64,000 bases of DNA from an uncultured Gammaproteobacteria bacterium (lineage in GTDB: Bacteria; Pseudomonadota; Gammaproteobacteria; Xanthomonadales; SZUA-36). A program made the position numbers and the translations under genes. The stretch lies in NCBI GenBank assembly GCA_963774415.1, contig CAVZEU010000005.1, positions 45,742-109,741 on the forward strand. The letters are read 5' to 3'. Below the pieces are notes generated by a model that worked only from the letters and a program-made list of their open reading frames with translations, ran no database searches and had not been told where the DNA came from. Position 1 is the first letter of the stretch. The number at the start of each line of letters is the position of its first letter. Below, in pieces: positions 1 through 64,000 of the stretch.

Positions 1-130
1 TCGCCATGTCGGCTTCATAGCCGGTCGGGCTCGGAATGTTGGTCAGGTCGATGACCAGTTGCACCAACCGGTCTCGGTCGATGGCGTCGATCGCTCTGGC
101 CAGTAGATCAGGATCAATTTTGGTAGTCAT
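1..130 (-). CDS. M20-family metallohydrolase (ArgE/DapE/ACY1-like), N-terminal fragment; gene continues past the left edge
   Basis: Absent from the ORF track because no stop lies in the window. Reverse complement of 130..1 reads ATG ACT ACC AAA... = MTTKIDPDLLARAIDAIDRDRLVQLVIDLTNIPSPTGYEADMA. The L..LV.L..IPSPTG.E opening is typical of M20 hydrolase N-termini. A purine-rich AGGGGA lies upstream of the ATG. Co-directional with the FAH gene after a 65-nt gap. Confidence 0.5.
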   Translation of the reverse strand, partial: MTTKIDPDLLARAIDAIDRDRLVQLVIDLTNIPSPTGYEADMA

Positions 131-195
131 GTACAGGTTCCCCTGGTTCTGCGGGCGCCCGGCCGGGTCCACCGGCCTGCGGTCGGCCCCGCGTG

Positions 196-1113
196 TCACT
201 CCTCGATGAACGTCGTCAGCGTGCCCAGCTTGTCGATGTGGGCATCGATGCGGTCGCCCGCTTGCAGATAGACGGGGTTGGCCATGCCGGCGATGACACC
301 CGGCGGGCTGCCCGTGGTAATCAGGTCGCCCGGCTGCAGGGTCGTGTTCGACCACCACGCAACCAGGTCCGCAACCTTGTAGACCATGTTGGCCGTGCTG
401 GAGTTCTGCCGCTCCTCGCCGTTCAGCGTCAGGACCATTTTCAGGTCGTTGGGATCACCCACCTCGTCCATCGTCACCAGGTGCGGGCCCAGCGGGCAGG
501 AGCCGTCGAAGCTCTTGCCCAGCAGAATGACCTTGTTGGAGTGCTCGCGCGCCTGGATATCTCGCGCCGACAAGTCGTTGAAGATAGTCAGCCCGGCGAC
601 GTAATCGAGGGCGTCTTCCTTGCTGACCCGGAAGGCCTCCTTGCCGATGATGATGCCGACCTCGATCTCATAATCGAGCTGCTTGGTGAAGTGCGGCACT
701 TTCACGGTGGCTCCGCTCGGAACGACCGACGAAGGCGCTTCGAGAAAGCCGGTAGGGTGTTCGAAATGGAACTCGCCCCAGTTATGTGACTGCCACTCCG
801 GTTCGTTCCAGGTCGTCAGTTCGGACAGGTGATCGGAGAAATTACAGGACGTGTGCATGATCTTGCCCGGTTTCGGCACCGGCGCCAGCAATTCGATATC
901 GTCTGCATCGATCAGCCCGGCTTTGCCGGCCTGCGCCTCCTCGGCGAGCGACCGGGCCCGCCGCATGGCAGCGTCGCCCTGCTCCAGAAACTCGATCATC
1001 GTGGCAGGCAGTTCACCGCCGCTGGCTGCGTGCAGGTCGAGGTAAGCGTCACCAATCACGGCGCCAATGGTGGCGGCACCGGTCGACTTGATTTTCAGAC
1101 TTGCCAGTTTCAT
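196..1113 (-). CDS. Fumarylacetoacetate hydrolase (FAH) family protein
   Basis: 305-aa ORF with FAH-fold C-terminal signatures (DYEIEVGIIIGK, LTLNGEERQNSSTANMVY, GDLITTGSPPGV). 16-nt gap to the upstream LLM gene. Confidence 0.85.
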   Translation of the reverse strand: MKLASLKIKSTGAATIGAVIGDAYLDLHAASGGELPATMIEFLEQGDAAMRRARSLAEEAQAGKAGLIDADDIELLAPVPKPGKIMHTSCNFSDHLSELTTWNEPEWQSHNWGEFHFEHPTGFLEAPSSVVPSGATVKVPHFTKQLDYEIEVGIIIGKEAFRVSKEDALDYVAGLTIFNDLSARDIQAREHSNKVILLGKSFDGSCPLGPHLVTMDEVGDPNDLKMVLTLNGEERQNSSTANMVYKVADLVAWWSNTTLQPGDLITTGSPPGVIAGMANPVYLQAGDRIDAHIDKLGTLTTFIEE

Positions 1114-1129
1114 AGCGTCTCCATTCGAT

Positions 1130-2224
1130 TCAGTCGAGGCCCGGACCCGATTTCAGGTTCGGCACCACGTGTTCGCCCATCAGGCGGATGCTTTCGAGAT
1201 TGTCGGCCTCGGACGCACCGACCACTTCCAGCAGCGGCAGGTTGAGCCCCGCGTCGACGAGTTCCTGCGTGATCTCCAGGCAATCGTCGGGGTCGCCGGA
1301 GATCACGGTGAAGGCGCGCATCATCTCATCGGTTACCAGGTGCGTGACATTGTCGTCCGTGCCCTCGGCGATCGCCTTGCGGAACGGGTCCCAAGTCGAG
1401 TCAGGCAATCCCGACCCGGCCAGGATGACATCGTTCTTGATATTGCGGATCTTGTTGACGATATAGGTTCCGGTATAGCTGCGCGTCGCGTCGCGCGCCT
1501 TGTCGCCGTCCTCCGAGCAGCAGCACAGGATGACGCCGCCGACCGGAAAGGCCGGATCCAGCGTGCGGCCGACAGAGGCCGCGCCCTTACACATGTTCTC
1601 GATCGCGTAACGGACAAAAGCCGGCGAAGTCAGTCCGGCCGTCAGCAGGCCGTCGCCCTCCTTGCCCGTCAGCCTTTGCATGTAGGGGCCGGTGGCGCCG
1701 ATGTAAATCGGAATCTCCGTGCGCAACCCGTCGGCCGCCCGGTCATAGGCCGGCATCGTCGACTTGAACAGGTCGCCCTCGTAATTGAATTTTTCGCCTT
1801 TCCACACCCTGCGCATGATTTCCATGGACTCGCGGTGAACCGGCACCGGCTTCATCTTGCCAAGATCGTATTCAAGGTATTCCACGCCGACCTTGCCGAC
1901 ACCGATACCCATGATGAAGCGGCCGTTGGAGAGTTCGTCGATGGCTCCAGCCTCGGAAGCCTGGATCGTGGGGTGGCGCAGATACGGCGAGGTGATGCCC
2001 AGGCCGACCGGGATCCGCTCGGTCACCATCGCGACCGCTGCCAGTGTCGTAAAGCAGCCGCGCGACTCGAGGCCATACTGGCGGAACCAGTGATAGGCCT
2101 CGGCGATCCAGAAACCGCCGTTCATGTTCGAAGCCTCGGTTTGCCTGGCATACGCCTGCATTGAGGACAGCGGTTCGTAGGACTTGAAAATGACGCCGAC
2201 TTTCGGGCTGACGGATGTGCTCAT
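1130..2224 (-). CDS. LLM-class (luciferase-like) flavin-dependent oxidoreductase
   Basis: 364-aa ORF. Length and motifs (GRFIMGIGVG, IPIYIGATGP) fit luciferase-like monooxygenase TIM barrels. GC3-rich codon usage. Confidence 0.75.
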   Translation of the reverse strand: MSTSVSPKVGVIFKSYEPLSSMQAYARQTEASNMNGGFWIAEAYHWFRQYGLESRGCFTTLAAVAMVTERIPVGLGITSPYLRHPTIQASEAGAIDELSNGRFIMGIGVGKVGVEYLEYDLGKMKPVPVHRESMEIMRRVWKGEKFNYEGDLFKSTMPAYDRAADGLRTEIPIYIGATGPYMQRLTGKEGDGLLTAGLTSPAFVRYAIENMCKGAASVGRTLDPAFPVGGVILCCCSEDGDKARDATRSYTGTYIVNKIRNIKNDVILAGSGLPDSTWDPFRKAIAEGTDDNVTHLVTDEMMRAFTVISGDPDDCLEITQELVDAGLNLPLLEVVGASEADNLESIRLMGEHVVPNLKSGPGLD

Positions 2225-2629
2225 GGCTAGCTCCTGTATGCGGTAGCAAATGACTGCCCGGCACCCGCCCCCGAGGCTCCGGCACCGGAATTTTATATGA
2301 TACTAGATAGGCTCAACCGGAGGGTCTTGCCCCTAGGGGTCTGGCTTGTTGATTCTCAGTGCAGCGCGAATAAATTGGCCGTTTCGCGCCGCCGCCGGCG
2401 CCGCCCGCAGCGCAGCAGCCCCAGCCCTGGACGCCAACCCGGCGGCCGCCCTCAGGGCGCGTTGCGTTTTCCGAGACGGCAGAAGATAATAAGCAACCAT
2501 GTGGAGCGGGCAGAGCAGGCGCACAACCTCTTTGCCGGCCACGGTTTCATGTACGGCGCGCCGCTCCAGCGGCGCGTGCGCGAACCGCACACAACTGAAT
2601 ACTGACCCGTTTGCGGATCATTACGGAGA

Positions 2630-3511
2630 ATGCCAGTGTCATTGACGAACGTTAAGGAATACTTCACGCCGAGCGGCAAAGACGAGGTGCTCGACCTCCT
2701 CGAAACTTACGGTGACAGTGCCCTGATCGTTGCCGGCGGAAGTTTCGTGCATGGTCTGGACGCACGCGATCTCCTGATCGGGATCGACGCGCTGATCGAT
2801 ATCAAGAATGTGGGGATCGATCAGGTCACGGAGACACCGGAAGGCTTGTCCATCGGCGCAATGGTAACGTTCACCGATCTCACGAAAACAAGTGAAATCA
2901 ACGATGCAGCCGTTTTTGGTGCGATCCGGGACGCGCTGGAGTACCCGCCGCTGCAAATCAGGAACCTGGCGACGGTCGGCGGCAATATTGCATCGGCCTG
3001 TCCGTACTTCGACTTACCGACCGCGATCATGGCACTCGACGCCACCGTCCAGGCACAGGGCCCGGACGGGTCGAGAAACATCGGGCTGGAGTCCTTCTTC
3101 GAGGGCCTGTTCCAGAACTCGCTGGAATCCAACGAATTCGTCACCGGCGTCACCCTCCCGCAGTTGCCAGCGCGCTCGGCCAGTGCGTTCATCAAGCTCG
3201 AATCGAACGCCAATGACCTCGCCATCGTCAACGTCGCGGCGCGTGTCTCGATCGATGACTCCGGTGTCTGCCAGGCTGCGCGGATCGTGATCGGCGGCGG
3301 CGGCGCTGAAACGCCGCTGCGTGTACAGGCCGCCGAGGCGCGCTTGCAGGGCCATGAAATATCCGCTGAGTCGATACAACGGGCAGCCGCTGCGGTCGGT
3401 GAGGAACTGCAGCCGATGTCAGACCACAGGGCTTCGGCGGCGTACCGGCTGGCCATGGCGCGCACGCTGACACAACGCGCCCTGCACCGGGCCGTCGAAA
3501 GGTTGAATTAA
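2630..3511 (+). CDS. Xanthine dehydrogenase-family FAD-binding (medium, CoxM-like) subunit
   Basis: 293 aa. FAD-binding-5 type N-terminus (ALIVAGGSFVHG) and CO-dehydrogenase flavoprotein C-terminal region (SDHRASAAYRLAMA). First gene of an M-S-L trio. GTG at 2636 is an alternative start with better GGAGA spacing. Confidence 0.85.
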   Translation: MPVSLTNVKEYFTPSGKDEVLDLLETYGDSALIVAGGSFVHGLDARDLLIGIDALIDIKNVGIDQVTETPEGLSIGAMVTFTDLTKTSEINDAAVFGAIRDALEYPPLQIRNLATVGGNIASACPYFDLPTAIMALDATVQAQGPDGSRNIGLESFFEGLFQNSLESNEFVTGVTLPQLPARSASAFIKLESNANDLAIVNVAARVSIDDSGVCQAARIVIGGGGAETPLRVQAAEARLQGHEISAESIQRAAAAVGEELQPMSDHRASAAYRLAMARTLTQRALHRAVERLN

Positions 3512-3524
3512 AGGGAATACCGCC

Positions 3525-3983
3525 ATGAAAAAACTAGTCACCCTCGAAATCAACGGTGAACCCACGGAGCTTTCCGTGGAGCCCAGTGAGAGCCTGTTGC
3601 AGGTTCTGCGCCGGCAGGCCGGCCTGACGGGCACGAAACGCGGTTGTGATTCCGGCGGCTGCGGCTGTTGTACCGTGCACCTGAACGGCAAGGCCGTCTA
3701 CTCCTGCATGGTCTTCGCCAGTTCGCTCGAGAACAGCAAGGTTACGACCATAGAAGGCCTCTCTGCAGGCGCTGAACTCGATCCGCTGCAAACCGCGTTC
3801 ATCGAAAAGGGTGCGGTACAATGCGGCTATTGCACCTGCGGCATCATCATGACGGCAAAAGAATTTCTGGCGCATGAAACTGACCCGGACGAAGAGCAGA
3901 TAAGACACGCCATCGCAGGTAACCTGTGCCGCTGCACGGGTTACCACAAGATCGTAGAGGCCATCAAAACCGTTGGCTCCTGA
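3525..3983 (+). CDS. (2Fe-2S)-binding small (CoxS-like) subunit of a molybdo-hydroxylase
   Basis: 152 aa with both cluster motifs: CDSGGCGCCTV (plant-type) and CGYCTCG ... CRCTGY. Confidence 0.9.
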   Translation: MKKLVTLEINGEPTELSVEPSESLLQVLRRQAGLTGTKRGCDSGGCGCCTVHLNGKAVYSCMVFASSLENSKVTTIEGLSAGAELDPLQTAFIEKGAVQCGYCTCGIIMTAKEFLAHETDPDEEQIRHAIAGNLCRCTGYHKIVEAIKTVGS

Positions 3984-4006
3984 TACAAATCAAGGTGAGT
4001 GAGATT

Positions 4007-6334
4007 ATGACGAAGACGACCGTCGTCGGCCAAAGTGTTCTAAGACCAGACGCTTTTGAGAAAGTCCGGGGTGGCAAGAACTTCCCGGTCAACGTGGAAC
4101 TGCCGGGCATGCTGCACGCCAAGCTGTTGCGCAGCCCCTACCCGCACGCCCGCATACTCAGCATCGACGCATCCGAGGCTGAGAAATTGCCAGGCGTAAA
4201 AGCCGTTCTGTTACCCGAAGATGTGCCGCAGAAAAAATTCTGCCCGGTCTTTTTCGTACCCACGATGGCCGCCAGCATGATCCAGGACATGCTGATTCTC
4301 AGCAACACGGTCCGCTACACGGGCCAACCGGTCGCAGCCGTGGCCGCGACCAGCGCCGAGATCGCGGCGGAGGCGCTGGACCTGATCGACGTCGAATACG
4401 AGGAACTCGAGGCGGTTTTCGACACCGAGTCCGCGCTGCGCGACGGCGCGCCGCGCCTGCACGAGAATGCCGAAAACAACATCGCCAAGAACCCGGTGTT
4501 CGAGTTCGGTGACCTGGAGGCCGGGTTCGCCGAGGCCGATCACGTCTTCGAGGGGACTTACAAGACACAAAGGGTGCATACCTGCTACATGGAACCGCGC
4601 GTATGCGTGGTGGATTGCGACGCCGACGGACGCCTGACGGTGCATTCGTCCATGCAACACATGTTCGGTCTGCGGGAAAAACTCGCGTTCGCGCTGGATC
4701 TGCCGGACAGCATGGTCAAGGTCATCAAGCCCCCCTACATCGGCGGAGGCTTCGGCGGCAAACTCGATATCGGCTATATCGAGCCTATTGCAGCGCTCCT
4801 GAGCCGCAAGACCGGCCGGCCCGTGCGCATCGAGCAGACGCGCTTCGAGGACTTCATCTCGACCACGCGCAACCCGATCGAGGTATACCTGAAAACCGGA
4901 ATCCGCAAGGACGGCACCTTCACGGCCCGCTACGCGCGTAGCACGCTGGACTGCGGGGCCCACGCCACTCACGGCGCAGAGGTCATCATGGTTCACGGCA
5001 TGTTCGGCATCCTGCTCACCTACCGTTGCGCCAACCAGACCTGGGAAGGCCGGACGGTCTACACCAACAACATGATCGGCGGCGGCTATCGCGGCTACGG
5101 ATCACCGCAGGGCTGTTTCGCGGTGGAATCCCAGATCGACGAAATCTGCAACGAGTTGGGTTTCGACCCGATCGAATTCCGTCTCAAGAATGCGCACCAC
5201 GAAGGCGATCCGCACCCGTTTCTGCAGGGGTTCGACCTCACCACGTATCGATTCGAAGACTGCCTGCGCCAGGCCGCGGAACGCATCGGCTTTTCAGAAA
5301 GGACTTCCCACAAAGACAAGCAGGGCGTGTTGCGGCGCGGTGTCGGACTCGGTTGCCAGCCCTTGTGGGTCAGCGGCTGCGTGGGTTTTCCGGACATTTA
5401 CGAACACAGCGGCGCGATCATCACGCTCAACCCGGACGGCACCGCCAACCTGGCCAACGCGACGGTCGACATGGGCTCCGGCCAGATTACCACGCTCTGC
5501 CAGATCGCGGCGGAAGAACTCGGCCTCAAGGCCGAGCAGGTGCGCATGACGTACGCGGATACCGAAACCGTGCCGTTCGACGCGCCGAGCCATGCCAGCC
5601 GGGTCACCTATTCGGCCGGTAACGCCGTCCAGGCCGCGGCCGCGGACGCGAAGCGGAAACTGCTCAAGGTCGCGGCGATCATGCTCGACACGGAAGCTGA
5701 CAAACTCGAAGTCCGCGACGGTCACGTGCACCTTCAGGGCAGCGACAAGAAACTGACCATCGCCGAGGTCGTCACGCGGGCAGAGAGCCCGTTCGTGCAG
5801 ATGACGGCGGAAGGCCCGATGCCGACCACGATTCCCGAAAAAGGCACCATTATCGGCGTTTCCAGCCTGGCCCCGCCTTCGAACCCTTCACCCTCCTCGG
5901 TCGAGTTCGTCGAGGTGGAGGTCGATACCGAGACCGGCGAGGTCAAGGTGTTGCAGGCCGTCTTCGCGCACGACGTCGGCAAGCTCATCAACCCGGCCGC
6001 GGCGGAAGGCCAGGTCGAAGGCGGCTTCCAGCAGGGGATGGGGTATGCGCTGATGGAGAAAATCCAGTTCGACCCCGAGACCGGAACCTGCCTGACAGGC
6101 GACTTTCTCGATTACAAGATGCCGACCGCGGTGGAAATGCCGCGCCGGATCGAGAGCATTTTCATCGAATCGAACGAACCCACCGGCCCCTTTGGCGCCA
6201 AGAGCCTTTCGGAGCCGTGCTGCACCGTTCCGGCGCCGGCCATTGCCAACGCGATTTTCAACGCCGTCGGGGTCCGGGTAAAGGAATTGCCGATCACGCC
6301 GGAGAAAATCCTGGCCGGTCTGGGCAAGCTCTGA
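4007..6334 (+). CDS. Xanthine dehydrogenase/aldehyde oxidase-family molybdopterin-binding large subunit
   Basis: The ORF-track ORF starts at 3926 inside the small-subunit gene. ATG at 4007 (MTKTTVVGQSV..) has an AAGGTGAG RBS and matches the usual N-terminus. Motifs IGGGFGGK and GGGYRGYGSPQG are XDH-family. No CODH AYRCSFR or AYRGAGR loop seen. Confidence 0.9.
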   Translation: MTKTTVVGQSVLRPDAFEKVRGGKNFPVNVELPGMLHAKLLRSPYPHARILSIDASEAEKLPGVKAVLLPEDVPQKKFCPVFFVPTMAASMIQDMLILSNTVRYTGQPVAAVAATSAEIAAEALDLIDVEYEELEAVFDTESALRDGAPRLHENAENNIAKNPVFEFGDLEAGFAEADHVFEGTYKTQRVHTCYMEPRVCVVDCDADGRLTVHSSMQHMFGLREKLAFALDLPDSMVKVIKPPYIGGGFGGKLDIGYIEPIAALLSRKTGRPVRIEQTRFEDFISTTRNPIEVYLKTGIRKDGTFTARYARSTLDCGAHATHGAEVIMVHGMFGILLTYRCANQTWEGRTVYTNNMIGGGYRGYGSPQGCFAVESQIDEICNELGFDPIEFRLKNAHHEGDPHPFLQGFDLTTYRFEDCLRQAAERIGFSERTSHKDKQGVLRRGVGLGCQPLWVSGCVGFPDIYEHSGAIITLNPDGTANLANATVDMGSGQITTLCQIAAEELGLKAEQVRMTYADTETVPFDAPSHASRVTYSAGNAVQAAAADAKRKLLKVAAIMLDTEADKLEVRDGHVHLQGSDKKLTIAEVVTRAESPFVQMTAEGPMPTTIPEKGTIIGVSSLAPPSNPSPSSVEFVEVEVDTETGEVKVLQAVFAHDVGKLINPAAAEGQVEGGFQQGMGYALMEKIQFDPETGTCLTGDFLDYKMPTAVEMPRRIESIFIESNEPTGPFGAKSLSEPCCTVPAPAIANAIFNAVGVRVKELPITPEKILAGLGKL

Positions 6335-6343
6335 TTCGCGCCG

Positions 6344-6937
6344 ATGAAAATCGAAAAAAGCTTTGTCATCGACGCTCCGCAGGAAGCCGTATGGGACTTC
6401 ATCAGTTCGCCGGAAAAGGTCGGCCCGTGTTTTCCGGGCTGCGAGGGTGTCAAGAAGCTCGGTGGGAACCAGTACGAGACCGACATCAAGGTCCAGATCG
6501 GACCGATCAAAACGGTATTCAATATCAAGTTCGAAGAGACCGAAAGCCGGCCGATGGAATATTTTGCCTACGCCAGCCGCGGTGAGGAAGGCCACCGCGC
6601 CAGCCGCCTGAAAGCCGACAGCACACTGACCCTTGCGCCGCTCGACGGCGGCAAGACCCAGGTCGACTACGCGTCTGAGCTTTCCATCGTGGGACGGCTC
6701 GGCAAGTTCGGGCTCGGCATGATGAAGAAAAAGGCCGATACCATGGGCGACGAGTTCATCGCGTCGGTCCGCTCCGAGATCGAAGGCCCGGCCGCAGACT
6801 CCGGGGCCGCGGAAACCGCCGCGGGTGAAAGCGCGGCGCCCCCTGCCGGCAGCGGTCGCTCCGGCGGCCTGAAAATGGCCGCGGCGGCAGTGGGTGCCGC
6901 GGTAATCATCCTCCTCGTGTACTATTTCACCCGCTGA
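6344..6937 (+). CDS. CoxG-like SRPBCC-family protein with C-terminal transmembrane anchor
   Basis: 197 aa. N-terminal about 140 aa resembles CoxG (MKIEKSFVIDAPQEAVWDFISSPEKVGPCFPGCE). Followed by an Ala/Gly/Ser linker and a hydrophobic tail (AAAAVGAAVIILLVYYF). 9 nt after the large-subunit stop. Confidence 0.8.
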   Translation: MKIEKSFVIDAPQEAVWDFISSPEKVGPCFPGCEGVKKLGGNQYETDIKVQIGPIKTVFNIKFEETESRPMEYFAYASRGEEGHRASRLKADSTLTLAPLDGGKTQVDYASELSIVGRLGKFGLGMMKKKADTMGDEFIASVRSEIEGPAADSGAAETAAGESAAPPAGSGRSGGLKMAAAAVGAAVIILLVYYFTR

Positions 6938-7059
6938 CCGGCAACCGAGTAGCGTTCCCGCGCCTTCGTCTTTAACCCGCCGGCCGCCTGGCCGACACTC
7001 TCCGACTTGACTCGATCATTGGTTACGACAACACTTGTAGCGGAAGCTGGAAAGTAGAT

Positions 7060-7329
7060 ATGCCTGAAAGCAAACTCCCATTCAAAACCAATGCCGGGCA
7101 ACCCCTCAAGAAGGACCAGGGGCAAGCCGCACCGGGCGCGCGCAGCAGTAAGGCCCGCTCGAGATTGTGGGGCGCGCCCCGGCAAAAGATCAGGGGCACC
7201 AAGGTCGACTCCCGCCAGGAAAGGGTCGAGCGGATCAAGTGGATCGCCAAGTGGGTGATCATCATTCCCTGCAGCATCTATGCCCTGTCGTGGGTCTTTC
7301 TGATCTTCGCCGACCTCTTCGGTTCCTGA
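7060..7329 (+). CDS. Hypothetical small basic tail-anchored membrane protein
   Basis: 89-aa ORF with host-like GC3-rich codons. Lys/Arg-rich N-terminal two thirds, then one hydrophobic helix (WVIIIPCSIYALSWVFLIFADLF). Only a weak GGAAAG RBS. No family recognised. Confidence 0.4.
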   Translation: MPESKLPFKTNAGQPLKKDQGQAAPGARSSKARSRLWGAPRQKIRGTKVDSRQERVERIKWIAKWVIIIPCSIYALSWVFLIFADLFGS

Positions 7330-7450
7330 CAAAATTTTGCCGGGCCGCCCCACTCCCGGTGGGTTCACTGTCGACATTGGTTGCCAGAACCCCGTCTAAT
7401 GTGCTTAACTTTCATCCCCCTTTTAAAAATCAGGGAGATAGGAGACCACA

Positions 7451-7816
7451 ATGATGAAGCAATTATTTTTCACACTCGCCCTTGCAATCGCCATGACCGC
7501 GATGTCGGCCTGCCAGCAGCAAGACGAAAGCCAAGGCACGGCCGCTGAAGCCGCCGACACGGTCAGCGAAGCCGCGGACAACGCCGCCGATGCGACCAGC
7601 GAGGCCGCGGACGACACCGCCGATGCTGTCAGCGATGCCGCCGACGCTACCATGGACGCTGCCAGCGATGCCGCCGATGCCACCGGTGATGCCGCCCAAG
7701 AGGCGCAAGACATGGCCGAGGACGCCATGGATGATGCGGCAGACCAGGCTGAAGACACGGCAGATGCCGCCGAGGACGCCGCGGACAAGGCGACAAGCGG
7801 TGACGACGGCTCCTGA
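7451..7816 (+). CDS. Highly acidic Ala/Asp-rich lipoprotein with 11-residue repeats
   Basis: 121 aa. Signal peptide with lipobox (AMTAMSA|C). The mature part has 32 Asp/Glu and a single Lys. Four tandem 11-mers occur (SEAADNAADAT, SEAADDTADAV, SDAADATMDAA, SDAADATGDAA). GGAGA RBS upstream and a stem-loop downstream. Confidence 0.7.
   Translation: MMKQLFFTLALAIAMTAMSACQQQDESQGTAAEAADTVSEAADNAADATSEAADDTADAVSDAADATMDAASDAADATGDAAQEAQDMAEDAMDDAADQAEDTADAAEDAADKATSGDDGS
7565..7696 (+). repeat. Four tandem 33-nt (11-codon) coding repeats inside the acidic lipoprotein gene
   Basis: Codons 39-82 of the 7451 ORF form four consecutive S-[ED]-A-A-D-x-x-x-D-A-x units. Looser acidic repeats flank them. 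Confidence 0.8.
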
Positions 7817-7879
7817 GTTGAACGGCTGAGAACTGTTTCGACTGCGGTTCCCGGCCAGCGTCACCCTGACTGACAAACC

Positions 7880-7917
7880 GGCACTGCCCGCGACGGGCGG
7901 TGCCGTCAGGCATTTTC
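7880..7917 (+). terminator. Candidate rho-independent terminator after the acidic lipoprotein gene
   Basis: GGCACTGCCCG-cga-CGGGCGGTGCC forms an 11-bp stem (one G-T wobble) at 7880-7904. A TTTT run follows 8 nt later, which is further away than ideal. Confidence 0.45.
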
Positions 7918-7941
7918 ATGTAAATACAGGAATCGATAGCC

Positions 7942-8517
7942 ATGCTCAGTATCTTTGCCCTGTGGCTGCCGATCGTGGTCTCTGCGATGGCGGTATTCGC
8001 GGCCAGTTCGATCATGCATACGGTGCTGACCTACCACGACAGTGATTTTCACAGGCTGCCCGCTGAAGATGAAATCCTGGCGGCACTGCAGCCGTTCAAT
8101 ATTCCGCCGGGGCAATACGCACTGCCGCACGCCGGCAGTCACAAGAACTTCAAGGACCCGGAATTCCAGCACAAGCTCGCGCGCGGGCCGGTCGCGTTCA
8201 TGACCGTCATGAGCGCCGATTTCAAGATGGGCAAGAGCTTGTTGTTGTGGTTTCTTTACTGCCTGCTGATCAGCGTGTTTTCAGCCTACATCACCAGTCG
8301 CGCGCTGCTGCCGGCGAAGCCGGCGGAATACCTGGAAGTCTTCCGCTTCGCAGGCACGGCGGCGTTCGGCGGCTATGCGCTGGCGCTGCTGCAGAATTCC
8401 ATCTGGTACAAGCGCGCCTGGAGCACAACATTCAAGGCGGTCGCTGACGGACTGGTATATGCCCTGCTTACCGCCGGTGTTTTTGGCTGGCTTTGGCCCT
8501 GGTACGCGGGAGCATGA
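7942..8517 (+). CDS. Hypothetical integral membrane protein
   Basis: 191 aa with about four hydrophobic segments (LWLPIVVSAMAVFAASSIM, LLLWFLYCLLISVFSAYI, GTAAFGGYALALL, LVYALLTAGVFGWLW). Stop overlaps the next gene start (ATGA). No family recognised. Confidence 0.7.
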   Translation: MLSIFALWLPIVVSAMAVFAASSIMHTVLTYHDSDFHRLPAEDEILAALQPFNIPPGQYALPHAGSHKNFKDPEFQHKLARGPVAFMTVMSADFKMGKSLLLWFLYCLLISVFSAYITSRALLPAKPAEYLEVFRFAGTAAFGGYALALLQNSIWYKRAWSTTFKAVADGLVYALLTAGVFGWLWPWYAGA

Positions 8518-8897
8518 CCCCGGCAGGTGACAAGGCGGCGACGGTTCGTGCGCGGGCCATGCCCGCCGACACGAACCCCGCGGGCGACATCTTCGGCGGC
8601 TGGCTGTTGTCACAAATGGACATGGCCGGAGAGATTGCCGCCCGGCAGCATGCACGCACCCGGGTCGTTACGGTCGCCATCAACGCGATGACGTTCCGCA
8701 AGCCGGTGCACGTCGGTGACGTGGTCAGTTGCTACACCAGGATCGTGGGCATCGGCAAAACATCGATAACCGTCGAGATCAAGGCCGTGGCCATGCGCCA
8801 GGACAGCGGCGGCCACGTCCCCGTCACCGAGGGTGTTTTCGTTTACGTCGCGCTCGACGAGAGCGGACAGCCTGCGCCGATAACTTCAACCGGCTGA
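8514..8897 (+). CDS. Acyl-CoA thioesterase, hotdog fold (YciA-like)
   Basis: MTPAGD.. start at 8514 overlaps the upstream stop as ATGA. Motifs MPADTNPAGDIFGGWLLSQMDMAG and VVTVAINAMTFRKPVHVGDVV match YciA-type thioesterases. Confidence 0.85.
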   Translation: MTPAGDKAATVRARAMPADTNPAGDIFGGWLLSQMDMAGEIAARQHARTRVVTVAINAMTFRKPVHVGDVVSCYTRIVGIGKTSITVEIKAVAMRQDSGGHVPVTEGVFVYVALDESGQPAPITSTG

Positions 8898-8963
8898 CAG
8901 ACGCCTGCGCGAAAGCGGGTGCATGTTACGCCCGTTGCTTTTGCTTCGGCCGGAATCTGCCGG

Positions 8964-9353
8964 TCACCCCAGAATCTGCCAGGAGATGCACAGGATACCA
9001 CCCCAGGCAACGGCAAAGGCTAGTGTCCGCAGCCACGGAATCGCGGCCGTGTAGGCGAGCGCGTGCACCAGGCGACCCCAGAAGTAGGCAGCCGCCGCCG
9101 ATGTCGTCGCCAGGTTGCTGATCCCGAGGGCATTGGCAACCAGAACCACCGCGGCAAACACCACCAGGTTTTCGATCGCGTTGTAGTGGGCCTTCTTGAG
9201 CCGTTGCGCCCATGGCGACAGGCTTAGCGGCGCTTCAGGGTACCCGACCAAATCAGCAATCCTGTTTCTGCCGGCCGCGTTGAGAATATAAGGAATCCAC
9301 ATCAGCGCCGTAAACACGCTGATCATTGCCAGGTATTTGAGTTCAGGTGTCAT
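8964..9353 (-). CDS. MAPEG-family membrane protein
   Basis: 129 aa with four hydrophobic helices. AHYNAIENLVVFAAVVLV and RLVHALAY resemble the MAPEG (glutathione-transferase-like) family. Confidence 0.75.
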   Translation of the reverse strand: MTPELKYLAMISVFTALMWIPYILNAAGRNRIADLVGYPEAPLSLSPWAQRLKKAHYNAIENLVVFAAVVLVANALGISNLATTSAAAAYFWGRLVHALAYTAAIPWLRTLAFAVAWGGILCISWQILG

Positions 9354-9552
9354 CGCTTTTCTCCTTGAATCCCGCTGGGATGCAGTGGAACCTTACCGAA
9401 AAGCTGCCCGGCGGAAAAGCCAGGGAGCGATACGGCGGCACCAAGGCTGGCTGCACGCCGCGGCTTGAGGGCGGGGCTGCCCGCCGCCGCTGCCCATAAG
9501 GCAAGAGGCGAGCACGGCCAGGCATAGCAACCAGACGGTGCGCGATCCGCGT

Positions 9553-12546
9553 TTACCTGGCCTTCTCCAGCCGCGCGGACATCTCGGCCAGCAAGGCCCG
9601 TTGCGCCGCCGTGGGCGCTGCATCGGCGCTTTCCAGGTCCGTTGCCAACGCGGTCAAGGCCTCGGCCACGCTGTCGATCGTTGCCCCGCCGACGGGCACG
9701 TCTTCTTTGCCTGCATCGGCCCCGCCCTGCTTCGCCAGGGCAACGGTCCTTTGCAGCGCCGCCGCCACCTGCCGCTGGAATTTCAGCAACGACGCCAGCT
9801 CATCGCGCGATACCTTCACGCGCGGGTCCATGACCACCTCGAGCGGCTGGCTGCTGCTGATGTCGCCGGCGCTGATCCGCACCGTGTAGTTTCCCGGCAA
9901 CACAAACGCGCCCTGCGGCAGGATTGGCGTCTCCCGCTCCGGCACGGCGGCAATGGAATACGACGACTCGAGTGTCGGCGGCGGTGCATAGCGGAGGTTC
10001 CAGACGAATCGGTGATGCCCCGGACTGGCGGACAACACCTGCGGTCGACCCAGCCAGGTATCGGCGAAGTAAACTCGCGCCTTGGCCCGCACCGGGGGGT
10101 TGCCGCTTTCGTAACGGCGCACCAAGCTGCCGTCGGCGGCCAGGATGTCCAGTTGCAAGACGCCGCTGTATCCCGCCGGCAGAATGTAATCGAGCACCGC
10201 CCCCGCCGGCGGGTTGTCACCGGTGGGCTCCTCCGGCGGTAGCGGTGTGTCCTTGTTCTGGTTGAAGCGCAGGCGGTAAGCCGTGGCCGGCGCCAGCAGC
10301 CGTGCACTTCCCCCGGGATTACCCATAGCGGCCTGCCGCAAGGGTGCGACGTCGTCCAGGATCCACAGCGCCCTTCCCTGGGTTGCGATCACGAGGTCAT
10401 CCTCGTGCACCAGCAGGTCATTGATCCCGGTCGTGGGCAGGTTCAGTTGCAGGCTTTGCCAATGCTCACCGTCGTCCACGGAAAAATAGGCGCCGCGGCT
10501 GGTGCCGGCGTACAGCAGCCCAGTCCGCGCCGGGTCCTCGCGCACGACGTTGACATACTCGCCGGCGGGCAGACCGTGGCCGATTTCGCGCCAGTTGGCA
10601 CCTGCGTCGTGCGTTACGTAGGCGCGCGGGTCGAAGTCGTTCAGGCGGTGTCGGTCAACGGCAAGATACGCGGTTTTCGGATCACGCGCCGAGGCGTCGA
10701 TCAGGTTGATCTTGCTCCAGTCCTCCAGCCCTGCAGGCGTGACGTCGCGCCAGTGTTCGCCGCCGTCATCGGTCACGTGAACCCGGCCGTTGTCACTGCC
10801 GACCCATACGAGCCCGTCACGCAGCGGTGACGGCGCGATAGCGAACAAAGTGCCAAACCCGCAATTGCTGGCCTCTTTCACAGGCACATCACCATCGCAG
10901 CCCTCGGCGCCGGCCCTGGCGCCGGTCAGGTCGGGGCTGATGACCCGCCAGTCCTGGCCGCCGTCGAGTGACCTGAAAACGACCTGTGCAGCGGTGTATA
11001 TTGCATAGGGCGGCACCGCCGCGATGGCCAGCGGGGTAATCCAGTCGTAGCGGTACTTGACGGTCCTGGGGTCTTGCGCGTAACTCGATAGCGGATACGG
11101 GGACACGTTCTGCACCTGGCCGGTGCGCGCGTCCCACTTCGAAATGCGGCCGCCCAGGCCGGCGCCATAGACGATTTCCGGGTCCAGCGGGTCGGGAACG
11201 TCGCCATCGCGTTCGTCACCGCCCACGGGATGCCAGTCACGGAAACTGATACGCCCGTAATCACTGCGGCTGGCGATCGCGACCGTGCCGCTGTCCTGCT
11301 GGCCGCTGTAAACGTGGTACGGAAAGCCGTTATCGACCGCCAGGCGATAGAACTGCCCGGTGGGCTGGTTGTACCAACTGCTCCAGCTGCGGCCGCCGTT
11401 GAAAGTCACCACCGCACCCTGGTCGGCGCCGGTAATCATCCGCCCGGTGTCGCGCGGATCGATCCACAGCGCATGGTAGTCGTCGCCGCCGGGAGAACTG
11501 CGCACGATGGTAAAAGACGCGCCGCCATCGGTGGAACGCCTGAGCGGCTGCCCGCCGGCCCAGACGGTTTCGGGGTCCTGCGGGTCGGCGCACAGCCAGC
11601 CCATGTAGTCGGACGCCAGGCTGGCGTCTGGGTTGACCAGCGACCAGTGCCCACCGCCGTCATCGCTGCGGTACAGCCCGCCGCCGTCAGCGGTTTCCAC
11701 CGAGGCCCAGACCCTTTCGGCTCCGCGCCCGGGGGCCACCGCGAGTTCGATCCGCCCCAGCGGTGCCGCCGGCAGACCCGCGCCGCCGACTTTGGCCCAG
11801 CTGCGGCCGCCGTCGGTGGACTTGTAGATGCCGCTGTTACCCCCCACGGAGGGCTGAAAGTAATCCAGCCAGGGATGGCGCTGCAGCTGCCAGAGGGAGG
11901 CATACAGGACGTCCGGCTCGTCCCGGCTGTACGCCAGGTCGGCCGCACCGGTGGTGGCGTCCACGTACAGCACCCGGGTCCAGTGACCGCCGCCGTCCTC
12001 GGTACGATACAGCCCACGCTGCCCGCCGGGACCGAAGACCGGCCCCAGCGCAGCCACCACGGCAATATCGGCGTCATGCGGGTCGACCCACAAGCCGCCG
12101 ATGTGGCGGCTTTTCGCCAGCCCCACCCGTTGCCAGTGTTTGCCGCCATCGACCGAGCGGTAGACGCCGTCACCGTCGACGACGTCCCAGCGTTGCTGTA
12201 TCTGGCCGGTACCGGCCCAGATCACGTCGGGGTTGCCCGGCGCCAGCTGCAGGGCTCCGATGGAAGCGCTGCCCTCGTGCTCGAACATCGGTTTCCAGGT
12301 GACACCGGCGTCGTCGGTTCTCCAGATACCGCCGTCCGCGGAACCGAAATAGAATGTCGCCGCATTGTCGGGATGCCCGGCAACGGCCGTCGCCCAGCCG
12401 CCGCGATACGGCCCGAGGAGGCGCCAATGAAGGTCGGAGTAAGCGGCAGCGGGTACTTGCGCCCCGGCCTTGGCGGCAAGCAACAAGGCGAAAAGGCCCA
12501 CCCCCAGATTCCACAAGGTTCTTTTGCTCGTTCTGATGGTGTTCAA
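9553..12546 (-). CDS. Secreted BNR/sortilin(VPS10)-type beta-propeller glycosyl-hydrolase-like protein
   Basis: 997 aa. Signal peptide LFALLLAAKAGAQ. Many S/T-x-D-x-G-x-T/S-W (BNR/Asp-box) motifs: TDDAGVTWK, SVDGGKHWQ, TEDGGGHWT, STDGGRSWA, SDDGGGHWS, STDGGASF, SLDGGQDWR, TDDGGEHWR, THDAGANWR, VDDGEHWQ. Confidence 0.85.
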   Translation of the reverse strand: MNTIRTSKRTLWNLGVGLFALLLAAKAGAQVPAAAYSDLHWRLLGPYRGGWATAVAGHPDNAATFYFGSADGGIWRTDDAGVTWKPMFEHEGSASIGALQLAPGNPDVIWAGTGQIQQRWDVVDGDGVYRSVDGGKHWQRVGLAKSRHIGGLWVDPHDADIAVVAALGPVFGPGGQRGLYRTEDGGGHWTRVLYVDATTGAADLAYSRDEPDVLYASLWQLQRHPWLDYFQPSVGGNSGIYKSTDGGRSWAKVGGAGLPAAPLGRIELAVAPGRGAERVWASVETADGGGLYRSDDGGGHWSLVNPDASLASDYMGWLCADPQDPETVWAGGQPLRRSTDGGASFTIVRSSPGGDDYHALWIDPRDTGRMITGADQGAVVTFNGGRSWSSWYNQPTGQFYRLAVDNGFPYHVYSGQQDSGTVAIASRSDYGRISFRDWHPVGGDERDGDVPDPLDPEIVYGAGLGGRISKWDARTGQVQNVSPYPLSSYAQDPRTVKYRYDWITPLAIAAVPPYAIYTAAQVVFRSLDGGQDWRVISPDLTGARAGAEGCDGDVPVKEASNCGFGTLFAIAPSPLRDGLVWVGSDNGRVHVTDDGGEHWRDVTPAGLEDWSKINLIDASARDPKTAYLAVDRHRLNDFDPRAYVTHDAGANWREIGHGLPAGEYVNVVREDPARTGLLYAGTSRGAYFSVDDGEHWQSLQLNLPTTGINDLLVHEDDLVIATQGRALWILDDVAPLRQAAMGNPGGSARLLAPATAYRLRFNQNKDTPLPPEEPTGDNPPAGAVLDYILPAGYSGVLQLDILAADGSLVRRYESGNPPVRAKARVYFADTWLGRPQVLSASPGHHRFVWNLRYAPPPTLESSYSIAAVPERETPILPQGAFVLPGNYTVRISAGDISSSQPLEVVMDPRVKVSRDELASLLKFQRQVAAALQRTVALAKQGGADAGKEDVPVGGATIDSVAEALTALATDLESADAAPTAAQRALLAEMSARLEKAR

Positions 12547-12634
12547 GTTGATATCCTGGTGTACGGCGAAAAGGCTTTAGTTTAGCCGATACCGGTGTCT
12601 ACGGTCGTCATTGCGGGCAAATAAACTGCGGCAG

Positions 12635-12675
12635 AAACAAAAACCCGGCCAATAGGCGGACGCTTACTGACCGGG
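12635..12675 (-). terminator. Candidate rho-independent terminator of the 63-aa secreted-protein gene
   Basis: Minus strand: CCCGGTCA-(16-nt loop)-TGGCCGGG, then TTTTTGTTT. Starts about 20 nt after the stop at 12696. Confidence 0.55.
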
Positions 12676-12695
12676 CAGTTGGGAAGGAACGTCAA

Positions 12696-12887
12696 TCAGT
12701 CTACTGTGTCACCTTGGGTGTCGTCTGCTCTGTGATCGAAACTCCGCGTATCATCCGCGGCCCACAAACCGGTAGCGTCCTTGACGACGATAAACGAGCC
12801 GCTCATCCGGGCAATGTCCTTCGCATCGGGCTGAGGCGCCGTTGCCAGGAAGATTGCGATACTCAGGAGAACTGTCGATTTCAGCAT
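12696..12887 (-). CDS. Hypothetical small secreted protein
   Basis: 63 aa. Clear signal peptide (MLKSTVLLSIAIFLATA), AGGGA-type RBS and its own terminator-like hairpin. No family recognised. Confidence 0.5.
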   Translation of the reverse strand: MLKSTVLLSIAIFLATAPQPDAKDIARMSGSFIVVKDATGLWAADDTRSFDHRADDTQGDTVD

Positions 12888-13019
12888 GGTGCTATCCCTG
12901 TGTGCCCGGCCGGAATGACCCTAGCGCCTTCCGGCCGCACCAACTCATGCAAAGTATCGCCCGACGGCTACCCGGGTACTACTGTAGAAATTGACAGTCT
13001 TGAATGGAAAGTCTACCGG

Positions 13020-13604
13020 TTAGACGGTGCCCGGCCGACGCAGCCGTGACGTCGCCAACACCGAATAAGTACTGCCGGAACGGTCAAGTTTGCTCCGGTA
13101 AAGCACGACTCGGTCGACCTCCAGGGAAATGTCGGCGGCCACATCAATCGCGGCACGACCCGGCCTTGGCTGAGGCGTCCGCGCCAGCGTGATGTGGCTG
13201 CGAAATGGTTTCTGATCATGTGAGATTCGCTCGCGCTGCAAGAACCCGAGTGTGGTTGCGACGAGGTCGTTCATCGGCAGCGTCAGCTTCCCGGTCAGCG
13301 CGATGAGCCTGGCCGCCGGGTGCGGAAATCGTTGCAGCGACGTAAACCGGTACTGAAACGCCTTCATGCATTCGTACACGGCCGGGAACCTCCTCGCGAG
13401 TCCCGCGCCGCGGGCTGCCGGCAACTCGCCGATGAAAGCCAGCGTCAGATGGCGCTTTTCTTCCGGTATCCAGCGCCAGGCGCGCGTGCCCGACACCGCG
13501 TTGCAAAGCAGATCATGGATCTGCCGTTGACAACGACCGCCAACGGGAACACCGATAAAAACCCTCAACGGCCGCCCACCCTGCTGCAAAGCCCGAGTCC
13601 GCAT
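13020..13604 (-). CDS. thpR: RNA 2',3'-cyclic phosphodiesterase (2H phosphoesterase, ThpR/LigT)
   Basis: 194 aa with the two H-x-T-x motifs of the 2H superfamily (HLTLAFIG and HITLAR) at the expected spacing. Confidence 0.85.
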   Translation of the reverse strand: MRTRALQQGGRPLRVFIGVPVGGRCQRQIHDLLCNAVSGTRAWRWIPEEKRHLTLAFIGELPAARGAGLARRFPAVYECMKAFQYRFTSLQRFPHPAARLIALTGKLTLPMNDLVATTLGFLQRERISHDQKPFRSHITLARTPQPRPGRAAIDVAADISLEVDRVVLYRSKLDRSGSTYSVLATSRLRRPGTV

Positions 13605-13659
13605 CCCGAAACCAGGTGCCCGGGCCCGGCCGGGCCGCGCTTCCCGTTTTCGGATTTCA

Positions 13660-13869
13660 TCACCTTTTCCGCTGCGCCCCGCGCACGGCCCAGGCGATGA
13701 GCGGCACCATCAGCAATACACCGGTCACGATCAGAACCGGCGCGACCTTTATCAACACCGGATAGCCGAAGTCGATACCGGTCAGGGCCATGATTCCCAC
13801 CGCCAGCAACGCAGCGCCCAACAGGTCATACAACAAAAACGCCCAGGGCAGGGCGCGCGTTTTCCCCAT
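13660..13869 (-). CDS. Small two-helix membrane protein (hypothetical)
   Basis: The ORF-track start (13938) lies inside the aminotransferase gene. ATG at 13869 has a GGAGG RBS placed right after the aminotransferase stop. 69 aa with two hydrophobic helices and a basic tail (RGAQRKR). Confidence 0.65.
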   Translation of the reverse strand: MGKTRALPWAFLLYDLLGAALLAVGIMALTGIDFGYPVLIKVAPVLIVTGVLLMVPLIAWAVRGAQRKR

Positions 13870-13882
13870 GTTTATCAACCTC

Positions 13883-15034
13883 CTAGATCCGCACCAGGCG
13901 TGCGGTCGCCTGGCGCAAAGTCGCTTCCCGCTTGGCAAAACATATCCGGAGCAGCCGCTGTTCGGGCGGTGTTTCGTAAAAGACCGATACCGGGATGACG
14001 GCCACGCCGTGCTCGGTGGTCAGGCGCCTGGCAAAGGCAGTATCGGCCTCGTCGCTTATTTCACTATAGTCCAGCAACTGGAAAAATGTGCCTGCGGCCG
14101 GTGTGAACTTGAAACGGGATGGCCGCATCAACTCACAAAACAGGTCGCGTTTGTGCTGGTAGAAGTCCGCCAGCGACAAATGGTGTTGCGGGCAATCACG
14201 CAAAAAGTCGGCCAATGCGTATTGCATGGGTGTATTGGTGCTGAAGTTGATGAATTGATGGATATGGAGAAACTCCTTCATCAATCCCTGCGGCGCCACG
14301 CAGTAACCGATGCGCCAGCCGGTGGCATGGTAAGTCTTGCCAAAGGAGAAAACGGCGAACGCGCGCTGCGCCAGGTCGGGGTAGCGCAACAGGCTGAGAT
14401 GTTGCCGGCCGTCGAAAACGATGTGTTCGTAGACTTCGTCGGAGAGCAGGAAGATACCGGTTCCGTCGACGATGTCGCGCAATGCCGCGATATCTCTCTC
14501 CCGCCAGTTGCTGCCGGTCGGATTGTGCGGCATGTTCAGTATGATCAGCCGGGTGTTCTGGTTGATACTGTCCGCAACCTGCTGCCAATCGATGTGAAAG
14601 TCGGGGCGGCAAAGCCGGATATGCCGGGTGATGCCGCCATTGAGTGTCACCGCCGGCGCGTAGGTGTCGTAGGCGGGGTCGAACACGATGACCTCGTCGC
14701 CCGGGCGGACCACGGCCGTGACCGCGCAGTAGAGGGCCTCCGTCGCGCCCGGCGTTACGGTCACTTCGTGATCGGGATCGACACGACACGCGTAAAGCGC
14801 GTGGACTTTTTCGGCGATCTGTTCGCACAGTTCCGGGACACCGTGCAAAGGCGCGTACTGATTGTGGCCGTGGCGGAGGTGGTAGGTGACCCTGTCCCGC
14901 AGCGCCGGCGGACCGTCAAAATCCGGGAAACCCTGTGACAGGTTGATCGCCCGGTGTTGCTGGGCCAGGCGCGACATGACGGTAAAAATAGTGGTGCCGG
15001 TGCCGGGCAGTTTGCCGGGAATGCGCCTATTCAT
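13883..15034 (-). CDS. ybdL: Class I/II PLP aminotransferase, methionine aminotransferase YbdL-like
   Basis: Close by-eye match to E. coli YbdL along its length ([60 protein letters not shown]). ATG at 15034 gives [10 protein letters not shown].. and an 8-nt overlap (ATGAATAG) with the kinase stop. The ORF track uses TTG at 15040. Confidence 0.9.
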
Positions 15035-17954
15035 ATTCAATGGGCTTCTGCAACCACTTCAAAAGCGCCGCGAACAGGTTTTCCGGATTGACCGGCTTGG
15101 CGACAAAGTCATTCATGCCGGCCTCTTCGCAGGCGACGCGGTCATCCTCGAAGACATTCGCCGTCATCGCCAGTATGGGCAGGGTCGAAGCATGCCCATT
15201 GCCGAGCGTGCGGATGATCCGGGTGGCTTCCAGGCCGTCCATGTTGGGCATCTGCACATCCATCAGCACCAGGTGGTAAGGGTTTTCCCTGACCTTATGC
15301 ACGGCCTGTTCACCATCTTCGACCGTATCCACGGACAAATCCGCTCGTTCGAGCAGGGCTTTTGCCACTTCAAGATTGATCGCGTTGTCTTCCGCCAACA
15401 GGATACGCGCTCCGTTATGCCGGCTGCGCAATTGTTCTTCGGCATTCCCATTGTCGACCTTCGTCCTTGCCCGTGCCGTCTTCTGTCCGCGGCCCAGCGT
15501 CACCGTGAACCAGAATGTGCTGCCCTTTCCCGGTCGGCTGCGGGCACCGGTCTCGCCGCCCATCAGCCGCACCAGCCGCCGGGTGAGGACGAGACCGAGG
15601 CCGGTGCCGCCGTGCTTGCGCGTGGTCGACGCGTCCACTTGCTGGAACGGTTCGAACAGCCCGGCCAGCTGGCTGGTTTCGATCCCGATCCCGGTGTCGC
15701 TGACCTCGAAGCGCAGACGCAGATCGTCGGCGCCCTCGGCCTCCTTGATCGCACGCAGGGTGATGACGCCCTTGTCCGTAAACTTGACCGCATTGCTTAC
15801 GTAATTGAACAGGGCCTGGCGCAGGCGCGTGGCATCGCCTTTGAGCCAGGGCGAAAAGTCGTACGCCTCGACATCCATCCGCAAACCCTTTTCCTCGAGT
15901 TGGTCACTGAACATTGAACGGGCCTGACCGAACAGCTCGTCGAGATTGAAGTCGACCACTTCGAGCGCGACCTTACCCGCCTCGATCTTGGAAAGGTCCA
16001 GAATATCGTTGATGATGGACAAAAGGTGCGACGCCGCGACATTGATCTTGCTCAGCCGGTCGGCCTGTGCCGGCGTTGTCTGTTCCTGTTGCAGCAAATG
16101 GGTCAGACCAACGATGGCATTCATCGGTGTGCGTATTTCGTGGCTCATGTTCGCCAAAAACGCACTCTTGGCGAGATTGGCGGCCTTCGCTTTTTCCGTC
16201 GCCTCGGCCAATTGCTCCGTGCGCGCACGGACCAGTTGCTCGAGGTTCTCGCGGTGCGCCTGCAATTCCGCGTCGAGCTGCTTCTTCTCGGTGACATCGA
16301 CGTAGGATATGACCGCGGTCTTGCCTTCACCGACGTCCAGCATCGCCGCGTTGGCGATCAGGTTTCTTTCGTCGCCGTCCCTGGAATAGACGTCGAACGG
16401 GTAATCCCTGAGGAAGCCCTCCCTGATCAACTGCTGCACCGACTCGGACTGTGCACCCAAATCGACCCATTTGTTATCCGTAAAAATACTGACATTCAGT
16501 TCCTCGATGCTTTCGACCTCGTAAAGTTCAAGGCATTTCTGGTTGATTTCCAGGCGTTCACCGGTTTCCAGGTTCAGTATCTGCATGGCAGTGGGGTGCG
16601 TATGGAACGCCTTGGAAAACTTCTCCTGGCTTTCTCTCAGCTTTCTTTCCGCCTGCCTTTCCTCGGTGATTTTCTGGGTCACACCCATGACCCTCGCCAC
16701 CGCGCCATCGGCATCGGGGATCGGCACGAAATTCGAAGCGAATATCTCGTCTGCTGTGGTGCCATGGCCGGAAAACTCGAATTCCGAACCGCGGCCGGCA
16801 AACGCATCGCGAAGCAATGCACCGATTCGCTCCCGGTCCTTCGAATCCACCATGTCGAGGTAGGGTGTGCCGAGAACAGCGCGCTCGTCGCTCACGCCTA
16901 TCATATCGAGGCCGCTGGCGTTGATGGCGACGACATCGCCGGATGAATCCACCTCGTGGATGCACACTGGTGCGTGGTCCAGCAGCGTGCGGTAACGCGA
17001 TTCGCTCAACTGGATTCTCGCCAGTGAATGGCCATAGGCCCTGGCGAACACGAGCAGGAAAACCGGGACCAGGACCAGCAGCGTGATCGCGAGGCTTATG
17101 ACCAGCGGCAGGTGCTCGGCCAGTACTTCCCGCATAATGACCGACTCGGGCACACGTATCGAGATCGCCGCCCCGAGCGATGCGCTGTAGGCAAAAACCG
17201 CGGCCTGGCGCTCGCCTGAATTGGGCGCGATCCAGCCGCTCCAGTCAGATTGGGATGCGAGCACTTGGGCCAACGTCGTCGCGCGCTGCGGCCGCCCTGC
17301 CGCACCGGCCTCGTCCCGGTACTCGCCATACAGTGAAACACCGGCGGTTGGCCGCGCGGAGGCGGCGCGCGCGTCGACTAACAGCAACCGGCTGTTTTCG
17401 AATTCGTGTTGCAGCCCGGCCCAGGTGACATCGATCAGGCGCATGCGTTCCGCGCGGCTGACCGACGCTGGCTGCTGATCGGCAAGCGCGGCCAACGATT
17501 GCGCCAGGCCCAGGTTTTCCTGGACCACGTCCTTGAACTTCAGTGCCTTTTCCTGCTTGTAGCTGTAATAAACCGTGACCGACGTCAGCGATACCATCAA
17601 CGCCATAAGCAAGATCGCGCCGAGGTTGAACGTGGACGTTTTCTGCCGCAGCCGGGGTTCCACACCATCGGCAACGTCGCTGCCATGCGAACGCTTTGAG
17701 CGCCACAGCCTGGCCAGGCCGACCAACAAAAGGGTGGAAATCAAAAGCGCGGTTACTTCGACCGCGAGATCGACCTGTCTGACCCCGACGGCAGCCTCGT
17801 AAAAGCTGATTGCACGGCGCAGGCTCATCAACAGGACCGCGATGCTCACGGCTATCCACGAGAGGCGCTCCGCTTTCCAGGAGATGAGCAGGGCGAAAAC
17901 CGTGGCTGCCAATTGGGCCGCAAGCGACGCGGCGAGCACGTAGACACCCATCAA
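15027..17954 (-). CDS. Hybrid sensor histidine kinase/response regulator (TM sensor, PAS x2, HisKA, HATPase, REC)
   Basis: 975 aa. N-terminal TM helices and a periplasmic-type loop, then PAS regions. H-box ([18 protein letters not shown]), HATPase G-boxes (DTGIGI, GGTGLGL) and a C-terminal receiver ([13 protein letters not shown].. [13 protein letters not shown]). Confidence 0.9.
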
Positions 17955-18226
17955 CCACTCACCCGTCTTGCAAAGGTAGGTTTACACGCGCAACCAGCGC
18001 TGGAAAATGTCATAGATCTGTTTTCAATGCACCGCAGACCGCTATGTCCTGCCTGACATGCCGTCTGCATCCGGGTGATCAATTACACCCAAACAGCCCG
18101 CTCACGCGCTGGGTTCAGCGTTGTTCCCTGTGGACCCCCAATGGATAGAGTAAATTAAAAGCTGTTGCCTTGAAACTGTTAATAATTACGGGAATTCCTG
18201 GTGGTGCTTCCACGATCGCCTGGCGC

Positions 18227-20704
18227 TCAGCCGGTCAAGCTTTCCCGCCTGCGCAGCATCAGCCAGCGCACCAGGGCAGGCAACACGACGATGGCCGCGA
18301 CCATGTTGGCCAGAAAAATGAAAGAAAGGAGTATCCCCATGTCGGCCTGAAACTGCAAGGCCGAAAAAATCCAGGTGCCGACACCGATCGCCAGCGTGAA
18401 ACCGGTGAATATCACCGCCCTGCCGGTCAGCCTGAGCGTCCGGTAATAAGCCTGACGGAATTCCAGTCCGGCCTTGAGCAACTTATGCAGGCGGTTGTAG
18501 ATGTAGATACCGTAATCCACGCCGATACCGACACCGAGCGCCACCACGGGCAGCGTGTTGACCTTCAGGCCGATGCCATAGACCGCCATCAGCGCTTCGG
18601 CCAGCGTGGACACCACGATCAGCGGCAGCACGATGCACAAGGTTCCAAGCAAACTGCGGTAGGTCACCAGGCACAGGAGAATGATCGAGCTGAATACCAA
18701 CGCCAGCATCGGGTCCTGTGCCGCCGCGATTTCCTCGTTGGTGGCCGCCATCACCCCCACATTGCCCGTGGCCAGGCGGAAGCGCAGGCGCTCGGCGGCC
18801 GCCTGGCCTTCCCCGGCCTTTTTGCGCCGGGCTTGCTTGGCCTCACTGACGGCAGCCGGGTCGATGTCCATGTCCCGACGCAACGCCTTGACCTTGCGTA
18901 CAATCCGCGCGATCGTCGCGGCGCGGTGATCAGTGGTGAATATCATGACCGGCATGGCGCTGCAGTCGCTGTTCAAAAGGCCGGTGTCGGTATCGATATT
19001 ACTGAGGTCCTGGCGCAGCAGGTAGTGATTCCGCGGCAGGATGCGCCACTTGATATTGCCCTCGTTCCAGCCGGCATTGACCACCTTGACGACCTTCGGC
19101 AACGTGATGACCTTCTGCACGCCCGGTGTGTTTTCGATGTGCCAGGCAAAGCGGTCGATGGCTTCCATGACGTTATAGTTTTCGGTGCAGGCATCCGGCA
19201 CGGTTTCGGCGATCACGGTCAGCACGTCCACGCCAAGCGCAAATTTCCTCGAGATCAGTTCGGCGTCCTGGTTGTAGCGTGAATCGGGCCGCAATTCGGG
19301 CACGCCGGCCTCGGAATCGCCGATCTTCATGTCCCTGGCCAGCCAGAACCCGCCGGCAAACAGCACCAGCGTGACCGCCAGCGTCCATGCCGCACGCCGT
19401 CGGTTGGTGAAGTCGGCCAAAAAATTCCACAGCACCGATTTCTGTACCGATTTGTTCAACAGCCGCTGGCGGTATTTTGTCGGGTTTTTGAACTGCACCC
19501 AGGACAGCAGCAACGGCAAGAGAATCAGGTTCGTCAGGATGATGACCGCGACACCGATACTGGCCGTGATGGCGAGTTCCTGGATGATGCGTATATTGAT
19601 GAACAATATGGTCAAAAACCCGATCGTGTCCGAAGCGAGCGCGATGGAACCCGGTACCAGAAGCTTTTTGATCGCCTCGCGCGACCCATGCATCGGCGAG
19701 CGGCGCGGGATATCGGTAACGGACGTGATGCCCTCGTTATACCAGTGCTCCGGGGTCCGCCCGCCGAATTCCTTCTCCACGGTCCAGGCGCTTATTTTCT
19801 GCACACCGTGACTGACACCGATGGCAAATATCAGAAATGGCGTCAGGATGTTCATCGGGTCGAGGCTGTAGCCCATCAGGTTCAGCGTGCCCAACTGCCA
19901 GACGACCGCCACCAGTGAGCAGGAAAGCGGCAGTACGGTCAGCCAGATGGACCTCGAATAGAGGTACAGGAGCAGGGCCGTCAGCACCAGTGCGATCAGG
20001 AAGAACCAGACGACCGTCTGCGCGCCGTCTGATATATCGCCGACAATCTTGGCAAAGCCGATGATATTCACGGTGAATTCAGGCCCTTCGAATTCTTTGC
20101 GAATATCCTCCAACTGGGCCGCCACTTCGCGGTAGTCCAGTTTCTGCCCGGTCTGGGGGTTTTCCTCCAGCAGGTTGGCCCAGACCATGGCGCCGGAAAA
20201 GTCGGCGGACACCAGCCGTCCGACCTCGCCGGACTTGACGATGTTCGAGCGGATCTTCCTGAACATCTCCGGCGACGGCTTGTAATCCGACGGTATGACA
20301 TTGCCGCCGGCGAAACCGTCCTCGACGATCTCGACAAAACGGACATTCGGCGTGAAGATCGAACGCACGCTGGCGCGGTCCACACCAGGGATGAAGAACA
20401 CCTTGTTGGTGATTTTTTCCAGAGCGTCGAAAAACGCGGGCGTGAACATGTTGCCGTCGCGCGCTATCAGCGCGACCAGTACGCGGTTGGCCCCGCCGAA
20501 CTCCTTTTCATACTTCAGAAACGTCCGCATGTATTCGTGTTCCAGCGGCAATTGTTTCTTGAAGCCGGTCTCGACCTTGAGTTCCGTCATCTGGTAGACC
20601 ATGGCGAGGGTGATGACCAGGAACGCCGCGACGATGCCGTAGCGGGTGTTGATCAGGGCCGTGGCGATCCTGTGCAGCCTGGTCTCCCGGACCCGTTCAG
20701 TCAT
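18227..20704 (-). CDS. RND-superfamily (MMPL/HpnN-like) inner-membrane transporter, module 1
   Basis: About 825 aa from ATG 20704 (MTERVRETRLHRI..), which overlaps the upstream BNR stop by 8 nt (ATGACTGA). The ORF track extends to 20749. Two 6-TM bundles with large periplasmic loops. Motifs GVDYGIYIYNRL and LQFQADMGILLSF are shared with the second copy at 46262. Confidence 0.85.
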   Translation of the reverse strand: MTERVRETRLHRIATALINTRYGIVAAFLVITLAMVYQMTELKVETGFKKQLPLEHEYMRTFLKYEKEFGGANRVLVALIARDGNMFTPAFFDALEKITNKVFFIPGVDRASVRSIFTPNVRFVEIVEDGFAGGNVIPSDYKPSPEMFRKIRSNIVKSGEVGRLVSADFSGAMVWANLLEENPQTGQKLDYREVAAQLEDIRKEFEGPEFTVNIIGFAKIVGDISDGAQTVVWFFLIALVLTALLLYLYSRSIWLTVLPLSCSLVAVVWQLGTLNLMGYSLDPMNILTPFLIFAIGVSHGVQKISAWTVEKEFGGRTPEHWYNEGITSVTDIPRRSPMHGSREAIKKLLVPGSIALASDTIGFLTILFINIRIIQELAITASIGVAVIILTNLILLPLLLSWVQFKNPTKYRQRLLNKSVQKSVLWNFLADFTNRRRAAWTLAVTLVLFAGGFWLARDMKIGDSEAGVPELRPDSRYNQDAELISRKFALGVDVLTVIAETVPDACTENYNVMEAIDRFAWHIENTPGVQKVITLPKVVKVVNAGWNEGNIKWRILPRNHYLLRQDLSNIDTDTGLLNSDCSAMPVMIFTTDHRAATIARIVRKVKALRRDMDIDPAAVSEAKQARRKKAGEGQAAAERLRFRLATGNVGVMAATNEEIAAAQDPMLALVFSSIILLCLVTYRSLLGTLCIVLPLIVVSTLAEALMAVYGIGLKVNTLPVVALGVGIGVDYGIYIYNRLHKLLKAGLEFRQAYYRTLRLTGRAVIFTGFTLAIGVGTWIFSALQFQADMGILLSFIFLANMVAAIVVLPALVRWLMLRRRESLTG

Positions 20705-21728
20705 TGCCGTCCCCGCTGACCTTCTTTTCCGGGAAGTGGTAAGTGCCATGTTCGCCCGTCAGTACGAAGCTTCCGTCTCCCATTGCGGCCACTGCGGAGA
20801 AATCGACACCGCTGCTATGCCGATGGACTTTGAACACTCCGTCTTTAAGGACCAGGATGATGCCGTTGTTGGCGACCAGCACGACCTTGCCGTCAGCCTG
20901 GACCGCGCCCGAAATGCTCGATTGCGTGCCGCTGTCGAGTTCCGTCCAGGTGGAACCGAAATCACAACTGCGCATTACGTGGCCGCGCAGCCCGTAAAAC
21001 AACACACAGCCGGCATCGGTCTTCAACGCGCCCCACATGGAACCCTGGTAGGGCAGTGACAAGGCCTCCCAGCTTTGCCCGTCGTCAAAACTCCGATAGG
21101 AATAGCCCGCCTCCCCGGCAATCATCCGCCTGCCATCGGCAAAACGAAGCATGCCGTTGAGGTGGTAAGTATTCTCGGGGTCGACTGCGCCATCCTTCCA
21201 GGTTCTGCCGCCGTCGCTGGTATGCAGGTATAAACCGTAGGAACCGATGGCTACGCCGTGGTTTTCGTCGGTGAAGAGAATATCCATGACGGCCTGCTCG
21301 CGACCTGGGTCGAAGAACTGCCGTGTCCACGTGTTGCCGCCGTCAGCGCTGGTGATGATCACCGCATCGTGTCCGCCGGCCCACAAGCGCTGCCCGAGGC
21401 TGAAGACCGTCGTCAGCGTGGAGCGTGTCGGCACGACATCGGCCTGCTTCCAGTGCTCACCATCGTTCGACAGGATAACGTGGCCGCGCTCGCCGACGGC
21501 CACCAGCGTGCCATCAGCGCGGGTAATGTCGAGCAGCAGGGAGTGGGTGGCCAACGGCATGTGCTCGGCGTACAGGATATCGCGGCCCCCGTCCGCCGCC
21601 CCGGGGTTCGCAAATGCCACTGCGATCAACATGCATAACAGCCCGGCGAGCAATTGCACCGGCCTGCTCAGCTGACGTTGTATCACCTCCCTTGCCTGCA
21701 TAGCGCCGCCAGACAGGCCGGTCGGCAC
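20697..21728 (-). CDS. Ycf48-like / BNR-repeat beta-propeller protein (periplasmic), module 1
   Basis: 343 aa with signal peptide (LLAGLLCMLIAVAFA). Asp-box-like repeats: SNDGEHWK, SADGGNTWT, TSDGGRTWK, FDDGQSWE, CDFGSTWT. Start uncertain (GTG 21728 or ATG 21701). Confidence 0.8.
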   Translation of the reverse strand: MPTGLSGGAMQAREVIQRQLSRPVQLLAGLLCMLIAVAFANPGAADGGRDILYAEHMPLATHSLLLDITRADGTLVAVGERGHVILSNDGEHWKQADVVPTRSTLTTVFSLGQRLWAGGHDAVIITSADGGNTWTRQFFDPGREQAVMDILFTDENHGVAIGSYGLYLHTSDGGRTWKDGAVDPENTYHLNGMLRFADGRRMIAGEAGYSYRSFDDGQSWEALSLPYQGSMWGALKTDAGCVLFYGLRGHVMRSCDFGSTWTELDSGTQSSISGAVQADGKVVLVANNGIILVLKDGVFKVHRHSSGVDFSAVAAMGDGSFVLTGEHGTYHFPEKKVSGDGND

Positions 21729-21745
21729 CGGCCCGTGAAGCCGGA

Positions 21746-23122
21746 TCAGCGGCGGCCGCGCGTACGCAAGGCCTGTGGCGTAAAGTCGCTCGGGTTCATT
21801 TTGACGTTGAACGTGTTGACCGGGTAATTATTGTCGAAACCCTGACCGACATACCTGCCGGATTGCAGGTCGTAATGCACCTCGATCGTACTCCAGAACG
21901 TCGGCACATCGTAATAATTGATGCAATGCGCTTCGGAGACGCGCCACAATTGCAACCGGCCGTCATAATGGTCGGTCAGCAGAATCTGGTAGCTGTCCTC
22001 GTCCAGGTAATAGGTGCGTTTGGGGTTGATGTGCCGCATGCCTTTCTTCAGATCGGCCTCGACCACCCAGACGCGGTGCAATTCATATCGCATCAGGTTC
22101 TGGTTCAGGTGACCGGGCTGAATGAAGTCGTCATTACTGACCCCTGCTGCATGGGCCTTGTAAGAGTTGTACGGTACGTACATCTCTTTCTTGCCGATGA
22201 TTTTCCAGTTGAACCGGTCCATCGCGCCGTTGAACATGTCCGTCATGTCGTTGGTCCGCAGACCGTCGGAAGCCGTTCCCGGGTTGTCGTAGGCCACGTT
22301 GGGCGCGCGCCGCACGCGACGCTGACCGGGGTTGTAAATCCAGGCTTGACGCGGCTGCAGTTTCTGGTTGAGGGTTTCATGCACCAGCAGGATGTTGCCC
22401 GCCAGGCGCGCCGGGGACTCCACTTCCTGGTAGAAATACAGCAATATGTTGTTGATCGATTCAATGGTGGCGCCCGGCTGGTAGTACAAACCCAGCAGCT
22501 CCTCGCGAATGACGGTGACCGAGTACTGGCCGCTGGCCGTCGGTGCAATCTGGTTGTTATAGCGAACGCCGCCGATGCCCTTGTACTTGAGCTTGTGGTT
22601 CCACATCAGTTCATAGGCGTTCTCGGGGAACGGGAACGGAAACCCTTCCGCCGCATCGGCAACCCCCTCGCCGTCGGCGACCAGTTTTGCGGTGGCGCCG
22701 TTCTTGGCGGTCATTTCGTAGATCCGCTGCGGGAACGAGGCCGAGCGCCGCGTCGGATACACGTCCATGAAGTAGGTATCGGGATACTTTTCGAACATGG
22801 CCTGCAGGCCGACGCTGAGCTTGTCCGCGTACTGCTTGTAGTTGGCGCCGGTGATCCGGAACAGCGGCTTGTCGTCCGGGAACGGATCCTCATGATGGTC
22901 TCCCGGCTTGTAACCGGCCGGCGGTTGGGTGATGCCGCCGGTCCACGGCGGGATCGTGCCGTCCGCATTGCCGGCCCGCTCGGAACCCATCGGCGTCAGG
23001 TCTTCACTGAGGCGGTGAACCTGGTCGGGGTGCGGGCCGGCGAACGCCTGGCCGGCGGCCAGGCATGCCGCCAGTGCGATTCCCATGCAGGTTGGAAGTG
23101 TTCGTTTGCTTAATAGTCGCAT
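21746..23122 (-). CDS. DUF1329-family (LolA-like, 'outer membrane lipoprotein-sorting') periplasmic protein, module 1
   Basis: ATG 23122 (MRLLSKRTLPTCMGIALAACLAAGQAFA signal peptide) has GGAGA 6 nt upstream. The TPMGSERAGNADGTIPPWTGG opening is the hallmark DUF1329 N-terminus. About 458 aa. Confidence 0.85.
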   Translation of the reverse strand: MRLLSKRTLPTCMGIALAACLAAGQAFAGPHPDQVHRLSEDLTPMGSERAGNADGTIPPWTGGITQPPAGYKPGDHHEDPFPDDKPLFRITGANYKQYADKLSVGLQAMFEKYPDTYFMDVYPTRRSASFPQRIYEMTAKNGATAKLVADGEGVADAAEGFPFPFPENAYELMWNHKLKYKGIGGVRYNNQIAPTASGQYSVTVIREELLGLYYQPGATIESINNILLYFYQEVESPARLAGNILLVHETLNQKLQPRQAWIYNPGQRRVRRAPNVAYDNPGTASDGLRTNDMTDMFNGAMDRFNWKIIGKKEMYVPYNSYKAHAAGVSNDDFIQPGHLNQNLMRYELHRVWVVEADLKKGMRHINPKRTYYLDEDSYQILLTDHYDGRLQLWRVSEAHCINYYDVPTFWSTIEVHYDLQSGRYVGQGFDNNYPVNTFNVKMNPSDFTPQALRTRGRR

Positions 23123-23137
23123 GACATTCTCCGGCAA

Positions 23138-25000
23138 TCAGAATGAGTAACTGATACTCGCAGTGTAGAAGTCCCGATCCTGGAGCAGGTTGTACCGGCC
23201 GCCGCCCATGTAGTTGGTGTAGGCGAAATCCAGAACCCATTTTTGCAGGTAATTGAAGCCGAGCCCGACCGTCAAGGTCTTGCGCCCGTCGACGAAAGAG
23301 CCGCCCGGTCCGGGCGTCGTGCCGTTGACGTCATGCGCCCAGGCCAGCCTCGGTGCAACCGTCCAGGCGCCGACGACGTTGTTGTACTCGGGACGGATCA
23401 ACACGCGGTAGCCCCAACTGAAATCGTCGGCGAAACCGTCAGGCTCGGTCATCGGGTTGCGGAAATCCCCGCTGAGGTAATCCGGGCCGCCGCCGAGATC
23501 GGTGCCCGGCCCGTTGAAGCGCAAAACGTCCTTGGACGGCAGGTTCGGCACGTAATTGAAACCAACCTCGGCCACGAAGGCGACCTGGTCGGCCTTGAGG
23601 GCATTGTTCGGCCCGAACAGCTTGGTCGTGGTGGCCTGGGCCTGCCAGGACTTGAACCTGCGCCAGCCCCGGATTTCCTCGCCCGGAGCGAAATTGCCCA
23701 ACTGGCTCTTGAAGCGCAGCACCGGCGCCGGGATCAGCGGGTTCAGCGGCGACAGGCCGGCGAACAGGATCTCGACGTCGTCGATCTGCAGCGGCGCATT
23801 CGGCCGGTAACTGACCTCACCCGCCAGCGCCCAGGTGCCGATGTTGCTGTTGAAACTGGCGCCGATGAGGTGGATATCTTCCGGGTACTCGGTCCAGTAG
23901 GTGCCGCTGCCCAGCGCCTGGCTGGTAATGGCCGAACCGCTGATCAACGGCAGCCGGCTGTGATAGTTGAGGTAATACAGCGCAAACTCGGTGCTGTTCA
24001 GGTTGTCGGCGAAATAACGCAAGGCCACACCGAACTGTCCCTTGTCACTGGGCAGGCGACTCTTGGCCCGCGGGAACGACAGGCTGCAACCGGTCGCCAC
24101 CAGCGTTGGCGGCAGTCCCGTGTCAGATGCCGCGTAGTTGCCCTGTCCGCAAACCGTTCCGTAAAGATCCGGGTTGATCACCGGCTGCGGTACCCCGCCG
24201 AAACCGAGCATGACGTAGGAAGCGCCCGGTGTCGCGATGTCGTTGGTGCTGAAGAACGCGCCCGCCGGGTCCGGTATGATCTTGCGGTACTCGAGCATGT
24301 ACAGCGCTTCCACCGACGTGTTCTGCGTCAGGTCCATGGAACCCCAGAGCATGTTGACGCCTTCGAAGGCTTCTTTCAGTTGGGCCCCGGCCGCACGGAG
24401 GCGGGACACGTCGACCGGGTTGATGATATTGATCCCGCCCTGGATGAAGGTCGACTCACCCCAACTCACGACCTGCCGGCCGACACGCCAACTCAGCGTG
24501 TGTTCGCCCAAGCCCTGGTTGCCCCAGATATACAGGTCCAGCAGGCGCGCGTCCTTGCCGACGCGTTGTTTCGCATCGTGCGAGAGAAACGCCTTGTCGT
24601 GGTTCTCCAGGTCGTAGAAGGCCATAAAGCGTGTAAAGGCGCCGAAATTGCGCCAGCGGAGGTCCAGTTCCGACGTGATCTTGGCCGTGTTGGACACGAG
24701 GTCACCGGCGTCGGGATAGTTCAGGCCGCCGTCGTCGTTGTTGACCGACCAGCGCCCGGGCGCCGCCCGCTGGCCGGCGTTGTCCAGCAAGAACGTGGTC
24801 GGGTTGAACCAGGCCTTGCCGATGAATTTCTCTTTCGCGTCCGTCGCGCGCCACGTCGCGCCGAAGCTGATCGTCGTATCCAGGCTGCCGGTCATCTCCC
24901 CGCTGGAAAAATCCAGGGCCGAGGCTGCCGTGCTCGCCATTGCGGACAGCAGCAGGCAGGTTAACACGGCGCCTGCAAGGTGCTTGCGTTGGCTCTTCAT
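23138..25000 (-). CDS. DUF1302-family predicted outer-membrane beta-barrel protein, module 1
   Basis: ATG 25000 gives MKSQRKHLAGAVLTCLLLSAMASTAASA signal peptide; GTG 25054 is the ORF-track alternative. RVGRQVVSWGESTFIQGGINIINPVD motif. Alternating beta-strand pattern and aromatic C-terminus (SISYSF). Confidence 0.85.
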   Translation of the reverse strand: MKSQRKHLAGAVLTCLLLSAMASTAASALDFSSGEMTGSLDTTISFGATWRATDAKEKFIGKAWFNPTTFLLDNAGQRAAPGRWSVNNDDGGLNYPDAGDLVSNTAKITSELDLRWRNFGAFTRFMAFYDLENHDKAFLSHDAKQRVGKDARLLDLYIWGNQGLGEHTLSWRVGRQVVSWGESTFIQGGINIINPVDVSRLRAAGAQLKEAFEGVNMLWGSMDLTQNTSVEALYMLEYRKIIPDPAGAFFSTNDIATPGASYVMLGFGGVPQPVINPDLYGTVCGQGNYAASDTGLPPTLVATGCSLSFPRAKSRLPSDKGQFGVALRYFADNLNSTEFALYYLNYHSRLPLISGSAITSQALGSGTYWTEYPEDIHLIGASFNSNIGTWALAGEVSYRPNAPLQIDDVEILFAGLSPLNPLIPAPVLRFKSQLGNFAPGEEIRGWRRFKSWQAQATTTKLFGPNNALKADQVAFVAEVGFNYVPNLPSKDVLRFNGPGTDLGGGPDYLSGDFRNPMTEPDGFADDFSWGYRVLIRPEYNNVVGAWTVAPRLAWAHDVNGTTPGPGGSFVDGRKTLTVGLGFNYLQKWVLDFAYTNYMGGGRYNLLQDRDFYTASISYSF

Positions 25001-25043
25001 TTTCGTTTCCCTAATGGCCCTTAACGTACTGGTTTTCGCAAGA

Positions 25044-27311
25044 TCAGTTTTCACGGCGCACCCCCCGCCTCAAAGGCACCTGCACCGCCTGCGGAGACGC
25101 GGCGGCCACCGGTTCGGATTTGCCCTTCGATTTCCCGTCCGTGTTTCCGGCCTCGCTGACCCCCGGTTGGACGTTGACGGCGGGCACCGCGATGATCGGC
25201 ACCATCGTGCTCTGGTCCGTGACCTGGATCAGGCCGCCGTGCGAGGCGATGAACGAGGCCATCTGTGTCTGCATTTCAACGGTCGCAGCCACGGAATACG
25301 CCGGGCTTATGAGCGAACCGTGCTCGGCCGGCGGCAGGAAGCGCGCCGCGGCGCGTAAACCGTCGGGACTTTGCAGCGTGCTGCTGTAGGGCGTCAGCCC
25401 ACCGACCGCGATCAGCGGTTCGGTGCCCGACAGCGGCGCCGTGTCCACGTAATTCGGGACAACCGTGTCACCGATCACTTCATGCAGCATGATCGGTGTG
25501 ACACCGGCAGCCTCCTGCACCCAGTTGACCGGGTCCGCGGAATCCAGCACGGTCTGCCAGGCGATGAAAAACTGCTCGTAGTCCGCAGTGCCTGGTTCCA
25601 GACCCGCTCCGGCGTACAGGCCAGCGCGGATGGGCGGACCAAAAGTGGGAGATGCTTCCGCGAATCGGGCGATACCGCCGCCCGGCGCGGACAGCACGGA
25701 ACGCGAAATCAACGGCTCATAGGCGCTGAGGATCGTGCCGTGCATGGCGCCCCACGAATGTCCGACATAGGCGATGTTGGTGCCGTCGGTGTCCGGCACC
25801 GTGTCATCGTCGAAATCCATTTGCGGCACCGACAAGGCCAGCACGGACAGGTCGGCGACGCCCTGCCGGATCGTGTCGCGCCCGGTCAGCATGCTGGCGA
25901 GCGCAGCGCTCACCCAGTGCGTGCCCGACGGGTCGATCAGGCCGTCCGGTCCCGGCGCACCTGTCTGGTTATTGATGATATCCGTGTCGAAGGTGCGTTC
26001 GTTCGCGACCGGCGCAAAGGGTGTGTTCTCAACGTAAAAACCGGCCAGTTGGGGCTCCTCGTCCGGATTGACTCCGTGCAACGGAAAATCGATCGCGACC
26101 GCCGCGTAGCCGATGGAGGCCAGCGTATCGGCGATCGCCAGCAAGTCGGTGCGGTTACGCGTGATGCCGTGGCCGTATATCACGACCGGCCAGCCGCCGG
26201 CGGGCTTGGCATGCCCGGAATACGCGTTCGGCACCGTCACCAAGAGCGGCACCGTCTGCATGCCGGTCAAAACCGGCATCGGGTTGGCGACCGTGATATT
26301 GGTCGAAGTCGGGTCGAGGCCGTACTGGTCGAACGGCGGCACGTAAGCGCCCGGCGCGGCCTTCCAGAACCCCGTCAGCGCGGCCGTGGGATTCTCCGGC
26401 GTCGGTATGCCCGAGTAATACGGCAGCGTGATGATGCCAATTTCGATATCGGCGATGCCCGCCCCGCCCACCGCGGCCGTCGTCATCATGGTCGGCACGA
26501 TCGTCGTCGGCGCCGGCTGGGCCGCGGCCCGCAGTTGTTTCAGCGTCCGCGTAACCGATTCGGTCTGCACCGTCCAGCTGAGGATGATGTCGTCCGGGTC
26601 GATACCGGCGTAGGCGGCCGCGTTCAGCTCCATGCTCTGGGTAGCCTGCCTGAGCGGCTCGAGGTTTTGCGCCGTCTCGTCGTCGATCAGCGAGTAAGTA
26701 CTGTGGCCGTTGGCGTCGACCCAAGGCGTGCGCCGCTTGGTCAGGAAATACGTCGTGTCCGGGGTCGCGTCGTTGCCGGCAGCATCCTTGATGCCGTTGG
26801 TCAGCACGGCCATGTAGGCCGTGTACTCGTGCAGCGGGCGCAGCGGCAGAATGACAACGTTGCTGCCGGAGGCCAGCGCAAAGTAATCGAGACCGGGCGT
26901 CAGTTCGCGGACAATACTGGTCACCGCGACGAACGATTGGGTCGTGACCTCGAACACCCTGACCGATTGCCCCGGCACGACGGAGGCCGGGTCGATGGCG
27001 CCGGGCTGGCCGTTGACGTCGACAAAACCGGTCACCCACTTCTCGGTGGTGCTGAAGCCGTCGAGCGCATCGAGCGCCACTATCGGGTCGCCGTAATCGG
27101 TCGGGTCCGCGGCCGGGATATTCAGCGTCAGGTCGGTGGTGTCCGTGAACGCCAGGTTCGACGGAAACGGGATAGGACCGTCAGGCGGGGCGAAACTCGC
27201 CGTCAGCACGCCGGTGACGACACTGCCGTCCTTGTTCAGCGCCGGACCGTACTGGGCGCTGACGTTGAGCGTGAAAAGTGACAGGAACAGCAGGATTAGA
27301 CGCTTACTCAT
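25044..27311 (-). CDS. Secreted alpha/beta-hydrolase lipase, VolA/Pla-1/cef-like (bacterial lipase N-terminal domain plus GxSxG domain)
   Basis: About 755 aa from ATG 27311 (GGAG RBS; MSKRLILLFLSLFTLNVSA signal peptide). Long N-terminal beta-rich region, then the nucleophile elbow GHSWG (YVGHSWGAMHG). Size and layout resemble Vibrio VolA / Aeromonas Pla-1 lipases. First gene of the operon. Confidence 0.75.
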   Translation of the reverse strand: MSKRLILLFLSLFTLNVSAQYGPALNKDGSVVTGVLTASFAPPDGPIPFPSNLAFTDTTDLTLNIPAADPTDYGDPIVALDALDGFSTTEKWVTGFVDVNGQPGAIDPASVVPGQSVRVFEVTTQSFVAVTSIVRELTPGLDYFALASGSNVVILPLRPLHEYTAYMAVLTNGIKDAAGNDATPDTTYFLTKRRTPWVDANGHSTYSLIDDETAQNLEPLRQATQSMELNAAAYAGIDPDDIILSWTVQTESVTRTLKQLRAAAQPAPTTIVPTMMTTAAVGGAGIADIEIGIITLPYYSGIPTPENPTAALTGFWKAAPGAYVPPFDQYGLDPTSTNITVANPMPVLTGMQTVPLLVTVPNAYSGHAKPAGGWPVVIYGHGITRNRTDLLAIADTLASIGYAAVAIDFPLHGVNPDEEPQLAGFYVENTPFAPVANERTFDTDIINNQTGAPGPDGLIDPSGTHWVSAALASMLTGRDTIRQGVADLSVLALSVPQMDFDDDTVPDTDGTNIAYVGHSWGAMHGTILSAYEPLISRSVLSAPGGGIARFAEASPTFGPPIRAGLYAGAGLEPGTADYEQFFIAWQTVLDSADPVNWVQEAAGVTPIMLHEVIGDTVVPNYVDTAPLSGTEPLIAVGGLTPYSSTLQSPDGLRAAARFLPPAEHGSLISPAYSVAATVEMQTQMASFIASHGGLIQVTDQSTMVPIIAVPAVNVQPGVSEAGNTDGKSKGKSEPVAAASPQAVQVPLRRGVRREN

Positions 27312-27483
27312 GATTGAGCTCCCCATAAAAAGTGCAGTACCAATACGCCGTTATGCCGCGAGCCCGGAGCCGGGCGGGCCGAAGTCCGCTCGCGGGCAAG
27401 GCTGAATTTGTGTTATTTAACAACCCCATTGACTGCTTCTCTGGCTGGCAGTCTCTTGCGCGTGCAATAGGTCATTTTCCAAT

Positions 27484-27499
27484 CATACGGCAGCGTATG
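27484..27499. promoter_or_regulatory. Inverted repeat CATACG-N4-CGTATG (candidate operator)
   Basis: Perfect 6-bp arms in the 296-nt divergent region between the lipase operon and the PHA-protein/TetR genes. Function is inferred only. Confidence 0.25.
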
Positions 27500-27607
27500 C
27501 AAAAACAAAAATGGCAAATTGGATGTTGTTGATCTAAATCAAACGGCTTGTCGTCATGGAATACGGCGCGGGCGGTGGATTAGACTGCGCTTAACACCGG
27601 GGAAAGC

Positions 27608-27904
27608 ATGACGAACGTGTTCACTATCGATATCCAGGCTAGCCACCAACTGGTCCATGCCGGGGCTTTGCGCGCCGCCGAAGCGTTGTCGCGCGATTTG
27701 GCGGAAAGGTTCGCTATCGCTTATCACTGGGAAGACGAGGTGATTGTGTTCCAGCGGCCCGGTATCCGCGGACGCATCCGCGTACAGGACACCAAGATCG
27801 CGGTAGAAGCGCACCTGGGTCTGATGTTGACGCTGTTGCAAGATTCCATCGAGCGGGAAATCGTTCGCTATCTCGAGGAGCACTTCGGCTGCCGCTTCCG
27901 ATAG
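27608..27904 (+). CDS. Putative polyhydroxyalkanoic-acid system protein (PHA_gran_rgn-like)
   Basis: 98 aa. Size and pattern (H.L....A...AE.L...L.ERF...Y.WE.....F.R.G..G.I.V.D..I.V...LG.ML.LL...IE.EI..YL) fit the small PHA-system family. GGGGAAAG RBS. Confidence 0.65.
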   Translation: MTNVFTIDIQASHQLVHAGALRAAEALSRDLAERFAIAYHWEDEVIVFQRPGIRGRIRVQDTKIAVEAHLGLMLTLLQDSIEREIVRYLEEHFGCRFR

Positions 27905-28013
27905 CGGCGAAGCCACTGATCAAACGAAGCGGCCATGACCGCCGCGTCACCGCCCAACACGCCCGCCGTGGCGTGGCACCCATGCTGCAGGGAGCCATCC
28001 TGCTACAATCGGC

Positions 28014-28655
28014 GTGATGAAGCGCCGCGACACACGTGAATTGATCCTCGCCACCAGTCTCGCGCTGTTCAACGAACTGGGCGAACCCAATGTCAGCACC
28101 AATCATATCGCTGACGCGGCCGATATCAGCCCGGGCAACCTCTATTACCACTTTAACAACAGGGAGGAGATCGCCCTTGAACTGTGCAAACGCTACCTGC
28201 TCGAAATCCAGCCGATGCTGGCAACCGAAAAGGGCGCAGCCACGGACATGGAAGACCTGTGGCTGCGACTGCACCTGATATTCGAGCTGATGGGCCGCTA
28301 CCGCTTTTTGTTCCGTAACCTGCCCGATCTGTGCGACCGCGTCAGCAATTTGCAGCGCGCGTTCCAGGGCCTGCTCGGGCGCCAGCGTTCCGCGCTGCTG
28401 GCCATGATCGGGGCGCTGCGGGGTAAAGGCATCCTCGAAATCGATGCCAATGAAAGCGAGGTCCTGGTCGAATCCATGCTTTTGGCGATAAACTGCTGGA
28501 TTCCGTTCGCCCAGGTCAGCGCTGACCCCGGCCTGTCCGACGGACGGCTTCAGGCCGATGCGGCCGCACGCGTCCTGCACCTGGTCCTGCCTTACGCCAG
28601 GGAACCCGAAGCCGGCCGCCTCGAAGCGCTGGCGCTCCGCTATCGGCAAAACTAA
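28014..28655 (+). CDS. TetR/AcrR-family transcriptional regulator (PhaD-like position)
   Basis: 213 aa. N-terminal HTH RELILATSLALFNELGEPNVSTNHIADAADISPGNLYYHF is canonical TetR_N. Confidence 0.85.
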   Translation: MMKRRDTRELILATSLALFNELGEPNVSTNHIADAADISPGNLYYHFNNREEIALELCKRYLLEIQPMLATEKGAATDMEDLWLRLHLIFELMGRYRFLFRNLPDLCDRVSNLQRAFQGLLGRQRSALLAMIGALRGKGILEIDANESEVLVESMLLAINCWIPFAQVSADPGLSDGRLQADAAARVLHLVLPYAREPEAGRLEALALRYRQN

Positions 28656-28674
28656 GGCTTTGCGGTGTCGTGTC

Positions 28675-28702
28675 AAAAAAGGCCGGCGAGGCGCCGGCTT
28701 TT
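28675..28702. terminator. Bidirectional rho-independent terminator between TetR and phasin genes
   Basis: AAAAAA-GGCCGGCG-agg-CGCCGGC-TTTT. The GC stem is flanked by an A-run and a T-run, so it can terminate both convergent transcripts. Lies 20 nt after the TetR stop and 5 nt after the phasin stop. Confidence 0.85.
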
Positions 28703-28704
28703 AT

Positions 28705-29262
28705 TCACTCCTGGCGGGTTTTTGCCGCCGCTTTGGCCGCGTTCTTCTGTGCCGGCTTTGCCGCCGTTTTCCTCGCTACCCGCTTGCGTGTCTTTGCGGT
28801 CCTGGTCGCGGTACTTGCAGTGAGCGCGCTCACCCTTTGCGACAGGGATTCAACACGATCGGACAGCTTGCTCACCTCCTCGGCGGTCGGCACGCCGAGA
28901 CGGCCCAGCACCCGCGCAACGCGATCTTCGAAGATGTTCTCGAGCTTGTCCCAATTGTCGGTGGCCTGCTGACGCACCGCCCCGACCCTGGAGTCCACGT
29001 CGCCCTTGATGTCACCCACGGCCGATTCAGCCGCATTACGGGTTTTCTTTTCCAGCTTCTTGCCCTCCGAGACCAGCTTTTCGAACAGTTTGTTGCCCTG
29101 CTCGATCAGCTTGCCGCTCTCGGCCTGGGCGACGGATACGGCACCGAGGCCGGCGAGCCAGATTTCACGCGCGGAATCCAGTACCGGCGCGGCAAACCCG
29201 GGTGCGTCGCGCCTGGCCTGTGTCTTTCCCGAAGGCTTCTTTTCCGAAGTTTTCTCTGTCAT
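28705..29262 (-). CDS. Phasin / PHA granule-associated protein (PhaF-like, with short basic AKP-type tail)
   Basis: 185 aa. EIWLAGLGAVSVAQAESGKLIEQGNKLFEKLVSEGKKLEKK and VLGRLGVPTAEEVSKLSDRVESL match the PHA_granule_1 family. C-terminus is Lys/Ala-rich (KTRKRVARKTAAKPAQKNAAKAAAKTRQE), like the histone-H1-like tail of PhaF. Confidence 0.8.
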   Translation of the reverse strand: MTEKTSEKKPSGKTQARRDAPGFAAPVLDSAREIWLAGLGAVSVAQAESGKLIEQGNKLFEKLVSEGKKLEKKTRNAAESAVGDIKGDVDSRVGAVRQQATDNWDKLENIFEDRVARVLGRLGVPTAEEVSKLSDRVESLSQRVSALTASTATRTAKTRKRVARKTAAKPAQKNAAKAAAKTRQE

Positions 29263-29471
29263 TTCAACCTCTTTGCTCCATTGAGTCTTGGCTCAGCGAT
29301 GCTTGCATTTTAGCCGCAAAATTTAGAGCAAACACACTAGCCCGCATATTGCACCAGCCGGCCACTGGCCTCACCATAAGCTGATGAATTTGCAAAACAG
29401 AATGACGATTTATCAAATTTATTCCAAGGTACACTTTGTAACCGGCCAGCGACCTATCCCGGCCCTGCCTT

Positions 29472-29605
29472 GTCCAGGCACACCTGGGCTTGGGCTTCCC
29501 TCCAGCCATAGCTTTGGCTATGGCTCTCAGTCCAGCCCGGCGCCCAGCCGCACCTGTTCTGCAGCAGCATCCGGGATGCTGGTGCAATATCCGGGCTAGC
29601 CGGAT
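29472..29605. other. Cluster of four short perfect stem-loops / palindromes in an intergenic region
   Basis: GTCCAGG-caca-CCTGGGC (29472-89). AGCCATAGC-tttg-GCTATGGCT (29504-25). CAGCATCC-g-GGATGCTG (29565-81). ATCCGG-gctag-CCGGAT (29589-605). The last two share a CCGG(G)ATGCT(G/T)GGT direct repeat. No T-runs. Confidence 0.5.
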
Positions 29606-29684
29606 GCTTGGTCAGAAACAATGCGGCCGTAGCAGTAACGCCTTTGCGCCAAAACCGTGTTGCACTTTTCCGGCGGCGTCCCGG

Positions 29685-31520
29685 CTACCACCGATAAGCG
29701 CCGCTCAGGCTCACCTGGCGGCCGACGGCGGGTGTCCCCGGGTAATACTGGTAATGGCTGTCGCTCACGTTGTCCACCGCCAGCGTGAGGACAAAGGCAT
29801 CGACCGCCGGCGGGTTCCAGGCCAGCGAGAGGGCGCCGAAATACGCGCTTTTCCCGTGCTGGCGCAGCGGGTTGTCCTGCTGCACCCGGTACTCGTTGTC
29901 GAGGCGCAATTCCACCTGCTTGCTCATGTCCCAGCGCAATGAAAGCGTTGCCCTGTGGCGTGCGAAATTGAGGGCATAGAAACTCGCGTCGACCAGGCTG
30001 GTGCCATAGTCGGCGTTCTTGTGGAGCCACGTATAGGCGGCGACCGCGTGCAGCGTTTGCCAATTCCTGGCAGCGATCACTTCCGCACCGAACACATCGA
30101 TATCCACCGCGTTGGCCTGGCGCGCGAAGGGCGCACCCGTAAAATAGGTCCAGTCGACCAGGTTGTCGTCCTTGCGATAGAACAGCGTCGCCAGGGCGTT
30201 CCAGGCCGGTGTTTCCCGGCTCGCCGTGAGCGCCAACTGGCGGGCTCTTTCACGGCCAAGGTCGGGATTTCCGCCGAACAGGCCCGCGGGGGGCGACTTC
30301 AGGGCCGTGTAGCCCGGCAACTGCGACGTCGCGGCATATTCCAGCGCCACGCGGGTGCTGCCGCCCGCTGACGAACTGCGCATGCTCAAACCAATCAGCG
30401 GCGAGACGGCGCCGCCGTCTCGATTGGAGTTGTCCAGGCTCGCGCCGGCCCGCAAGCGGACGACACGCGTGGCGGAGCGGGCAAGATCGATCGCCGGCAC
30501 CAGCGTGAGCTTGAGATAGCGGCGAGCGTTGAAGCCGCCCCCGGTGAGATCGGTCGAACGCACCAGCCGGTCGGCCGTCAGTTGCCCGCCGAACCGCCAG
30601 TCGATGCGCCCGCCGCGCCAGCCTGCCTGGACCGCGGCGGCCCAGACCCGCGTCTTGTGGTCGAACGAGCCGGGCCTGCCGGACTCCTTGGTGGTGCGGT
30701 CAAAATCGTAGTTGTCCACCAGTCCGCGGTAGTAAGCGCTGAATACCGCCCAGCCCTCAGCGCTTTCCCGGCGGTGGTTCAGCAGCAGCAGCCGTGTCTT
30801 GGTGTGATCGGTCTCCGCGAGCGAGGCAAAACCCGTGTACGCGCCCGGCCAGCCGAAGAACTTGTCCTGGTAGGCCAACAGCAGGTCCGTCTGCGTGTTC
30901 CCCTGCCGGCGCTGCAGGTGCAGGTTGTAGCGGCTGAATTCGTGATCGCCGTTGGCGACCGTGCCGTCGCCTTTCGAGTAGGCGGCCGATAGCGCCATGG
31001 CCGATACCCGTCCGCCGGTCCCGCTTCGCGCCCATGCCTGCCGTATCGAGCCGTAGCCCAGACTGTCGTTGCCGGCGCCCAGCAGGGTATCGCCGCCCGC
31101 GGCGACAGCCGGCAGCGAATACGCGAGCGTCGCCACGTTCGAATTAAAGCCGAGAACGGCGTTATCGATGCCGGTCCGCACCCGGGGCGGCGTCAAAAAG
31201 CGCGGATCGATCGGCAGGCCCGCTGAATAATGGCCGGTCTGCGGGTCCATGATGGTTGCCGCACCGACGGCAAAACCGGTATTTTCAAAAACGCCGCCTT
31301 CGACCGTTACGTCGGCCTGGCCTTCCGGCAAGCCGCGCGGCTGCAATTCGGTCTGCGGGTCGAATCGAAGGCGCGTGGCCAGCGACGCATAGCTGCCGGC
31401 GGGCTGCAAGTTGGCTACGCGTCTGCCGATGACCCTGACCTCGTCCAGCGGCTGCTCGTCGGCCAGCACCGCGCTCGTAACGAACAACAGCAACAGGCAA
31501 CACAAACTGCGGCGGCTCAC
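29685..31520 (-). CDS. TonB-dependent outer-membrane receptor (BtuB-like size)
   Basis: GTG 31520 gives M/V-SRRSLCCLLLLFVTSAVLA|DEQ signal peptide; the ORF-track TTG 31634 adds 38 non-signal residues. Has a plug-domain opening and a beta-barrel. C-terminal VSLSGAYRW resembles BtuB ..LSGSYTF. Confidence 0.85.
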   Translation of the reverse strand: MSRRSLCCLLLLFVTSAVLADEQPLDEVRVIGRRVANLQPAGSYASLATRLRFDPQTELQPRGLPEGQADVTVEGGVFENTGFAVGAATIMDPQTGHYSAGLPIDPRFLTPPRVRTGIDNAVLGFNSNVATLAYSLPAVAAGGDTLLGAGNDSLGYGSIRQAWARSGTGGRVSAMALSAAYSKGDGTVANGDHEFSRYNLHLQRRQGNTQTDLLLAYQDKFFGWPGAYTGFASLAETDHTKTRLLLLNHRRESAEGWAVFSAYYRGLVDNYDFDRTTKESGRPGSFDHKTRVWAAAVQAGWRGGRIDWRFGGQLTADRLVRSTDLTGGGFNARRYLKLTLVPAIDLARSATRVVRLRAGASLDNSNRDGGAVSPLIGLSMRSSSAGGSTRVALEYAATSQLPGYTALKSPPAGLFGGNPDLGRERARQLALTASRETPAWNALATLFYRKDDNLVDWTYFTGAPFARQANAVDIDVFGAEVIAARNWQTLHAVAAYTWLHKNADYGTSLVDASFYALNFARHRATLSLRWDMSKQVELRLDNEYRVQQDNPLRQHGKSAYFGALSLAWNPPAVDAFVLTLAVDNVSDSHYQYYPGTPAVGRQVSLSGAYRW

Positions 31521-31572
31521 CGTGTGCCCGAACGCGCTTGGGCGACGGGCCGGCAATGGGTCACCGAGCGTG

Positions 31573-31601
31573 AAAACACCATGCCGCTGCAAGCGGGCAT
31601 G
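31573..31601 (-). terminator. Candidate leader attenuator hairpin upstream of the TonB receptor start
   Basis: Minus strand CATGCCCGC-ttgca-GCGGCATG (8 bp, one bulged C), followed by GTGTTTTC. Lies between the riboswitch-like element and the GTG 31520 start. Confidence 0.4.
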
Positions 31602-31639
31602 CCGAAAGAGACAGATCCATTTTGAAGCACGCAAAACAT

Positions 31640-31820
31640 AGTTCCTTTAATTCAGACCGAGCCAGCGGACTGCCCGAATCAGGCGGCAACGACAGAACGC
31701 CAGCGGACCGGAACGGTCATCCGTTTCCCGTGAGCGCTCGAGCGGGCGCATAGGGGCGGATGCCGCTCCAGCGATTTTCACCGGGTCTTCGGCCGCACCG
31801 CCACGGGGTCCTATAATGCC
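31640..31820 (-). promoter_or_regulatory. Possible cobalamin (B12) riboswitch leader
   Basis: Minus strand contains ATAGG...GAAGACCCGGTGAAAATCGCTGGAGCGGCATCCGCCCCTATG. This resembles the conserved core GGGAA-N-GGTG-AAAATCC-N-GC-N-CCCGC-N-CTGT, with a closing ATAGG/CCTAT helix. Only a weak B12-box-like ACGGATGACCGTTCC lies downstream. Context is a BtuB-like receptor. Not verified with a covariance model. Confidence 0.35.
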
Positions 31821-31935
31821 ATCGATTCCGGCCGGAACGACCGTTCGCCGCACGTCACTATCCAGCCGCGGCTAGTTTAGCTTAAAGTAACGTCTCACGG
31901 CGGCGTCATCGTTAGTTGCGTGCCGGCCACAGGCC

Positions 31936-33039
31936 ATGCAAGCTATGATCTGGTTCATTATCACACTGTTGCTCCTGTGGGCGTTCGAGCGCTTCTACCT
32001 GCGCGGCCCGGGGCCGGCAGATTATCCCGTCCCGAATGAGCCGGAAGCAGTCCGCCGTTTCGGCTCCGCGGCGCACCAACAGTCCGAATTTGCAGCCGTG
32101 GCCAGGCAAGTGGAAAGCCTGTCCGGCGAGATCGCGGCGCATCTGCGCAGGCACAATTTCACCGCCGCACGAGAATTGATGGACAGGCTCGGCGAAGACC
32201 GCCGTTACAGCAGCCGTTTCCAGCGCACTGAAGCCGACGGCGTGGCGGCGGAATGGGTGCTGGCGCCGGGCGCCGACCCGCAACGGCGTGCGCTCTATAT
32301 CCATGGCGGCGGATTCGTGATGGGCAGCAGCCGCAGCCACCGCACGATCACGAGCAAATTCTCCGATGTCTGTGGCTGTGCCGTTCTGGCCGTCGACTAC
32401 CGCTTGCTGCCCGAAAATCGATTCATGGACGCGGTCACAGATTGCCGAAACGCATACCAATGGATGCTGGAAAACGGGCCCGCGGGTGCTGGCAAGGCGC
32501 AGCGGGCGTTTGTCGCCGGCGACTCCGCGGGCGCTACGCTGGCCCTGTCCTTGGCCGCCTGGCTCAGGGACAGGCGCCTGCGTCTGCCGGACGCGGTCGT
32601 GGCCATGTCGCCATTGACCGACAGCACCTTTTCCGGCGCCAGCATACGCGAGAATCTGGCCACCGACGTCATGCTGGCCCCCGCACTGCGCCCGCTGGTC
32701 AGGCTGCCCCCGTTCCTCAGAAGCCTCTCGATCGTTTGGGCTTATCGAGTCCGGCCCGCGAATCCCATCGCATCGCCGCTTGTCGGTGACCTGTCCGGCC
32801 TGCCGCCGACGTTGGTACAGGCCAGCGATGCCGAAATGCTGCTGGACGACGCCCGCCGTTATGTTTACAAGGCGCGGGCCGCGGGCACGCCAGCCAGGCT
32901 GCAGACCTGGGCCGGCATGTTCCACGTTTTCCAGATATTCGAACGTGAGTTGCCGCAGGCACGCGACGCTTGGACCAAAATTGGCCAATTCATCACGCAA
33001 CAAGCGGTCCAGCCGCCCGCGCCACAAGAGCGCGGCTGA
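31936..33039 (+). CDS. Alpha/beta-hydrolase esterase/lipase, hormone-sensitive-lipase (family IV) type, N-terminally membrane-anchored
   Basis: 367 aa. N-terminal hydrophobic helix (MIWFIITLLLLWAF). HGGGF oxyanion motif (LYIHGGGFVMG) and GDSAG nucleophile elbow (VAGDSAGATLAL). Confidence 0.85.
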   Translation: MQAMIWFIITLLLLWAFERFYLRGPGPADYPVPNEPEAVRRFGSAAHQQSEFAAVARQVESLSGEIAAHLRRHNFTAARELMDRLGEDRRYSSRFQRTEADGVAAEWVLAPGADPQRRALYIHGGGFVMGSSRSHRTITSKFSDVCGCAVLAVDYRLLPENRFMDAVTDCRNAYQWMLENGPAGAGKAQRAFVAGDSAGATLALSLAAWLRDRRLRLPDAVVAMSPLTDSTFSGASIRENLATDVMLAPALRPLVRLPPFLRSLSIVWAYRVRPANPIASPLVGDLSGLPPTLVQASDAEMLLDDARRYVYKARAAGTPARLQTWAGMFHVFQIFERELPQARDAWTKIGQFITQQAVQPPAPQERG

Positions 33040-33048
33040 ACGCCGCGC

Positions 33049-34818
33049 TTACTGTGCGAGCAGCGCCTCGCAGAGGGCGACGTTGTCGATCGCGACACGC
33101 TCGATCGGTATAATTCCCTGCCTGTTGATCGACGGGATGTCGTACTCGACAGTACCCGAGTTGCAACTGTGAAAGGTCAGCGTCACCGTGCCGTCCGAAC
33201 CCGGCGGATCGGTTTTTTCCAATTCGGTCGCCGTATCGAAGATGCCGCCCGAAGTGATGGTGATGTCCATGACCACGTGGTCACCGTCGATCGGGCCCAG
33301 CGCCGTCAACCAGCGGTGGCCGGGATCAGCGAGATGAGCGGCCACGTCCTCGGCGGGACGTTCCGTATCGTAAGTGAACCATGCCAGTGACACCGTGCCC
33401 AGGTCGGGAAATACCGTGATAAAGAATCCCTGGCCTTTGGTGACTTTGTAATACCACGCGTCGTTCAGGCCCGCGTTGATCCGGAACGCATTGAACTCGG
33501 TCAGGTCAAAAACGCGCGCCTGGCCCGACTGGCTGCCATTACCGTCGTTCTGGTCGGCACCGGCAGCGACGCGGTTGCCGTTGGCAGACAGCGAAACCGA
33601 GCCGCCAAAAGCGTCATAGGCGGCCTCACCGTCGATGTCCGCCCCGATCCGCGTCCAGGTGGCACCCGACCATTCGTACAGGCGCACCTGGCCCGCATAA
33701 TCACCATTGTCGTTATTGCTGTTGGCGCCGATCGCGAGGCGCGTGCCATCCCCGGACAATGATACCGAATGACCGGAGAAGTCCTCAGCCGCTTCCCCAT
33801 CGATATCGGTACCGAGCTGGCTCCAGGCCAGGCCGGACCATTGGAAAACCCGCACGTGGCCGGAATAGGCGCCGTTGCCGTCGTTCCCGGGGGCGCCGAC
33901 CGCCAGGCGGTTGCCGTTGGATGACAATGAAACCGAAGTGCCGAACCAATCCCCGGCGGCTTCCCCGTCAATATCCGCGCCCAGTTGTCTCCAGGCTCCG
34001 TCGGACCATTCGTAAACGCGCGCATGGCCCGACTCCGCGCCGTTACCGTCGTTACCCCAGGCTCCCAGGGCGACGCGTTCACCTCTCGCGGACAGCGACA
34101 CCGCCTGCAGATGGTCGTTGACGCTTTCACCTTCGATGTCTGCACCGATTTGGATCCAGTCCGAACCTGACCATTCGAAGATGCGCACATGGCCGGCGTT
34201 TTCAGCCGCACCATCATTCTCGGCTGCGCTGACGGCCAGGCGCTGGCCGTTAGCCGAGAGCGAAACGGAGTAACCGGAATTGTCGCCGGCAGCTTCACCG
34301 TCGATGTCGGAACCGAGCTGACTCCACCTCCAGGCCACTCCGCCCATCCACTGATAAACGCGCACGTGGCCCGAGTACTCTCCGCCGCCGTTGTTGGTGG
34401 TGGCGCCGACAGCCAGGCGGTTGCCGTCTGCCGACAGCGAAACCGAATAACCCGAAGCGTCGTAGGCGGCCTCGCCATCGATATCGTCGCCGAGTTGCGC
34501 CCAGTCGTAATTCGACCATTGGTAGTAGACACGCACATGGCCGGAGTCGGGCCCGTTGCCATCATTCTGGGGCGCACCGACGGCCAGTAGGGTGCCATCC
34601 GCAGACAGTGATACCGAAAAGCCGGAATGATCCCCGGCGGTTTCCCCATCGATATCCCTGCCAATCTGCGTCTGGGCCAGGGCCGGGCCGGACAACAGGC
34701 CGATCACCGCGGCCACGCACAAATAGCGGCGGGCATGCCCGCCTGGGCGTGCTGAGTCTGCACGTTCACACCGGGCCCAAATGGCCTGTAGGAAAATGTT
34801 TTGACGTGAATAAATCAT
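33049..34818 (-). CDS. Secreted seven-repeat FG-GAP-like beta-propeller protein with uncharacterised 150-aa C-terminal domain
   Basis: 589 aa. Strong GGAGG RBS. Hydrophobic signal-like segment (YLCVAAVIGLLSGPALA) after a 30-aa N-region. Seven repeats G-x-DIDGEAAGD-x-SG-x-SVSLS-x-x-G-x-RLAVGA-x-x-NDGNG-x-x-SGHVRVY-x-WS. Distinct C-terminal domain with two Cys. Confidence 0.8.
   Translation of the reverse strand: MIYSRQNIFLQAIWARCERADSARPGGHARRYLCVAAVIGLLSGPALAQTQIGRDIDGETAGDHSGFSVSLSADGTLLAVGAPQNDGNGPDSGHVRVYYQWSNYDWAQLGDDIDGEAAYDASGYSVSLSADGNRLAVGATTNNGGGEYSGHVRVYQWMGGVAWRWSQLGSDIDGEAAGDNSGYSVSLSANGQRLAVSAAENDGAAENAGHVRIFEWSGSDWIQIGADIEGESVNDHLQAVSLSARGERVALGAWGNDGNGAESGHARVYEWSDGAWRQLGADIDGEAAGDWFGTSVSLSSNGNRLAVGAPGNDGNGAYSGHVRVFQWSGLAWSQLGTDIDGEAAEDFSGHSVSLSGDGTRLAIGANSNNDNGDYAGQVRLYEWSGATWTRIGADIDGEAAYDAFGGSVSLSANGNRVAAGADQNDGNGSQSGQARVFDLTEFNAFRINAGLNDAWYYKVTKGQGFFITVFPDLGTVSLAWFTYDTERPAEDVAAHLADPGHRWLTALGPIDGDHVVMDITITSGGIFDTATELEKTDPPGSDGTVTLTFHSCNSGTVEYDIPSINRQGIIPIERVAIDNVALCEALLAQ
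33502..34665 (-). repeat. Seven tandem ~55-58-codon propeller-blade repeats (coding)
   Basis: Repeat starts read GRDIDGETAGD, GDDIDGEAAYD, GSDIDGEAAGD, GADIEGESVND, GADIDGEAAGD, GTDIDGEAAED, GADIDGEAAYD (residues about 52-439 of the 33049 ORF). Confidence 0.85.
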
Positions 34819-35043
34819 GATGACCTCCTTCGATGCAGCAACGCCGCTGCCGGATCGGGAGGTTATCGGGTTTTTCTTGGCGGGCTTATATGGACACCCT
34901 GTCGACTCGACTCGTCAGCGACCGGAGATCCCAACACAAATTATACGCCTACGCGTCGAAATTACCTAGTTTTCATCGCTCGAAAAGCGTGGCGGGCGAC
35001 GGCGTCGACCGCTGGAGCGGTTACGGCGGCATACGCCGGGAGT

Positions 35044-36165
35044 CTACCCTGCGCTCTTCCGTACGGCCTTCGCGAGTTGTTTCAACACGCGTTGAGCCGT
35101 GTGGTGATGTGAGGTCAGTTTGCCGCCGTATATGCTGATGACGTTTTCCAGTTTCCGCGCGTGGTGCAAACGCGTTTCCCGGCTGCGGTCGAATAGGCGC
35201 CTGGCGCTGACCGGCAGCACGCGCAAGCCGGCAAAACTGTCTATAACCTGTTCCCGCCTGACCGGATCGGCGAAGTAGGCGTTGCGGGTGTCGAGCAGGT
35301 ACTCGATCTCCGCTTCCAGCGGCCTCACGTTTGCCGGGTCACCGTGATAAGGGGTCTCGGTCGTTCCGACCATGGTATGTCCCTTCCACGGCATCACGAA
35401 CACCGCCCGCCGGTCTGCGGGAGCCTCGATATAGTAGATCCCGCGCCTGAGCGCACCGGGGATCACGATATGCGTGCCTTGTACCAGGTCAATATCCAAA
35501 ACCGGCAGTGCCGGCCTGAACTTCTCCAGCACCAGGTTGACCCAGGGACCGCTCGCGTTGACGACGGTTCTCGTTTCCAGTTCATGCCCGCCATCGGCGG
35601 CACGGTAGAAAATTGTGCAACAGCGCCTGCTGCATTCGGCACCCCGGAAGGTGGCGCCGTAACGCACTCGCGCCCCCAGGCCCTCCGCCTGTTGCACGAG
35701 CCTCGTGGTCAGGCGCAGGTCATCCGTCTGCGCGTCCCAGTAGCGAAATACCCGCTTCAGGCCCTGGGTCTTGAGGCCGTCCAGTTGCGGCCAGTCACAG
35801 CGCTCGACGTGTTTGAAATCCTTGCCACCCAGCAGCCGGTAAAGGTTCAGGCCGAGCGCGATCATCCAGGTTTTCCGGTGCGTGTGCTCGTATACAGGTA
35901 TATGGAACGGCACGAGTCTGACCAGGTCGGATTGTTCCCTGAGCAGGCGGCGGCGCTCGACCAGGCATTCGCGCACCAGCCGGATTTGGCCGCTTTCGAG
36001 GTAACGCAATCCGCCGTGTATCAGTTTCGAAGACTTGCTCGAAGTGCCCTGCCCCGGTCCGCTGTATTGCTCCAGCAACAGGACTCGCCAACCGCGTTGC
36101 GCCGCGTCCCTGGCAAGGCTGGCGCCATGGATCCCCGCGCCGATGACGACGAGGTCAAAGTCCAC
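35044..36165 (-). CDS. FAD-dependent oxidoreductase, glycerol-3-phosphate dehydrogenase/oxidase-like (short form)
   Basis: DFDLVVIGAGIHGASLARDAAQRGWRVLLLE dinucleotide fold plus GTSSKSSKLIHGGLRYLE, characteristic of GlpD/GlpO. About 373 aa, so it lacks the usual C-terminal domain. GTG 36165 overlaps the GDPD stop by 11 nt; the ORF-track start is 36210. Confidence 0.8.
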   Translation of the reverse strand: MDFDLVVIGAGIHGASLARDAAQRGWRVLLLEQYSGPGQGTSSKSSKLIHGGLRYLESGQIRLVRECLVERRRLLREQSDLVRLVPFHIPVYEHTHRKTWMIALGLNLYRLLGGKDFKHVERCDWPQLDGLKTQGLKRVFRYWDAQTDDLRLTTRLVQQAEGLGARVRYGATFRGAECSRRCCTIFYRAADGGHELETRTVVNASGPWVNLVLEKFRPALPVLDIDLVQGTHIVIPGALRRGIYYIEAPADRRAVFVMPWKGHTMVGTTETPYHGDPANVRPLEAEIEYLLDTRNAYFADPVRREQVIDSFAGLRVLPVSARRLFDRSRETRLHHARKLENVISIYGGKLTSHHHTAQRVLKQLAKAVRKSAG

Positions 36166-36943
36166 GCCGGTTCGCCCGCCGTTGCAGAACCGGGTGCTGC
36201 AACAGACCACCGATGTCGGCTGTCTCGATGAGATCGACGCCCAGTGCCGCCCAGTCGAGCGCCGCCTCGGGATCGACGATATCGTACAGCATCCACTGCC
36301 AGTTCCCCGGCCACGGCGCCCGGCCGGCCGGCAGTTTAAGGTGGTTGCAAATGAGAAAATCGGGATGCAGCTGCTCGGCCAGGGTTCGGCTGGCGTCGTC
36401 GTAACTCTCCAGCACCCAACCCGTGCGGATGCCGGCGCAATGCCGCCGGCACCAGCGAAGTGCTTCCCGGTTGAAGGAAATCAACACGCAATCTGTTCGC
36501 TGCAATAACAGGGGCGCCAACTCCTCCATGACCCTTGCCAGACCCCAGTGATCGATACTTTCCTGCTTCAGCTCCACCATGCAAGCTGCGCCGGGAAAGG
36601 AAGACAGCCTGCGCAAAACACCCTTCAGCGTCGCCACTGCCGTCGGCAAAAACCGGTCGCCGAAACGGGCGGGTTCGTGAACGGATATGCCGATGCCATC
36701 GCTTTCGAGCCCAAATACCGATTGATCCCGGCCCGCGGTCCGCCTGAAGTTGTCGTCATGCAACAGGACAAAGCCGCCGTCACGGCACAACTGGATGTCG
36801 AACTCGAGCCAGGGAGCACCCAGGTCCAGGGCGGCTTCGAGCGAGACCCAGGTGTTCTCCGGGTAGCATCTCAGGTAACCGCGGTGGCCTACCAATTGCG
36901 GAATCGGTGGGCTTATCTTGGCGCGGGAGACCGGCGGCATCAT
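36155..36943 (-). CDS. Glycerophosphodiester phosphodiesterase (GDPD/UgpQ-like)
   Basis: ATG 36943 overlaps the mprF stop as ATGA; the ORF track extends to 37051. LVGHRGYLRCYPENTWVSLEAALDLGAPWLEFDIQLCRDGGFVLLHDDN is the GDPD catalytic N-terminus (HR..PENT, E.D). Confidence 0.85.
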   Translation of the reverse strand: MMPPVSRAKISPPIPQLVGHRGYLRCYPENTWVSLEAALDLGAPWLEFDIQLCRDGGFVLLHDDNFRRTAGRDQSVFGLESDGIGISVHEPARFGDRFLPTAVATLKGVLRRLSSFPGAACMVELKQESIDHWGLARVMEELAPLLLQRTDCVLISFNREALRWCRRHCAGIRTGWVLESYDDASRTLAEQLHPDFLICNHLKLPAGRAPWPGNWQWMLYDIVDPEAALDWAALGVDLIETADIGGLLQHPVLQRRANRRGL

Positions 36944-39558
36944 TTCTCCAACAGTTTGCCGTAGCCGCCCGATATCAGCCGGGCAGTATCCAGTAGCGCT
37001 CGCGGCAGGCTCATTATTCCCTGCGGGCAGGCAATGTAGCGCGGCCGCCACCGAGGATTGAATTTTTCCTTGTAGGTACGCAAACCCTCGAAGTTATAAA
37101 AGCCCTCTCCATGACTGAAAATCAAGTTGCCGAGCTTGTGCCAAAGCGGCGCCAGTGCGTGCTGGTCCAGGCCCGAAAGAGGTGCCATGCCGAGGTCAAA
37201 CCACGCGTACCCGCCGGCTTTCGCCCATAACATCAATTCGACGAAAAGAAAGTCCATGATCCCGTTGGGTGCGTTCCTGTTGAACCGCATCAGGTCCACG
37301 GACAGCTCGCCGCCGCGCGGCGCCTGCCACAAGTTCGCAAAGGCCACGATGGCGCCATCCAGGCGTACGACCGCGCAATCGAATTGGCTGACGTAGCGCG
37401 CGGAGAACGAACCCAGGGAAAAGCCCTTTTCGCCAGCCCCTTTCTCATCCAGCCACGCATCGGAGACCGCACCCATTTTCGCCGCGATGTCAACGACGTC
37501 CTGCGCCGCCACGACTTCGAACAGGGCGCCCTCTTTCAGTGCCTTGTTCCGTGCGTAGCGAAATTTTGCATTCCTGTTGCCTTCCAAACCAAACTCATCC
37601 AGGTCCACCCGTGCGTCTTCACCGATTTTTGCCAGGCTCAACCCCATATCCAGGTAGAGCGGGAGCGTCTCGGCCGAGACCTTGTAAAATACCCCGCGCC
37701 CGTCGTAACGGTCCACCATTTCCCTGAAGGACCAGACCAATTGATCCCATTCGGATTCGGGCCCGACCGGATCTCCCAGGGCAATCCAGCTTCTGCCGGT
37801 TTGCCGATACATGATGAAACCCTCTCGGCTGGGTGAGAAATGAAATTGCTTGTCCCCGGTCAACGCCGCATTGGCGGACGCGTCCTTGCAATCGCGCACG
37901 ATGTTCCGGACCCGCTCGGTTTGCCCCTCGGGCGCCAAAGCCGGCAACGGCTTGCGGCCGGCATGGAAAATCTTCCAGAGCGCCACGCTCATGGCGGTGA
38001 TGCCGGCGACCAGGCTTGCCCGCAACATCCGCGGCGCGTCGGCATGCAAAGCGAATTGCCACCAAAGATCGTTGGAGTAGCTCACTTGTCGAAAACTGAC
38101 GAGGCCGACCCAGAATACGAAGCCGAGCGCCAATACGATGGACGCGACCCAGCCCGTCGTAAACTGTTGCGAAGCGACCGAGCCGCGGCGATAGAATTCA
38201 TCTTGCGACACCCGCAGAATCAGGAAGACGATGGACAGGGTCGCGGCCTCTTCAAAATCCAGCCCTTTGAGCAAGGAAACGACGACACCGCCGGCGAGCA
38301 CCAGCAAAGCGGCAAAGTAGGCGCCGCGCAAGCGCCTGGCCAGACCTCGGGCCAACACCAGAAGGCCGACCCCCAGGACACTTCCTGCAAGATGCGACAG
38401 TTCCAGCACCGGCAACGGAATTCCCCGGGCAATGAAATTCAGGCGGCTTACGACCGCCGGGGTCGCGCCTGAAACCAGCAACACGACGCCGGCAAGGAAC
38501 ACGGCCACGCTGACGACCTGCGGTACGATGGCAGAGAGCCATCCTCCGACTTTTCCGCTCGAGGAAACGAGCACGGAGCGATGCTGCTTGATTTCGTTGA
38601 TGGTCAGGAGCAACAGGGCGAAACACAGCGGCAAGACATAATAGATCACCCGGTAGACGAGCACGCTGCCCAGCAGCACGGTTCGGTCCACCCCGGGCAG
38701 ACCCATCAGCATAATGGCTTCGAAAACCCCGACCCCGCCCGGAATGCTGCTGACCAGGCCTGCAGACATGGCTACGAGGTAAATCCCGAGGAAGGGAAAG
38801 AAACCGAACGGCAGTTCCGGTCCGATCAGCACGTAAAGCGTCGCCGCGGATAACATCAAGTCGATGACGGACAGGCAGACCTGTGCCAGGCCGATGGCTG
38901 GCCGCGGGAAAGACAGCATCCATTTGCCGACGGTGATTGGCTGGCTCACGGAAACCGCAAGTAACAAGTAAACCGCGGGTATGGCGAGCAAAAACAGGCC
39001 AGTTGAATGTAACGCGAACTCTGAAAGCCCCAAGGCCGGGGCTGTGGCAACAGGCAAAACCAACAGCGCAGCTCCGAGCAGCAAGGCTGCGCCCAGGACA
39101 AAAGTCGTCGATACGAAGACGATGACCTTGGCTATCTCGAAACCCGACAGGCCCTGCAGGGAATACATGCGATAGCGAATAGACCCGCCCGATAGTGCTG
39201 CGAAACCGACGTTCTGTCCCACGGCAAACGCCATGAAAGCCGTCTGTGCGCAACGGGCGTAGCCGAGCTCGTGGCCAATGTAGCGCATGGCCAGCGTGTC
39301 ATAACCGGTCAAGACGACGTAACTGCCCACGGTAAAGAGGCCCGCGGCCAGCAACGCGGCCCACGGGATCGAACGCATTTGTATGGCGATGTCCTGCAGT
39401 TGCAGGCTTTTGAGCTCATGGTGTAAAAACCAAAGGGACGCGCCCAGGATGAGGAGGCTGACAGTTGCTCCCGCAATGCCGCGGGCCCGGCCGCCGAACC
39501 TGGCTCGCAAACGCGGCGTTGTCCTCGTAGCCGCAACGGGTTCCCGGGTTTTTGCCAT
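36940..39558 (-). CDS. mprF: Bifunctional aminoacyl-phosphatidylglycerol synthase/flippase MprF
   Basis: 872 aa. About 14 TM helices in the N-terminal flippase part and a C-terminal LPG-synthase (DUF2156) domain (FHFSPSREGFIMYRQTGRSWIALGDPVG ... GLRTYKEKFNPRWRPRYIA). Confidence 0.9.
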   Translation of the reverse strand: MAKTREPVAATRTTPRLRARFGGRARGIAGATVSLLILGASLWFLHHELKSLQLQDIAIQMRSIPWAALLAAGLFTVGSYVVLTGYDTLAMRYIGHELGYARCAQTAFMAFAVGQNVGFAALSGGSIRYRMYSLQGLSGFEIAKVIVFVSTTFVLGAALLLGAALLVLPVATAPALGLSEFALHSTGLFLLAIPAVYLLLAVSVSQPITVGKWMLSFPRPAIGLAQVCLSVIDLMLSAATLYVLIGPELPFGFFPFLGIYLVAMSAGLVSSIPGGVGVFEAIMLMGLPGVDRTVLLGSVLVYRVIYYVLPLCFALLLLTINEIKQHRSVLVSSSGKVGGWLSAIVPQVVSVAVFLAGVVLLVSGATPAVVSRLNFIARGIPLPVLELSHLAGSVLGVGLLVLARGLARRLRGAYFAALLVLAGGVVVSLLKGLDFEEAATLSIVFLILRVSQDEFYRRGSVASQQFTTGWVASIVLALGFVFWVGLVSFRQVSYSNDLWWQFALHADAPRMLRASLVAGITAMSVALWKIFHAGRKPLPALAPEGQTERVRNIVRDCKDASANAALTGDKQFHFSPSREGFIMYRQTGRSWIALGDPVGPESEWDQLVWSFREMVDRYDGRGVFYKVSAETLPLYLDMGLSLAKIGEDARVDLDEFGLEGNRNAKFRYARNKALKEGALFEVVAAQDVVDIAAKMGAVSDAWLDEKGAGEKGFSLGSFSARYVSQFDCAVVRLDGAIVAFANLWQAPRGGELSVDLMRFNRNAPNGIMDFLFVELMLWAKAGGYAWFDLGMAPLSGLDQHALAPLWHKLGNLIFSHGEGFYNFEGLRTYKEKFNPRWRPRYIACPQGIMSLPRALLDTARLISGGYGKLLEK

Positions 39559-39989
39559 GCTTTCCGCTCGATCCTGGCCAGGCTTTCAGGTTCAATTTAC
39601 GCAAGTGGGTCAAGGGTACGATTAGGACATACGGCGGCGCTTTTCCACCGCCGTGACGCCCGCGATCGCGCCGCCGCCGGCATTGCCGGCCTTGACCATG
39701 CCCGGCCACCATTGTAACGGAAGTCCGGGCGCGCGCAGTCTTCCGCCTGCTCGACCCCGAGGCCATCCCGGCAGCGCCAATCCCGGACGGCTGCCGCGGT
39801 GGCTTGACAGCGCTGGACCTTGTCACTTCTCTCCCCGGGCGGGTCATCGACTGCTACCGCCAAAGCCTGCTACAGTAACCGCCTGGGGTTCTGTTTTTCG
39901 CTTGGGAAAGCGGGAAACGCGATGACCTGAAACCGTCCCGGCACGGGCCTGCGGGCATCCTGCCCCGGTGACCAACGAGTAATTTCACC

Positions 39990-40754
39990 ATGCCCATCGC
40001 TATCACCCGCGAAGTCAACAAGGACATGAACCACGGTGAGCTGACCTTCATGGACAGGGTCGGGATTGACCTCGGGTTGGCGCGGCAACAGCACGATCAC
40101 TACTGCAAAATGCTGGCCGTACTGGGCTGCGAAGTCCTCACGTTGCCGACGGCGCCTGGGCTGGCGGACTCGGTTTTCATCGAGGACACCGCCTTCGTGC
40201 TGGATGAAATCGCGGTGCTGAGCCGTCCCGGGGCGCGTTCGCGGCGCGCGGAAGTGGCGGCGGTCGCGGAGACGCTGCGCAGCCACCGGGAATGCGTTGC
40301 GATCAAGGCGCCCGGCACGCTCGAAGGCGGCGATTTGCTGCATTTCGGCAACACGGTTTACGCCGGTCTTTCGACACGCACGAATGCCGCAGGCATCCGC
40401 CAGCTTGGCGCCATTATCGGCGCCTGGGGATACAGCGTCAGGCCGGTGCCGGTACGGCGATGTCTGCATCTGAAGTCGGCCGTTACCCGCGTTGGCGACC
40501 AAACCCTGCTGATCAACCCGGACTGGGTGCCCACCGCCGTCTTCGACCACGCCAGGCTGATCGAAGTCGATCGCCGCGAGGCGCACGCCGCCAACGCGCT
40601 GTGGCTGCAGGCCGGCGTGATGTTCCCGTCCGCCTTTCCGGCGACGCTGGACAGACTGAGCCGTTCCGGCATCGACGTTTACCCGGTCGACGTCAGTGAA
40701 CTGCAGAAAGCGGAAGGCGCCGTGACCTGCTGCAGCCTGATCCTGCGCAATTGA
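39990..40754 (+). CDS. ddaH: N(G),N(G)-dimethylarginine dimethylaminohydrolase (amidinotransferase fold)
   Basis: 254 aa. By-eye alignment to Pseudomonas DDAH (DSVFIEDTAFV, SRPGARSRRAEV, GTLEGGDLL, STRTNAAGIRQL, CLHLKS). C-terminal catalytic Cys context GAVTCCSLIL. Confidence 0.8.
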   Translation: MPIAITREVNKDMNHGELTFMDRVGIDLGLARQQHDHYCKMLAVLGCEVLTLPTAPGLADSVFIEDTAFVLDEIAVLSRPGARSRRAEVAAVAETLRSHRECVAIKAPGTLEGGDLLHFGNTVYAGLSTRTNAAGIRQLGAIIGAWGYSVRPVPVRRCLHLKSAVTRVGDQTLLINPDWVPTAVFDHARLIEVDRREAHAANALWLQAGVMFPSAFPATLDRLSRSGIDVYPVDVSELQKAEGAVTCCSLILRN

Positions 40755-40884
40755 CGCAGCGGGTACCCGGCCGGCGCCGGCTTTTGCTTTTTCCGCCCCA
40801 ACCGGCGCTGATCCGCTTTTTGATTTGCCGACCGCCTGCGGTATAGTCCGGTCACACCTTCAGGCGAGCACGAGGCAGAGCAAC

Positions 40885-42066
40885 ATGAATCATGTCCAAA
40901 CGGACAGCCACCCCCTGGTCTTTTCCGCGCCCGCCGTGGACGCGTACGGTCCGCTGGCCAGCCGGCAAACCGGCAAGGACCCGGGCTTCCGCACGATTTG
41001 CCGCGCACTGGCCGGGATGCAGAAAGAGGCGATCGTGCGGCATGGCGTAAACGGCCCCTGCTGGCGCATGCTGAGCGATGAAGGCCCATGGCTGAACGGC
41101 ACCGACCTGGCGCCGTTTCCGCTGGCTTTCTTTACCGCCGGCCTGGTCTCTTCCTACCTCACGGAATATGCCGCAGCCGCGGCCGAACAGGGCCTGGCCC
41201 TGGCTTCGCTGGCGCTTTCCATCGACAATTACTACGGCATGGAGGGATCGGCGCTGAGCGGAACGCTGCGCGGTTCCGCCTTGCCGGTCGAAATCACGTT
41301 CAGGGTGAAGGCCCAAGCCGACCGTGAACGATTGCTGCAACTGGCCTACGCCGCGGCGGCCCGGTCGGCGGCGGACGCGTTCTTGCGCAGCAGCCTCGAA
41401 AGCCATTTCACACTGACCGCAAACGGCGTCCGGGTCGACCTCGAAAACGGGAATGGGGCCGCGCTCGAAGTGCCCGCCGACCCATCGCCGTTGTTCGCGG
41501 CGGCGCGGCCCCGCACCGACCCGCGGGCAGCCGACGACATCGTCACAAAGCGCCAGGCATTAGAAGCGGCGGCGACCCACGACGCCGTCGGGCTGAAGAC
41601 CGAACAAAAAAGAATCGTCCACGTGCACGGTGAAGGCTTCCTGCGCGACGACGGCCTCAAGCAAGCCGAGGTTGCCTGTATCAAGCCCGCGGGCAGCCTT
41701 TTCAGGTTCCTCAGTGACGAGCCGCCGGCACAGGGCGGGGACGGGCGCGCCCCGAGCAGCCTGGCTTACCTGTCGGCGGGGCTGTCATTCTGTTTCATGA
41801 CCCAGCTGGGCCGCTACGCAAAGCTCGCGAAACAGGACCTTGAAGCCTATCGCATCATCCAGGACACCCGCTTCACGCGGGCCGCCGCCGATGCCGTGCC
41901 GCGGGTGGCAAAGGCCGGCGACATCGACACGCACGTCTTTGTGCAAAGCAACGAAGACGAGGCCGCTTCGCGGCAGCTGGTGAAGATGGGTGAACAGACC
42001 TGTTACCTGCACGCCGCCGGTCACACCGCGCTGAAAAATCGCGTCAGGCTGGAAGCAACGCGCTAG
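40885..42066 (+). CDS. Tandem OsmC/Ohr-like domain protein
   Basis: ATG 40885 with a GAGG RBS; the ORF track starts at 40825. Two OsmC-like halves. The first (APFPLAFFTAGLVSSYL) lacks the Cys pair. The second (APSSLAYLSAGLSFCFMTQL ... GEQTCYLHAA) keeps both. Confidence 0.7.
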   Translation: MNHVQTDSHPLVFSAPAVDAYGPLASRQTGKDPGFRTICRALAGMQKEAIVRHGVNGPCWRMLSDEGPWLNGTDLAPFPLAFFTAGLVSSYLTEYAAAAAEQGLALASLALSIDNYYGMEGSALSGTLRGSALPVEITFRVKAQADRERLLQLAYAAAARSAADAFLRSSLESHFTLTANGVRVDLENGNGAALEVPADPSPLFAAARPRTDPRAADDIVTKRQALEAAATHDAVGLKTEQKRIVHVHGEGFLRDDGLKQAEVACIKPAGSLFRFLSDEPPAQGGDGRAPSSLAYLSAGLSFCFMTQLGRYAKLAKQDLEAYRIIQDTRFTRAAADAVPRVAKAGDIDTHVFVQSNEDEAASRQLVKMGEQTCYLHAAGHTALKNRVRLEATR

Positions 42067-42074
42067 GCGCGGGT

Positions 42075-42803
42075 TCAGGCCTCGAAGACCTCCCGCATGA
42101 CACCGCCGAGGTCGCGGATGGCCTGGCTGCAGTCACCGCAGTAGGCGGAGCCGTGCATGGCGGCCAGCGTCGTCGGTTCGAGCCTGGCCAGCCGCTCCAG
42201 CGTGGGCACGGTATGTGCCGTGTACGGCAGGTAATCAGCGAACGGGCCCTGCTGATAGGTCTCGAGCGTGGCGCGAAACCGTCCGACCACGTCCTTGTCG
42301 GTCAGCGGCTCGACGTCGTCCAGTTGGTGCAACAGGTCGGAGCACAACAGCGTACCCGAGCTTTCATCGAACATCAGGCCGGCGTCCCAGGCGTGCGGAA
42401 CCTGCGGCGTCTGCAGGAAGCGGAAGCGGTGCGTGCCGGTAACCAGCACTTCTTCGTCGGCCAGCGCCCGTGCTGGCCTGACGCCGATCACGTCGTCGAC
42501 ATTGACGAACTTGGCAATTTCGCTGCAAACGGCCGTTGCCCGCGGTGCGCAAGTCAACCATTCACCCAGTGAGCCGCATTCGTCCGCCTCGAAGTGCGAA
42601 AAACCGATAAAACGCAGCGACGCCGGATCGATCAACCTGGCGACCGCCGCGTGGACGTTGCTGAACAGGCCGCGCATGCCGGTATGGTACAGCAACGGCT
42701 TTTCATCCCTGACCAGGAACTGGTTGAACTGCAACCTGAGCTCCGGGATAAAAGTCGATAGCCGAAAGACCTCGCTTGCGATTTCCGTGGTGATGGTTTC
42801 CAT
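42075..42803 (-). CDS. MBL-fold / flavodiiron-like di-iron domain protein
   Basis: 242 aa. [11 protein letters not shown] carries an H-x-E-x-D-E variant of the H-x-E-x-D-H metal motif of MBL-fold di-iron proteins. Further His/Asp ligand candidates ([17 protein letters not shown]). Confidence 0.65.
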
Positions 42804-42847
42804 GGCTGCAACATTCTATGCCATGGCGCATGGTTTTTACATGCTAC

Positions 42848-42878
42848 AAAAAAAGGGCGCCTGACCAGCAGGCGCCCC
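42848..42878 (-). terminator. Rho-independent terminator of the second DUF1302/DUF1329 operon
   Basis: Minus strand GGGCGCCTG-ctggt-CAGGCGCCC (9-bp GC stem) followed directly by TTTTTTTG. Lies 26 nt after the DUF1329 stop at 42904. Confidence 0.85.
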
Positions 42879-42903
42879 GTCTGAGTCCCTCAATGCCCGC
42901 CGG

Positions 42904-44223
42904 TCAGCGGCCCGCCTTGCGCAGGTTCTGCACCGTAAACAGCTTGGGCTGGTTGACGTCGTCCGTAATCTGGCTCTTGAACTGCAGCGTCGTGCAGTGA
43001 TTGGCCTGGATGTCGATCACCACGGCGAAGTCATCCAGCGCAACGCCCTTGCCCTTGTTCACCGGCAAGTGGCCCTTGTCCGAGTACGCCTTGCCGATCG
43101 GGAACCACTTCCACATGTCACCCTTGCGGTCGTAAGTCACCAGCGAGGCCATGGTCATGGTCTGCGAATCGAGGTTGATGACGCGCTTGCCGATCGGGTG
43201 GTTCGGATCCTTGGGTGTACCGATCAGCGTGTAGGTCTTGCGCAGCTGGTAAGTCACCTTCGGGAAGCAACTGCCCTGGCCCTCGACGTCGACGAAATGG
43301 TAGCCGTCCGGATCGTCCTTGGGTTCATCGGAGAGGTCCATGTCGTCGTGATAGTAGAAAGGCAGCAGCAGGTTACGCGTTCCGCCGTATTTCCAGTTGT
43401 AGTCTGTGACGCGGCCGTTGTAACCCTCGAAGTCCTCGATCATCAGGTCGCTGCCGAGGAAGGCGTCGGTGATCTGCCCGGCCGCAAGACGGCGCACACG
43501 CCGCTGGAAGCCGACATAGAGCCAGGCGTCGTCGCGCTTGGTGTCGTCCTGGTAGCGGTGGATAAGAATCTGGGTGTTGGCCAGATCGAACGGCTCTTTG
43601 ACGATACCGTAGATACCCCGGTAAATCTCGCCCGGGTTGTCCGCATAGGCCGGCTTGGGGTCGAAGGTCACGCGGTGGACATAGTTCAGAAAATGCCATT
43701 CGAACTTCAACCGGCGTTCGATCTTGCCCGTCTTGACGTTCCTGAATGTCCACCAGAACGGGTAGATCGTCTCGCTGTCGCCCGAGTTGAAGCCGTACTG
43801 GTAGTCCCAGACCAGCTTCTGCCCGGCCAGCGGGTCGTCCTTGCTCGGTTCCTGCGGGAAGGCGCGTCCGGCAACGAAGTTCTTGAGCGTACCGTCCGGG
43901 TTGATTGCGACGTCGGCCGCGTGGTCACGGGTCGCCTGCACGTAATCGGGCGTCAGCGGCATGTCCGTGGTCGGCGCGGTCCTGATCGTTACCCAGCCAT
44001 CCTTGACGAACTTGTACAGGGCCTCGTCGAGAATCGCCTTGTATTTCTCGACGTTGTTCTGGTCGATGACGTCACCGGGCGTATAGCCCTCCGCGGTCGG
44101 CGTCCAGTCCTTGTAGGGATAGAACGAATTATTGATGTCCGCCTCCGTAAAGGGCTCAGCGGCCGCGGTCTGAGCAAGCCCGATCAGGCCGGTGATCAAT
44201 AGTATTAATTTGCCGTGTTTCAT
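42904..44223 (-). CDS. DUF1329-family (LolA-like) periplasmic protein, module 2
   Basis: ATG 44223 with AAGGAGG 6 nt upstream, giving MKHGKLILLITGLIGLAQTAAA signal peptide; the ORF track extends to 44364 inside the upstream gene. About 439 aa. KRVINLDSQTMTMASLVTYDRKGDMWKW parallels KRTYYLDEDSYQILLTDHYDGRLQLWRV in copy 1. Confidence 0.85.
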   Translation of the reverse strand: MKHGKLILLITGLIGLAQTAAAEPFTEADINNSFYPYKDWTPTAEGYTPGDVIDQNNVEKYKAILDEALYKFVKDGWVTIRTAPTTDMPLTPDYVQATRDHAADVAINPDGTLKNFVAGRAFPQEPSKDDPLAGQKLVWDYQYGFNSGDSETIYPFWWTFRNVKTGKIERRLKFEWHFLNYVHRVTFDPKPAYADNPGEIYRGIYGIVKEPFDLANTQILIHRYQDDTKRDDAWLYVGFQRRVRRLAAGQITDAFLGSDLMIEDFEGYNGRVTDYNWKYGGTRNLLLPFYYHDDMDLSDEPKDDPDGYHFVDVEGQGSCFPKVTYQLRKTYTLIGTPKDPNHPIGKRVINLDSQTMTMASLVTYDRKGDMWKWFPIGKAYSDKGHLPVNKGKGVALDDFAVVIDIQANHCTTLQFKSQITDDVNQPKLFTVQNLRKAGR

Positions 44224-44237
44224 GTTGGCCTCCTTGT

Positions 44238-46259
44238 TTAGAACCGATACCGCAGTGTCAGTTGATATTCGTCTTCGTTGATTGCCATGCCGATCGGACC
44301 GGCACGGAACCGCCCGAGTGGCTCGTATCCGCTCAGGCCCAGGCTGCTGTAGGGGCTGAAGCACGCCGGCGAGCCGGCAGCGGCGAGCGGTGGTGCACAG
44401 GTATAAGGTGGAAAGATATTGGCGCCGCGATCATCGTCGAACGCCCTGGCGCCGGTGCCGAACTTGAAATTCAGCGCTGCCGTCAGACGCCAGTTGTTGT
44501 TGATCTTCCAGTCCACCGACGGCGAAACCGCGCCTGCGTGGGCGCCAAAATCATACGCTGACAGGATCTGCGGCGTAATCGTGTCGCTGCGGTAATTGCC
44601 CTGGAACAGGAAGGTCGCGATGTAGTTGTTCTTCCAGTCCACCATGCCGACCTTGGACAGGGTCGGCATACCCTGCGCGTTCACGGTCTGCAGTTCGTGA
44701 TCCATCAGGTGCTGTCCGAAAACCTGCAGCGAAAGCAGGAACGCGCGGTCCTTGTTCAAAAACGGAATGAACGTCGGCCGGTCGATACCGATGACCCAAC
44801 GGATGACGTCCGACTTCGAGTACAGCCTTTGCCGGAGCGTATTCGGAAATTCTTCGCCGGAAGTGTGAGAGACCTCGACGCGGATCGCGGATTTCATCGG
44901 TTCGACGTAGAAGTCCGCGGAAGCACCGACCATCGTCAGGCGCGGGAAAGCGATGTCAAAGGCGATGTTGTAGGGATAGAACTGAGACTCCACGGGGGGC
45001 GTGAACGGGTTGTCCGCGGGGATACCACCCCTGAGCGAAGGCATTTGCGAAGTGTAGCGCAGGTAGTTCAGTGAGAAACCGACACCATGCAGCACGCCTT
45101 CGACACGGAAACCGACGTCCTTGCCATGATTCGTATCCGGCAGGTCTGCCTGGCGGATACCGATCGAATGCGCCGGAAAATCGACCGCCAGGCCGGTATC
45201 CGGGAAATTCCAGACCGTACAGCCATTGTCCCAGCAGTTATTCATGGCGCGGAAGAAATTACCGGCACCGAGAATGGCGTAGGGAACTCCGCCCTGGCCG
45301 AGGATATTGGGACGGAATTTTTCAAATTTCCAGATGAACTGGAAGTTCAGGTCTTCGAACGGCCCGGTCGCCCCGGAGCGGAACTCGGTATTGAGGATAC
45401 CCATCGGGATACGGATGTCTTCCAGCTCGTCATAGATGTTTTGACGGGAAAAGTTGACCGGGTTGATGACGTCCAGCACCCGGAACAGGTCGGTCCGGCC
45501 CCAAACCACCTGTTGCCGGCCAATCCGGAATCCGAGTTCACGGCCGCTGTCGAACGGGACCGTCGCAGTCAGGTAGAGCTCGCGTATGAAATCCAGCCGG
45601 TCGTTGAAATCTGGGTAACGCAGGTTGTTAAGGCTGTCGTCCATGTAACCGTCGATGCAACCGCGCGGATCGATGTTGCACGGCCGTTTCGGATAGGCCA
45701 TGACGATGCCGCCTTTCTGGAAATGATGGACGTCTTCCCCGAGCAGGCCCATCCCTTCGTTGGGGTTGTCGGTGCCGATATAACCACCCGGCACACCCGG
45801 CAGCGGTATGGCCCCGGTTGCGGTCGGGGGCGGGAAGACACCGGCATAAGAAGGATTGGTCGACGGCGGAAACGGCGGTGTGTTCGGGTTACCGGTTGCC
45901 AGTATCCCGAAGAATGCCGGGTTGCCGGGGGCCGCGTAACTGACCGAGCGGCCGGCGTTCTTGCCGAATTCGTCGTCGTTAAGGTCATAGACGGCGTCAT
46001 AGGTGCCACGGAACGTGGCGTGGACCGACAAGTCCGTGAACATGCCCGTGGACTGGAACGCCCGGTCCAATTCCAACTGGACCGTCGAGCGTGACTTTGT
46101 CAGCCCGACCCCGTGATCGCGGACAAAGGTTGCATTTTCGATGAAGCCACGGACCTCTGTATCTTCTGCCTGCGCCTGCGCGATGAACAGTAAGGGAGCG
46201 ACAAAACAGATGAGGACAAACCGCCCTGCAGTGTATAGAACTGTGCTCTTGTAATTCAC
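44238..46259 (-). CDS. DUF1302-family predicted outer-membrane beta-barrel protein, module 2
   Basis: 673 aa. GTG start 2 nt after the RND stop with GAGGAA upstream. Signal peptide (FVLICFVAPLLFIAQAQA). RIGRQQVVWGRTDLFRVLDVINPVN parallels copy 1. C-terminal LTLRYRF. Confidence 0.85.
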   Translation of the reverse strand: MNYKSTVLYTAGRFVLICFVAPLLFIAQAQAEDTEVRGFIENATFVRDHGVGLTKSRSTVQLELDRAFQSTGMFTDLSVHATFRGTYDAVYDLNDDEFGKNAGRSVSYAAPGNPAFFGILATGNPNTPPFPPSTNPSYAGVFPPPTATGAIPLPGVPGGYIGTDNPNEGMGLLGEDVHHFQKGGIVMAYPKRPCNIDPRGCIDGYMDDSLNNLRYPDFNDRLDFIRELYLTATVPFDSGRELGFRIGRQQVVWGRTDLFRVLDVINPVNFSRQNIYDELEDIRIPMGILNTEFRSGATGPFEDLNFQFIWKFEKFRPNILGQGGVPYAILGAGNFFRAMNNCWDNGCTVWNFPDTGLAVDFPAHSIGIRQADLPDTNHGKDVGFRVEGVLHGVGFSLNYLRYTSQMPSLRGGIPADNPFTPPVESQFYPYNIAFDIAFPRLTMVGASADFYVEPMKSAIRVEVSHTSGEEFPNTLRQRLYSKSDVIRWVIGIDRPTFIPFLNKDRAFLLSLQVFGQHLMDHELQTVNAQGMPTLSKVGMVDWKNNYIATFLFQGNYRSDTITPQILSAYDFGAHAGAVSPSVDWKINNNWRLTAALNFKFGTGARAFDDDRGANIFPPYTCAPPLAAAGSPACFSPYSSLGLSGYEPLGRFRAGPIGMAINEDEYQLTLRYRF

Positions 46260-46261
46260 TT

Positions 46262-48622
46262 CTATTCCTCCTGTTGGTCTTGTCTTGTAATAAACGCGGG
46301 TTCGAATTTTCTGACCCAGGCCGGCACCAGGAACATCGAAGCCAGCGCGTTGAGGGCCAGCATGACGATCAATAGTAAAGCCGCGTCAGCCTGGAATTTC
46401 AGATCGGAAACAAACACCCACATCATTACGCCGCCAATCAGCGTGGCAGCGGTAAAGCCGATGGCACGGCCGGTCGTTGCCAATGCCGTCTTGATGGCCT
46501 CATTGAACGCCAAATCGCTGCGGGCTTTACATTCCGTGCGTATGCGGTCCATCAGATAGATCGAGTAGTCGATACCCACGCCGATCCCCACCGCGATAAT
46601 CGGCACCGTGTTGACGTTGATCCCGATCCCGGTGAGACCCATGTAGGCGTACGTCAGAACGGTCGCGAAAGACATCGCGACCAACATGATCAGCCCCGCG
46701 TGGAATGACGAATAAAACGCGGCAACTGAAAGAAAAATAAGCAGAAATACCGCAGGTATGATAATCAGGTTGGTATGAAATGCGGCCTCGTTGATCGCGG
46801 CGTTGACGCCAATCGTGCCGCCCGCCAGTTTCAGTTCGAATCCCTCGACCGTGGCGCCGACCGTGTCTCTCCAGTGCTTCACCATTTCGATCGCGCGGCG
46901 TATGGTCCCGCCCTGGTGGTCCTTGTAATAGAACACCATGTTGGCGTTTTGCTCGTCGGTGTCGAGGAATTCGAGCAATGCTCCCTGCACCGGGCTGGAC
47001 ATCATGTACAAAAACATAAGACCGCCTACCAGACTCGGATCGTCCGGCACACTGAACCATCTGGGGTCATTATAGTGCGTGATGCGGTTGACCGCCCGGA
47101 TCAGGTCCGGCAGCCCCTTGGTGCCGCCGAGCATCGGGTCCAGCAGCATGTAGGCCTGCAGGTCGGCCAATGCCTTGATCACCTCGGGCCGCTTGAGACC
47201 GCCTTTCTTGGCCGTGTGAGCGATCACGTATAGCTCTTCGGAGCCCGGGAACGATTCATTGATGACCTTGGAGGACACGTTGTAGTCATGGTCCTCGTAC
47301 AGCAACGGTGAGCCCGGTTCGGTCTCGCCGATCGTCACCCTGGAACTGGCGACGAGCGCCAACACGAACAGCACCGAGCAGACGGCAAGAACGACCGTGG
47401 GCGCGCGCGGGCGGGTGACTTTGTCGGCAACGAACTTGAACATCCTGTCGATGGAACCGGTATGCCGCGGCTTGTCGGCCGGTGTAGGCAGCAACTGCAG
47501 GATACTCGGAACCGTGATAATGACGGTGAAAATGACCGACAGCGCCCAGAAGCACGCGTAAACGGCGAGCTTGTCATTGATCGGCACCGACCCGACCGAG
47601 ATCAGCAAGAGGCCGATCGCGTCGGAAATGACGCCCAGGGAGCCGGGCCTGAACAAATTCGAAAACGCAAGGTGAGCGGCAAATTTTCCATCGTGGCCGG
47701 CGGCGATTTCCTGGTAGTAGCGCTCGACCATCTGGATACCATGAGACATGGCCCGCGCGGATATCAGGAACGGCACCACCAACATCAGCGGATCCAGGTT
47801 GTAACCGAGGTACGACAGCGTACCCAGACCCCAGATCGAGGTCAGCAGGATGCCGATGACCGGCAGCACGATCCCGTAAAGGCGCCGGAAATGGATGATC
47901 AGCAGCCCCAGCATGATGACAACGGTCAGCAGGAAAATCGTGATGATCTGGTTGGCGTAACTGGTGACCCATCCGACCAGCATAGGCTGGCCCGTTGCGT
48001 AAATCTTGGTATCCGGCGTTGTCTCTTTCTTGCGCAGGGCCTGCACCTGGTCAAATACTTTCTGGTAGTCGAGCGCGCCTTCGTTCAATGTGCCCCTTAC
48101 CAGCGCAGATTTCAGGTCGGGTGAAACCAGCAGGCCGAAGACACGCGGGTCCGCCAGCACATCGTTCTTGATCTGTTCGAGTTCGGTGTCGGTGTACCCG
48201 CCCTTCAGGGGATCGTAGAAGGGAGAGGACTTCACGGTGCCTTCACCGCTCAACCAGACCTTGCGCACGTTACGGTGCGTCAGGCTCGTGACGAGGTTGT
48301 GGTTGATGCCGCCGAGTGCATCGACCGCCATCGTAATGCGGTGAATCCGGTCCAGCGTCTCGTTGGTGAAGATCGTGCCCTTGTCGACCTTGACCGCGAT
48401 CATGATATTGTTGGCGCCGCCGAAGGTGTCCCTGATCTCATTGTGCAGCTTGATATAGGGGTGGTCCTGGGGCAACAGGTCGGCAAAGTCCGAGACCATG
48501 CGCACCATCGGCACACGGACCGCAAATACCGCCGTTATCAACGCGATGATGAGCAAGGTACTCCTGGGATGTCTCCAGACAAGTTCCACGAAGCGGTTCA
48601 GGATGCGGCTGAAGCTAATCAT
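46262..48622 (-). CDS. RND-superfamily (MMPL/HpnN-like) inner-membrane transporter, module 2
   Basis: 786 aa with 12 TM in two bundles. FGGANNIMIAV, GIDYSIYLMDRI and LKFQADAALLLIV parallel copy 1. The start overlaps the BNR stop by 8 nt (ATGATTAG). Confidence 0.85.
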   Translation of the reverse strand: MISFSRILNRFVELVWRHPRSTLLIIALITAVFAVRVPMVRMVSDFADLLPQDHPYIKLHNEIRDTFGGANNIMIAVKVDKGTIFTNETLDRIHRITMAVDALGGINHNLVTSLTHRNVRKVWLSGEGTVKSSPFYDPLKGGYTDTELEQIKNDVLADPRVFGLLVSPDLKSALVRGTLNEGALDYQKVFDQVQALRKKETTPDTKIYATGQPMLVGWVTSYANQIITIFLLTVVIMLGLLIIHFRRLYGIVLPVIGILLTSIWGLGTLSYLGYNLDPLMLVVPFLISARAMSHGIQMVERYYQEIAAGHDGKFAAHLAFSNLFRPGSLGVISDAIGLLLISVGSVPINDKLAVYACFWALSVIFTVIITVPSILQLLPTPADKPRHTGSIDRMFKFVADKVTRPRAPTVVLAVCSVLFVLALVASSRVTIGETEPGSPLLYEDHDYNVSSKVINESFPGSEELYVIAHTAKKGGLKRPEVIKALADLQAYMLLDPMLGGTKGLPDLIRAVNRITHYNDPRWFSVPDDPSLVGGLMFLYMMSSPVQGALLEFLDTDEQNANMVFYYKDHQGGTIRRAIEMVKHWRDTVGATVEGFELKLAGGTIGVNAAINEAAFHTNLIIIPAVFLLIFLSVAAFYSSFHAGLIMLVAMSFATVLTYAYMGLTGIGINVNTVPIIAVGIGVGIDYSIYLMDRIRTECKARSDLAFNEAIKTALATTGRAIGFTAATLIGGVMMWVFVSDLKFQADAALLLIVMLALNALASMFLVPAWVRKFEPAFITRQDQQEE

Positions 48623-49661
48623 TGTTCGTCTCCGCGTTCTTCTCCGCGCTTGGCAGCGGTTTCGAGTCCGGGATCGTTACCGGCAACAGCGACCCGCCGC
48701 CGCCGGCGGCGATAAAATGGCTGCGGTCCAGCCCGATAACCCCGCGCAGATAGGTCCGCGACATCACCGTCTGGCCCAACGGCCCCCAGGTACCGTCTTC
48801 GAGCCGCGAAACCAGGATAATGGTGTTGTCACCGACGGCGACGAGCGTGTCGCCGAAACCGGTGATCCCGTAGAGCGGCGTGGTGATGCCGCTCGGCACC
48901 TCGTTCCACGTCTGCGCCGCGTCGGTGGTTTTCCAGATCGTACCGCTGAGGCCCACCACCCAACCGGTGGAGGCGTCCTTGAAATAGGCGCTTTGCGGGT
49001 AAAAGCTGTTCGGCAGTTCGGTGGCTCGCTGCCAGCTTACGCCCCCATCCTCGGAAACCAGCACGGTGCCGAATTCACCGGTCGCGAAAGCGTGCTGCTC
49101 ATCGAGAAATTGAATCGTTGTCAGGTACAGGTCGTCATCCAGCGACCAGCTGTCCCAGCTCGCTCCCTTGTCCAGGGAATGCAGGATCGTGCTGAAGCCG
49201 CCGACCACCCACAATACACCGTCCGGGTTGCAGGTCAGCGCCTGCGGTTCGGTACCCTCGGGCAAGGGCTGGCGGCTCCACTTGCCACCTTCCTGCAAAG
49301 ACCAGATGCCGTCGGTCTTGTCGATCGCGTAGAAGGCGCCATCCGCACAGGCGGTCACGTCGACCAGGTACGGCCGGCCAGCGAGCGTCGTGCTGCGCCA
49401 CTGTTTGCCGCCGTCCGCGGATTGCACGACCGAGCCCATACCGCCGACGACCACGACCTGGTCCTTGAAGCGCGCGATCGCCTGGAACAGGTCCGAACGA
49501 TGCGTGGGCTTGGCCTTTTCCGCGGCCACGCCCGACAGATCGAGCGGCGCCTCGCAGCCGGTAAGCAGGAAAACGAAAGCAATCAGAGCGGCTGCCGATG
49601 ATCCGGCACGAAAAAATGCTGGGGCCCGACGGGCCCGCGGTGCTCTGGTCAAACTACCCAT
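48615..49661 (-). CDS. Ycf48-like / BNR-repeat beta-propeller lipoprotein, module 2
   Basis: 348 aa. Lipobox (FVFLLTG|C). Asp-box-like repeats: SADGGKQWR, SLDKGASWD, SEDGGVSWQ, TTDAAQTWN. First gene of the operon. Confidence 0.8.
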   Translation of the reverse strand: MGSLTRAPRARRAPAFFRAGSSAAALIAFVFLLTGCEAPLDLSGVAAEKAKPTHRSDLFQAIARFKDQVVVVGGMGSVVQSADGGKQWRSTTLAGRPYLVDVTACADGAFYAIDKTDGIWSLQEGGKWSRQPLPEGTEPQALTCNPDGVLWVVGGFSTILHSLDKGASWDSWSLDDDLYLTTIQFLDEQHAFATGEFGTVLVSEDGGVSWQRATELPNSFYPQSAYFKDASTGWVVGLSGTIWKTTDAAQTWNEVPSGITTPLYGITGFGDTLVAVGDNTIILVSRLEDGTWGPLGQTVMSRTYLRGVIGLDRSHFIAAGGGGSLLPVTIPDSKPLPSAEKNAETNND

Positions 49662-49731
49662 GTGACCGTCCCCATGCGTATCTCAGGATACGCGCTATCT
49701 GCTTTAGCAACAAAGCTTAAGCGAAATTCAG

Positions 49732-49778
49732 ATTATAGTTTAAGCTTAAATTATAACAAATAGTAATTTAATTGACAT
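49732..49778 (-). promoter_or_regulatory. Candidate sigma70 promoter(s) with embedded 12-bp palindrome, upstream of module-2 operon
   Basis: On the minus strand there are two exact TATAAT hexamers (plus-strand 49750-55 and 49732-37). They flank the perfect palindrome TTTAAGCTTAAA (49739-50). ATGTCA (4/6 to TTGACA) lies 17 nt upstream of the distal -10. The segment sits in a 22 percent GC stretch (13 G/C in 49721-49780). Confidence 0.4.
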
Positions 49779-49905
49779 TGAATAGCGGCATTTGATTGTG
49801 AGAGCGTAATGCTTGATTGCCAGAGCGGAAAATCCTGCAACGACCCCTTTGCGGGGGCAACTCCGGACCTGCCGGCAGCGGCGAGCCGCCGCCCCGACTG
49901 GCCCC

Positions 49906-51549
49906 CTACTGGATGCGCTCGAGCAGCGCGGTGAAGCGCTTATCCGAACGCAGCGCGTCGAGGTCCGAGTCCGTTTCCAGCCACGCCCGGTCGCCCCAGC
50001 CGCGGTCGACGGCCTGGCCCAGCAAATCGAGGGCCCGATCGAGGTCCCCGCGCAACGTATAGAAGCAGGCAACGTTGTAGAGGACCAGTGGCTCATCCGC
50101 CCCGCGCTTGAGCGCCTCCTCGGCCATTTCCTGGCCGCGCTCGAATTCGCCCACATTGCTGTACTGGTTGGCGGCGATACAGAGCGTGCGGGTATCGTCC
50201 GGGTTCATCTTCAGGTGACGTTCCATCAATTCGATGGAAGCCAGCCGCGCCTTCATTTCCTCGTGCCGCCGGCCCAGCGAGGAATACGCCTGGGCCAGGA
50301 ACGCCACCGGCTGCGGATCGGCCGGGTTCACCTCGGCCGCCTTGCGGTACATGGCGACCGCGCGCTCGAACTGGCCGTGCGAAGCATACGCCAGACCTGA
50401 GTAATAATAGGCTTCGAACAGGTTGGGGTTGAGTTCGATGGCCCGCTCGAATTCGCGCTCCGCATCCGGGTACTGCTCATTGATGAACAGCGCCAGCCCG
50501 CGCGAGGCGCGCGCCTCGGCGGAATCCGGGTCCATCGCAACCGCCTTTTCACTGTATTCCAGCGCCCTGGCCGCGATCTCCCTGCTGCCGTCGGCGTAAC
50601 GATACATGTGGGAATAGGCGTCGGCGATCCCGGCGAAAGCCAGCGCGTATTTGGCGTCCAGGTCGATCGCCTTCTTGTACATGGCGATCGCGTGTTCATA
50701 GTCCCGCTTGGTCATCGTGTACATATAACTGCGGCCACGCAGGTAGTAATCGTAGGCGCCGGCGTCCGCGGTGGCGACGTTCTGGATGGAACGCCGCTCC
50801 TTCGGTGTCAGGGTCATTTCCAAGGCATCGACGATGCTTTGTGCGATATCGTCCTGGATCGCGAATACGTCCTTCATCTCGCGGTCATAGGTTTCCGACC
50901 ACAGGTGCGAGTCGGTGGTGGCGTCGATCAACTGGGCGGTGATCCTGACGCGCCCGCCGGCGCGCCGTATGCTGCCTTCGAGCACCGTCTCGACGCCCAG
51001 TTCGCGGGCGACGTTCGGAATGCTGGCCTCCTTGCCTTTGAAAAGGAACGATGAAGTGCGCGATGCCACCCGCAACTGCGGCAACTTGACCAGCAGGTTC
51101 AGGATTTCCTCGGACATACCGTCGCTGAAGTACTCGTTCTCCTTGTCATCGCTCATATTGACGAACGGCAGGACGGCGATGGACTTGCGCCGGTCACCGC
51201 TGGCGGCCGCGGGCGCCGCGGTCTCGGCAACAACCGCCGCCGTGGGGCCGGCGGCCGGCTCGGGCTCATTTTCCGGGGGACTGGTTTTGGGCTTCTCGGG
51301 AACGATGTCGAAGGCCCAGGCCAGCGTCGCCGCGATAAAGAAGCCGAGCACCACCAGTGCGGTAACCAGCGTGACCGTCCAGGTCGGCAGGTTCAGGTTG
51401 GGCAAAACGGTGGAAGCCACCTCGATGACGACCCAGCCCGCAATGGCGTAGAGGACAACGACCCGGACCACGCGGCGCCGCTTGAGTTCGGACCAAAAAC
51501 TGGCCGCCGCTATTTTTTCCGGCGACTCGTCCATCGGCATCAGCTCCAA
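49906..51549 (-). CDS. Membrane-anchored TPR-repeat protein with TolB-N-like periplasmic domain
   Basis: 547 aa. SFWSELKRRRVVRVVVLYAIAGWVVIEV anchor and IAVLPFVNMSDDKENEYFSDGMSEEI domain, then several TPR units (AYYYSGLAYASHGQFERAVAMYRKAAEVNP and similar). Confidence 0.8.
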   Translation of the reverse strand: MELMPMDESPEKIAAASFWSELKRRRVVRVVVLYAIAGWVVIEVASTVLPNLNLPTWTVTLVTALVVLGFFIAATLAWAFDIVPEKPKTSPPENEPEPAAGPTAAVVAETAAPAAASGDRRKSIAVLPFVNMSDDKENEYFSDGMSEEILNLLVKLPQLRVASRTSSFLFKGKEASIPNVARELGVETVLEGSIRRAGGRVRITAQLIDATTDSHLWSETYDREMKDVFAIQDDIAQSIVDALEMTLTPKERRSIQNVATADAGAYDYYLRGRSYMYTMTKRDYEHAIAMYKKAIDLDAKYALAFAGIADAYSHMYRYADGSREIAARALEYSEKAVAMDPDSAEARASRGLALFINEQYPDAEREFERAIELNPNLFEAYYYSGLAYASHGQFERAVAMYRKAAEVNPADPQPVAFLAQAYSSLGRRHEEMKARLASIELMERHLKMNPDDTRTLCIAANQYSNVGEFERGQEMAEEALKRGADEPLVLYNVACFYTLRGDLDRALDLLGQAVDRGWGDRAWLETDSDLDALRSDKRFTALLERIQ

Positions 51550-51839
51550 CTCCCGTCGACATTAAGAAGCCTGAATCATACAGGAAAGTCGGGAACCGGA
51601 GTCAAAACCGCTCGCGGCCGAACATTCATCGCCTCGGCGGCCCTGCCTCCACTGCAACCGGGCGCCCGACGCCGGCTTGCAACAGCGGATGCGTGGAAAG
51701 GCAGGCCGACAAGCCGCTGGAAGCGGCAGCCCGAGCCCGAACACGCGACCAGGCTTTGCTGGTACACGTTGCCCCCGGGCGGTAAAATAGACGGTCAGCA
51801 GGACGCCACCTCAAACAGCTTCCAGGGAAGACGAGAAGA

Positions 51840-53294
51840 GTGAATCATCAGCGTGACTACACCAGGAAAATCCTGGACACTTTCGAGCAAATCAGCCAGA
51901 TTCCCAGAGCTTCCAAAAAGGAACAAAAAATTGCCGAGTGGCTGCTGAACTGGGCCGCCGGCCATGGCTTCGAGGCCCGCAGCGACGCGGCCCTGAACGT
52001 CGTCATCGAGGTCCCGGCCAGCGACGGTTACGAAGACACGGAAACGCTGGTGTTGCAGGGCCACATGGACATGGTCTGCGAAAAGACCCGCGAATCCAGT
52101 CATGATTTCGACCACGATCCCATCGAATTGGTCTACCGCGAAGATGGCTGGCTCACGGCCAACCAGACGACGCTCGGCGCCGACAACGGCATCGCCCTGG
52201 CGATGGCCCTGGTCGCGGCCAGCGACGACGAACTGGAACATCCGCCGCTCGAACTCCTGTTCACGACCGACGAGGAGACCGGCCTCACCGGCGCCGATGC
52301 GCTCGAGCCCGGTTTTATCCGCGGCAAACAACTGCTGAACATCGATTCCGAGGACGAGGGCGTATTTACGATCGGCTGCTCCGGCGGCGAGGACGCCCGG
52401 GTGGCGCTGCCGTTCGCGGCGAGCGAGGTACTCCCCGGCTACCGTGCGGCCCGGCTGACGGCCACCGGCATGTCCGGCGGGCACTCGGGCATCGATATCG
52501 TTTACGAGCGCGCCAATGCCATCAAGCTACTGTTCGGCTGCATCCATTCAATCAGCCTGCGGTCCGATGTGCGTATCGCCACGGTTAGCGGAGGCACCTC
52601 CCGCAACGCGATACCGCGCGATGCCGAGGCCGTGTTGCTGCTCCCCGAGGCGGATTTCGCGGCCATGCAAGACCAGGTCACGGATTTCGGCGGCAAGCGG
52701 CAGGCGGAATACGCCAGCACCGACCCGGGCTTGCGCCTGACGCTGGAGGCCGACGCTGGCCGGCACGAGGCCGCCAGCGCCGAGGCGACGCGGCGGATCA
52801 TCGACACGATGTTGGTATTTCCTCACGGAATCGATGCCATGTCGAAAGACATCGAGGGCCTGGTGGAGACGTCCAACAACCTGGCCCGGATCAACATCAG
52901 CAACGGCAATCTGATCATTCTGTCCAACCAGAGAAGCTCCAACATGGACAGCCTCGCCGCGCTCGGTGAACGCATTCTCTCGGTGGCGCGCCTGGCCGGC
53001 GCCGAAGGCAAGCTCAGCGGCAGCTATACCGCCTGGCATCCCGATCCGGACTCGGCTCTGCTGGCCCGATGCGTTGCCGTGTATGAAAACCAGTTCGGCA
53101 GGAAACCCACCGTGGAAGCCATTCACGCGGGCCTGGAGTGCGGCATCATCGGTTCCAAGTATCCCGGGATGGAGATGATTTCATTCGGACCCACGATCAG
53201 GAATCCACATTCACCTGACGAGAAGATCGATATCGAGTCCATCGGCAAGGTCTGGGCGTTCATGGCGGCCTTGTTCGAATCCTACAAAAACTGA
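51840..53294 (+). CDS. pepD: Aminoacyl-histidine (Xaa-His) dipeptidase PepD, M20C
   Basis: 484 aa. By-eye colinear with E. coli PepD (LQGHMDMV, TTLGADNGIALA, EETGLTGA, NIDSEDEG, GGHSG, IHAGLECGI, ISFGPTIRNPHSPDE). GTG start. Confidence 0.9.
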   Translation: MNHQRDYTRKILDTFEQISQIPRASKKEQKIAEWLLNWAAGHGFEARSDAALNVVIEVPASDGYEDTETLVLQGHMDMVCEKTRESSHDFDHDPIELVYREDGWLTANQTTLGADNGIALAMALVAASDDELEHPPLELLFTTDEETGLTGADALEPGFIRGKQLLNIDSEDEGVFTIGCSGGEDARVALPFAASEVLPGYRAARLTATGMSGGHSGIDIVYERANAIKLLFGCIHSISLRSDVRIATVSGGTSRNAIPRDAEAVLLLPEADFAAMQDQVTDFGGKRQAEYASTDPGLRLTLEADAGRHEAASAEATRRIIDTMLVFPHGIDAMSKDIEGLVETSNNLARINISNGNLIILSNQRSSNMDSLAALGERILSVARLAGAEGKLSGSYTAWHPDPDSALLARCVAVYENQFGRKPTVEAIHAGLECGIIGSKYPGMEMISFGPTIRNPHSPDEKIDIESIGKVWAFMAALFESYKN

Positions 53295-53323
53295 GCCGGG
53301 TTCCGCCGGAGGGAAGCGCACGC

Positions 53324-53935
53324 ATGCGGAAAGACAAGTTTTTTCATGTCGGCGAACTCGGCGAATCCCCGCCGCAGCCGACCGAATTCGAACCCAGCCC
53401 GTTCAAGAAGGCGCAGGTGCCCCAACCGCTGCACTTCGAAGTCTGCGTGGTCGCGCACGCCGAGGAGCGGCAAAAAAAGAACGGCCTGATCCAGGTCAAC
53501 ATCCCGGGTTTCAGCCCGGTCAAGCTCTACTGCGACGAACAGACGCCGATCGGTGACGACACCGCGCCGCCCCCGCTGGCGTTCTTTTCCGCCGGCATCG
53601 CATTTTGCCTGTTGACTCACCTCAGCGACATTCTCACCGCGCGCAAGATCAGGGTGGACGCGATGCGGGTGGAGCAGCGGGTGCGATTCAAGACCAATTT
53701 GAGCACGATGCGCACCCTCGGGCACACCACCGAGGGCGAATGCGAGGGCATCGAAAGCCACGTCGTCATCGACAGCCCGGAACCGGTGGAAACCATCCGC
53801 AGACTGGTGGCCGAGGCCGAAGGCGCCTGCATGGCCCATCACGCGCTGCGCAACCCGATGCCCTGGAGTACCCGCGTCGTACACAACGGCGCCGAGATCG
53901 ACACCCGCGAAGGCAACCTGGCGCCCGGTTCCTAG
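53324..53935 (+). CDS. OsmC/Ohr-family protein with N-terminal extension
   Basis: 203 aa. APPPLAFFSAGIAFCLLTHL and AEGACMAHHAL supply the two conserved Cys contexts of OsmC. About 70-aa N-terminal extension. Confidence 0.7.
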   Translation: MRKDKFFHVGELGESPPQPTEFEPSPFKKAQVPQPLHFEVCVVAHAEERQKKNGLIQVNIPGFSPVKLYCDEQTPIGDDTAPPPLAFFSAGIAFCLLTHLSDILTARKIRVDAMRVEQRVRFKTNLSTMRTLGHTTEGECEGIESHVVIDSPEPVETIRRLVAEAEGACMAHHALRNPMPWSTRVVHNGAEIDTREGNLAPGS

Positions 53936-53968
53936 CCCACCCCTTGCGGGTTCGCTGTCAATTTGCGG

Positions 53969-54322
53969 CTAGGACAGGCTCGCCGGCAGCCTCACAACCC
54001 GGGCGATAACGTCCAGCAGTTTCGCGGTGGCCGCCAGTACCGCGCTGACCCGCGCCAGGTGCTCACGCGCACGGATCAGTTCAGCCCGGCCTGCCTGCAA
54101 TGCCGCTTCATTTTCCTTCAACGCGGCCCCGATTTCAGCCAAACCGCCATTTTCCAGGGCCAGGATCGCCTCCGACACCTCCAGCAGGGCGAAGGCCGCT
54201 TTGCGCCGAACCTCTGGCGGCTTTCCGTTCAGTGAGCGTAACCACCCGGGCGTCGACATATCCCGCCGCGTGCCGCGCAGCGCCGCCAGTGTCTGTTGCC
54301 TCAGCCGGGTGGGACTGGTCAT
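53969..54322 (-). CDS. Hypothetical helical protein (117 aa)
   Basis: Starts 9 nt after the upstream lipoprotein stop, with a GAGGTGCAGGA RBS. Ala/Leu/Glu/Arg-rich with predicted helices. No family recognised. Confidence 0.55.
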   Translation of the reverse strand: MTSPTRLRQQTLAALRGTRRDMSTPGWLRSLNGKPPEVRRKAAFALLEVSEAILALENGGLAEIGAALKENEAALQAGRAELIRAREHLARVSAVLAATAKLLDVIARVVRLPASLS

Positions 54323-54331
54323 TCCTGCACC

Positions 54332-55210
54332 TCACGTCTCCAGCGCGCTGAGCAGGTGCTCGATGTCCTGCAGAAACAGGTTCCAGCCGCCGGCCGCCGC
54401 CTTGTTTTCCACCAGCGCAATCCACCCGGTATGCATTTTCTGCGCGGCCTGGCTCAGCTTGTCGAGTGACTTGAGACGCGACACCTGGGTGAATTTCTTG
54501 ACGCGCCGGTCCGGCCAGCGGGCCGGCAATTTGCGCGCCGAGACATAATCTTCGTAAACCGGGTTGACGTCCCTCACCGTTGCGATGAACTGGGCGTCGT
54601 CGCGCATTTGCCCGACCAATGCCTGCGTCACCGCCTGTTGCAGGGCCAATTCGCGTTCGATCACGACAGCTCGAGCGGTGAGTTCATGCTGCAGCACCGC
54701 ATTGCGGTGGTTTCCAACGGTCATGGCCGCTGCCGGGGCCACCAACCCGTCAATTCTGGCGCCACCGATTTCCCTGGCCGCGATCGCTTTCTGCAGGCCC
54801 GGCAGGCGCGACAATTCACCCCTCACCGCTGCCTCGACCGACTCACCACGGCCGCTATCCAGCAGTGCGTGGAGCGCCGTGAAATAGTCCCGCAACACAT
54901 CCACGTGCGTCTGCAGGTCGTCGAGCAACTGGCGCCGCCGCTCCAATTGCCTGTCCGCGAGCGCCAACCGCTCCGATCGTTCCTGCCCGGTCAATGGGTC
55001 TCTCGCCAGGGCCAACTGGATCGAATTGGCTTCCACTGCCAGTGTGAAAGATTCTTCGATGAGTTCTGTTACGGCATCGGTATAGATGATGCCCGCGGAT
55101 GCGAAGGCGGCACCATTGGACAGTTCGGGACGGGTGGTAACACAACCGCCCAGCAGCAGGATCAGCGGCAACGCCCGGACGGCCGCGGCGACAAAGCCAT
55201 TCCCCCTCAT
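54332..55210 (-). CDS. Hypothetical all-helical lipoprotein (292 aa)
   Basis: ATG 55210 with a GGAAGGGGG RBS, giving MRGNGFVAAAVRALPLILLLGG|C lipobox; the ORF track extends to 55369. The rest is Ala/Leu/Arg/Glu-rich and coiled-coil-like. No family recognised. Confidence 0.6.
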   Translation of the reverse strand: MRGNGFVAAAVRALPLILLLGGCVTTRPELSNGAAFASAGIIYTDAVTELIEESFTLAVEANSIQLALARDPLTGQERSERLALADRQLERRRQLLDDLQTHVDVLRDYFTALHALLDSGRGESVEAAVRGELSRLPGLQKAIAAREIGGARIDGLVAPAAAMTVGNHRNAVLQHELTARAVVIERELALQQAVTQALVGQMRDDAQFIATVRDVNPVYEDYVSARKLPARWPDRRVKKFTQVSRLKSLDKLSQAAQKMHTGWIALVENKAAAGGWNLFLQDIEHLLSALET

Positions 55211-55375
55211 AACAACCCCCTTCCTGCACGGCGGCCGGAATGCGCTCCGGCCACCCAGTTTGACATCAACCCTTAACGCGCCAATGAAGTATATCGCCTG
55301 CTTGTTTTGCTTTCCAACCCCCCCGGCTATGCACACGGCCGCGGTCAGGGGCGCCTCAGGAAGCCGCAACCACCG

Positions 55376-56740
55376 CTACAACGGTGAGAAGTGCGCCGTG
55401 AAGTGCCTCAGCATCGGCGGTTGCCAATCGATTTTCACGCCCTTGAGGTCGAGCTTGCTGGCGTTGACCTCGGCCAGGCACTCGATGCAGTAATCGACGT
55501 GGCTCTGGGTGTAGACACGCCGCGGGATCGCCATGCGCACCAGGTCCATCGCCGCCGGCTTCTCCGTGCCGTCCGGCTGGCGCCCGAACATGATGGTGCC
55601 GATCTCGCAAGCCCGGATGCCGCCAAGGCGGTACATTTCGACCGCCAGCGCCTGCCCCGGGTATTGCAGCGGTTCGATGTGCGGCAGCATCGCGCGCGCG
55701 TCGATGTAGACCGCGTGCCCGCCGACGGGCTTGACGATGGGTATGCCCAGTTTGTCGAGCGCGTTCCCCAGGTACGCGGTCGAGGTGATGCGGTAGTTGA
55801 GGTAGTCCTCGTCGACCACCTCGTCGAGACCCACGGCCATCGCTTCGAGGTCGCGCCCGGAAAGGCCGCCATAGGTCGGAAAACCCTCGGTCAGGATCAG
55901 CATGTTGCGGGCATGCATGGCCAACTCGTCGTCGTTCAATGCCAGCCACCCGCCCATGTTGACCAGCGCGTCCTTTTTCGCACTCATCGTCATGCCGTCG
56001 GCATGGCTGAAAATCTCCTGGACGATTTCCTTCGGCGACTTGTCCGCGTAGCCTGGTTCGCGCAACTTGATGAAATACGCGTTTTCCGCAAAGCGGCACG
56101 CGTCCAGGAACAACGGCTTGCCGAATTCCTCGCACAACGCCTTGGTGGCCTTGATATTCGCCATCGAAACCGGCTGGCCGCCGCCGGAGTTGTTGGTGAT
56201 GGTCAGCATCACGAGCGGCACGTCGGCACCGCGGCTGACCAGCAGATCGCGCAGGCGCTCGAGGTCGATATCGCCCTTGAACGGGCGCACCAGTTGCGGG
56301 TCGAGCCCTTCCCGGTTGACGAGGTCCACCGCCTCGGCGCCGCTGGCCTCGATATTGGCGCGCGTCGTGTCAAAATGCGTATTGTTGGGTATGACCTTGC
56401 CCTTGCCGCCAACGATGGTAAAGAGAATTTTCTCGGCGGCGCGGCCCTGGTGCGTCGGAATGATGTGCTTGTACGGGGCCAGTTCCCTGAGCGCGGCTTC
56501 GAAGCGGTAGAAAGAGGGCGATCCGGCATAACTCTCGTCACCCATCTGTATGCCCGCCCATTGGCGCGTGCTCATCGCGCTGGTGCCCGAGTCGGTCAGA
56601 AAATCGATTAGCACATGATCGGAATGAAGCCCGAACAGGTTGTAATGGGCGGCCTTCAGATAGGCCTCCCGCTCCTCGACGGTGGTCATCCTCAGAGGCT
56701 CGACGGACTTGATCCGAAAGGGTTCAACGATGGTTTTCAA
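55376..56740 (-). CDS. tnaA: Tryptophanase-like beta-eliminating lyase (TnaA/TPL family)
   Basis: 454 aa. EPFRIKSVEP, DFLTDSGTSAM, PTHQGRAAE, GGGQPVSMAN, FAENAYFIK, MSAKKDALVNMGG (PLP lysine), EGFPTYGGL and LRHFTA align by eye with E. coli TnaA, closer than to tyrosine phenol-lyase. The start codon is TTG. Confidence 0.85.
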   Translation of the reverse strand: MKTIVEPFRIKSVEPLRMTTVEEREAYLKAAHYNLFGLHSDHVLIDFLTDSGTSAMSTRQWAGIQMGDESYAGSPSFYRFEAALRELAPYKHIIPTHQGRAAEKILFTIVGGKGKVIPNNTHFDTTRANIEASGAEAVDLVNREGLDPQLVRPFKGDIDLERLRDLLVSRGADVPLVMLTITNNSGGGQPVSMANIKATKALCEEFGKPLFLDACRFAENAYFIKLREPGYADKSPKEIVQEIFSHADGMTMSAKKDALVNMGGWLALNDDELAMHARNMLILTEGFPTYGGLSGRDLEAMAVGLDEVVDEDYLNYRITSTAYLGNALDKLGIPIVKPVGGHAVYIDARAMLPHIEPLQYPGQALAVEMYRLGGIRACEIGTIMFGRQPDGTEKPAAMDLVRMAIPRRVYTQSHVDYCIECLAEVNASKLDLKGVKIDWQPPMLRHFTAHFSPL

Positions 56741-56898
56741 GTGCTTTTCCCCGTGATCTGCGTTTTGCCCGGCCGCAGCCGGGCATCATGGATATTGCGC
56801 CGCATTATGCGCGCAATGCAAGCGCCGGCACCTGACTCAGGTCAACCTCGCTGGGATAGCGCGGCGGCGGCGACTCTTACCAACCCGCAAAACAAGGG

Positions 56899-57030
56899 CT
56901 AGATGTGTAAAGCCACCAGGTTGTTAACTGACAGCTTGAGGGTGCTCATGGGTGGCTGATAGTTCAGGCTGGCGTGGGGCCGATGCCAGTTGCCTGCGTA
57001 CGGGACACGCTCGAGCCGTCCTGGGCGCTC
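56899..57030 (-). pseudogene. C-terminal remnant of a DDE (rve) transposase, IS481/IS3-like
   Basis: The tail of the 65-aa ORF reads ..NWHRPHASLNYQPPMSTLKLSVNNLVALHI, i.e. the Y/W-N-x-x-RPH-x-x-L..P-P-x-S-x-L motif that ends integrase-core transposases. No catalytic core or inverted repeats are recognisable upstream. Confidence 0.55.
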
Positions 57031-57253
57031 GGCATTCGTTCCGGACGGATGCACGGTCCCGTACGCAGGTAACCGCCTTCCCCCTCCACGCGGCATGCGA
57101 GATTCAACGCCTGGACCGATGCACGCGCCCGCCGGCTGTTCAGTTCGGGTGTGGAAGCAAGGGCCGCTGAGTCGGGAACACGAACTGAACAGCCGACGAA
57201 TGAGTGCGGTTCAAAAACTCACGCGTTATTCCCAACCTTGCTGGAATTCACAG

Positions 57254-58243
57254 CTAGAGCCACTTCCGGTAGCGCAGGTAACCCAGGATCAGGGCGGCCA
57301 CGGCGATCATGATGCCGACGATGATATCGAAGGACGCCTTGTCGACCGTGCCCGGCAGGCCGGCCACGTTCATGCCCATCAGCCCGGTCAGGAACGACAG
57401 CGGCAAAAACACGGCGGCAACGATGGAAAGCAGGTACATCTTGGCGTTCTGGTCCTGGGCGATCATATTGAGGATTTCCTCCTGCGCCACCATGGCCCGT
57501 TCGCGGGCCAGGTCGAGGTCCTCCACGTAATGCGTCACCATGTTGGTCTGCTCGTACAACGCCAGGCAGTCCTGTTCCGAAAGGATCTCGCTTTGCATGC
57601 GTGACAGCTTGTCCAGCGCCACGGATTGCGGAGCGAGATAGCGGCGGATGCGGGCCGTGCGTCTGCGGATATCCGAAAAACGACCGCGCAGGCTGTTCGA
57701 AACGCTGTCCTGAATCCGCGCTTCGGTTTCTTCGAGCTCTTCCTCGATATCGTTGACGACCTCGCCGATGCGGTCGACCAGCCGTTCCGTCAGTTCGCAC
57801 AGAAAAGCGCCGCTGTCGACAGGACCCCTGCCGGTTTCCAGTTCCTGCTTGATGTCCTGAATCGACTTCAGCCGCCGCTTGCGGGCGCTGATGATCCGCT
57901 TCTGCTCGAGCCACAAGCGCAGTGACACCATGTCCTCCGCCTGGGCCTCGGGGTTGGTGTTCACCCCTCGCATGACCGCCAGTAAGCCGTCGCCGTACTG
58001 CATGCTGCGCGGCCGGATCTCTTCCTCGAGCAGCGCTTCGGCGACGGTCTGGTCGATACCGGCGTGTTGCTGGATCCATTCCTGGCCGGCGCGTGTCGAG
58101 ATATCGACGTGCAGCCACAGCACGCCGTCGCCCTTGCGCGCCGCTTCGATCTCGGACGGCTCGACAACGCGGGCATTGCCGGCGCCGTCCAGCAAAAAGG
58201 CGTGCAGCAGCCCCATGTCCGAGTAGTTGCTCGCTTTGGTCAT
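57254..58243 (-). CDS. zntB: CorA-family zinc transporter ZntB-like
   Basis: 329 aa with two C-terminal TM helices. GMN signature (LTGLMGMNVAGLPG) and C-terminal RYRKWL, like E. coli ZntB (..HRSKWL). Confidence 0.8.
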   Translation of the reverse strand: MTKASNYSDMGLLHAFLLDGAGNARVVEPSEIEAARKGDGVLWLHVDISTRAGQEWIQQHAGIDQTVAEALLEEEIRPRSMQYGDGLLAVMRGVNTNPEAQAEDMVSLRLWLEQKRIISARKRRLKSIQDIKQELETGRGPVDSGAFLCELTERLVDRIGEVVNDIEEELEETEARIQDSVSNSLRGRFSDIRRRTARIRRYLAPQSVALDKLSRMQSEILSEQDCLALYEQTNMVTHYVEDLDLARERAMVAQEEILNMIAQDQNAKMYLLSIVAAVFLPLSFLTGLMGMNVAGLPGTVDKASFDIIVGIMIAVAALILGYLRYRKWL

Positions 58244-59139
58244 CGTGATTCTCCGTTGTCAGGCTGGCCCGGTTCCCCGGCGTTGGCCACGAATTGCAAC
58301 GGCTTGTCGCTGTAGACGTGCACGTCACGCTGCGGGAATGCGATCGTAATGCCGTTTTCCCGGAACAGTTCGTCGATCCTGAAGCGAACGTCGCTGCGAA
58401 TCTGGCGCAATTGGTAAGTGCCGCTGACGCTGCACCAGAAATAGGCTTCGAAGATCAGCGCACTGTCGCCGAATTCGTCAAAGACAATGACCGGCGCAGG
58501 TGTCGTCTTGATCTCGTCGTGCTCCGCGACGGCCTGGTTCAGCAGCTCTTGCACTTTGCGCACGGGCGAGCCGTAGGCGACGCCGACCGCAACGGTCGTC
58601 CTGATGTCCTTGTCGACCAGCGTCCAGTTGACCAGTATCCGCTCCATCAGGATACTGTTCGGGACCATGATGTGGACACCGTCGACCCGGCGAATCTGGG
58701 TCGAGCGATTACCGATTCTCTCCACCACGCCCTTCGAGCCCTCGATCTCGACAAAATCGCCTATGCGGACCGGTCTTTCAGACAACAGAATCCAGCCCGA
58801 GAGGTAGTTGTTGATGACGTTTTGCGCACCAAAACCAAAACCGATGGCGACCGCGCCCGAGAGGAACGTGAAGGCCGTCAGCGGCACCTGCAGAAGGCTC
58901 AGCGAGGTCAATACGGTGCCGATGACGAACAGGATGAAGAACAGCTTTTGCATTGCCGCGACGGTGTCCAGGCTCAGACGGGTCTGGCGCATGCGGCGTC
59001 CGATCAAGCGGGCAAGCCACGCGCTGACCAATATTCCGATGACGAGCACCAGCAGAGCGGTTATGAGCAACCCCACCGTCAACACCGCGCCATCCTTGAA
59101 GTGAAGCAGGTCCTGGTTCCAGATCTGTTCGAATTCCAT
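58240..59139 (-). CDS. Mechanosensitive ion channel (MscS family)
   Basis: 299 aa. Three TM helices, then the MscS beta-domain (GAQNVINNYLSGWILLSERPVRIGDFVEIEGSKGVVERIGNRSTQIR). Stop overlaps the zntB start as ATGA. Confidence 0.85.
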   Translation of the reverse strand: MEFEQIWNQDLLHFKDGAVLTVGLLITALLVLVIGILVSAWLARLIGRRMRQTRLSLDTVAAMQKLFFILFVIGTVLTSLSLLQVPLTAFTFLSGAVAIGFGFGAQNVINNYLSGWILLSERPVRIGDFVEIEGSKGVVERIGNRSTQIRRVDGVHIMVPNSILMERILVNWTLVDKDIRTTVAVGVAYGSPVRKVQELLNQAVAEHDEIKTTPAPVIVFDEFGDSALIFEAYFWCSVSGTYQLRQIRSDVRFRIDELFRENGITIAFPQRDVHVYSDKPLQFVANAGEPGQPDNGESR

Positions 59140-59266
59140 AAGCGAATACTAACGCATGAGTGAATGGCCCTGATATTAAATGTCGCGCCTTGATAACTTG
59201 CAATTTGCCTGCCAGCCATCAACCTAGTGATGATGAATCGCATGTATTATCACATTTCTTTCGTAA

Positions 59267-61012
59267 TTGGGACGCTGTGAATTGCCGCGGATACCTTACA
59301 GGACTATTGCGGGTGTTGTGCTGGGTATGTCGTGCCTCGTTGCCGCCGCCCGGGCCGATGTGACATTTACCGGCCTCAATAGCGAGCAGGAGAAGAACGT
59401 CCGCGCGCTCACGGCCATTGCAGCGGCTGCCTGCGACTCCGCGCCCTGGCGCGTCAGGCGCCTGTTCCGTGACGCGGACGGGCAAATCCGGAAGGCCCTG
59501 GAAGCCCTGGGTTACTACGATGTCGAGGTTTCCAAATCGCTGAGCTGGAAGCAGCCCTGCTGGCACGCGGAATTCAACCTGACGGTGGGTGCGCCGGTGC
59601 AGTTGCAAAAGGTCGACATCCGGATCGAGGGGGCGGCGGCCGAGGACAAGTATTTCCTCGGCCTGATTCGCGCCGGCAGACCGAAGCAGGGCGATGTCCT
59701 CGATCACGGCCGCTACGAGCACTACAAGAATACGCTGATGAAGGCCGCCATGGCGCGGGGTTACTTCGACGCCGTTTTCCGGCGCCACCAGATCGTCGTC
59801 GACCGCGACGCCGGGCGGGCCAACCTGACGCTCGTCTTCGACAGCGGGCCGCGCTACGAGATCGGTGACATTCGTTTCACCCATGGCATCATCCGCGACC
59901 GCGTACTGAAGGGTTACAACGACATCAAGCCCGGGGAGCCCTACAACGAAAACCGGGTCAACGACCTGCTGGCCGCGTTGCGCGGCAGCGGCTACTTTGA
60001 ATCGGTGCTCCTCAGCACCAAGCCGCTGGACCGCGTGCACAAGCGGGTGCCGCTCACGATCGAGCTGACACCCAGCAAGCGCCACGTCTACACGTTCGGT
60101 GCCGGCTACGCTTCCGACCTCGGCCCGGTGTTGAAGCTGGGCTTCACCAATCGCCGGCTCAACGACCGCGGCCACCAGTTCGAGAGCCGCTTGTCCGCCT
60201 CCAGGGTGCATTCCGAACTGACGGCGGCCTACCGTTGGCCGCGCAACGACCCGCGTAAGGAATGGTACACCGTGGCCGCCGGCGCCCAGCATGAGAACAC
60301 CGACACCAGCAACAGCGACGCCTACAAGCTCGGCCTGAGCCGTACCCAGAGCCTTTCCAGTTCATGGCTGCAGACACGGTACCTGGACTATGCGCTCGAA
60401 GACTTCTCCGTCGCCGGCCAGCGGGGGTCCAGCCGCCTGCTCCTGTTCGGCATCGATTGGGAATTCGTCGAAGGGCGTGAGCTGAGCCGGGTCCGGCACG
60501 GCCGCCGCTTCGATTTCGATATCCGCGGCGCCAGCGACGCCGTGGGTTCGGACACCAGCTTTCTGCAACTGCGTACCAGTGCCAAGTGGGTACACTCCCT
60601 CGGACCGCGCACGCGCCTGCTGAGCCATGCCCGCGCCGGCTACACGATCAAGCAGAAGTTGCAGTCCCTGCCCGCTTCGGTGCGTTTTTTCACCGGCGGC
60701 GACCGCAGCGTCAGGGGCTACGCCTACAATTCCCTGGGCCCGGTGGACGCAAACGGCAAGGTCGTCGGCGGCTCGCGCTTACTCGAGGGCGGTCTCGAAC
60801 TGGAGCAGATGGTTTCCGCAGACTGGGCCGTAGCCGCCTTTGCCGACAGCGGCAGCGCTTTTAGCGGCGCCAACCCCGATTTTTCGACCGGCGTGGGTCT
60901 GGGGCTGCGCTGGTACTCGCCGATCGGCCCGGTGCGGCTGGATTTCGCCCATCCGCTCGACGGCTCGGGCCGCGATATCCGTCTCCACATCATCTTCGGG
61001 CCGGACCTGTGA
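59267..61012 (+). CDS. tamA: Translocation and assembly module outer-membrane subunit TamA (Omp85/BamA family)
   Basis: 581 aa with POTRA-like N-terminal repeats and an Omp85 barrel (RFFTGGDRSVRGY, GVGLGLRWYSPIGPVRLDFA). Followed by a tamB-like gene with a GTGA overlap. Start uncertain (TTG 59267 or TTG 59282). Confidence 0.8.
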   Translation: MGRCELPRIPYRTIAGVVLGMSCLVAAARADVTFTGLNSEQEKNVRALTAIAAAACDSAPWRVRRLFRDADGQIRKALEALGYYDVEVSKSLSWKQPCWHAEFNLTVGAPVQLQKVDIRIEGAAAEDKYFLGLIRAGRPKQGDVLDHGRYEHYKNTLMKAAMARGYFDAVFRRHQIVVDRDAGRANLTLVFDSGPRYEIGDIRFTHGIIRDRVLKGYNDIKPGEPYNENRVNDLLAALRGSGYFESVLLSTKPLDRVHKRVPLTIELTPSKRHVYTFGAGYASDLGPVLKLGFTNRRLNDRGHQFESRLSASRVHSELTAAYRWPRNDPRKEWYTVAAGAQHENTDTSNSDAYKLGLSRTQSLSSSWLQTRYLDYALEDFSVAGQRGSSRLLLFGIDWEFVEGRELSRVRHGRRFDFDIRGASDAVGSDTSFLQLRTSAKWVHSLGPRTRLLSHARAGYTIKQKLQSLPASVRFFTGGDRSVRGYAYNSLGPVDANGKVVGGSRLLEGGLELEQMVSADWAVAAFADSGSAFSGANPDFSTGVGLGLRWYSPIGPVRLDFAHPLDGSGRDIRLHIIFGPDL

Positions 61013-64000
61013 AGCGCGGACCCACACGCTGGCTATTGCGCGCGCTGGCTGCGCTGCTCGCCGGCGTCGCCGTACTGGCGCTGGCTGTGTTTATCATTGC
61101 CGGCACCGAGACCGGCAGCGGTTGGCTGCTGCAGCGGTTGGCCGAGCGGCTGCCGGGGCGGCTCGAACTGACGACATGGCACGGCACGCTCTGGCACGGC
61201 CTGCAGGTCGCCCGCCTGGAGTACCGGGACGCCTCACAGGAAATTCAAGCCGACGACATCGACATTCGCGTTGACTGGGCAGCGCTGGCCGGCGGCCGCC
61301 TGCAGTTTTCCCGGCTCGATGCGCGCTCGGTCGTGCGCACCAGCCTGGGTGGCTCCAATACCGCACCGCAACCGCTCGCGGTTACCTTCGAGCCGCTGGC
61401 GCTGCCGATCGGCGTCCGGCGAAGCCGGCTCGGTAGCCTGACGCTCATTGCCGGCAACACCCGCAATGAACTCTCCGCTATCGATCTCGAGCGGGCGCTG
61501 CTCGACGGCCGCCAACTGCGCCTGGCGCAACTGGCGTTGCGCGCGCCGGAGTTCGAACTTCGGCTGCAGAAGTTTCGTGCGCACCTGGCAAGCCAGGTAC
61601 CGCTGCAATTTGCGCTGGAGTGGGTGTCCACGAACGGTGCCTGGCGCGGACACGCATCGGTCCGCGGGTCCCTGGCGCAATTACAGTTCACCCACGAACT
61701 CGACAAGCCCTACGCGGTCAACGCGTCCGGCAGCGTGGTCCTGCTCGGACGCGCCGAGCCCGGCTTCGATATCACCGTTTCCTGGGAAGTTCTGCCGTTC
61801 GAGCGCTTCAACCTGCATCGCGGAACGGTGCACCTCAACGGCGTCATTGACGATTACGCGGCGGACTACCAGGCCACCGCGGAGGTGCCCGAACTGATCA
61901 CGGCGAAGGTTTCCGGCAAGGCCCGCGGCAACCGCGAATCCCTGCGGAGCTTCGCGGCGCATCTCGCCAGTCCCGCGGCTAACGCGGACGTGACGGGTTC
62001 GGTCTCCTGGGAGGGGCCGTTGGCGCTGGACGCCGATATCCAACTGCACGATGTAGATCCCGCGCGAATCGACACCCGGTTCGAAGGCAAACTCGAGGCA
62101 CGCGCGAAGCTCAGCCTGGCCGGTGTTGAACAGGCGAAACTGACCGTCACCTCGGTCAGCGGCCAGCTCAACTCGAACAGCGTCGAAGCGCACGGTGAGC
62201 TGACCGCCGCCAACGGGGCGTATCGTTGTCGTCAATGCAGCATTTCATTGGGAGGAAACCAGATTGACCTGGCAGGCGAGGCCAGCGCTGCTGCCATCGG
62301 ACTGGATTTCACCGTCGACGCACCGCAACTGGGCAGCCTCTGGCCGGATCTGGCCGGCAGCGTCAAGGCCACAGGCCGCCTGCAGGGGAACCCCGGGAAC
62401 CCCGTGTTCAACGGTACGCTTACCGGCTCCAATATGCGCTACGCGGACCTGCGGGCTTCCCGGCTCGAGCTGCAAAGCCAGGGTACCGCCAGCGATAACC
62501 GCGATGTCAAGCTGCACATCAGCGGGTTGCAGCAGGACAAGACCGTGTACGGTGATCTCGATCTGCGGGCCCAAGGCAGTTTCGATGACGCGGACATCGA
62601 GGCCAACTGGCAACACAAGGGGCTCAGCGCCAGCATCGCGGGCCATATGGCGCGCGCCGGCAGCAGGTTTGCCGGCAGCGTCAAGCGGGCACACATACAC
62701 GAACCCGTCAGCGGAGACTGGAACCTCGAAGCTGCCTTCGATTTTCAACTCGATGGCGACAGCTTCAGCGCCAGCCCGCAGCGCTGGACGGGGGCGGGTG
62801 GCGAACTCGATCTCGGCCGCCTGCTCATCACCCGGCAGAAGTTGAGGATCGAGGCCCGGCTCGCAGCTGTGCCATTGCAGACCTTCAACGCGATACTGCC
62901 GCCGGCGTATCGCCTGCACGGCACCGCCAACGCCGACATCGATCTGACACGAGAGCGCGGTCAGTGGTCCGGATTCGCCCACTGGCGCCAGCACGACAGC
63001 ACCATCACGGTCGCGCCCGCCGCCGGTGAGCCGGCCAAAATTCAGGTATCCCGGGCCCAGGCGGACGTGGAGTTCAAGGACGGCGGCGCGGAAGCGGAGG
63101 TGAAACTCGCTATCGAGCCCGGTGTCAGCGCGGAAGCCACGCTACGCATGCAGCAACTATCGCCAGATGCCGCAGTGCACGCAGAACTCCACCTGAGCGG
63201 TGCGCAATGGGAGTGGGTTCCGGCCGTCTTGCCGTTCGTCGATCGCTTCGAGGGCAAACTCGATGCCGGGCTGAGCGCCGACGGCCGCTTGCCCTCGCCC
63301 GCGCTCAGCGGCAACCTCGATTGGCGCGACGGCCGCCTGTTCGTACCCGCACTGAATACCGGCTTCGACCATATCAACCTGACCATGATCGGCGCAGCAG
63401 ACGGCGCCATAAATATCAAGGGCGGTCTCGACGCGGGTAACGGCAAGCTGACGGTGAGCGGCCGCATCGAGCAATTGCTGCAGCCGCAGCGAACGGTTTC
63501 CCTGACCCTCACCGGCAGCGACGCGCGCCTGCTCGACTGGCCTGAATACCGCCTGTGGGCCAGCCCGGACCTGAAGATTCGGGGAGATGCCTCGGGTTGG
63601 ACCCTGGCCGGCCACATGCGGGTGCCCCGGGCCGAGGTCCGGGTGCGCAAGTTGCCGGAACAGGCGACCCGCCCCTCCGCGGACGTGGTCGTTCGCGGGC
63701 AAGCGCCCGAACCCGAGCCGACCCAGCCGTACAGCGGCAAAATTGACCTGACCCTGGGCGATGCTGTCAGGATCCAGGCTTTCGGCCTGGACAGCGGCGT
63801 AACCGGCCAACTGCAACTTGAAATTCCTGCCAGCGGGCCGCTGACGGCCCAGGGCCGGCTGACCCTGGTTGACGGCGTGTTCAAAGCACTCAAACAGGAA
63901 TTGAAAATCTCGCGGGGCACATTGACCTTTACCGGTCCGCTCGATAATCCGCTGGTCGACGTGCGTGCCGAGCGCGTCATCGACACCGCAACCGGCCCGG
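61009..64000 (+). CDS. tamB: Translocation and assembly module inner-membrane subunit TamB (DUF490), 5' part; continues past the right edge
   Basis: Absent from the ORF track (no stop in window). Frame 1 is open from GTG 61009 to the end, and no closed frame-1 ORF is listed there. Reads VKRGPTRWLLRALAALLAGVAVLALAVFIIAGTETGSGWLLQRLAERLPGRLELTTWHGTLWHGLQV.., a typical TamB anchor plus repetitive beta region. Confidence 0.8.
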   Translation, partial: MKRGPTRWLLRALAALLAGVAVLALAVFIIAGTETGSGWLLQRLAERLPGRLELTTWHGTLWHGLQVARLEYRDASQEIQADDIDIRVDWAALAGGRLQFSRLDARSVVRTSLGGSNTAPQPLAVTFEPLALPIGVRRSRLGSLTLIAGNTRNELSAIDLERALLDGRQLRLAQLALRAPEFELRLQKFRAHLASQVPLQFALEWVSTNGAWRGHASVRGSLAQLQFTHELDKPYAVNASGSVVLLGRAEPGFDITVSWEVLPFERFNLHRGTVHLNGVIDDYAADYQATAEVPELITAKVSGKARGNRESLRSFAAHLASPAANADVTGSVSWEGPLALDADIQLHDVDPARIDTRFEGKLEARAKLSLAGVEQAKLTVTSVSGQLNSNSVEAHGELTAANGAYRCRQCSISLGGNQIDLAGEASAAAIGLDFTVDAPQLGSLWPDLAGSVKATGRLQGNPGNPVFNGTLTGSNMRYADLRASRLELQSQGTASDNRDVKLHISGLQQDKTVYGDLDLRAQGSFDDADIEANWQHKGLSASIAGHMARAGSRFAGSVKRAHIHEPVSGDWNLEAAFDFQLDGDSFSASPQRWTGAGGELDLGRLLITRQKLRIEARLAAVPLQTFNAILPPAYRLHGTANADIDLTRERGQWSGFAHWRQHDSTITVAPAAGEPAKIQVSRAQADVEFKDGGAEAEVKLAIEPGVSAEATLRMQQLSPDAAVHAELHLSGAQWEWVPAVLPFVDRFEGKLDAGLSADGRLPSPALSGNLDWRDGRLFVPALNTGFDHINLTMIGAADGAINIKGGLDAGNGKLTVSGRIEQLLQPQRTVSLTLTGSDARLLDWPEYRLWASPDLKIRGDASGWTLAGHMRVPRAEVRVRKLPEQATRPSADVVVRGQAPEPEPTQPYSGKIDLTLGDAVRIQAFGLDSGVTGQLQLEIPASGPLTAQGRLTLVDGVFKALKQELKISRGTLTFTGPLDNPLVDVRAERVIDTATGP

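Follow-up and report, generated by a model that had tools for sequence, protein, structure and literature searches.

Organization of the five-gene locus

Five co-directional genes lie on the minus strand at 27311..18227 of the window (the whole stretch of DNA that was analysed, 64,000 nucleotides long), as read from its open reading frames. In the 5' to 3' direction they encode a lipase, a DUF1302 protein, a DUF1329 protein, a Ycf48-like propeller (BNR), and an RND permease:

27312..27607, minus strand: divergent intergenic region upstream of the lipase gene, candidate promoter/operator
27311..25044, minus strand: lipase gene, predicted serine lipase/esterase homologous to VolA, 755 aa
25000..23138, minus strand: DUF1302 gene, predicted outer-membrane beta-barrel protein, 620 aa
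23122..21746, minus strand: DUF1329 gene, predicted LolA-like periplasmic protein, 458 aa
21728 (or 21701)..20697, minus strand: BNR gene, predicted Ycf48-like beta-propeller, about 334-343 aa
20704..18227, minus strand: RND gene, predicted HAE3/MMPL-type permease, 825 aa

The tight packing on one strand that was claimed in the original prediction is borne out by the positions of the reading frames and by the junctions themselves. The lipase stop codon (TGA, 25046-25044) and the DUF1302 ATG (25000) are separated by the predicted 43 nt, and the alternative DUF1302 start proposed at the same time, GTG 25054, does produce an 11-nt overlap with the lipase gene. The DUF1302 stop codon (TGA, 23140-23138) is followed by ttgccGGAGAatgtc and then by the DUF1329 ATG at 23122, which leaves the gap of 15 nt that had been described. 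The claimed distance of 17 nt from the DUF1329 stop codon (21746) to the BNR gene applies if translation begins at GTG 21728; with an in-frame ATG at 21701, the gap becomes 44 nt. In related loci, the median gaps along the unit are 20 (lipase-DUF1302), 18, 87, and -8 nt. The BNR start is thus uncertain, because ATG 21701 is an equally good start and the corresponding median gap in relatives is as long as 87 nt, whereas the 8-nt BNR/RND overlap, which consists of ATGACTGA common to both genes, is as predicted and equals the median in relatives. Judging from spacing and conservation, the five genes very probably form one transcript.

The region upstream of the lipase gene (27312..27607) is a candidate promoter/operator. 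When the window was aligned with five related loci, a palindrome (TTGATTTAGATCAA, 27542..27529) and a CTGCCGTATGAT block with TATGAT at 27487..27482 proved invariant; the lipase leader is about 165 nt long. A consensus promoter scan returned nothing in 27312..27607, and an Rfam scan of the conserved leader matched no family. In a consensus scan for promoters and terminators across 17700..27800, the counts did not exceed those of shuffled sequences and none of the hits fell at gene junctions; no clear intrinsic terminator was found after the RND gene.

A VolA homologue at the head of the unit

All five family assignments made in the original prediction held in HMM searches. The lipase matches PF12262 (Lipase_bact_N) with 59.4 bits (cut-off 22.3), and the VolA/Pla-1 model TIGR03502 in three stretches with 337 bits (E 2.2e-100), which is below the curated cut-off of 383.9. 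Its N-terminal part is a Lipase_bact_N/Ig-like region and its C-terminal part an alpha/beta-hydrolase domain, in which the predicted GHSWG motif is found at residues 517-521. Ser519, Asp615, and His664 are invariant among 21 aligned homologues. The protein aligns to Vibrio campbellii VolA across both domains with 25-27% identity, and its GHSWG, GDTVVPN, and EHGS motifs fall on GHSLG, GDATVPN, and THST of VolA. By these comparisons, the window lipase is a clear VolA homologue outside the curated TIGR03502 subfamily. The earlier description "VolA-like" is therefore apt with regard to homology over both domains, but the score lies below the VolA/Pla-1 cut-off and the enzyme, unlike VolA, is not a lipoprotein.

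Indeed, the lipase carries a Sec-type signal peptide ending in MSKRLILLFLSLFTLNVSA, with Q as the next residue, and its N-terminus (MSKRLILLFLSLFTLNVSAQYGP) contains neither a lipobox nor any Cys. A lipobox is present in 38 of 82 lipase homologues (e.g., ...ILAGCGGSSS) and absent in the other 44, among them the window lipase. The term "secreted", which had also been applied, is supported only in part, by this Sec-type signal peptide that lacks a lipobox.

In an AF2 model, most of the catalytic domain has pLDDT >85, whereas residues 1-65 are of low confidence though they contain conserved motifs. A docking peptide within residues 1-65 was considered and not adopted, the alignment being shallow (21 sequences). 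Foldseek searches with the model bore out the alpha/beta-hydrolase fold but gave no clue to the substrate, since only generic alpha/beta hydrolases were matched (acetyl-xylan, glucuronoyl, and feruloyl esterases), and a PDB sequence search with the lipase found no relative. Adjacent PHA_gran_rgn and phasin genes prompted a reading of the enzyme as an extracellular PHA depolymerase, which was rejected as the main reading because no more than 11 of the 82 loci have PHA_gran_rgn close to the block.

Four envelope proteins

The DUF1302 protein covers model positions 3-541 of 541 of PF06980 (561.9 bits, E 2.6e-168, above the gathering score). It has a signal peptide ending in ...TAASA, before L, and an aromatic last residue (...SISYSF). 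A family member from Pseudomonas aeruginosa has been modelled as an 18-stranded barrel, and DUF1302 is conserved in 629 of 635 strains of that species (PMC13499233). The DUF1329 protein covers positions 2-368 of 368 of PF07044 (494.8 bits, E 2.3e-148, above the gathering score), and it reaches 29.5 bits on PF17131 (LolA_like), slightly below the cut-off of 30. Its signal peptide ends in ...GQAFA, before G, within a cleavage context (GQAxA followed by G(P/A)KPD) that is common to the DUF1329 N-termini of relatives; a lipobox is not conserved. PDB sequence searches detected no relative of either protein.

The propeller matches PF14870 (PSII_BNR; 65.8 bits, cut-off 27, E 5.1e-18) and PDB entry 2xbg, a Ycf48-like protein (E 2.8e-17). 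It has one N-terminal hydrophobic segment, residues 26-44, which may be a signal peptide or a signal anchor. That it could be a photosystem II factor itself was rejected (NF010237, 66 bits versus a cut-off of 326).

The RND permease matches PF03176 (MMPL) with 85.2 bits (cut-off 20.5, E 5.5e-24) and TIGR00921 (HAE3) with 175.1 bits (E 1.8e-51), short of the curated cut-off of 351.9. On this basis, it is an HAE3/MMPL-like protein outside the curated TIGR00921 subfamily model. Its hydropathy fits a 12-TM arrangement (TM1, loop, TM2-6, TM7, loop, TM8-12) with two periplasmic loops of about 200 aa each. Conservation is at least 97% at D282, S298-H299, and D730-Y731 among 59 homologues, which include distant ones, the paralogue in the window, and plasmid-borne proteins. 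The D730-Y731 pair in the second half of the protein resembles the MmpL proton relay (the Asp-Tyr pair of MmpL3). By sequence, the relatives of the permease in the PDB are MmpL4/5, HpnN, and MmpL3.

Conservation of the unit among relatives

The comparison set comprised 82 related loci, mostly from Wenzhouxiangellaceae/"Lysobacterales" MAGs. The lipase gene is followed by DUF1302 in 76/76 evaluable loci, and all five genes keep their order and their common strand in 51/51 loci with enough DNA; this arrangement exceeds chance. Adjacency of the lipase had been set beforehand as a refutation test, and it is kept in every evaluable relative. Identity between the lipases is as low as 49% in places, and it rises and falls with the identity of the module proteins (Spearman 0.68-0.74). 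The five-gene block is kept across the switch between lipoprotein and non-lipoprotein lipases (38 vs. 44 loci), and remodelling of both the lipase and DUF1329 among relatives (gain or loss of the lipobox, insertion of a linker) has left it unbroken.

The flanking genes vary around the intact block, which is found in at least three different upstream contexts. When genes within 6 kb of the block were clustered over the 82 loci, the recurrent ones encoded a DASS/CitMHS transporter, an Nramp-like protein, and pyruvate dehydrogenase subunits; this stretch holds no conserved fadL or fadD and no conserved genes of beta-oxidation. The flanks therefore add nothing on function, as the recurrent neighbours are housekeeping genes and fad genes are not conserved. 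A downstream hybrid histidine kinase was dismissed as a member of the unit, since it is not conserved beside the block. The persistence of lipase adjacency while the flanks change supports a functional unit. Nonetheless, descent contributes to the conservation, because the linked loci all come from one lineage. The linkage of the lipase to the module looks unreported, whereas the four-gene module itself is already known.

Modules without the lipase

A second, paralogous module without a lipase is present in the same window at 42904..49661 and was absent from the original prediction; its DUF1329 paralogue (42904..44364) scores 55 bits on PF17131 (LolA_like). In other Proteobacteria, the four-gene cassette was found in seven of nine inspected plasmid/chromid loci (Alpha-, Beta-, and Gammaproteobacteria), and the lipase in 0/43 DUF1329-bearing plasmid/chromid records. 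Such cassettes are embedded in gene clusters for the catabolism of hydrophobic substrates. Among the plasmid-borne modules, the window DUF1329 is closest (47-57% identity) to P. putida-type pairs beside a fatty-acid-CoA ligase and a LuxR-type regulator, and it is 33-42% identical to the plasmid-borne DUF1329 proteins of aromatic clusters.

A possible route for lipids across the envelope

In Pseudomonas putida, PP_0765/0766 and PP_2018/2019 belong to the same four families, and DUF1302/DUF1329 and BNR/RND mutants show a specific defect on Tween 20 and butyl stearate but none on free laurate or myristate (10.1101/2020.07.04.188060). The tie between the P. putida DUF1302/DUF1329 pair and growth on fatty-acid esters that was put forward in the original prediction is correct. 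The data come from pooled assays, which reveal cell-autonomous functions only (10.1101/2020.07.04.188060). Because these defects are ester-specific and because the window DUF1329 is closest to pairs from a fatty-acid-CoA ligase context, a link of the unit with lipids or esters is reasonable.

The best explanation, which we favour tentatively, is that hydrolysis at the envelope is coupled to inward transfer of lipid. The lipase would act at the envelope by cleaving acyl esters of exogenous lysophospholipids, phospholipids, or other fatty esters; in the subclade of the window it would be soluble in the periplasm or released, and in the sister subclade it would be lipid-anchored, as VolA is. The DUF1302 barrel might serve as the outer-membrane route for a water-insoluble substrate or product, taking the place that FadL has beside VolA. 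DUF1329 would then ferry the lipid across the periplasm in a LolA-like cavity, and the propeller-RND pair would take it up at the inner membrane, driven by the proton gradient.

The inward direction, i.e., acquisition of nutrient lipid, is the least secure step, and the opposite direction is nearly as likely. We infer it because VolA feeds FadL, because cassettes elsewhere sit in catabolic clusters, and because AlphaFold co-folding has predicted DUF1302-DUF1329 and DUF1329-BNR-RND contacts, from which a transport system was proposed (PMC10866462; ipTM 0.84 in PMC13499233). There is also a real possibility that the system is a proton-driven exporter, which would pick up a lipid or amphiphile at the inner membrane or in the periplasm and deliver it to the outer membrane or surface. 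Its cargo could be products of hydrolysis that damage membranes (lysolipids, free fatty acids), or else a lipid that is surface-active or belongs to the envelope, and the lipase would make or remodel the cargo or act in outer-membrane lipid homeostasis, like PldA and Mla. The characterised bacterial RND/MMPL relatives, which include those with solved structures (HpnN, MmpL3, MmpL4/5), all move substrate outward, and the conserved residues D730-Y731 and S298-H299 within the membrane agree with a pump coupled to protons. Moreover, in the one deletion study of this cassette type, loss of AmeABCD made cells less tolerant of monoterpenes and let more Nile Red accumulate, which was read as efflux (PMC6394551). 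Price et al. proposed export of a cell-wall component, and the phenotypes in Shewanella and P. stutzeri are pleiotropic (10.1101/072470). The Tween 20 phenotype could also reflect detergent sensitivity of a weakened envelope, and in the lineage studied here the block lies among housekeeping rather than catabolic genes, with no conserved fad genes nearby. However, efflux of a product hardly explains why the P. putida defects are ester-specific and absent on free fatty acids, and a surfactant that diffuses after export would be available to all cells of a pooled assay, so that no phenotype is expected. The catabolic clusters around the cassette in other bacteria likewise speak against export, as does the supply of an uptake channel by the one lipase of this family that has been characterised.

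Two further readings deny the coupling itself or give the module another task. An improbable one is that the lipase gene was inserted once ahead of the cassette in an ancestor and has been kept there by a shared promoter. It accords with the restriction of the linked loci to one lineage (Wenzhouxiangellaceae, "Lysobacterales", and related gammaproteobacterial MAGs), with identities that co-vary as vertical descent predicts, and with the lack of the lipase in the 43 DUF1329-bearing plasmid/chromid records from other Proteobacteria. Mere neighbourhood is harder to reconcile with zero exceptions among the 76 and 51 loci at lipase identities down to 49%, the tight lipase-DUF1302 spacing (median 20 nt), a block that stays intact in at least three upstream contexts and through remodelling of two of its members, and the independent ester phenotype of the cassette in P. 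putida (10.1101/2020.07.04.188060). It is very unlikely that the module is machinery for localisation, in which the LolA-like protein and the barrel deliver the lipase to the surface or display it there and the RND pair gives energy or release. The route of VolA to the surface was left unexplained (PMC3656444), 38 of 82 lipase homologues are lipoproteins, and DUF1329 has the predicted fold of a lipoprotein carrier. Yet the window lipase and 43 other homologues without a lipid anchor keep the module, the same cassette often occurs where no gene for a lipase or a lipoprotein cargo is present, no RND permease is known to act on proteins, and the modelled 18-stranded channel, which is AlgE/Occ-like, leaves too little room for a folded enzyme of 80 kDa (PMC13499233).

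Within the favoured reading of hydrolysis coupled to inward transfer, a bolder and rather doubtful form of the idea can be put forward, namely that a bacterial RND permease may act, in the manner of NPC1, as a proton-driven inward conduit for water-insoluble lipids, with the carrier loaded at the barrel and a VolA-type lipase feeding the barrel in this lineage. NPC1, which has the RND fold, takes lipid from the soluble carrier NPC2 into its own membrane, and inward flow through an RND-fold protein therefore has a precedent. If true, bacteria would have their first RND-based importer, which would also be a general uptake route for hydrophobic substrates (esters, terpenes, aromatics, and steroids) and would explain two widespread DUFs.

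DUF1302, DUF1329, and their propeller and RND partners are widespread in Proteobacteria and recur in catabolic islands for hydrophobic compounds. The linkage to the lipase names lipids as the probable substrate class of this four-protein envelope system, and the lineage, which includes the cultured Elongatibacter sediminis CH-27, offers a natural system for genetic tests. As a lead from comparative genomics the finding is useful, but the system is not of a new kind.

Comparison with known systems

The closest counterpart by gene families and gene order is AmeABCD of Castellaniella defragrans, described as a conserved cassette lineage within HAE3 (PMC6394551). It contains DUF1302, LolA-like DUF1329, COG4447/Ycf48-like, and HAE3 RND genes in the same order as in the window, and the window cassette, with the four families adjacent and co-directional, is of the AmeABCD type. 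In contrast to the window unit, AmeABCD lies in a monoterpene catabolic island, lacks a lipase, and was interpreted in terms of efflux and tolerance. The same four families form a cofitness cluster in Shewanella amazonensis (Sama_1588-1591; 10.1101/072470), and cofitness singles them out in Pseudomonas as well. Pseudomonas has the cassette divided between two loci, under LuxR-type regulation and with no adjacent lipase, and the esterase of P. putida was never found, whereas in the window an esterase candidate is built into the operon.

Lol (LolCDE-LolA-LolB), Mla (MlaA/OmpC-MlaC-MlaFEDB), and the eukaryotic NPC2-NPC1 pair follow a comparable logic, in which a transporter in the membrane works with a soluble carrier for lipid and with a partner that accepts or donates it at the outer membrane. 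Lol and Mla are ABC-driven, whereas the window system is predicted to be RND-driven, and the only link by homology is the predicted fold class of DUF1329; the likeness to Lol, Mla, and NPC2-NPC1 thus indicates a possible working mode and not family membership. HpnN, MmpL3, and MmpL4/5 share with the window permease the RND/MMPL fold, as judged by sequence, and small periplasmic domains, with the similarity limited mainly to the C-terminal bundle of transmembrane segments (E 1e-4 to 7e-11). Unlike the window permease, these exporters are not known to work with a LolA-like carrier, a propeller, and an outer-membrane barrel from the same operon.

For the lipase, the nearest parallel is VolA of Vibrio, a surface lysophospholipase by experiment that is co-transcribed with FadL for fatty-acid uptake (PMC3656444). 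In both cases, a homologous two-domain lipase is encoded tightly beside an outer-membrane barrel for hydrophobic molecules, which in the window is a predicted one. In V. campbellii, FadL lies 22 nt upstream of the bona fide VolA, which scores 847 bits on TIGR03502. The order is reversed, FadL being first in Vibrio and the lipase first in the window, where the partner is DUF1302 with three more envelope proteins and no FadL lies beside the lipase. It is this analogy between VolA-FadL and the window unit that makes the question of import versus export open to experiment.

Organisation of the five-gene block

The block at 27311..18227 consists of five ORFs, all on the minus strand, which encode in order a lipase, a DUF1302 protein, a DUF1329 protein, a Ycf48-like BNR propeller and an RND permease. 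Direct reading of the sequence bears out the tight junctions of the original prediction: the lipase stop (TGA 25046-25044) is separated by 43 nt from the DUF1302 ATG at 25000, or overlaps the gene by 11 nt if the alternative start GTG 25054 is used; the DUF1302 stop (23138) is followed by GGAGA and, after 15 nt, by the DUF1329 ATG (23122); and the BNR stop and RND start have ATGACTGA in common, an 8-nt overlap that equals the median of related loci. The 17-nt gap predicted between the DUF1329 stop (21746) and the BNR gene stands if the start is GTG 21728, but not as the sole choice, since the in-frame ATG 21701 gives 44 nt; this junction is uncertain because the median gap in relatives is 87 nt. 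In a consensus scan, promoter-like and terminator-like sites within the block did not exceed those in shuffled sequence, and none fell at a junction. Past the RND gene, 270 nt with no clear terminator lead to the following gene, whose position beside the block is not conserved in relatives:

15027..17954, minus strand, hybrid sensor kinase with PAS, HisKA, HATPase and receiver domains

The lipase and the module proteins

The lipase gene product (755 aa) carries a cysteine-free Sec-type signal peptide, a Lipase_bact_N region (PF12262, 59.4 bits) and a C-terminal alpha/beta-hydrolase domain containing GHSWG; S519, D615 and H664 are invariant among 21 homologues. Against TIGR03502, the family model of the Vibrio surface lipase VolA (VolA/Pla-1), it scores 337 bits, below the cut-off of 383.9, compared with 847 bits for the bona fide VolA of Vibrio campbellii. 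Both domains of the two lipases can be aligned (25-27% identity), and their catalytic motifs coincide. Judged from this two-domain alignment and the sub-cut-off score, the window lipase is thus a homologue of VolA outside the curated TIGR03502 subfamily. The PDB contains no close structure, and matches there to its AlphaFold2 model (mean pLDDT 72, catalytic domain mostly >85) are confined to generic alpha/beta hydrolases.

Profile searches with Pfam and NCBIfam agree with the families originally assigned to the gene products.

Profile and structure matches of the module proteins
DUF1302: PF06980, E 2.6e-168, full length
DUF1329: PF07044, E 2.3e-148, full length
DUF1329: PF17131 LolA_like, 29.5 bits, slightly below the cut-off of 30
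Propeller: PF14870 Ycf48-like BNR, E 5e-18
Propeller: PDB 2xbg, E 2.8e-17
RND permease: PF03176 MMPL, E 5.5e-24
RND permease: TIGR00921 HAE3, E 1.8e-51, below the curated cut-off

Both the DUF1302 and the DUF1329 protein begin with a signal peptide; the former terminates in SISYSF, and the latter shows an AxA site and lacks a conserved lipobox. Relatives of the RND permease with solved structures are MmpL4/5, HpnN and MmpL3, and its hydropathy is compatible with 12 TM segments and two periplasmic loops. Conservation of residues D282, S298-H299 and D730-Y731 is 97% or more across 59 homologues, some of them very distant. An Asp-Tyr pair is the type of intramembrane relay that serves proton coupling in MmpL3. 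A further repeat protein in the window shows no evident kinship with the operon propeller beyond repeat type:

9553..12546, minus strand, 997-aa BNR/sortilin-Vps10 repeat protein with four F510_1955-type glycosylhydrolase-like stretches

Conservation of the lipase linkage

The top protein matches of the lipase are metagenomic (at most 90% identity). All three long contigs bearing a 60-70% identical lipase carry the order lipase-DUF1302-DUF1329-BNR-RND within wholly different flanks. Scanning a single genome for each species yielded 80 loci, nearly all from Wenzhouxiangellaceae, 'Lysobacterales' and gammaproteobacterial MAGs, together with the isolate Elongatibacter sediminis CH-27; the counts that follow are based on 82 non-duplicate loci. 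Among named relatives, an uncultured Wenzhouxiangellaceae MAG (locus L004) is nearest to the window. Adjacency in related genomes, which had been named as a refutation test, was found throughout: DUF1302 directly follows the lipase at 76 of the 76 loci with at least 700 nt beyond it, and all five genes keep order and strand at 51 of the 51 loci with at least 9.2 kb, with median gaps of 20, 18, 87 and -8 nt in block order. Identities of the lipase (49-72%) and of the four module proteins rise and fall together (Spearman 0.68-0.74); the block has therefore been inherited as a unit. The linkage of the five genes is strict, tight and long-lived. Clustering of flanking ORFs revealed at least three upstream contexts (a DASS/CitMHS transporter at 35 loci, an Nramp-like protein at 23, and others), and no fatty-acid catabolic gene was conserved among the clustered ORFs.

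Some relatives show local variation. On a 1.2-Mb MAG contig (L003/L042, 12385..14170), DUF1302 is called as two ORFs of 468 and 145 aa, which suggests a frameshift or assembly error in an otherwise intact operon. Within the subclade whose lipases are lipoproteins, DUF1329 is also a lipoprotein, with an Ala/Glu-rich repetitive linker of ~200 residues (AEAERRAAEEAAR...; L048 and L059, about 13880-14800) that suggests a carrier tether spanning the periplasm; at L049 (13977-16100) and L029 (15430-17300), an extra lipobox-bearing ORF with such a repeat lies beside the module.

Surroundings of the lipase gene

The following features lie on the lipase side of the block:

27482..27542, intergenic, palindrome TTGATTTAGATCAA and CTGCCGTATGAT block, upstream of a ~165-nt leader
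27608..27904, plus strand, PHA_gran_rgn
28014..28655, plus strand, TetR-family gene, divergent from the lipase gene
28705..29262, minus strand, phasin
29685..31634, minus strand, 649-aa ORF
31936..33039, plus strand, hormone-sensitive-lipase-family esterase
36155..37051, minus strand, GDPD phosphodiesterase
36940..39558, minus strand, MprF-like lysyl-PG synthase

The palindrome and the CTGCCGTATGAT block are invariant in the window and five related loci and may constitute an operator/promoter pair; the region upstream of the lipase has no Rfam match. PHA_gran_rgn, the phasin, the esterase, the phosphodiesterase and the synthase are lipid-related neighbours, and PHA_gran_rgn is found near the lipase at only 11 of the 82 loci. 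The 649-aa ORF shows coding-like GC3 and bears the motif LDEVRVIGRR in its N-terminal part and YRW at the C-terminal end. It has no Pfam match, and its C-terminal part only weakly resembles TonB-dependent receptors (TIGR01779, E 1.6e-6, well short of the cut-off); it is probably a divergent outer-membrane barrel.

Modules without a lipase

In a plasmid/chromid collection, DUF1329 homologues occur in 43 records. We inspected nine loci among them (Pseudomonas, Vibrio, Azoarcus, Massilia, Azospirillum, Diaphorobacter, Cupriavidus and Indioceanicola). The complete four-gene cassette is present in seven, the cassettes lie in aromatic, amide or fatty-acid catabolism clusters, and none of the nine has a lipase homologue. 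Across the whole collection, the lipase has homologues in only two records, the Aeromonas and Vibrio chromosomes, neither of which is among the 43. Because the module is common there without the lipase, the lipase-led form is a lineage-specific variant. The window DUF1329 is nearest (47-57%) to P. aeruginosa-like pairs whose neighbours encode a fatty-acid-CoA ligase and a LuxR-type regulator, as has been described for PP_0765-0767 of Pseudomonas putida.

The window itself contains a second module (42904..51549, minus strand), with a different gene order, no lipase and a strong terminator-like hairpin after it:

49906..51549, minus strand, TPR protein
48615..49661, minus strand, Ycf48-like BNR lipoprotein with an LLTGC lipobox
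46262..48622, minus strand, RND/MMPL
44238..46259, minus strand, DUF1302
about 42904..44223, minus strand, DUF1329

Its cassette (42904..49661) is anciently diverged, its proteins sharing only 22-29% identity with those of the lipase-linked module, which is consistent with substrate-specialised paralogues.

Proposed function and direction of transport

Cofitness analysis singled out the four-gene cluster in Shewanella amazonensis (Sama_1588-1591), Kangiella, P. stutzeri and P. fluorescens, and export of a cell-wall component was proposed as its role (10.1101/072470). Deletion of the Castellaniella defragrans cassette, AmeABCD, lowered both tolerance of monoterpene hydrocarbons and growth on them, which was interpreted as efflux (PMC6394551). 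P. putida mutants in PP_0765/0766 (DUF1302/DUF1329) and PP_2018/2019 (BNR/RND) have a specific defect on Tween 20 and butyl stearate and none on laurate or myristate, and no esterase for this growth was identified (10.1101/2020.07.04.188060); the fatty-ester fitness link originally stated for a DUF1302/DUF1329 pair is thus verified. Co-folding predicted barrel-carrier and carrier-propeller-RND complexes, and a 'novel transport system' was proposed (PMC10866462); DUF1302 has been modelled as an 18-stranded barrel with an ipTM of 0.84 with DUF1329 in a 2026 paper (PMC13499233). Among the papers found to mention DUF1302/DUF1329, we saw no report of the lipase-linked form.

At the envelope, the lipase would hydrolyse lipid esters; the cassette would move an insoluble substrate or product from the barrel via the LolA-like carrier to the propeller/RND. 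We tentatively favour net inward flow because the one lipase relative that has been characterised delivers to an uptake channel, because the P. putida defects are seen specifically on ester carbon sources and pooled assays reveal private functions only, and because cassettes elsewhere lie in catabolic clusters. Outward flow is a possibility of lesser but still considerable weight, as all characterised RND relatives are exporters, the AmeABCD data favour efflux, the phenotypes are pleiotropic and the genomic context in the window lineage is of a housekeeping kind. Flow in either direction is likelier than conserved synteny alone, which seems improbable, or than a cassette role in lipase localisation, which is more improbable still. 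Whichever way lipid would move, the original interpretation as a lipase-led coupled lipid system is essentially right: its parts and linkage are observed, and coupling and direction are what we infer from them. For a cassette that is widespread and has no established mechanism, the linkage offers a candidate enzyme and a candidate substrate class.

Comparison with VolA

V. cholerae VolA is a surface-exposed lipoprotein lysophospholipase that is co-transcribed with FadL, coupling hydrolysis to fatty-acid uptake (PMC3656444). Indeed, in V. campbellii a FadL homologue lies 22 nt upstream of VolA. A VolA-like lipoprotein form (e.g., ...ILAGCGGSSS) is seen in 38 of the 82 lipases of the lineage, at 49-59% identity to the window lipase, whereas the window lipase and 43 others, unlike VolA, have no lipid anchor. 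VolA is partnered by FadL; in the window lineage, the VolA homologue instead has as partners a different predicted outer-membrane barrel and three more envelope proteins.

Follow-up and report, generated by a model that had tools for sequence, protein, structure and literature searches.

Four genes on the minus strand of the window (the whole stretch of 64,000 nt analysed here) encode a Ycf48-like BNR protein, an RND transporter, a DUF1302 protein and a DUF1329 protein, so that all four families of this system lie together in one operon, hereafter module 2 (Table 1). Their Pfam scores are 59.8 bits for PSII_BNR (gathering cut-off 27), 80.1 for MMPL (20.5), 152.1 for DUF1302 (23.2) and 222 for DUF1329 (23.1). 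The first-pass annotation had described minimal junctions and a strong terminator for this operon, and both can be read in the sequence. The BNR and RND genes overlap by 8 nt (ATGATTAG), with the RND start overlapping the BNR stop codon; the RND and DUF1302 genes are separated by 2 nt (TAG-aa-GTG), with AGGAGGA shortly upstream; and the DUF1302 and DUF1329 genes lie 14 nt apart (acAAGGAGGccaac), the start of the latter being taken as the ATG after the ribosome-binding site AAGGAGG. The terminator is formed by GGGGCGCCTG...CAGGCGCCC followed by T7, and 8 of its 10 stem pairs are G-C. The AT-rich leader of the operon is promoter-like and we consider it a candidate promoter; it displays a perfect palindrome, TTTAAGCTTAAA (49750-49739), and a second one, TTAAGCTT (49720-49713), while the palindrome and flanking blocks of the leader are kept in the closest relative (L002).

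Table 1. Features of the two modules in the window
Feature	Position	Strand	Basis or remark
AT-rich leader of module 2 (candidate promoter), two overlapping sigma-70-like promoter matches	49732..49778	-	each match 10/12
Module 2 operon, whole	42904-49661	-	BNR, RND, DUF1302, DUF1329; one tight operon
Ycf48-like BNR beta-propeller lipoprotein, 348 aa	48615..49661	-	Pfam PSII_BNR 3.4e-16
RND-superfamily inner-membrane transporter, MMPL/HAE3-like, 786 aa	46262..48622	-	Pfam MMPL 1.9e-22
DUF1302 outer-membrane beta-barrel (predicted), 673 aa, GTG start	44238..46259	-	Pfam DUF1302 3.8e-44
DUF1329 periplasmic LolA-like protein (predicted), 439 aa	42904..44223	-	Pfam DUF1329 1.9e-65 and LolA_like
Intrinsic terminator closing the module 2 operon	42854..42878	-	10-bp stem, T7 tail
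VolA/Pla-1-family phospholipase, 760 aa, plain signal peptide	25044..27326	-	TIGR03502 2.2e-100; Pfam Lipase_bact_N
Module 1 DUF1302, 638 aa, canonical type	23138..25054	-	Pfam DUF1302 2.6e-168, full length
Module 1 DUF1329, 463 aa	21746..23137	-	Pfam DUF1329 2.3e-148
Module 1 Ycf48-like BNR, plain signal peptide	20697..21728	-	Pfam; N-terminus read
Module 1 RND/MMPL transporter	18227..20749	-	Pfam; pairwise alignment

The same four Pfam families make up module 1 (18227-25054), in the order DUF1302, DUF1329, BNR, RND. The initial claim that they recur in a permuted order holds for all eight proteins, and a phmmer scan of all ORFs of the window found these two modules only. The module 1 BNR probably starts at the ATG at 21701, and for the module 1 RND the ATG at 20704 is the probable true start, so that it overlaps the BNR stop by 8 nt (ATGACTGA). 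The phospholipase gene overlaps the start of the module 1 DUF1302 gene.

Pairwise alignment of the two modules yields identities of 28% for RND (full length), 27% for BNR, 22% for DUF1302 (over about 215 aa) and 28% for DUF1329 (over 93 aa), and the two motif pairs proposed as diagnostic blocks, RIGRQQVVWGRTDLF / RVGRQVVSWGESTFI and GIDYSIYLMDRI / GVDYGIYIYNRL, are both found in these alignments. In order to place the modules we set 80 loci from genomes, relatives of module 2 (type 2), against 80 loci from metagenomes, relatives of module 1 (type 1). Type 2 denotes no curated family but a group defined ad hoc on 80 loci; it comprises modules whose four proteins are nearer module 2 than module 1, whose BNR is a lipoprotein with C-E-A-P-L and whose BNR-RND genes lie upstream of, or divergent from, DUF1302-DUF1329, and module 2 has all of these features. 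Each of the four proteins divides into two deep clades that match between families, with identities of 0.40–0.65 within a type and 0.19–0.27 between types across the four components; the split was recovered in 20/20 bootstraps in every family, in neighbour-joining trees on Poisson distances rather than maximum likelihood trees. Since the modules fall into distinct clades at such low identity, the proposal of an old duplication or an independent acquisition, not a recent copy, is right. Members of the type-2 clade occur in Gamma-, Alpha- and Betaproteobacteria, and several genomes have two or three divergent copies.

Four identical Pfam families within 21 kb on one strand could be taken for a recent duplication, or for an assembly or binning artefact repeating module 1. 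The alignments refute this reading, to which we give practically no credence: because the copies share only about 22–28% identity, the near-identity that would mark an artefact is far from being observed, and the modules are unlike in gene order, in the type of signal peptide and in their neighbours. Moreover, an independent assembly (Logan ERR11594398) contains an identical module 2 operon with the same flanks, and the closest relatives, Wenzhouxiangellaceae/Lysobacterales MAGs, carry orthologues of the operon at 73–84% identity. That module 2 is a recently transferred island, functionally unrelated to its host, is also improbable. Its G+C content (0.58–0.60) is slightly under that of the flanks, type 2 is spread over three proteobacterial classes, and mobility of type 2 is possible, with one module found on a conjugative IncP plasmid of Pseudomonas veronii. 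However, the GC3 of module 2 (0.74–0.85) is like that of host genes and of module 1, its nearest homologues belong to one family-level lineage with the host, and their 73–84% identity is about that of the Cox-like large-subunit orthologue at the same loci (80–84%); among the ORFs surveyed, those flanking the operon include no integrase, transposase or tRNA gene. The GC3 match with the host, together with the presence of the operon in the closest relatives, therefore argues for long residence over recent transfer.

The BNR protein of module 2 has a lipobox (LLTG-C36, with Glu at +2), while that of module 1 has a plain signal peptide (...AVAFANPGAADGG) without lipobox. This difference, already pointed out for the two copies, is a clade-wide trait of both types: the motif [GA]-C-E-A-P-L is present in 65/65 type-2 orthologues, so that a lipoprotein BNR (Cys-Glu-Ala-Pro-Leu) is universal in type 2; BNR proteins of type 1 are not lipoproteins. 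Module 2 BNR matches PDB chains of Ycf48 (E = 3e-20). Assignment as a Ycf48/HCF136 photosystem II assembly factor was rejected, with NF010237 at 59.8 bits against a cut-off of 326; the likeness is one of fold and repeats only. For the RND protein the best NCBIfam match is TIGR00921 (HAE3), at 134.6 bits and below its cut-off of 351.9; it matches MmpL3 in the PDB at about 1e-7, and a crude hydropathy profile fits a 1+5 / 1+5 arrangement of transmembrane segments with two loops of about 185–190 aa. A HAE1 tripartite pump of the AcrAB-TolC type was likewise rejected, ACR_tran scoring 22.5 bits (cut-off 28) and no HlyD/MFP or OEP family protein being found in the operon by Pfam and ORF survey.

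Both remaining proteins have signal peptides (...AQAQA-ED for DUF1302, ...TAAA-EP for DUF1329). The AF2 model of module 2 DUF1302 (pLDDT 84.7, pTM 0.85) contains about 18–20 long strands, and its best PDB folds in Foldseek are porins, AlgE and OccAB (TM about 0.5, probability 1.0), which designates it as a predicted outer-membrane component; a sequence-profile search of the PDB found no solved relative. It covers positions 81–531 of the 541 in PF06980, at 152.1 bits compared with 561.9 for module 1 DUF1302, and by these profile matches is a divergent subfamily. The predicted DUF1329 (PF07044) structure (pLDDT 88.1) has a LolA-like fold, matching LolA3 (9tp6), 3bk5 and 4z48, the last a DUF1329 protein, with TMt of 0.81–0.85. 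The beta-barrel and LolA-like folds are thus predicted with high confidence from the models.

Among 58 complete type-2 loci, 43 (+2) have the order BNR>RND>DUF1302>DUF1329, 11 have divergent pairs and 2 the type-1 order, while about 36 complete type-1 loci are invariably DUF1302>DUF1329>BNR>RND. The published cassette, DUF1302, DUF1329, BNR, RND, described as 'conserved in composition and organisation' (PMC6394551), is not the order of module 2, which has the majority state of its clade (43/58 complete loci); in type 2 the composition is conserved and the organisation is not. In every complete locus of both types BNR still neighbours RND and DUF1302 still neighbours DUF1329, even though on several occasions the blocks changed places or became divergent, in agreement with the earlier suggestion that these pairs stay together, and junctions within the pairs are tighter than the junction between them. 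Synteny is what here supports two putative sub-complexes, BNR-RND and DUF1302-DUF1329.

The two types also differ in their neighbours. Genes for phenol hydroxylase, meta-cleavage, XylR-type regulators, DSBA/GST or a Cox-like molybdenum hydroxylase accompany type 2 in 43/59 long loci and type 1 in only 1/35, while a VolA/Pla-1 lipase gene lies upstream of DUF1302 in 41/80 type-1 loci and 0/80 type-2 loci, a contrast drawn between a genome collection (type 2) and a metagenome collection (type 1) whose loci are phylogenetically non-independent. Association with phenol hydroxylase, meta-cleavage and XylR/DmpR occurs in about 30 type-2 loci; on the P. veronii plasmid, from an aniline-contaminated site, the module adjoins dmpR and dmpKLMNOP. 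Module 2 itself lacks neighbours for aromatic catabolism in the window, being preceded by a TPR membrane protein gene and followed by ODP and OsmC-like genes; the Cox-like enzyme found beside it in close relatives is about 36 kb off.

Altogether, module 2 quite probably represents an old and separate branch (type 2) of the DUF1302/DUF1329/Ycf48-like BNR/HAE3-like RND system, complete within a single operon; AmeABCD, Sama_1588-1591 and PP_0765/0766 with PP_2018/2019 are systems of the same kind. The whole four-gene unit would have diverged long ago, with its two 2-gene blocks later rearranged against each other. At the inner membrane, a proton-driven RND would act together with the beta-propeller lipoprotein that is anchored to the membrane, the LolA-like DUF1329 may ferry hydrophobic cargo over the periplasm, and its docking on the DUF1302 barrel would pass the cargo through the outer membrane; with such carrier steps the system would consist of two sub-assemblies bridged by a carrier. 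By analogy with the efflux and tolerance measured for AmeABCD, we favour outward transport, a preference held with less than even confidence. Judged from gene neighbourhoods, small hydrophobic or aromatic compounds are the likeliest cargo of type 2, and type 1, module 1 included, is linked to lipids and fatty esters; given these different links, the two modules of this genome are probably not redundant.

Transport in the opposite direction, where the DUF1302 barrel admits hydrophobic substrates and DUF1329 ferries them inward to RND/BNR for inner-membrane or catabolic delivery, is possible but doubtful. Type-2 modules lie within catabolic operons that XylR/DmpR-type activators control, as do the FadL-type uptake channels TodX and XylN, and a secreted phospholipase is linked to type 1. 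However, we know of no RND-superfamily member that imports, and HpnN and MmpL3, the nearest characterised relatives, export lipids. P. putida requires its genes of this system for growth on butyl stearate and Tween 20 (bioRxiv 10.1101/2020.07.04.188060), and 'substrate transport' is the role put forward by Foldy (PMC10866462), both in line with uptake, while against it deletion of ameABCD reduced monoterpene tolerance and increased Nile Red accumulation (PMC6394551). The system might instead export an endogenous envelope lipid or cell-wall component, for outer-membrane biogenesis or remodelling and not for external substrates, as Price et al. proposed from pleiotropic phenotypes (bioRxiv 10.1101/072470). 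The likeness of the RND to HpnN and MmpL3, the LolA-like DUF1329 and the report of DUF1302 and DUF1329 in outer-membrane vesicles and nanopods (cited in 10.1101/072470) fit such a role; we nonetheless judge it rather unlikely, as it accounts neither for the strong link, specific to the clade, between type 2 and phenol/meta-cleavage operons with their sigma-54 activators nor for the two or three divergent copies in several genomes.

More speculatively, type 2 could be a functionally separate transporter class for phenolic, aromatic or related small hydrophobics, co-inherited with phenol-hydroxylase/meta-cleavage operons or with one Cox-like molybdenum hydroxylase clade. Two autonomous sub-assemblies, the inner-membrane RND with the lipid-anchored propeller and the outer-membrane barrel with the LolA-like carrier, would then be connected by a shuttling carrier and no continuous channel. 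If true, this would be an RND mechanism differing from classical tripartite pumps, and a genome with both types would be a natural experiment for the substrates of the still-uncharacterised DUF1302 and DUF1329 families. The kind of system is mostly known, and clade-specific differences in order, lipoprotein status and neighbours are a modest addition. The four-gene system, the pair split and the two-complex model have been published (Price 2016/2018; AmeABCD 2018; Thompson 2020; Foldy 2024), and the idea of sub-complexes is already in PMC10866462 and bioRxiv 10.1101/072470. Cofitness of the four genes is documented for several bacteria, with the pairs split in P. stutzeri (bioRxiv 10.1101/072470), and by AlphaFold co-folding DUF1329 is predicted to form one complex with DUF1302 and another with BNR and RND (PMC10866462; ipTM 0.84 in PMC13499233). 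In the literature we identified no experiment on a type-2 member.

Several described systems resemble module 2 in part. For the RND protein, the HAE3/MMPL lipid exporters HpnN and MmpL3 are the best sequence matches and have the 12-TMS, two-loop layout that hydropathy suggests for it, although their own models demand far higher scores (TIGR03480 HpnN, 33.5 vs 751.85; NF052608 MmpL3, 26.4 vs 1400). Both export hydrophobic molecules from the inner membrane and, unlike module 2 RND, function without a dedicated outer-membrane barrel, LolA-like or beta-propeller partner. With the LolA/LolB lipoprotein carriers the likeness is one of fold: LolA-like structures match the C-terminal half of DUF1329, which is about twice the size of LolA and has no LolCDE context. 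Structures of the photosystem II assembly lipoprotein Ycf48 match the BNR, and cyanobacterial Ycf48 is likewise a lipoprotein, but module 2 BNR has no photosystem context.

The four components recur in AmeABCD of Castellaniella defragrans 65Phen (PMC6394551), with an outer-membrane DUF1302, a LolA-like DUF1329, a COG4447/Ycf48-like protein and an RND of the HAE3 type with about 787 aa; AmeABCD is one cassette in a gene island for hydrophobic-substrate catabolism and is the sole member with transport-related experiments (tolerance, Nile Red). Its order A-B-C-D, with DUF1302 first, is like that of module 1, while module 2 is C-D-A-B, and AmeC is described as periplasmic whereas module 2 BNR is a lipoprotein; this comparison follows the published description. 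Sama_1588-1591 (Shewanella amazonensis), Psest_1122/1123 with Psest_1923/1924 (P. stutzeri) and PP_0765/0766 with PP_2018/2019 (P. putida) have the four families of module 2 and are cofit, and in the Pseudomonas species the DUF1302-DUF1329 and BNR-RND pairs lie at separate loci, matching the block behaviour found here. The Pseudomonas-seeded Pfam DUF1302 model is matched full length by module 1 and not by module 2 (562 vs 152 bits), and these systems have Tween 20/fatty-ester phenotypes and a linked LuxR-type regulator, neither of which belongs to the module 2 surroundings. The growth phenotype of P. putida on Tween and esters resembles uptake or processing more than efflux. In Betaproteobacteria, the AphS/AphR/AphT phenol/aromatic regulons (PMC6449761) include COG4447/COG1033/PF07044/DUF1302 operons, and the phenol-hydroxylase cluster of Zoogloea oleivorans (PMC7012976) includes DUF1302/DUF1329 genes. 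No distinction by subfamily, gene order or lipoprotein status is made in these reports, and module 2 itself is without such neighbours; their link to multicomponent phenol hydroxylase, meta-cleavage genes and XylR/DmpR-type regulators is like that of type 2.

All four families encoded by module 2, a four-gene operon on the minus strand (42904-49661), occur again in module 1 at 18227-25054, in the order DUF1302, DUF1329, BNR, RND, while a phmmer scan of the window ORFs revealed no third copy. The proteins of each module are designated here by the suffix 1 or 2. Pairwise BLASTP gave 28% identity between RND1 and RND2 over their full length, 27% between the BNR proteins, 22% over about 215 residues for DUF1302 and 28% over 93 residues for DUF1329, and both motif pairs quoted in the first-pass annotation were found in these alignments. 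The module 2 operon is identical, with the same flanks, in an independent public assembly, and GC3 is similar among module 1, module 2 and host genes. Low identity, the independent assembly and GC3 together rule out both recent duplication and an artefact of assembly; the earlier observation of a second, divergent and permuted module is correct, and its interpretation as an old duplication or an independent acquisition is supported. The longest RND1 ORF, from 20749 (-), shares 53 nt with BNR1. The true start is probably the in-frame ATG at 20704 (-), which would create an 8-nt overlap with the BNR1 stop (ATGACTGA) in the style of module 2 and agrees with the offset of the RND1/RND2 alignment.

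The minimal junctions described previously for module 2 were borne out by direct sequence: BNR2 and RND2 overlap by 8 nt (ATGATTAG), RND2 and DUF1302_2 are joined as TAG-aa-GTG with AGGAGGA immediately 5', and the DUF1302_2/DUF1329_2 junction (acAAGGAGGccaac) has a 14-nt spacer. A G+C-rich hairpin of 10 bp with a T7 tail (42878-42854) forms a terminator 3' of the operon. The 240-nt gap 5' of BNR2 has a strongly A+T-rich core, in a window of 62% G+C, and holds two sigma-70-like promoter matches (49778-49732); a sigma-54 promoter was rejected, sequence reading having given no GG-N10-GC match before BNR2. The leader also carries a perfect 12-nt palindrome, TTTAAGCTTAAA, at 49750-49739 (-), a second element, TTAAGCTT, at 49720-49713 (-), and a 7-bp inverted repeat, GCGTATC-ctga-GATACGC, at 49693-49676 (-), 15 nt 5' of the start codon. 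In the closest relative, locus L002, the palindrome is conserved and the hairpin persists in weakened form; these repeats may be an operator or leader structure.

Module 2 genes and further features of the window
Feature	Position	Strand	Remarks
BNR2, PSII_BNR/Ycf48-like	48615-49661	-	348 aa; Pfam above gathering threshold
RND2, MMPL (RND superfamily)	46262-48622	-	786 aa; Pfam above gathering threshold
DUF1302_2	44238-46259	-	673 aa; GTG start; Pfam above gathering threshold
DUF1329_2 with LolA_like sub-hit	42904-44223	-	439 aa with the ATG after AAGGAGG as start (longest ORF, 42904-44364, starts within the preceding gene); Pfam above gathering threshold
VolA/Pla-1-family phospholipase	25044-27326	-	760 aa; plain signal peptide; overlaps DUF1302_1 start by 11 nt
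Cox-like molybdenum hydroxylase operon	2630-6937	+	under all NCBIfam equivalog cut-offs
Cox-like FAD subunit	2630-3511	+	
Cox-like 2Fe-2S subunit	3525-3983	+	
Cox-like Mo subunit	3926-6334	+	
CoxG-like	6344-6937	+	
Sortilin/Vps10-type BNR-repeat protein	9553-12546	-	997 aa; unrelated to BNR1/BNR2 in phmmer scan
Hybrid PAS histidine kinase with receiver domain	15027-17954	-	975 aa; directly 3' of module 1, same strand
Phasin	28705-29262	-	
GDPD phosphodiesterase	36155-37051	-	
MprF-like lysyl-phosphatidylglycerol synthase	36940-39558	-	
TamA, then a long ORF running past the window end	59267-64000	+	the latter may be TamB

Database searches with both DUF1302 proteins returned more than 1,700 homologues of DUF1302_2, the best 120 of them all at least 56% identical, and more than 4,100 of DUF1302_1. 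Eighty genome loci fetched with a module-2-type profile and 80 metagenome loci fetched with a module-1-type profile were grouped ad hoc as type 2 and type 1. In all loci the four proteins each match best the module whose type was used for fetching, and mean identity in all four families is 0.40-0.65 within a type versus 0.19-0.27 across types. Neighbour-joining (vectorised NJ) recovered the split in 20/20 bootstrap replicates per family; since it is common to all four families, the four genes diverged together as a unit. The best match among the 80 type-2 loci comes from a Wenzhouxiangellaceae MAG (84%), while the others belong to Lysobacterales, Arenicellales, Pseudomonadales, Candidatus Thiodiazotropha, Chromatiaceae, Woeseiaceae, Steroidobacteraceae, several Alphaproteobacteria and one Hydrogenophaga. 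It is common for a genome to have several divergent copies. Two type-2 modules are present in OZ242974.1 (L020 and L066), NZ_MARB01 (L021 and L068) and JAJRRA01 (L004 and L039), one of the two in Thiodiazotropha adjoins phenol/meta-cleavage genes, and Elongatibacter sediminis has a type-1 DUF1302 together with a type-2 DUF1329.

The adjacency of BNR with RND and of DUF1302 with DUF1329, pointed out in the first-pass annotation, is unbroken in every locus surveyed. Type-1 loci with enough flank all follow the order DUF1302>DUF1329>BNR>RND, with zero exceptions. Complete type-2 loci show BNR>RND>DUF1302>DUF1329 in 43 cases, plus two variants, divergent pairs (<RND<BNR / DUF1302>DUF1329>) in 11 and the type-1 order in 2. 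Nine of the 11 divergent loci group together in the DUF1302 tree, and the most basal member of type 2 there is L080, a locus with type-1 order. This pattern is consistent with, though no proof of, descent from the type-1 order through a few block rearrangements. Type-2 spacers, approximate because starts were extrapolated from alignments, are short within the pairs (estimated medians 13 and 19 nt) and longer and variable between RND and DUF1302 (median 79 nt, interquartile range 11-187). The conserved pairing independently supports, at the genomic level, the two-pair machine proposed in the literature. The clades also differ in their BNR proteins: the contrast noticed earlier between a lipoprotein BNR2 and a BNR1 with a plain signal peptide holds clade-wide, with [G/A]-Cys-Glu-Ala-Pro-Leu behind a hydrophobic stretch in all 65 type-2 BNR proteins whose N-terminus is intact, and ordinary signal peptides in type 1.

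The AlphaFold2 model of DUF1302_2, built from an 80-sequence alignment (pLDDT 84.7, pTM 0.85), is a confidently predicted beta-barrel of about 18-20 long strands with three large, well-ordered non-barrel inserts. In the PDB its fold is closest to general porins, AlgE and OccAB channels (TM about 0.5), as was also found for the DUF1302 protein of P. aeruginosa (PMC13499233). A sequence-profile search found no solved relative. Four cysteines, C194, C201, C342 and C347 (window numbering), are invariant in type-2 DUF1302 and lie in the large inserts; a DSBA-like thioredoxin-fold gene stands 3' of DUF1329 in 24 type-2 loci. The DUF1329_2 model (pLDDT 88.1) superposes through its C-terminal ~300 residues on LolA-like structures (TMt 0.81-0.85), the DUF1329 crystal structure 4z48 being among the fold matches. 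At the sequence level, the structures matched by BNR2 are those of Ycf48 (E = 3e-20). The C-terminal half of RND2 matches MmpL3, its best NCBIfam match is HAE3, under the cut-off, and its hydropathy is compatible with 12 TMS and two loops of ~190 residues.

We clustered the ORFs flanking type-2 modules and annotated the commonest clusters. Two contexts recur. One is a Cox-like molybdenum hydroxylase, made up of FAD, 2Fe-2S and Mo subunits and accompanied by CoxD/E/G-like accessories. The other is aromatic-catabolic: a multicomponent phenol hydroxylase occurs together with genes for meta-cleavage (DmpF/G, aldehyde dehydrogenase and hydratases) and for a sigma-54 activator of XylR/DmpR type, and one DSBA-like and one GST-like gene lie as a pair immediately 3' of DUF1329. 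Of the type-2 loci that reach 12 kb or more, 43/59 have at least one Cox-like or aromatic-catabolic marker, versus 1/35 type-1 loci. A VolA/Pla-1-family phospholipase gene precedes DUF1302 in 41/80 type-1 loci and in no case a type-2 DUF1302, which suggests that lipase and type-1 transporter form a functional unit. The proposal that module 1 exports a surface lipoprotein lipase is unsupported, as the window lipase has a plain signal peptide without a lipobox. The only type-2 module found in a plasmid search spans the origin of the Pseudomonas veronii T1 plasmid NZ_CP142043.1 (L162/L163), a conjugative IncP plasmid from an aniline-contaminated site, where it keeps the order BNR-RND-DUF1302-DUF1329 and adjoins dmpR (sigma-54 regulator) and dmpKLMNOP; RND and DUF1302 are each present as two ORFs, which may be pseudogenes or sequencing errors.

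In the window, module 2 stands without Cox-like or aromatic-catabolic neighbours, and about 36 kb separate it from the Cox-like operon. The large subunit of this operon is 80-84% identical to the enzyme adjoining type-2 modules in the closest relatives (L009, L010, L004 and L007), where the enzyme lies directly beside the module and divergent from it. Since the orthologue adjoins the module in relatives and is distant here, a rearrangement has separated them. The TPR protein 5' of module 2 (49906-51549) was rejected as a regulator or conserved partner, being absent from 80/80 type-2 loci; it looks membrane-anchored and no DNA-binding domain was found in it. Likewise, the ODP and OsmC genes 3' of module 2 are not conserved beside type-2 modules (80 loci).

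The analysis establishes the composition, operon structure and conserved pairing of module 2, together with the folds and localisation signals predicted for its proteins. The inner-membrane RND and the lipid-anchored propeller would make up one unit and the DUF1302 barrel with the LolA-like DUF1329 the other, with DUF1329 possibly ferrying hydrophobic cargo between the two. We favour an outward direction of transport because no role other than export is known for RND proteins, the closest relatives that have been characterised are lipid exporters, and the phenotype of AmeABCD, the same four-component system in Castellaniella, is a loss of tolerance. Deletion of ameABCD lowers monoterpene tolerance and raises Nile Red accumulation (PMC6394551). 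Uptake is a serious rival to this outward direction, given the catabolic-operon context of type-2 modules and the growth phenotypes of P. putida, in which the pairs lie at separate loci and are both required on Tween 20 and on butyl stearate (bioRxiv 10.1101/2020.07.04.188060). Judged solely from the neighbourhoods, type 2 probably handles aromatic or comparable small hydrophobic compounds, and type 1 lipids or fatty esters.

Earlier publications already cover the system, its multiplicity, its arrangement in pairs and its link to aromatics. DUF1302 and DUF1329 occur widely among Proteobacteria, Pseudomonas aeruginosa included, without an agreed function or a solved DUF1302 structure (PMC13499233). 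Cofitness defined the four-gene cluster in Shewanella, Kangiella and Pseudomonas, with P. stutzeri splitting it into a DUF1302-DUF1329 and a BNR-RND locus (bioRxiv 10.1101/072470), and AlphaFold co-folding led to a two-complex model, DUF1302-DUF1329 and DUF1329-BNR-RND (PMC10866462). The four families are reported in Betaproteobacteria phenol regulons, Azoarcus having 'distant homologs of the four genes' (PMC6449761), and in a Zoogloea phenol-hydroxylase cluster (PMC7012976). Two other candidates were dropped: AupA/AupB of Marinobacter, as AupA is FadL-type and the families are absent from the source paper, and PahS/PahP of Cycloclasticus, PahS being TonB-dependent-receptor-type. The literature searched did not contain an explicit division into two clades that differ in gene order, in lipoprotein anchoring and in context (lipase versus aromatic). 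The presence of the system in at least two old lineages, differing in gene order, propeller anchoring and neighbours (phospholipase versus phenol-catabolic/Mo-hydroxylase), yields concrete, testable substrate hypotheses. Altogether, module 2 reveals no new kind of system and would not surprise a specialist: it belongs to a kind already known, which includes AmeABCD, whose AmeD was assigned to a new HAE3 lineage and whose cassettes were described as 'conserved in composition and organisation' (PMC6394551).
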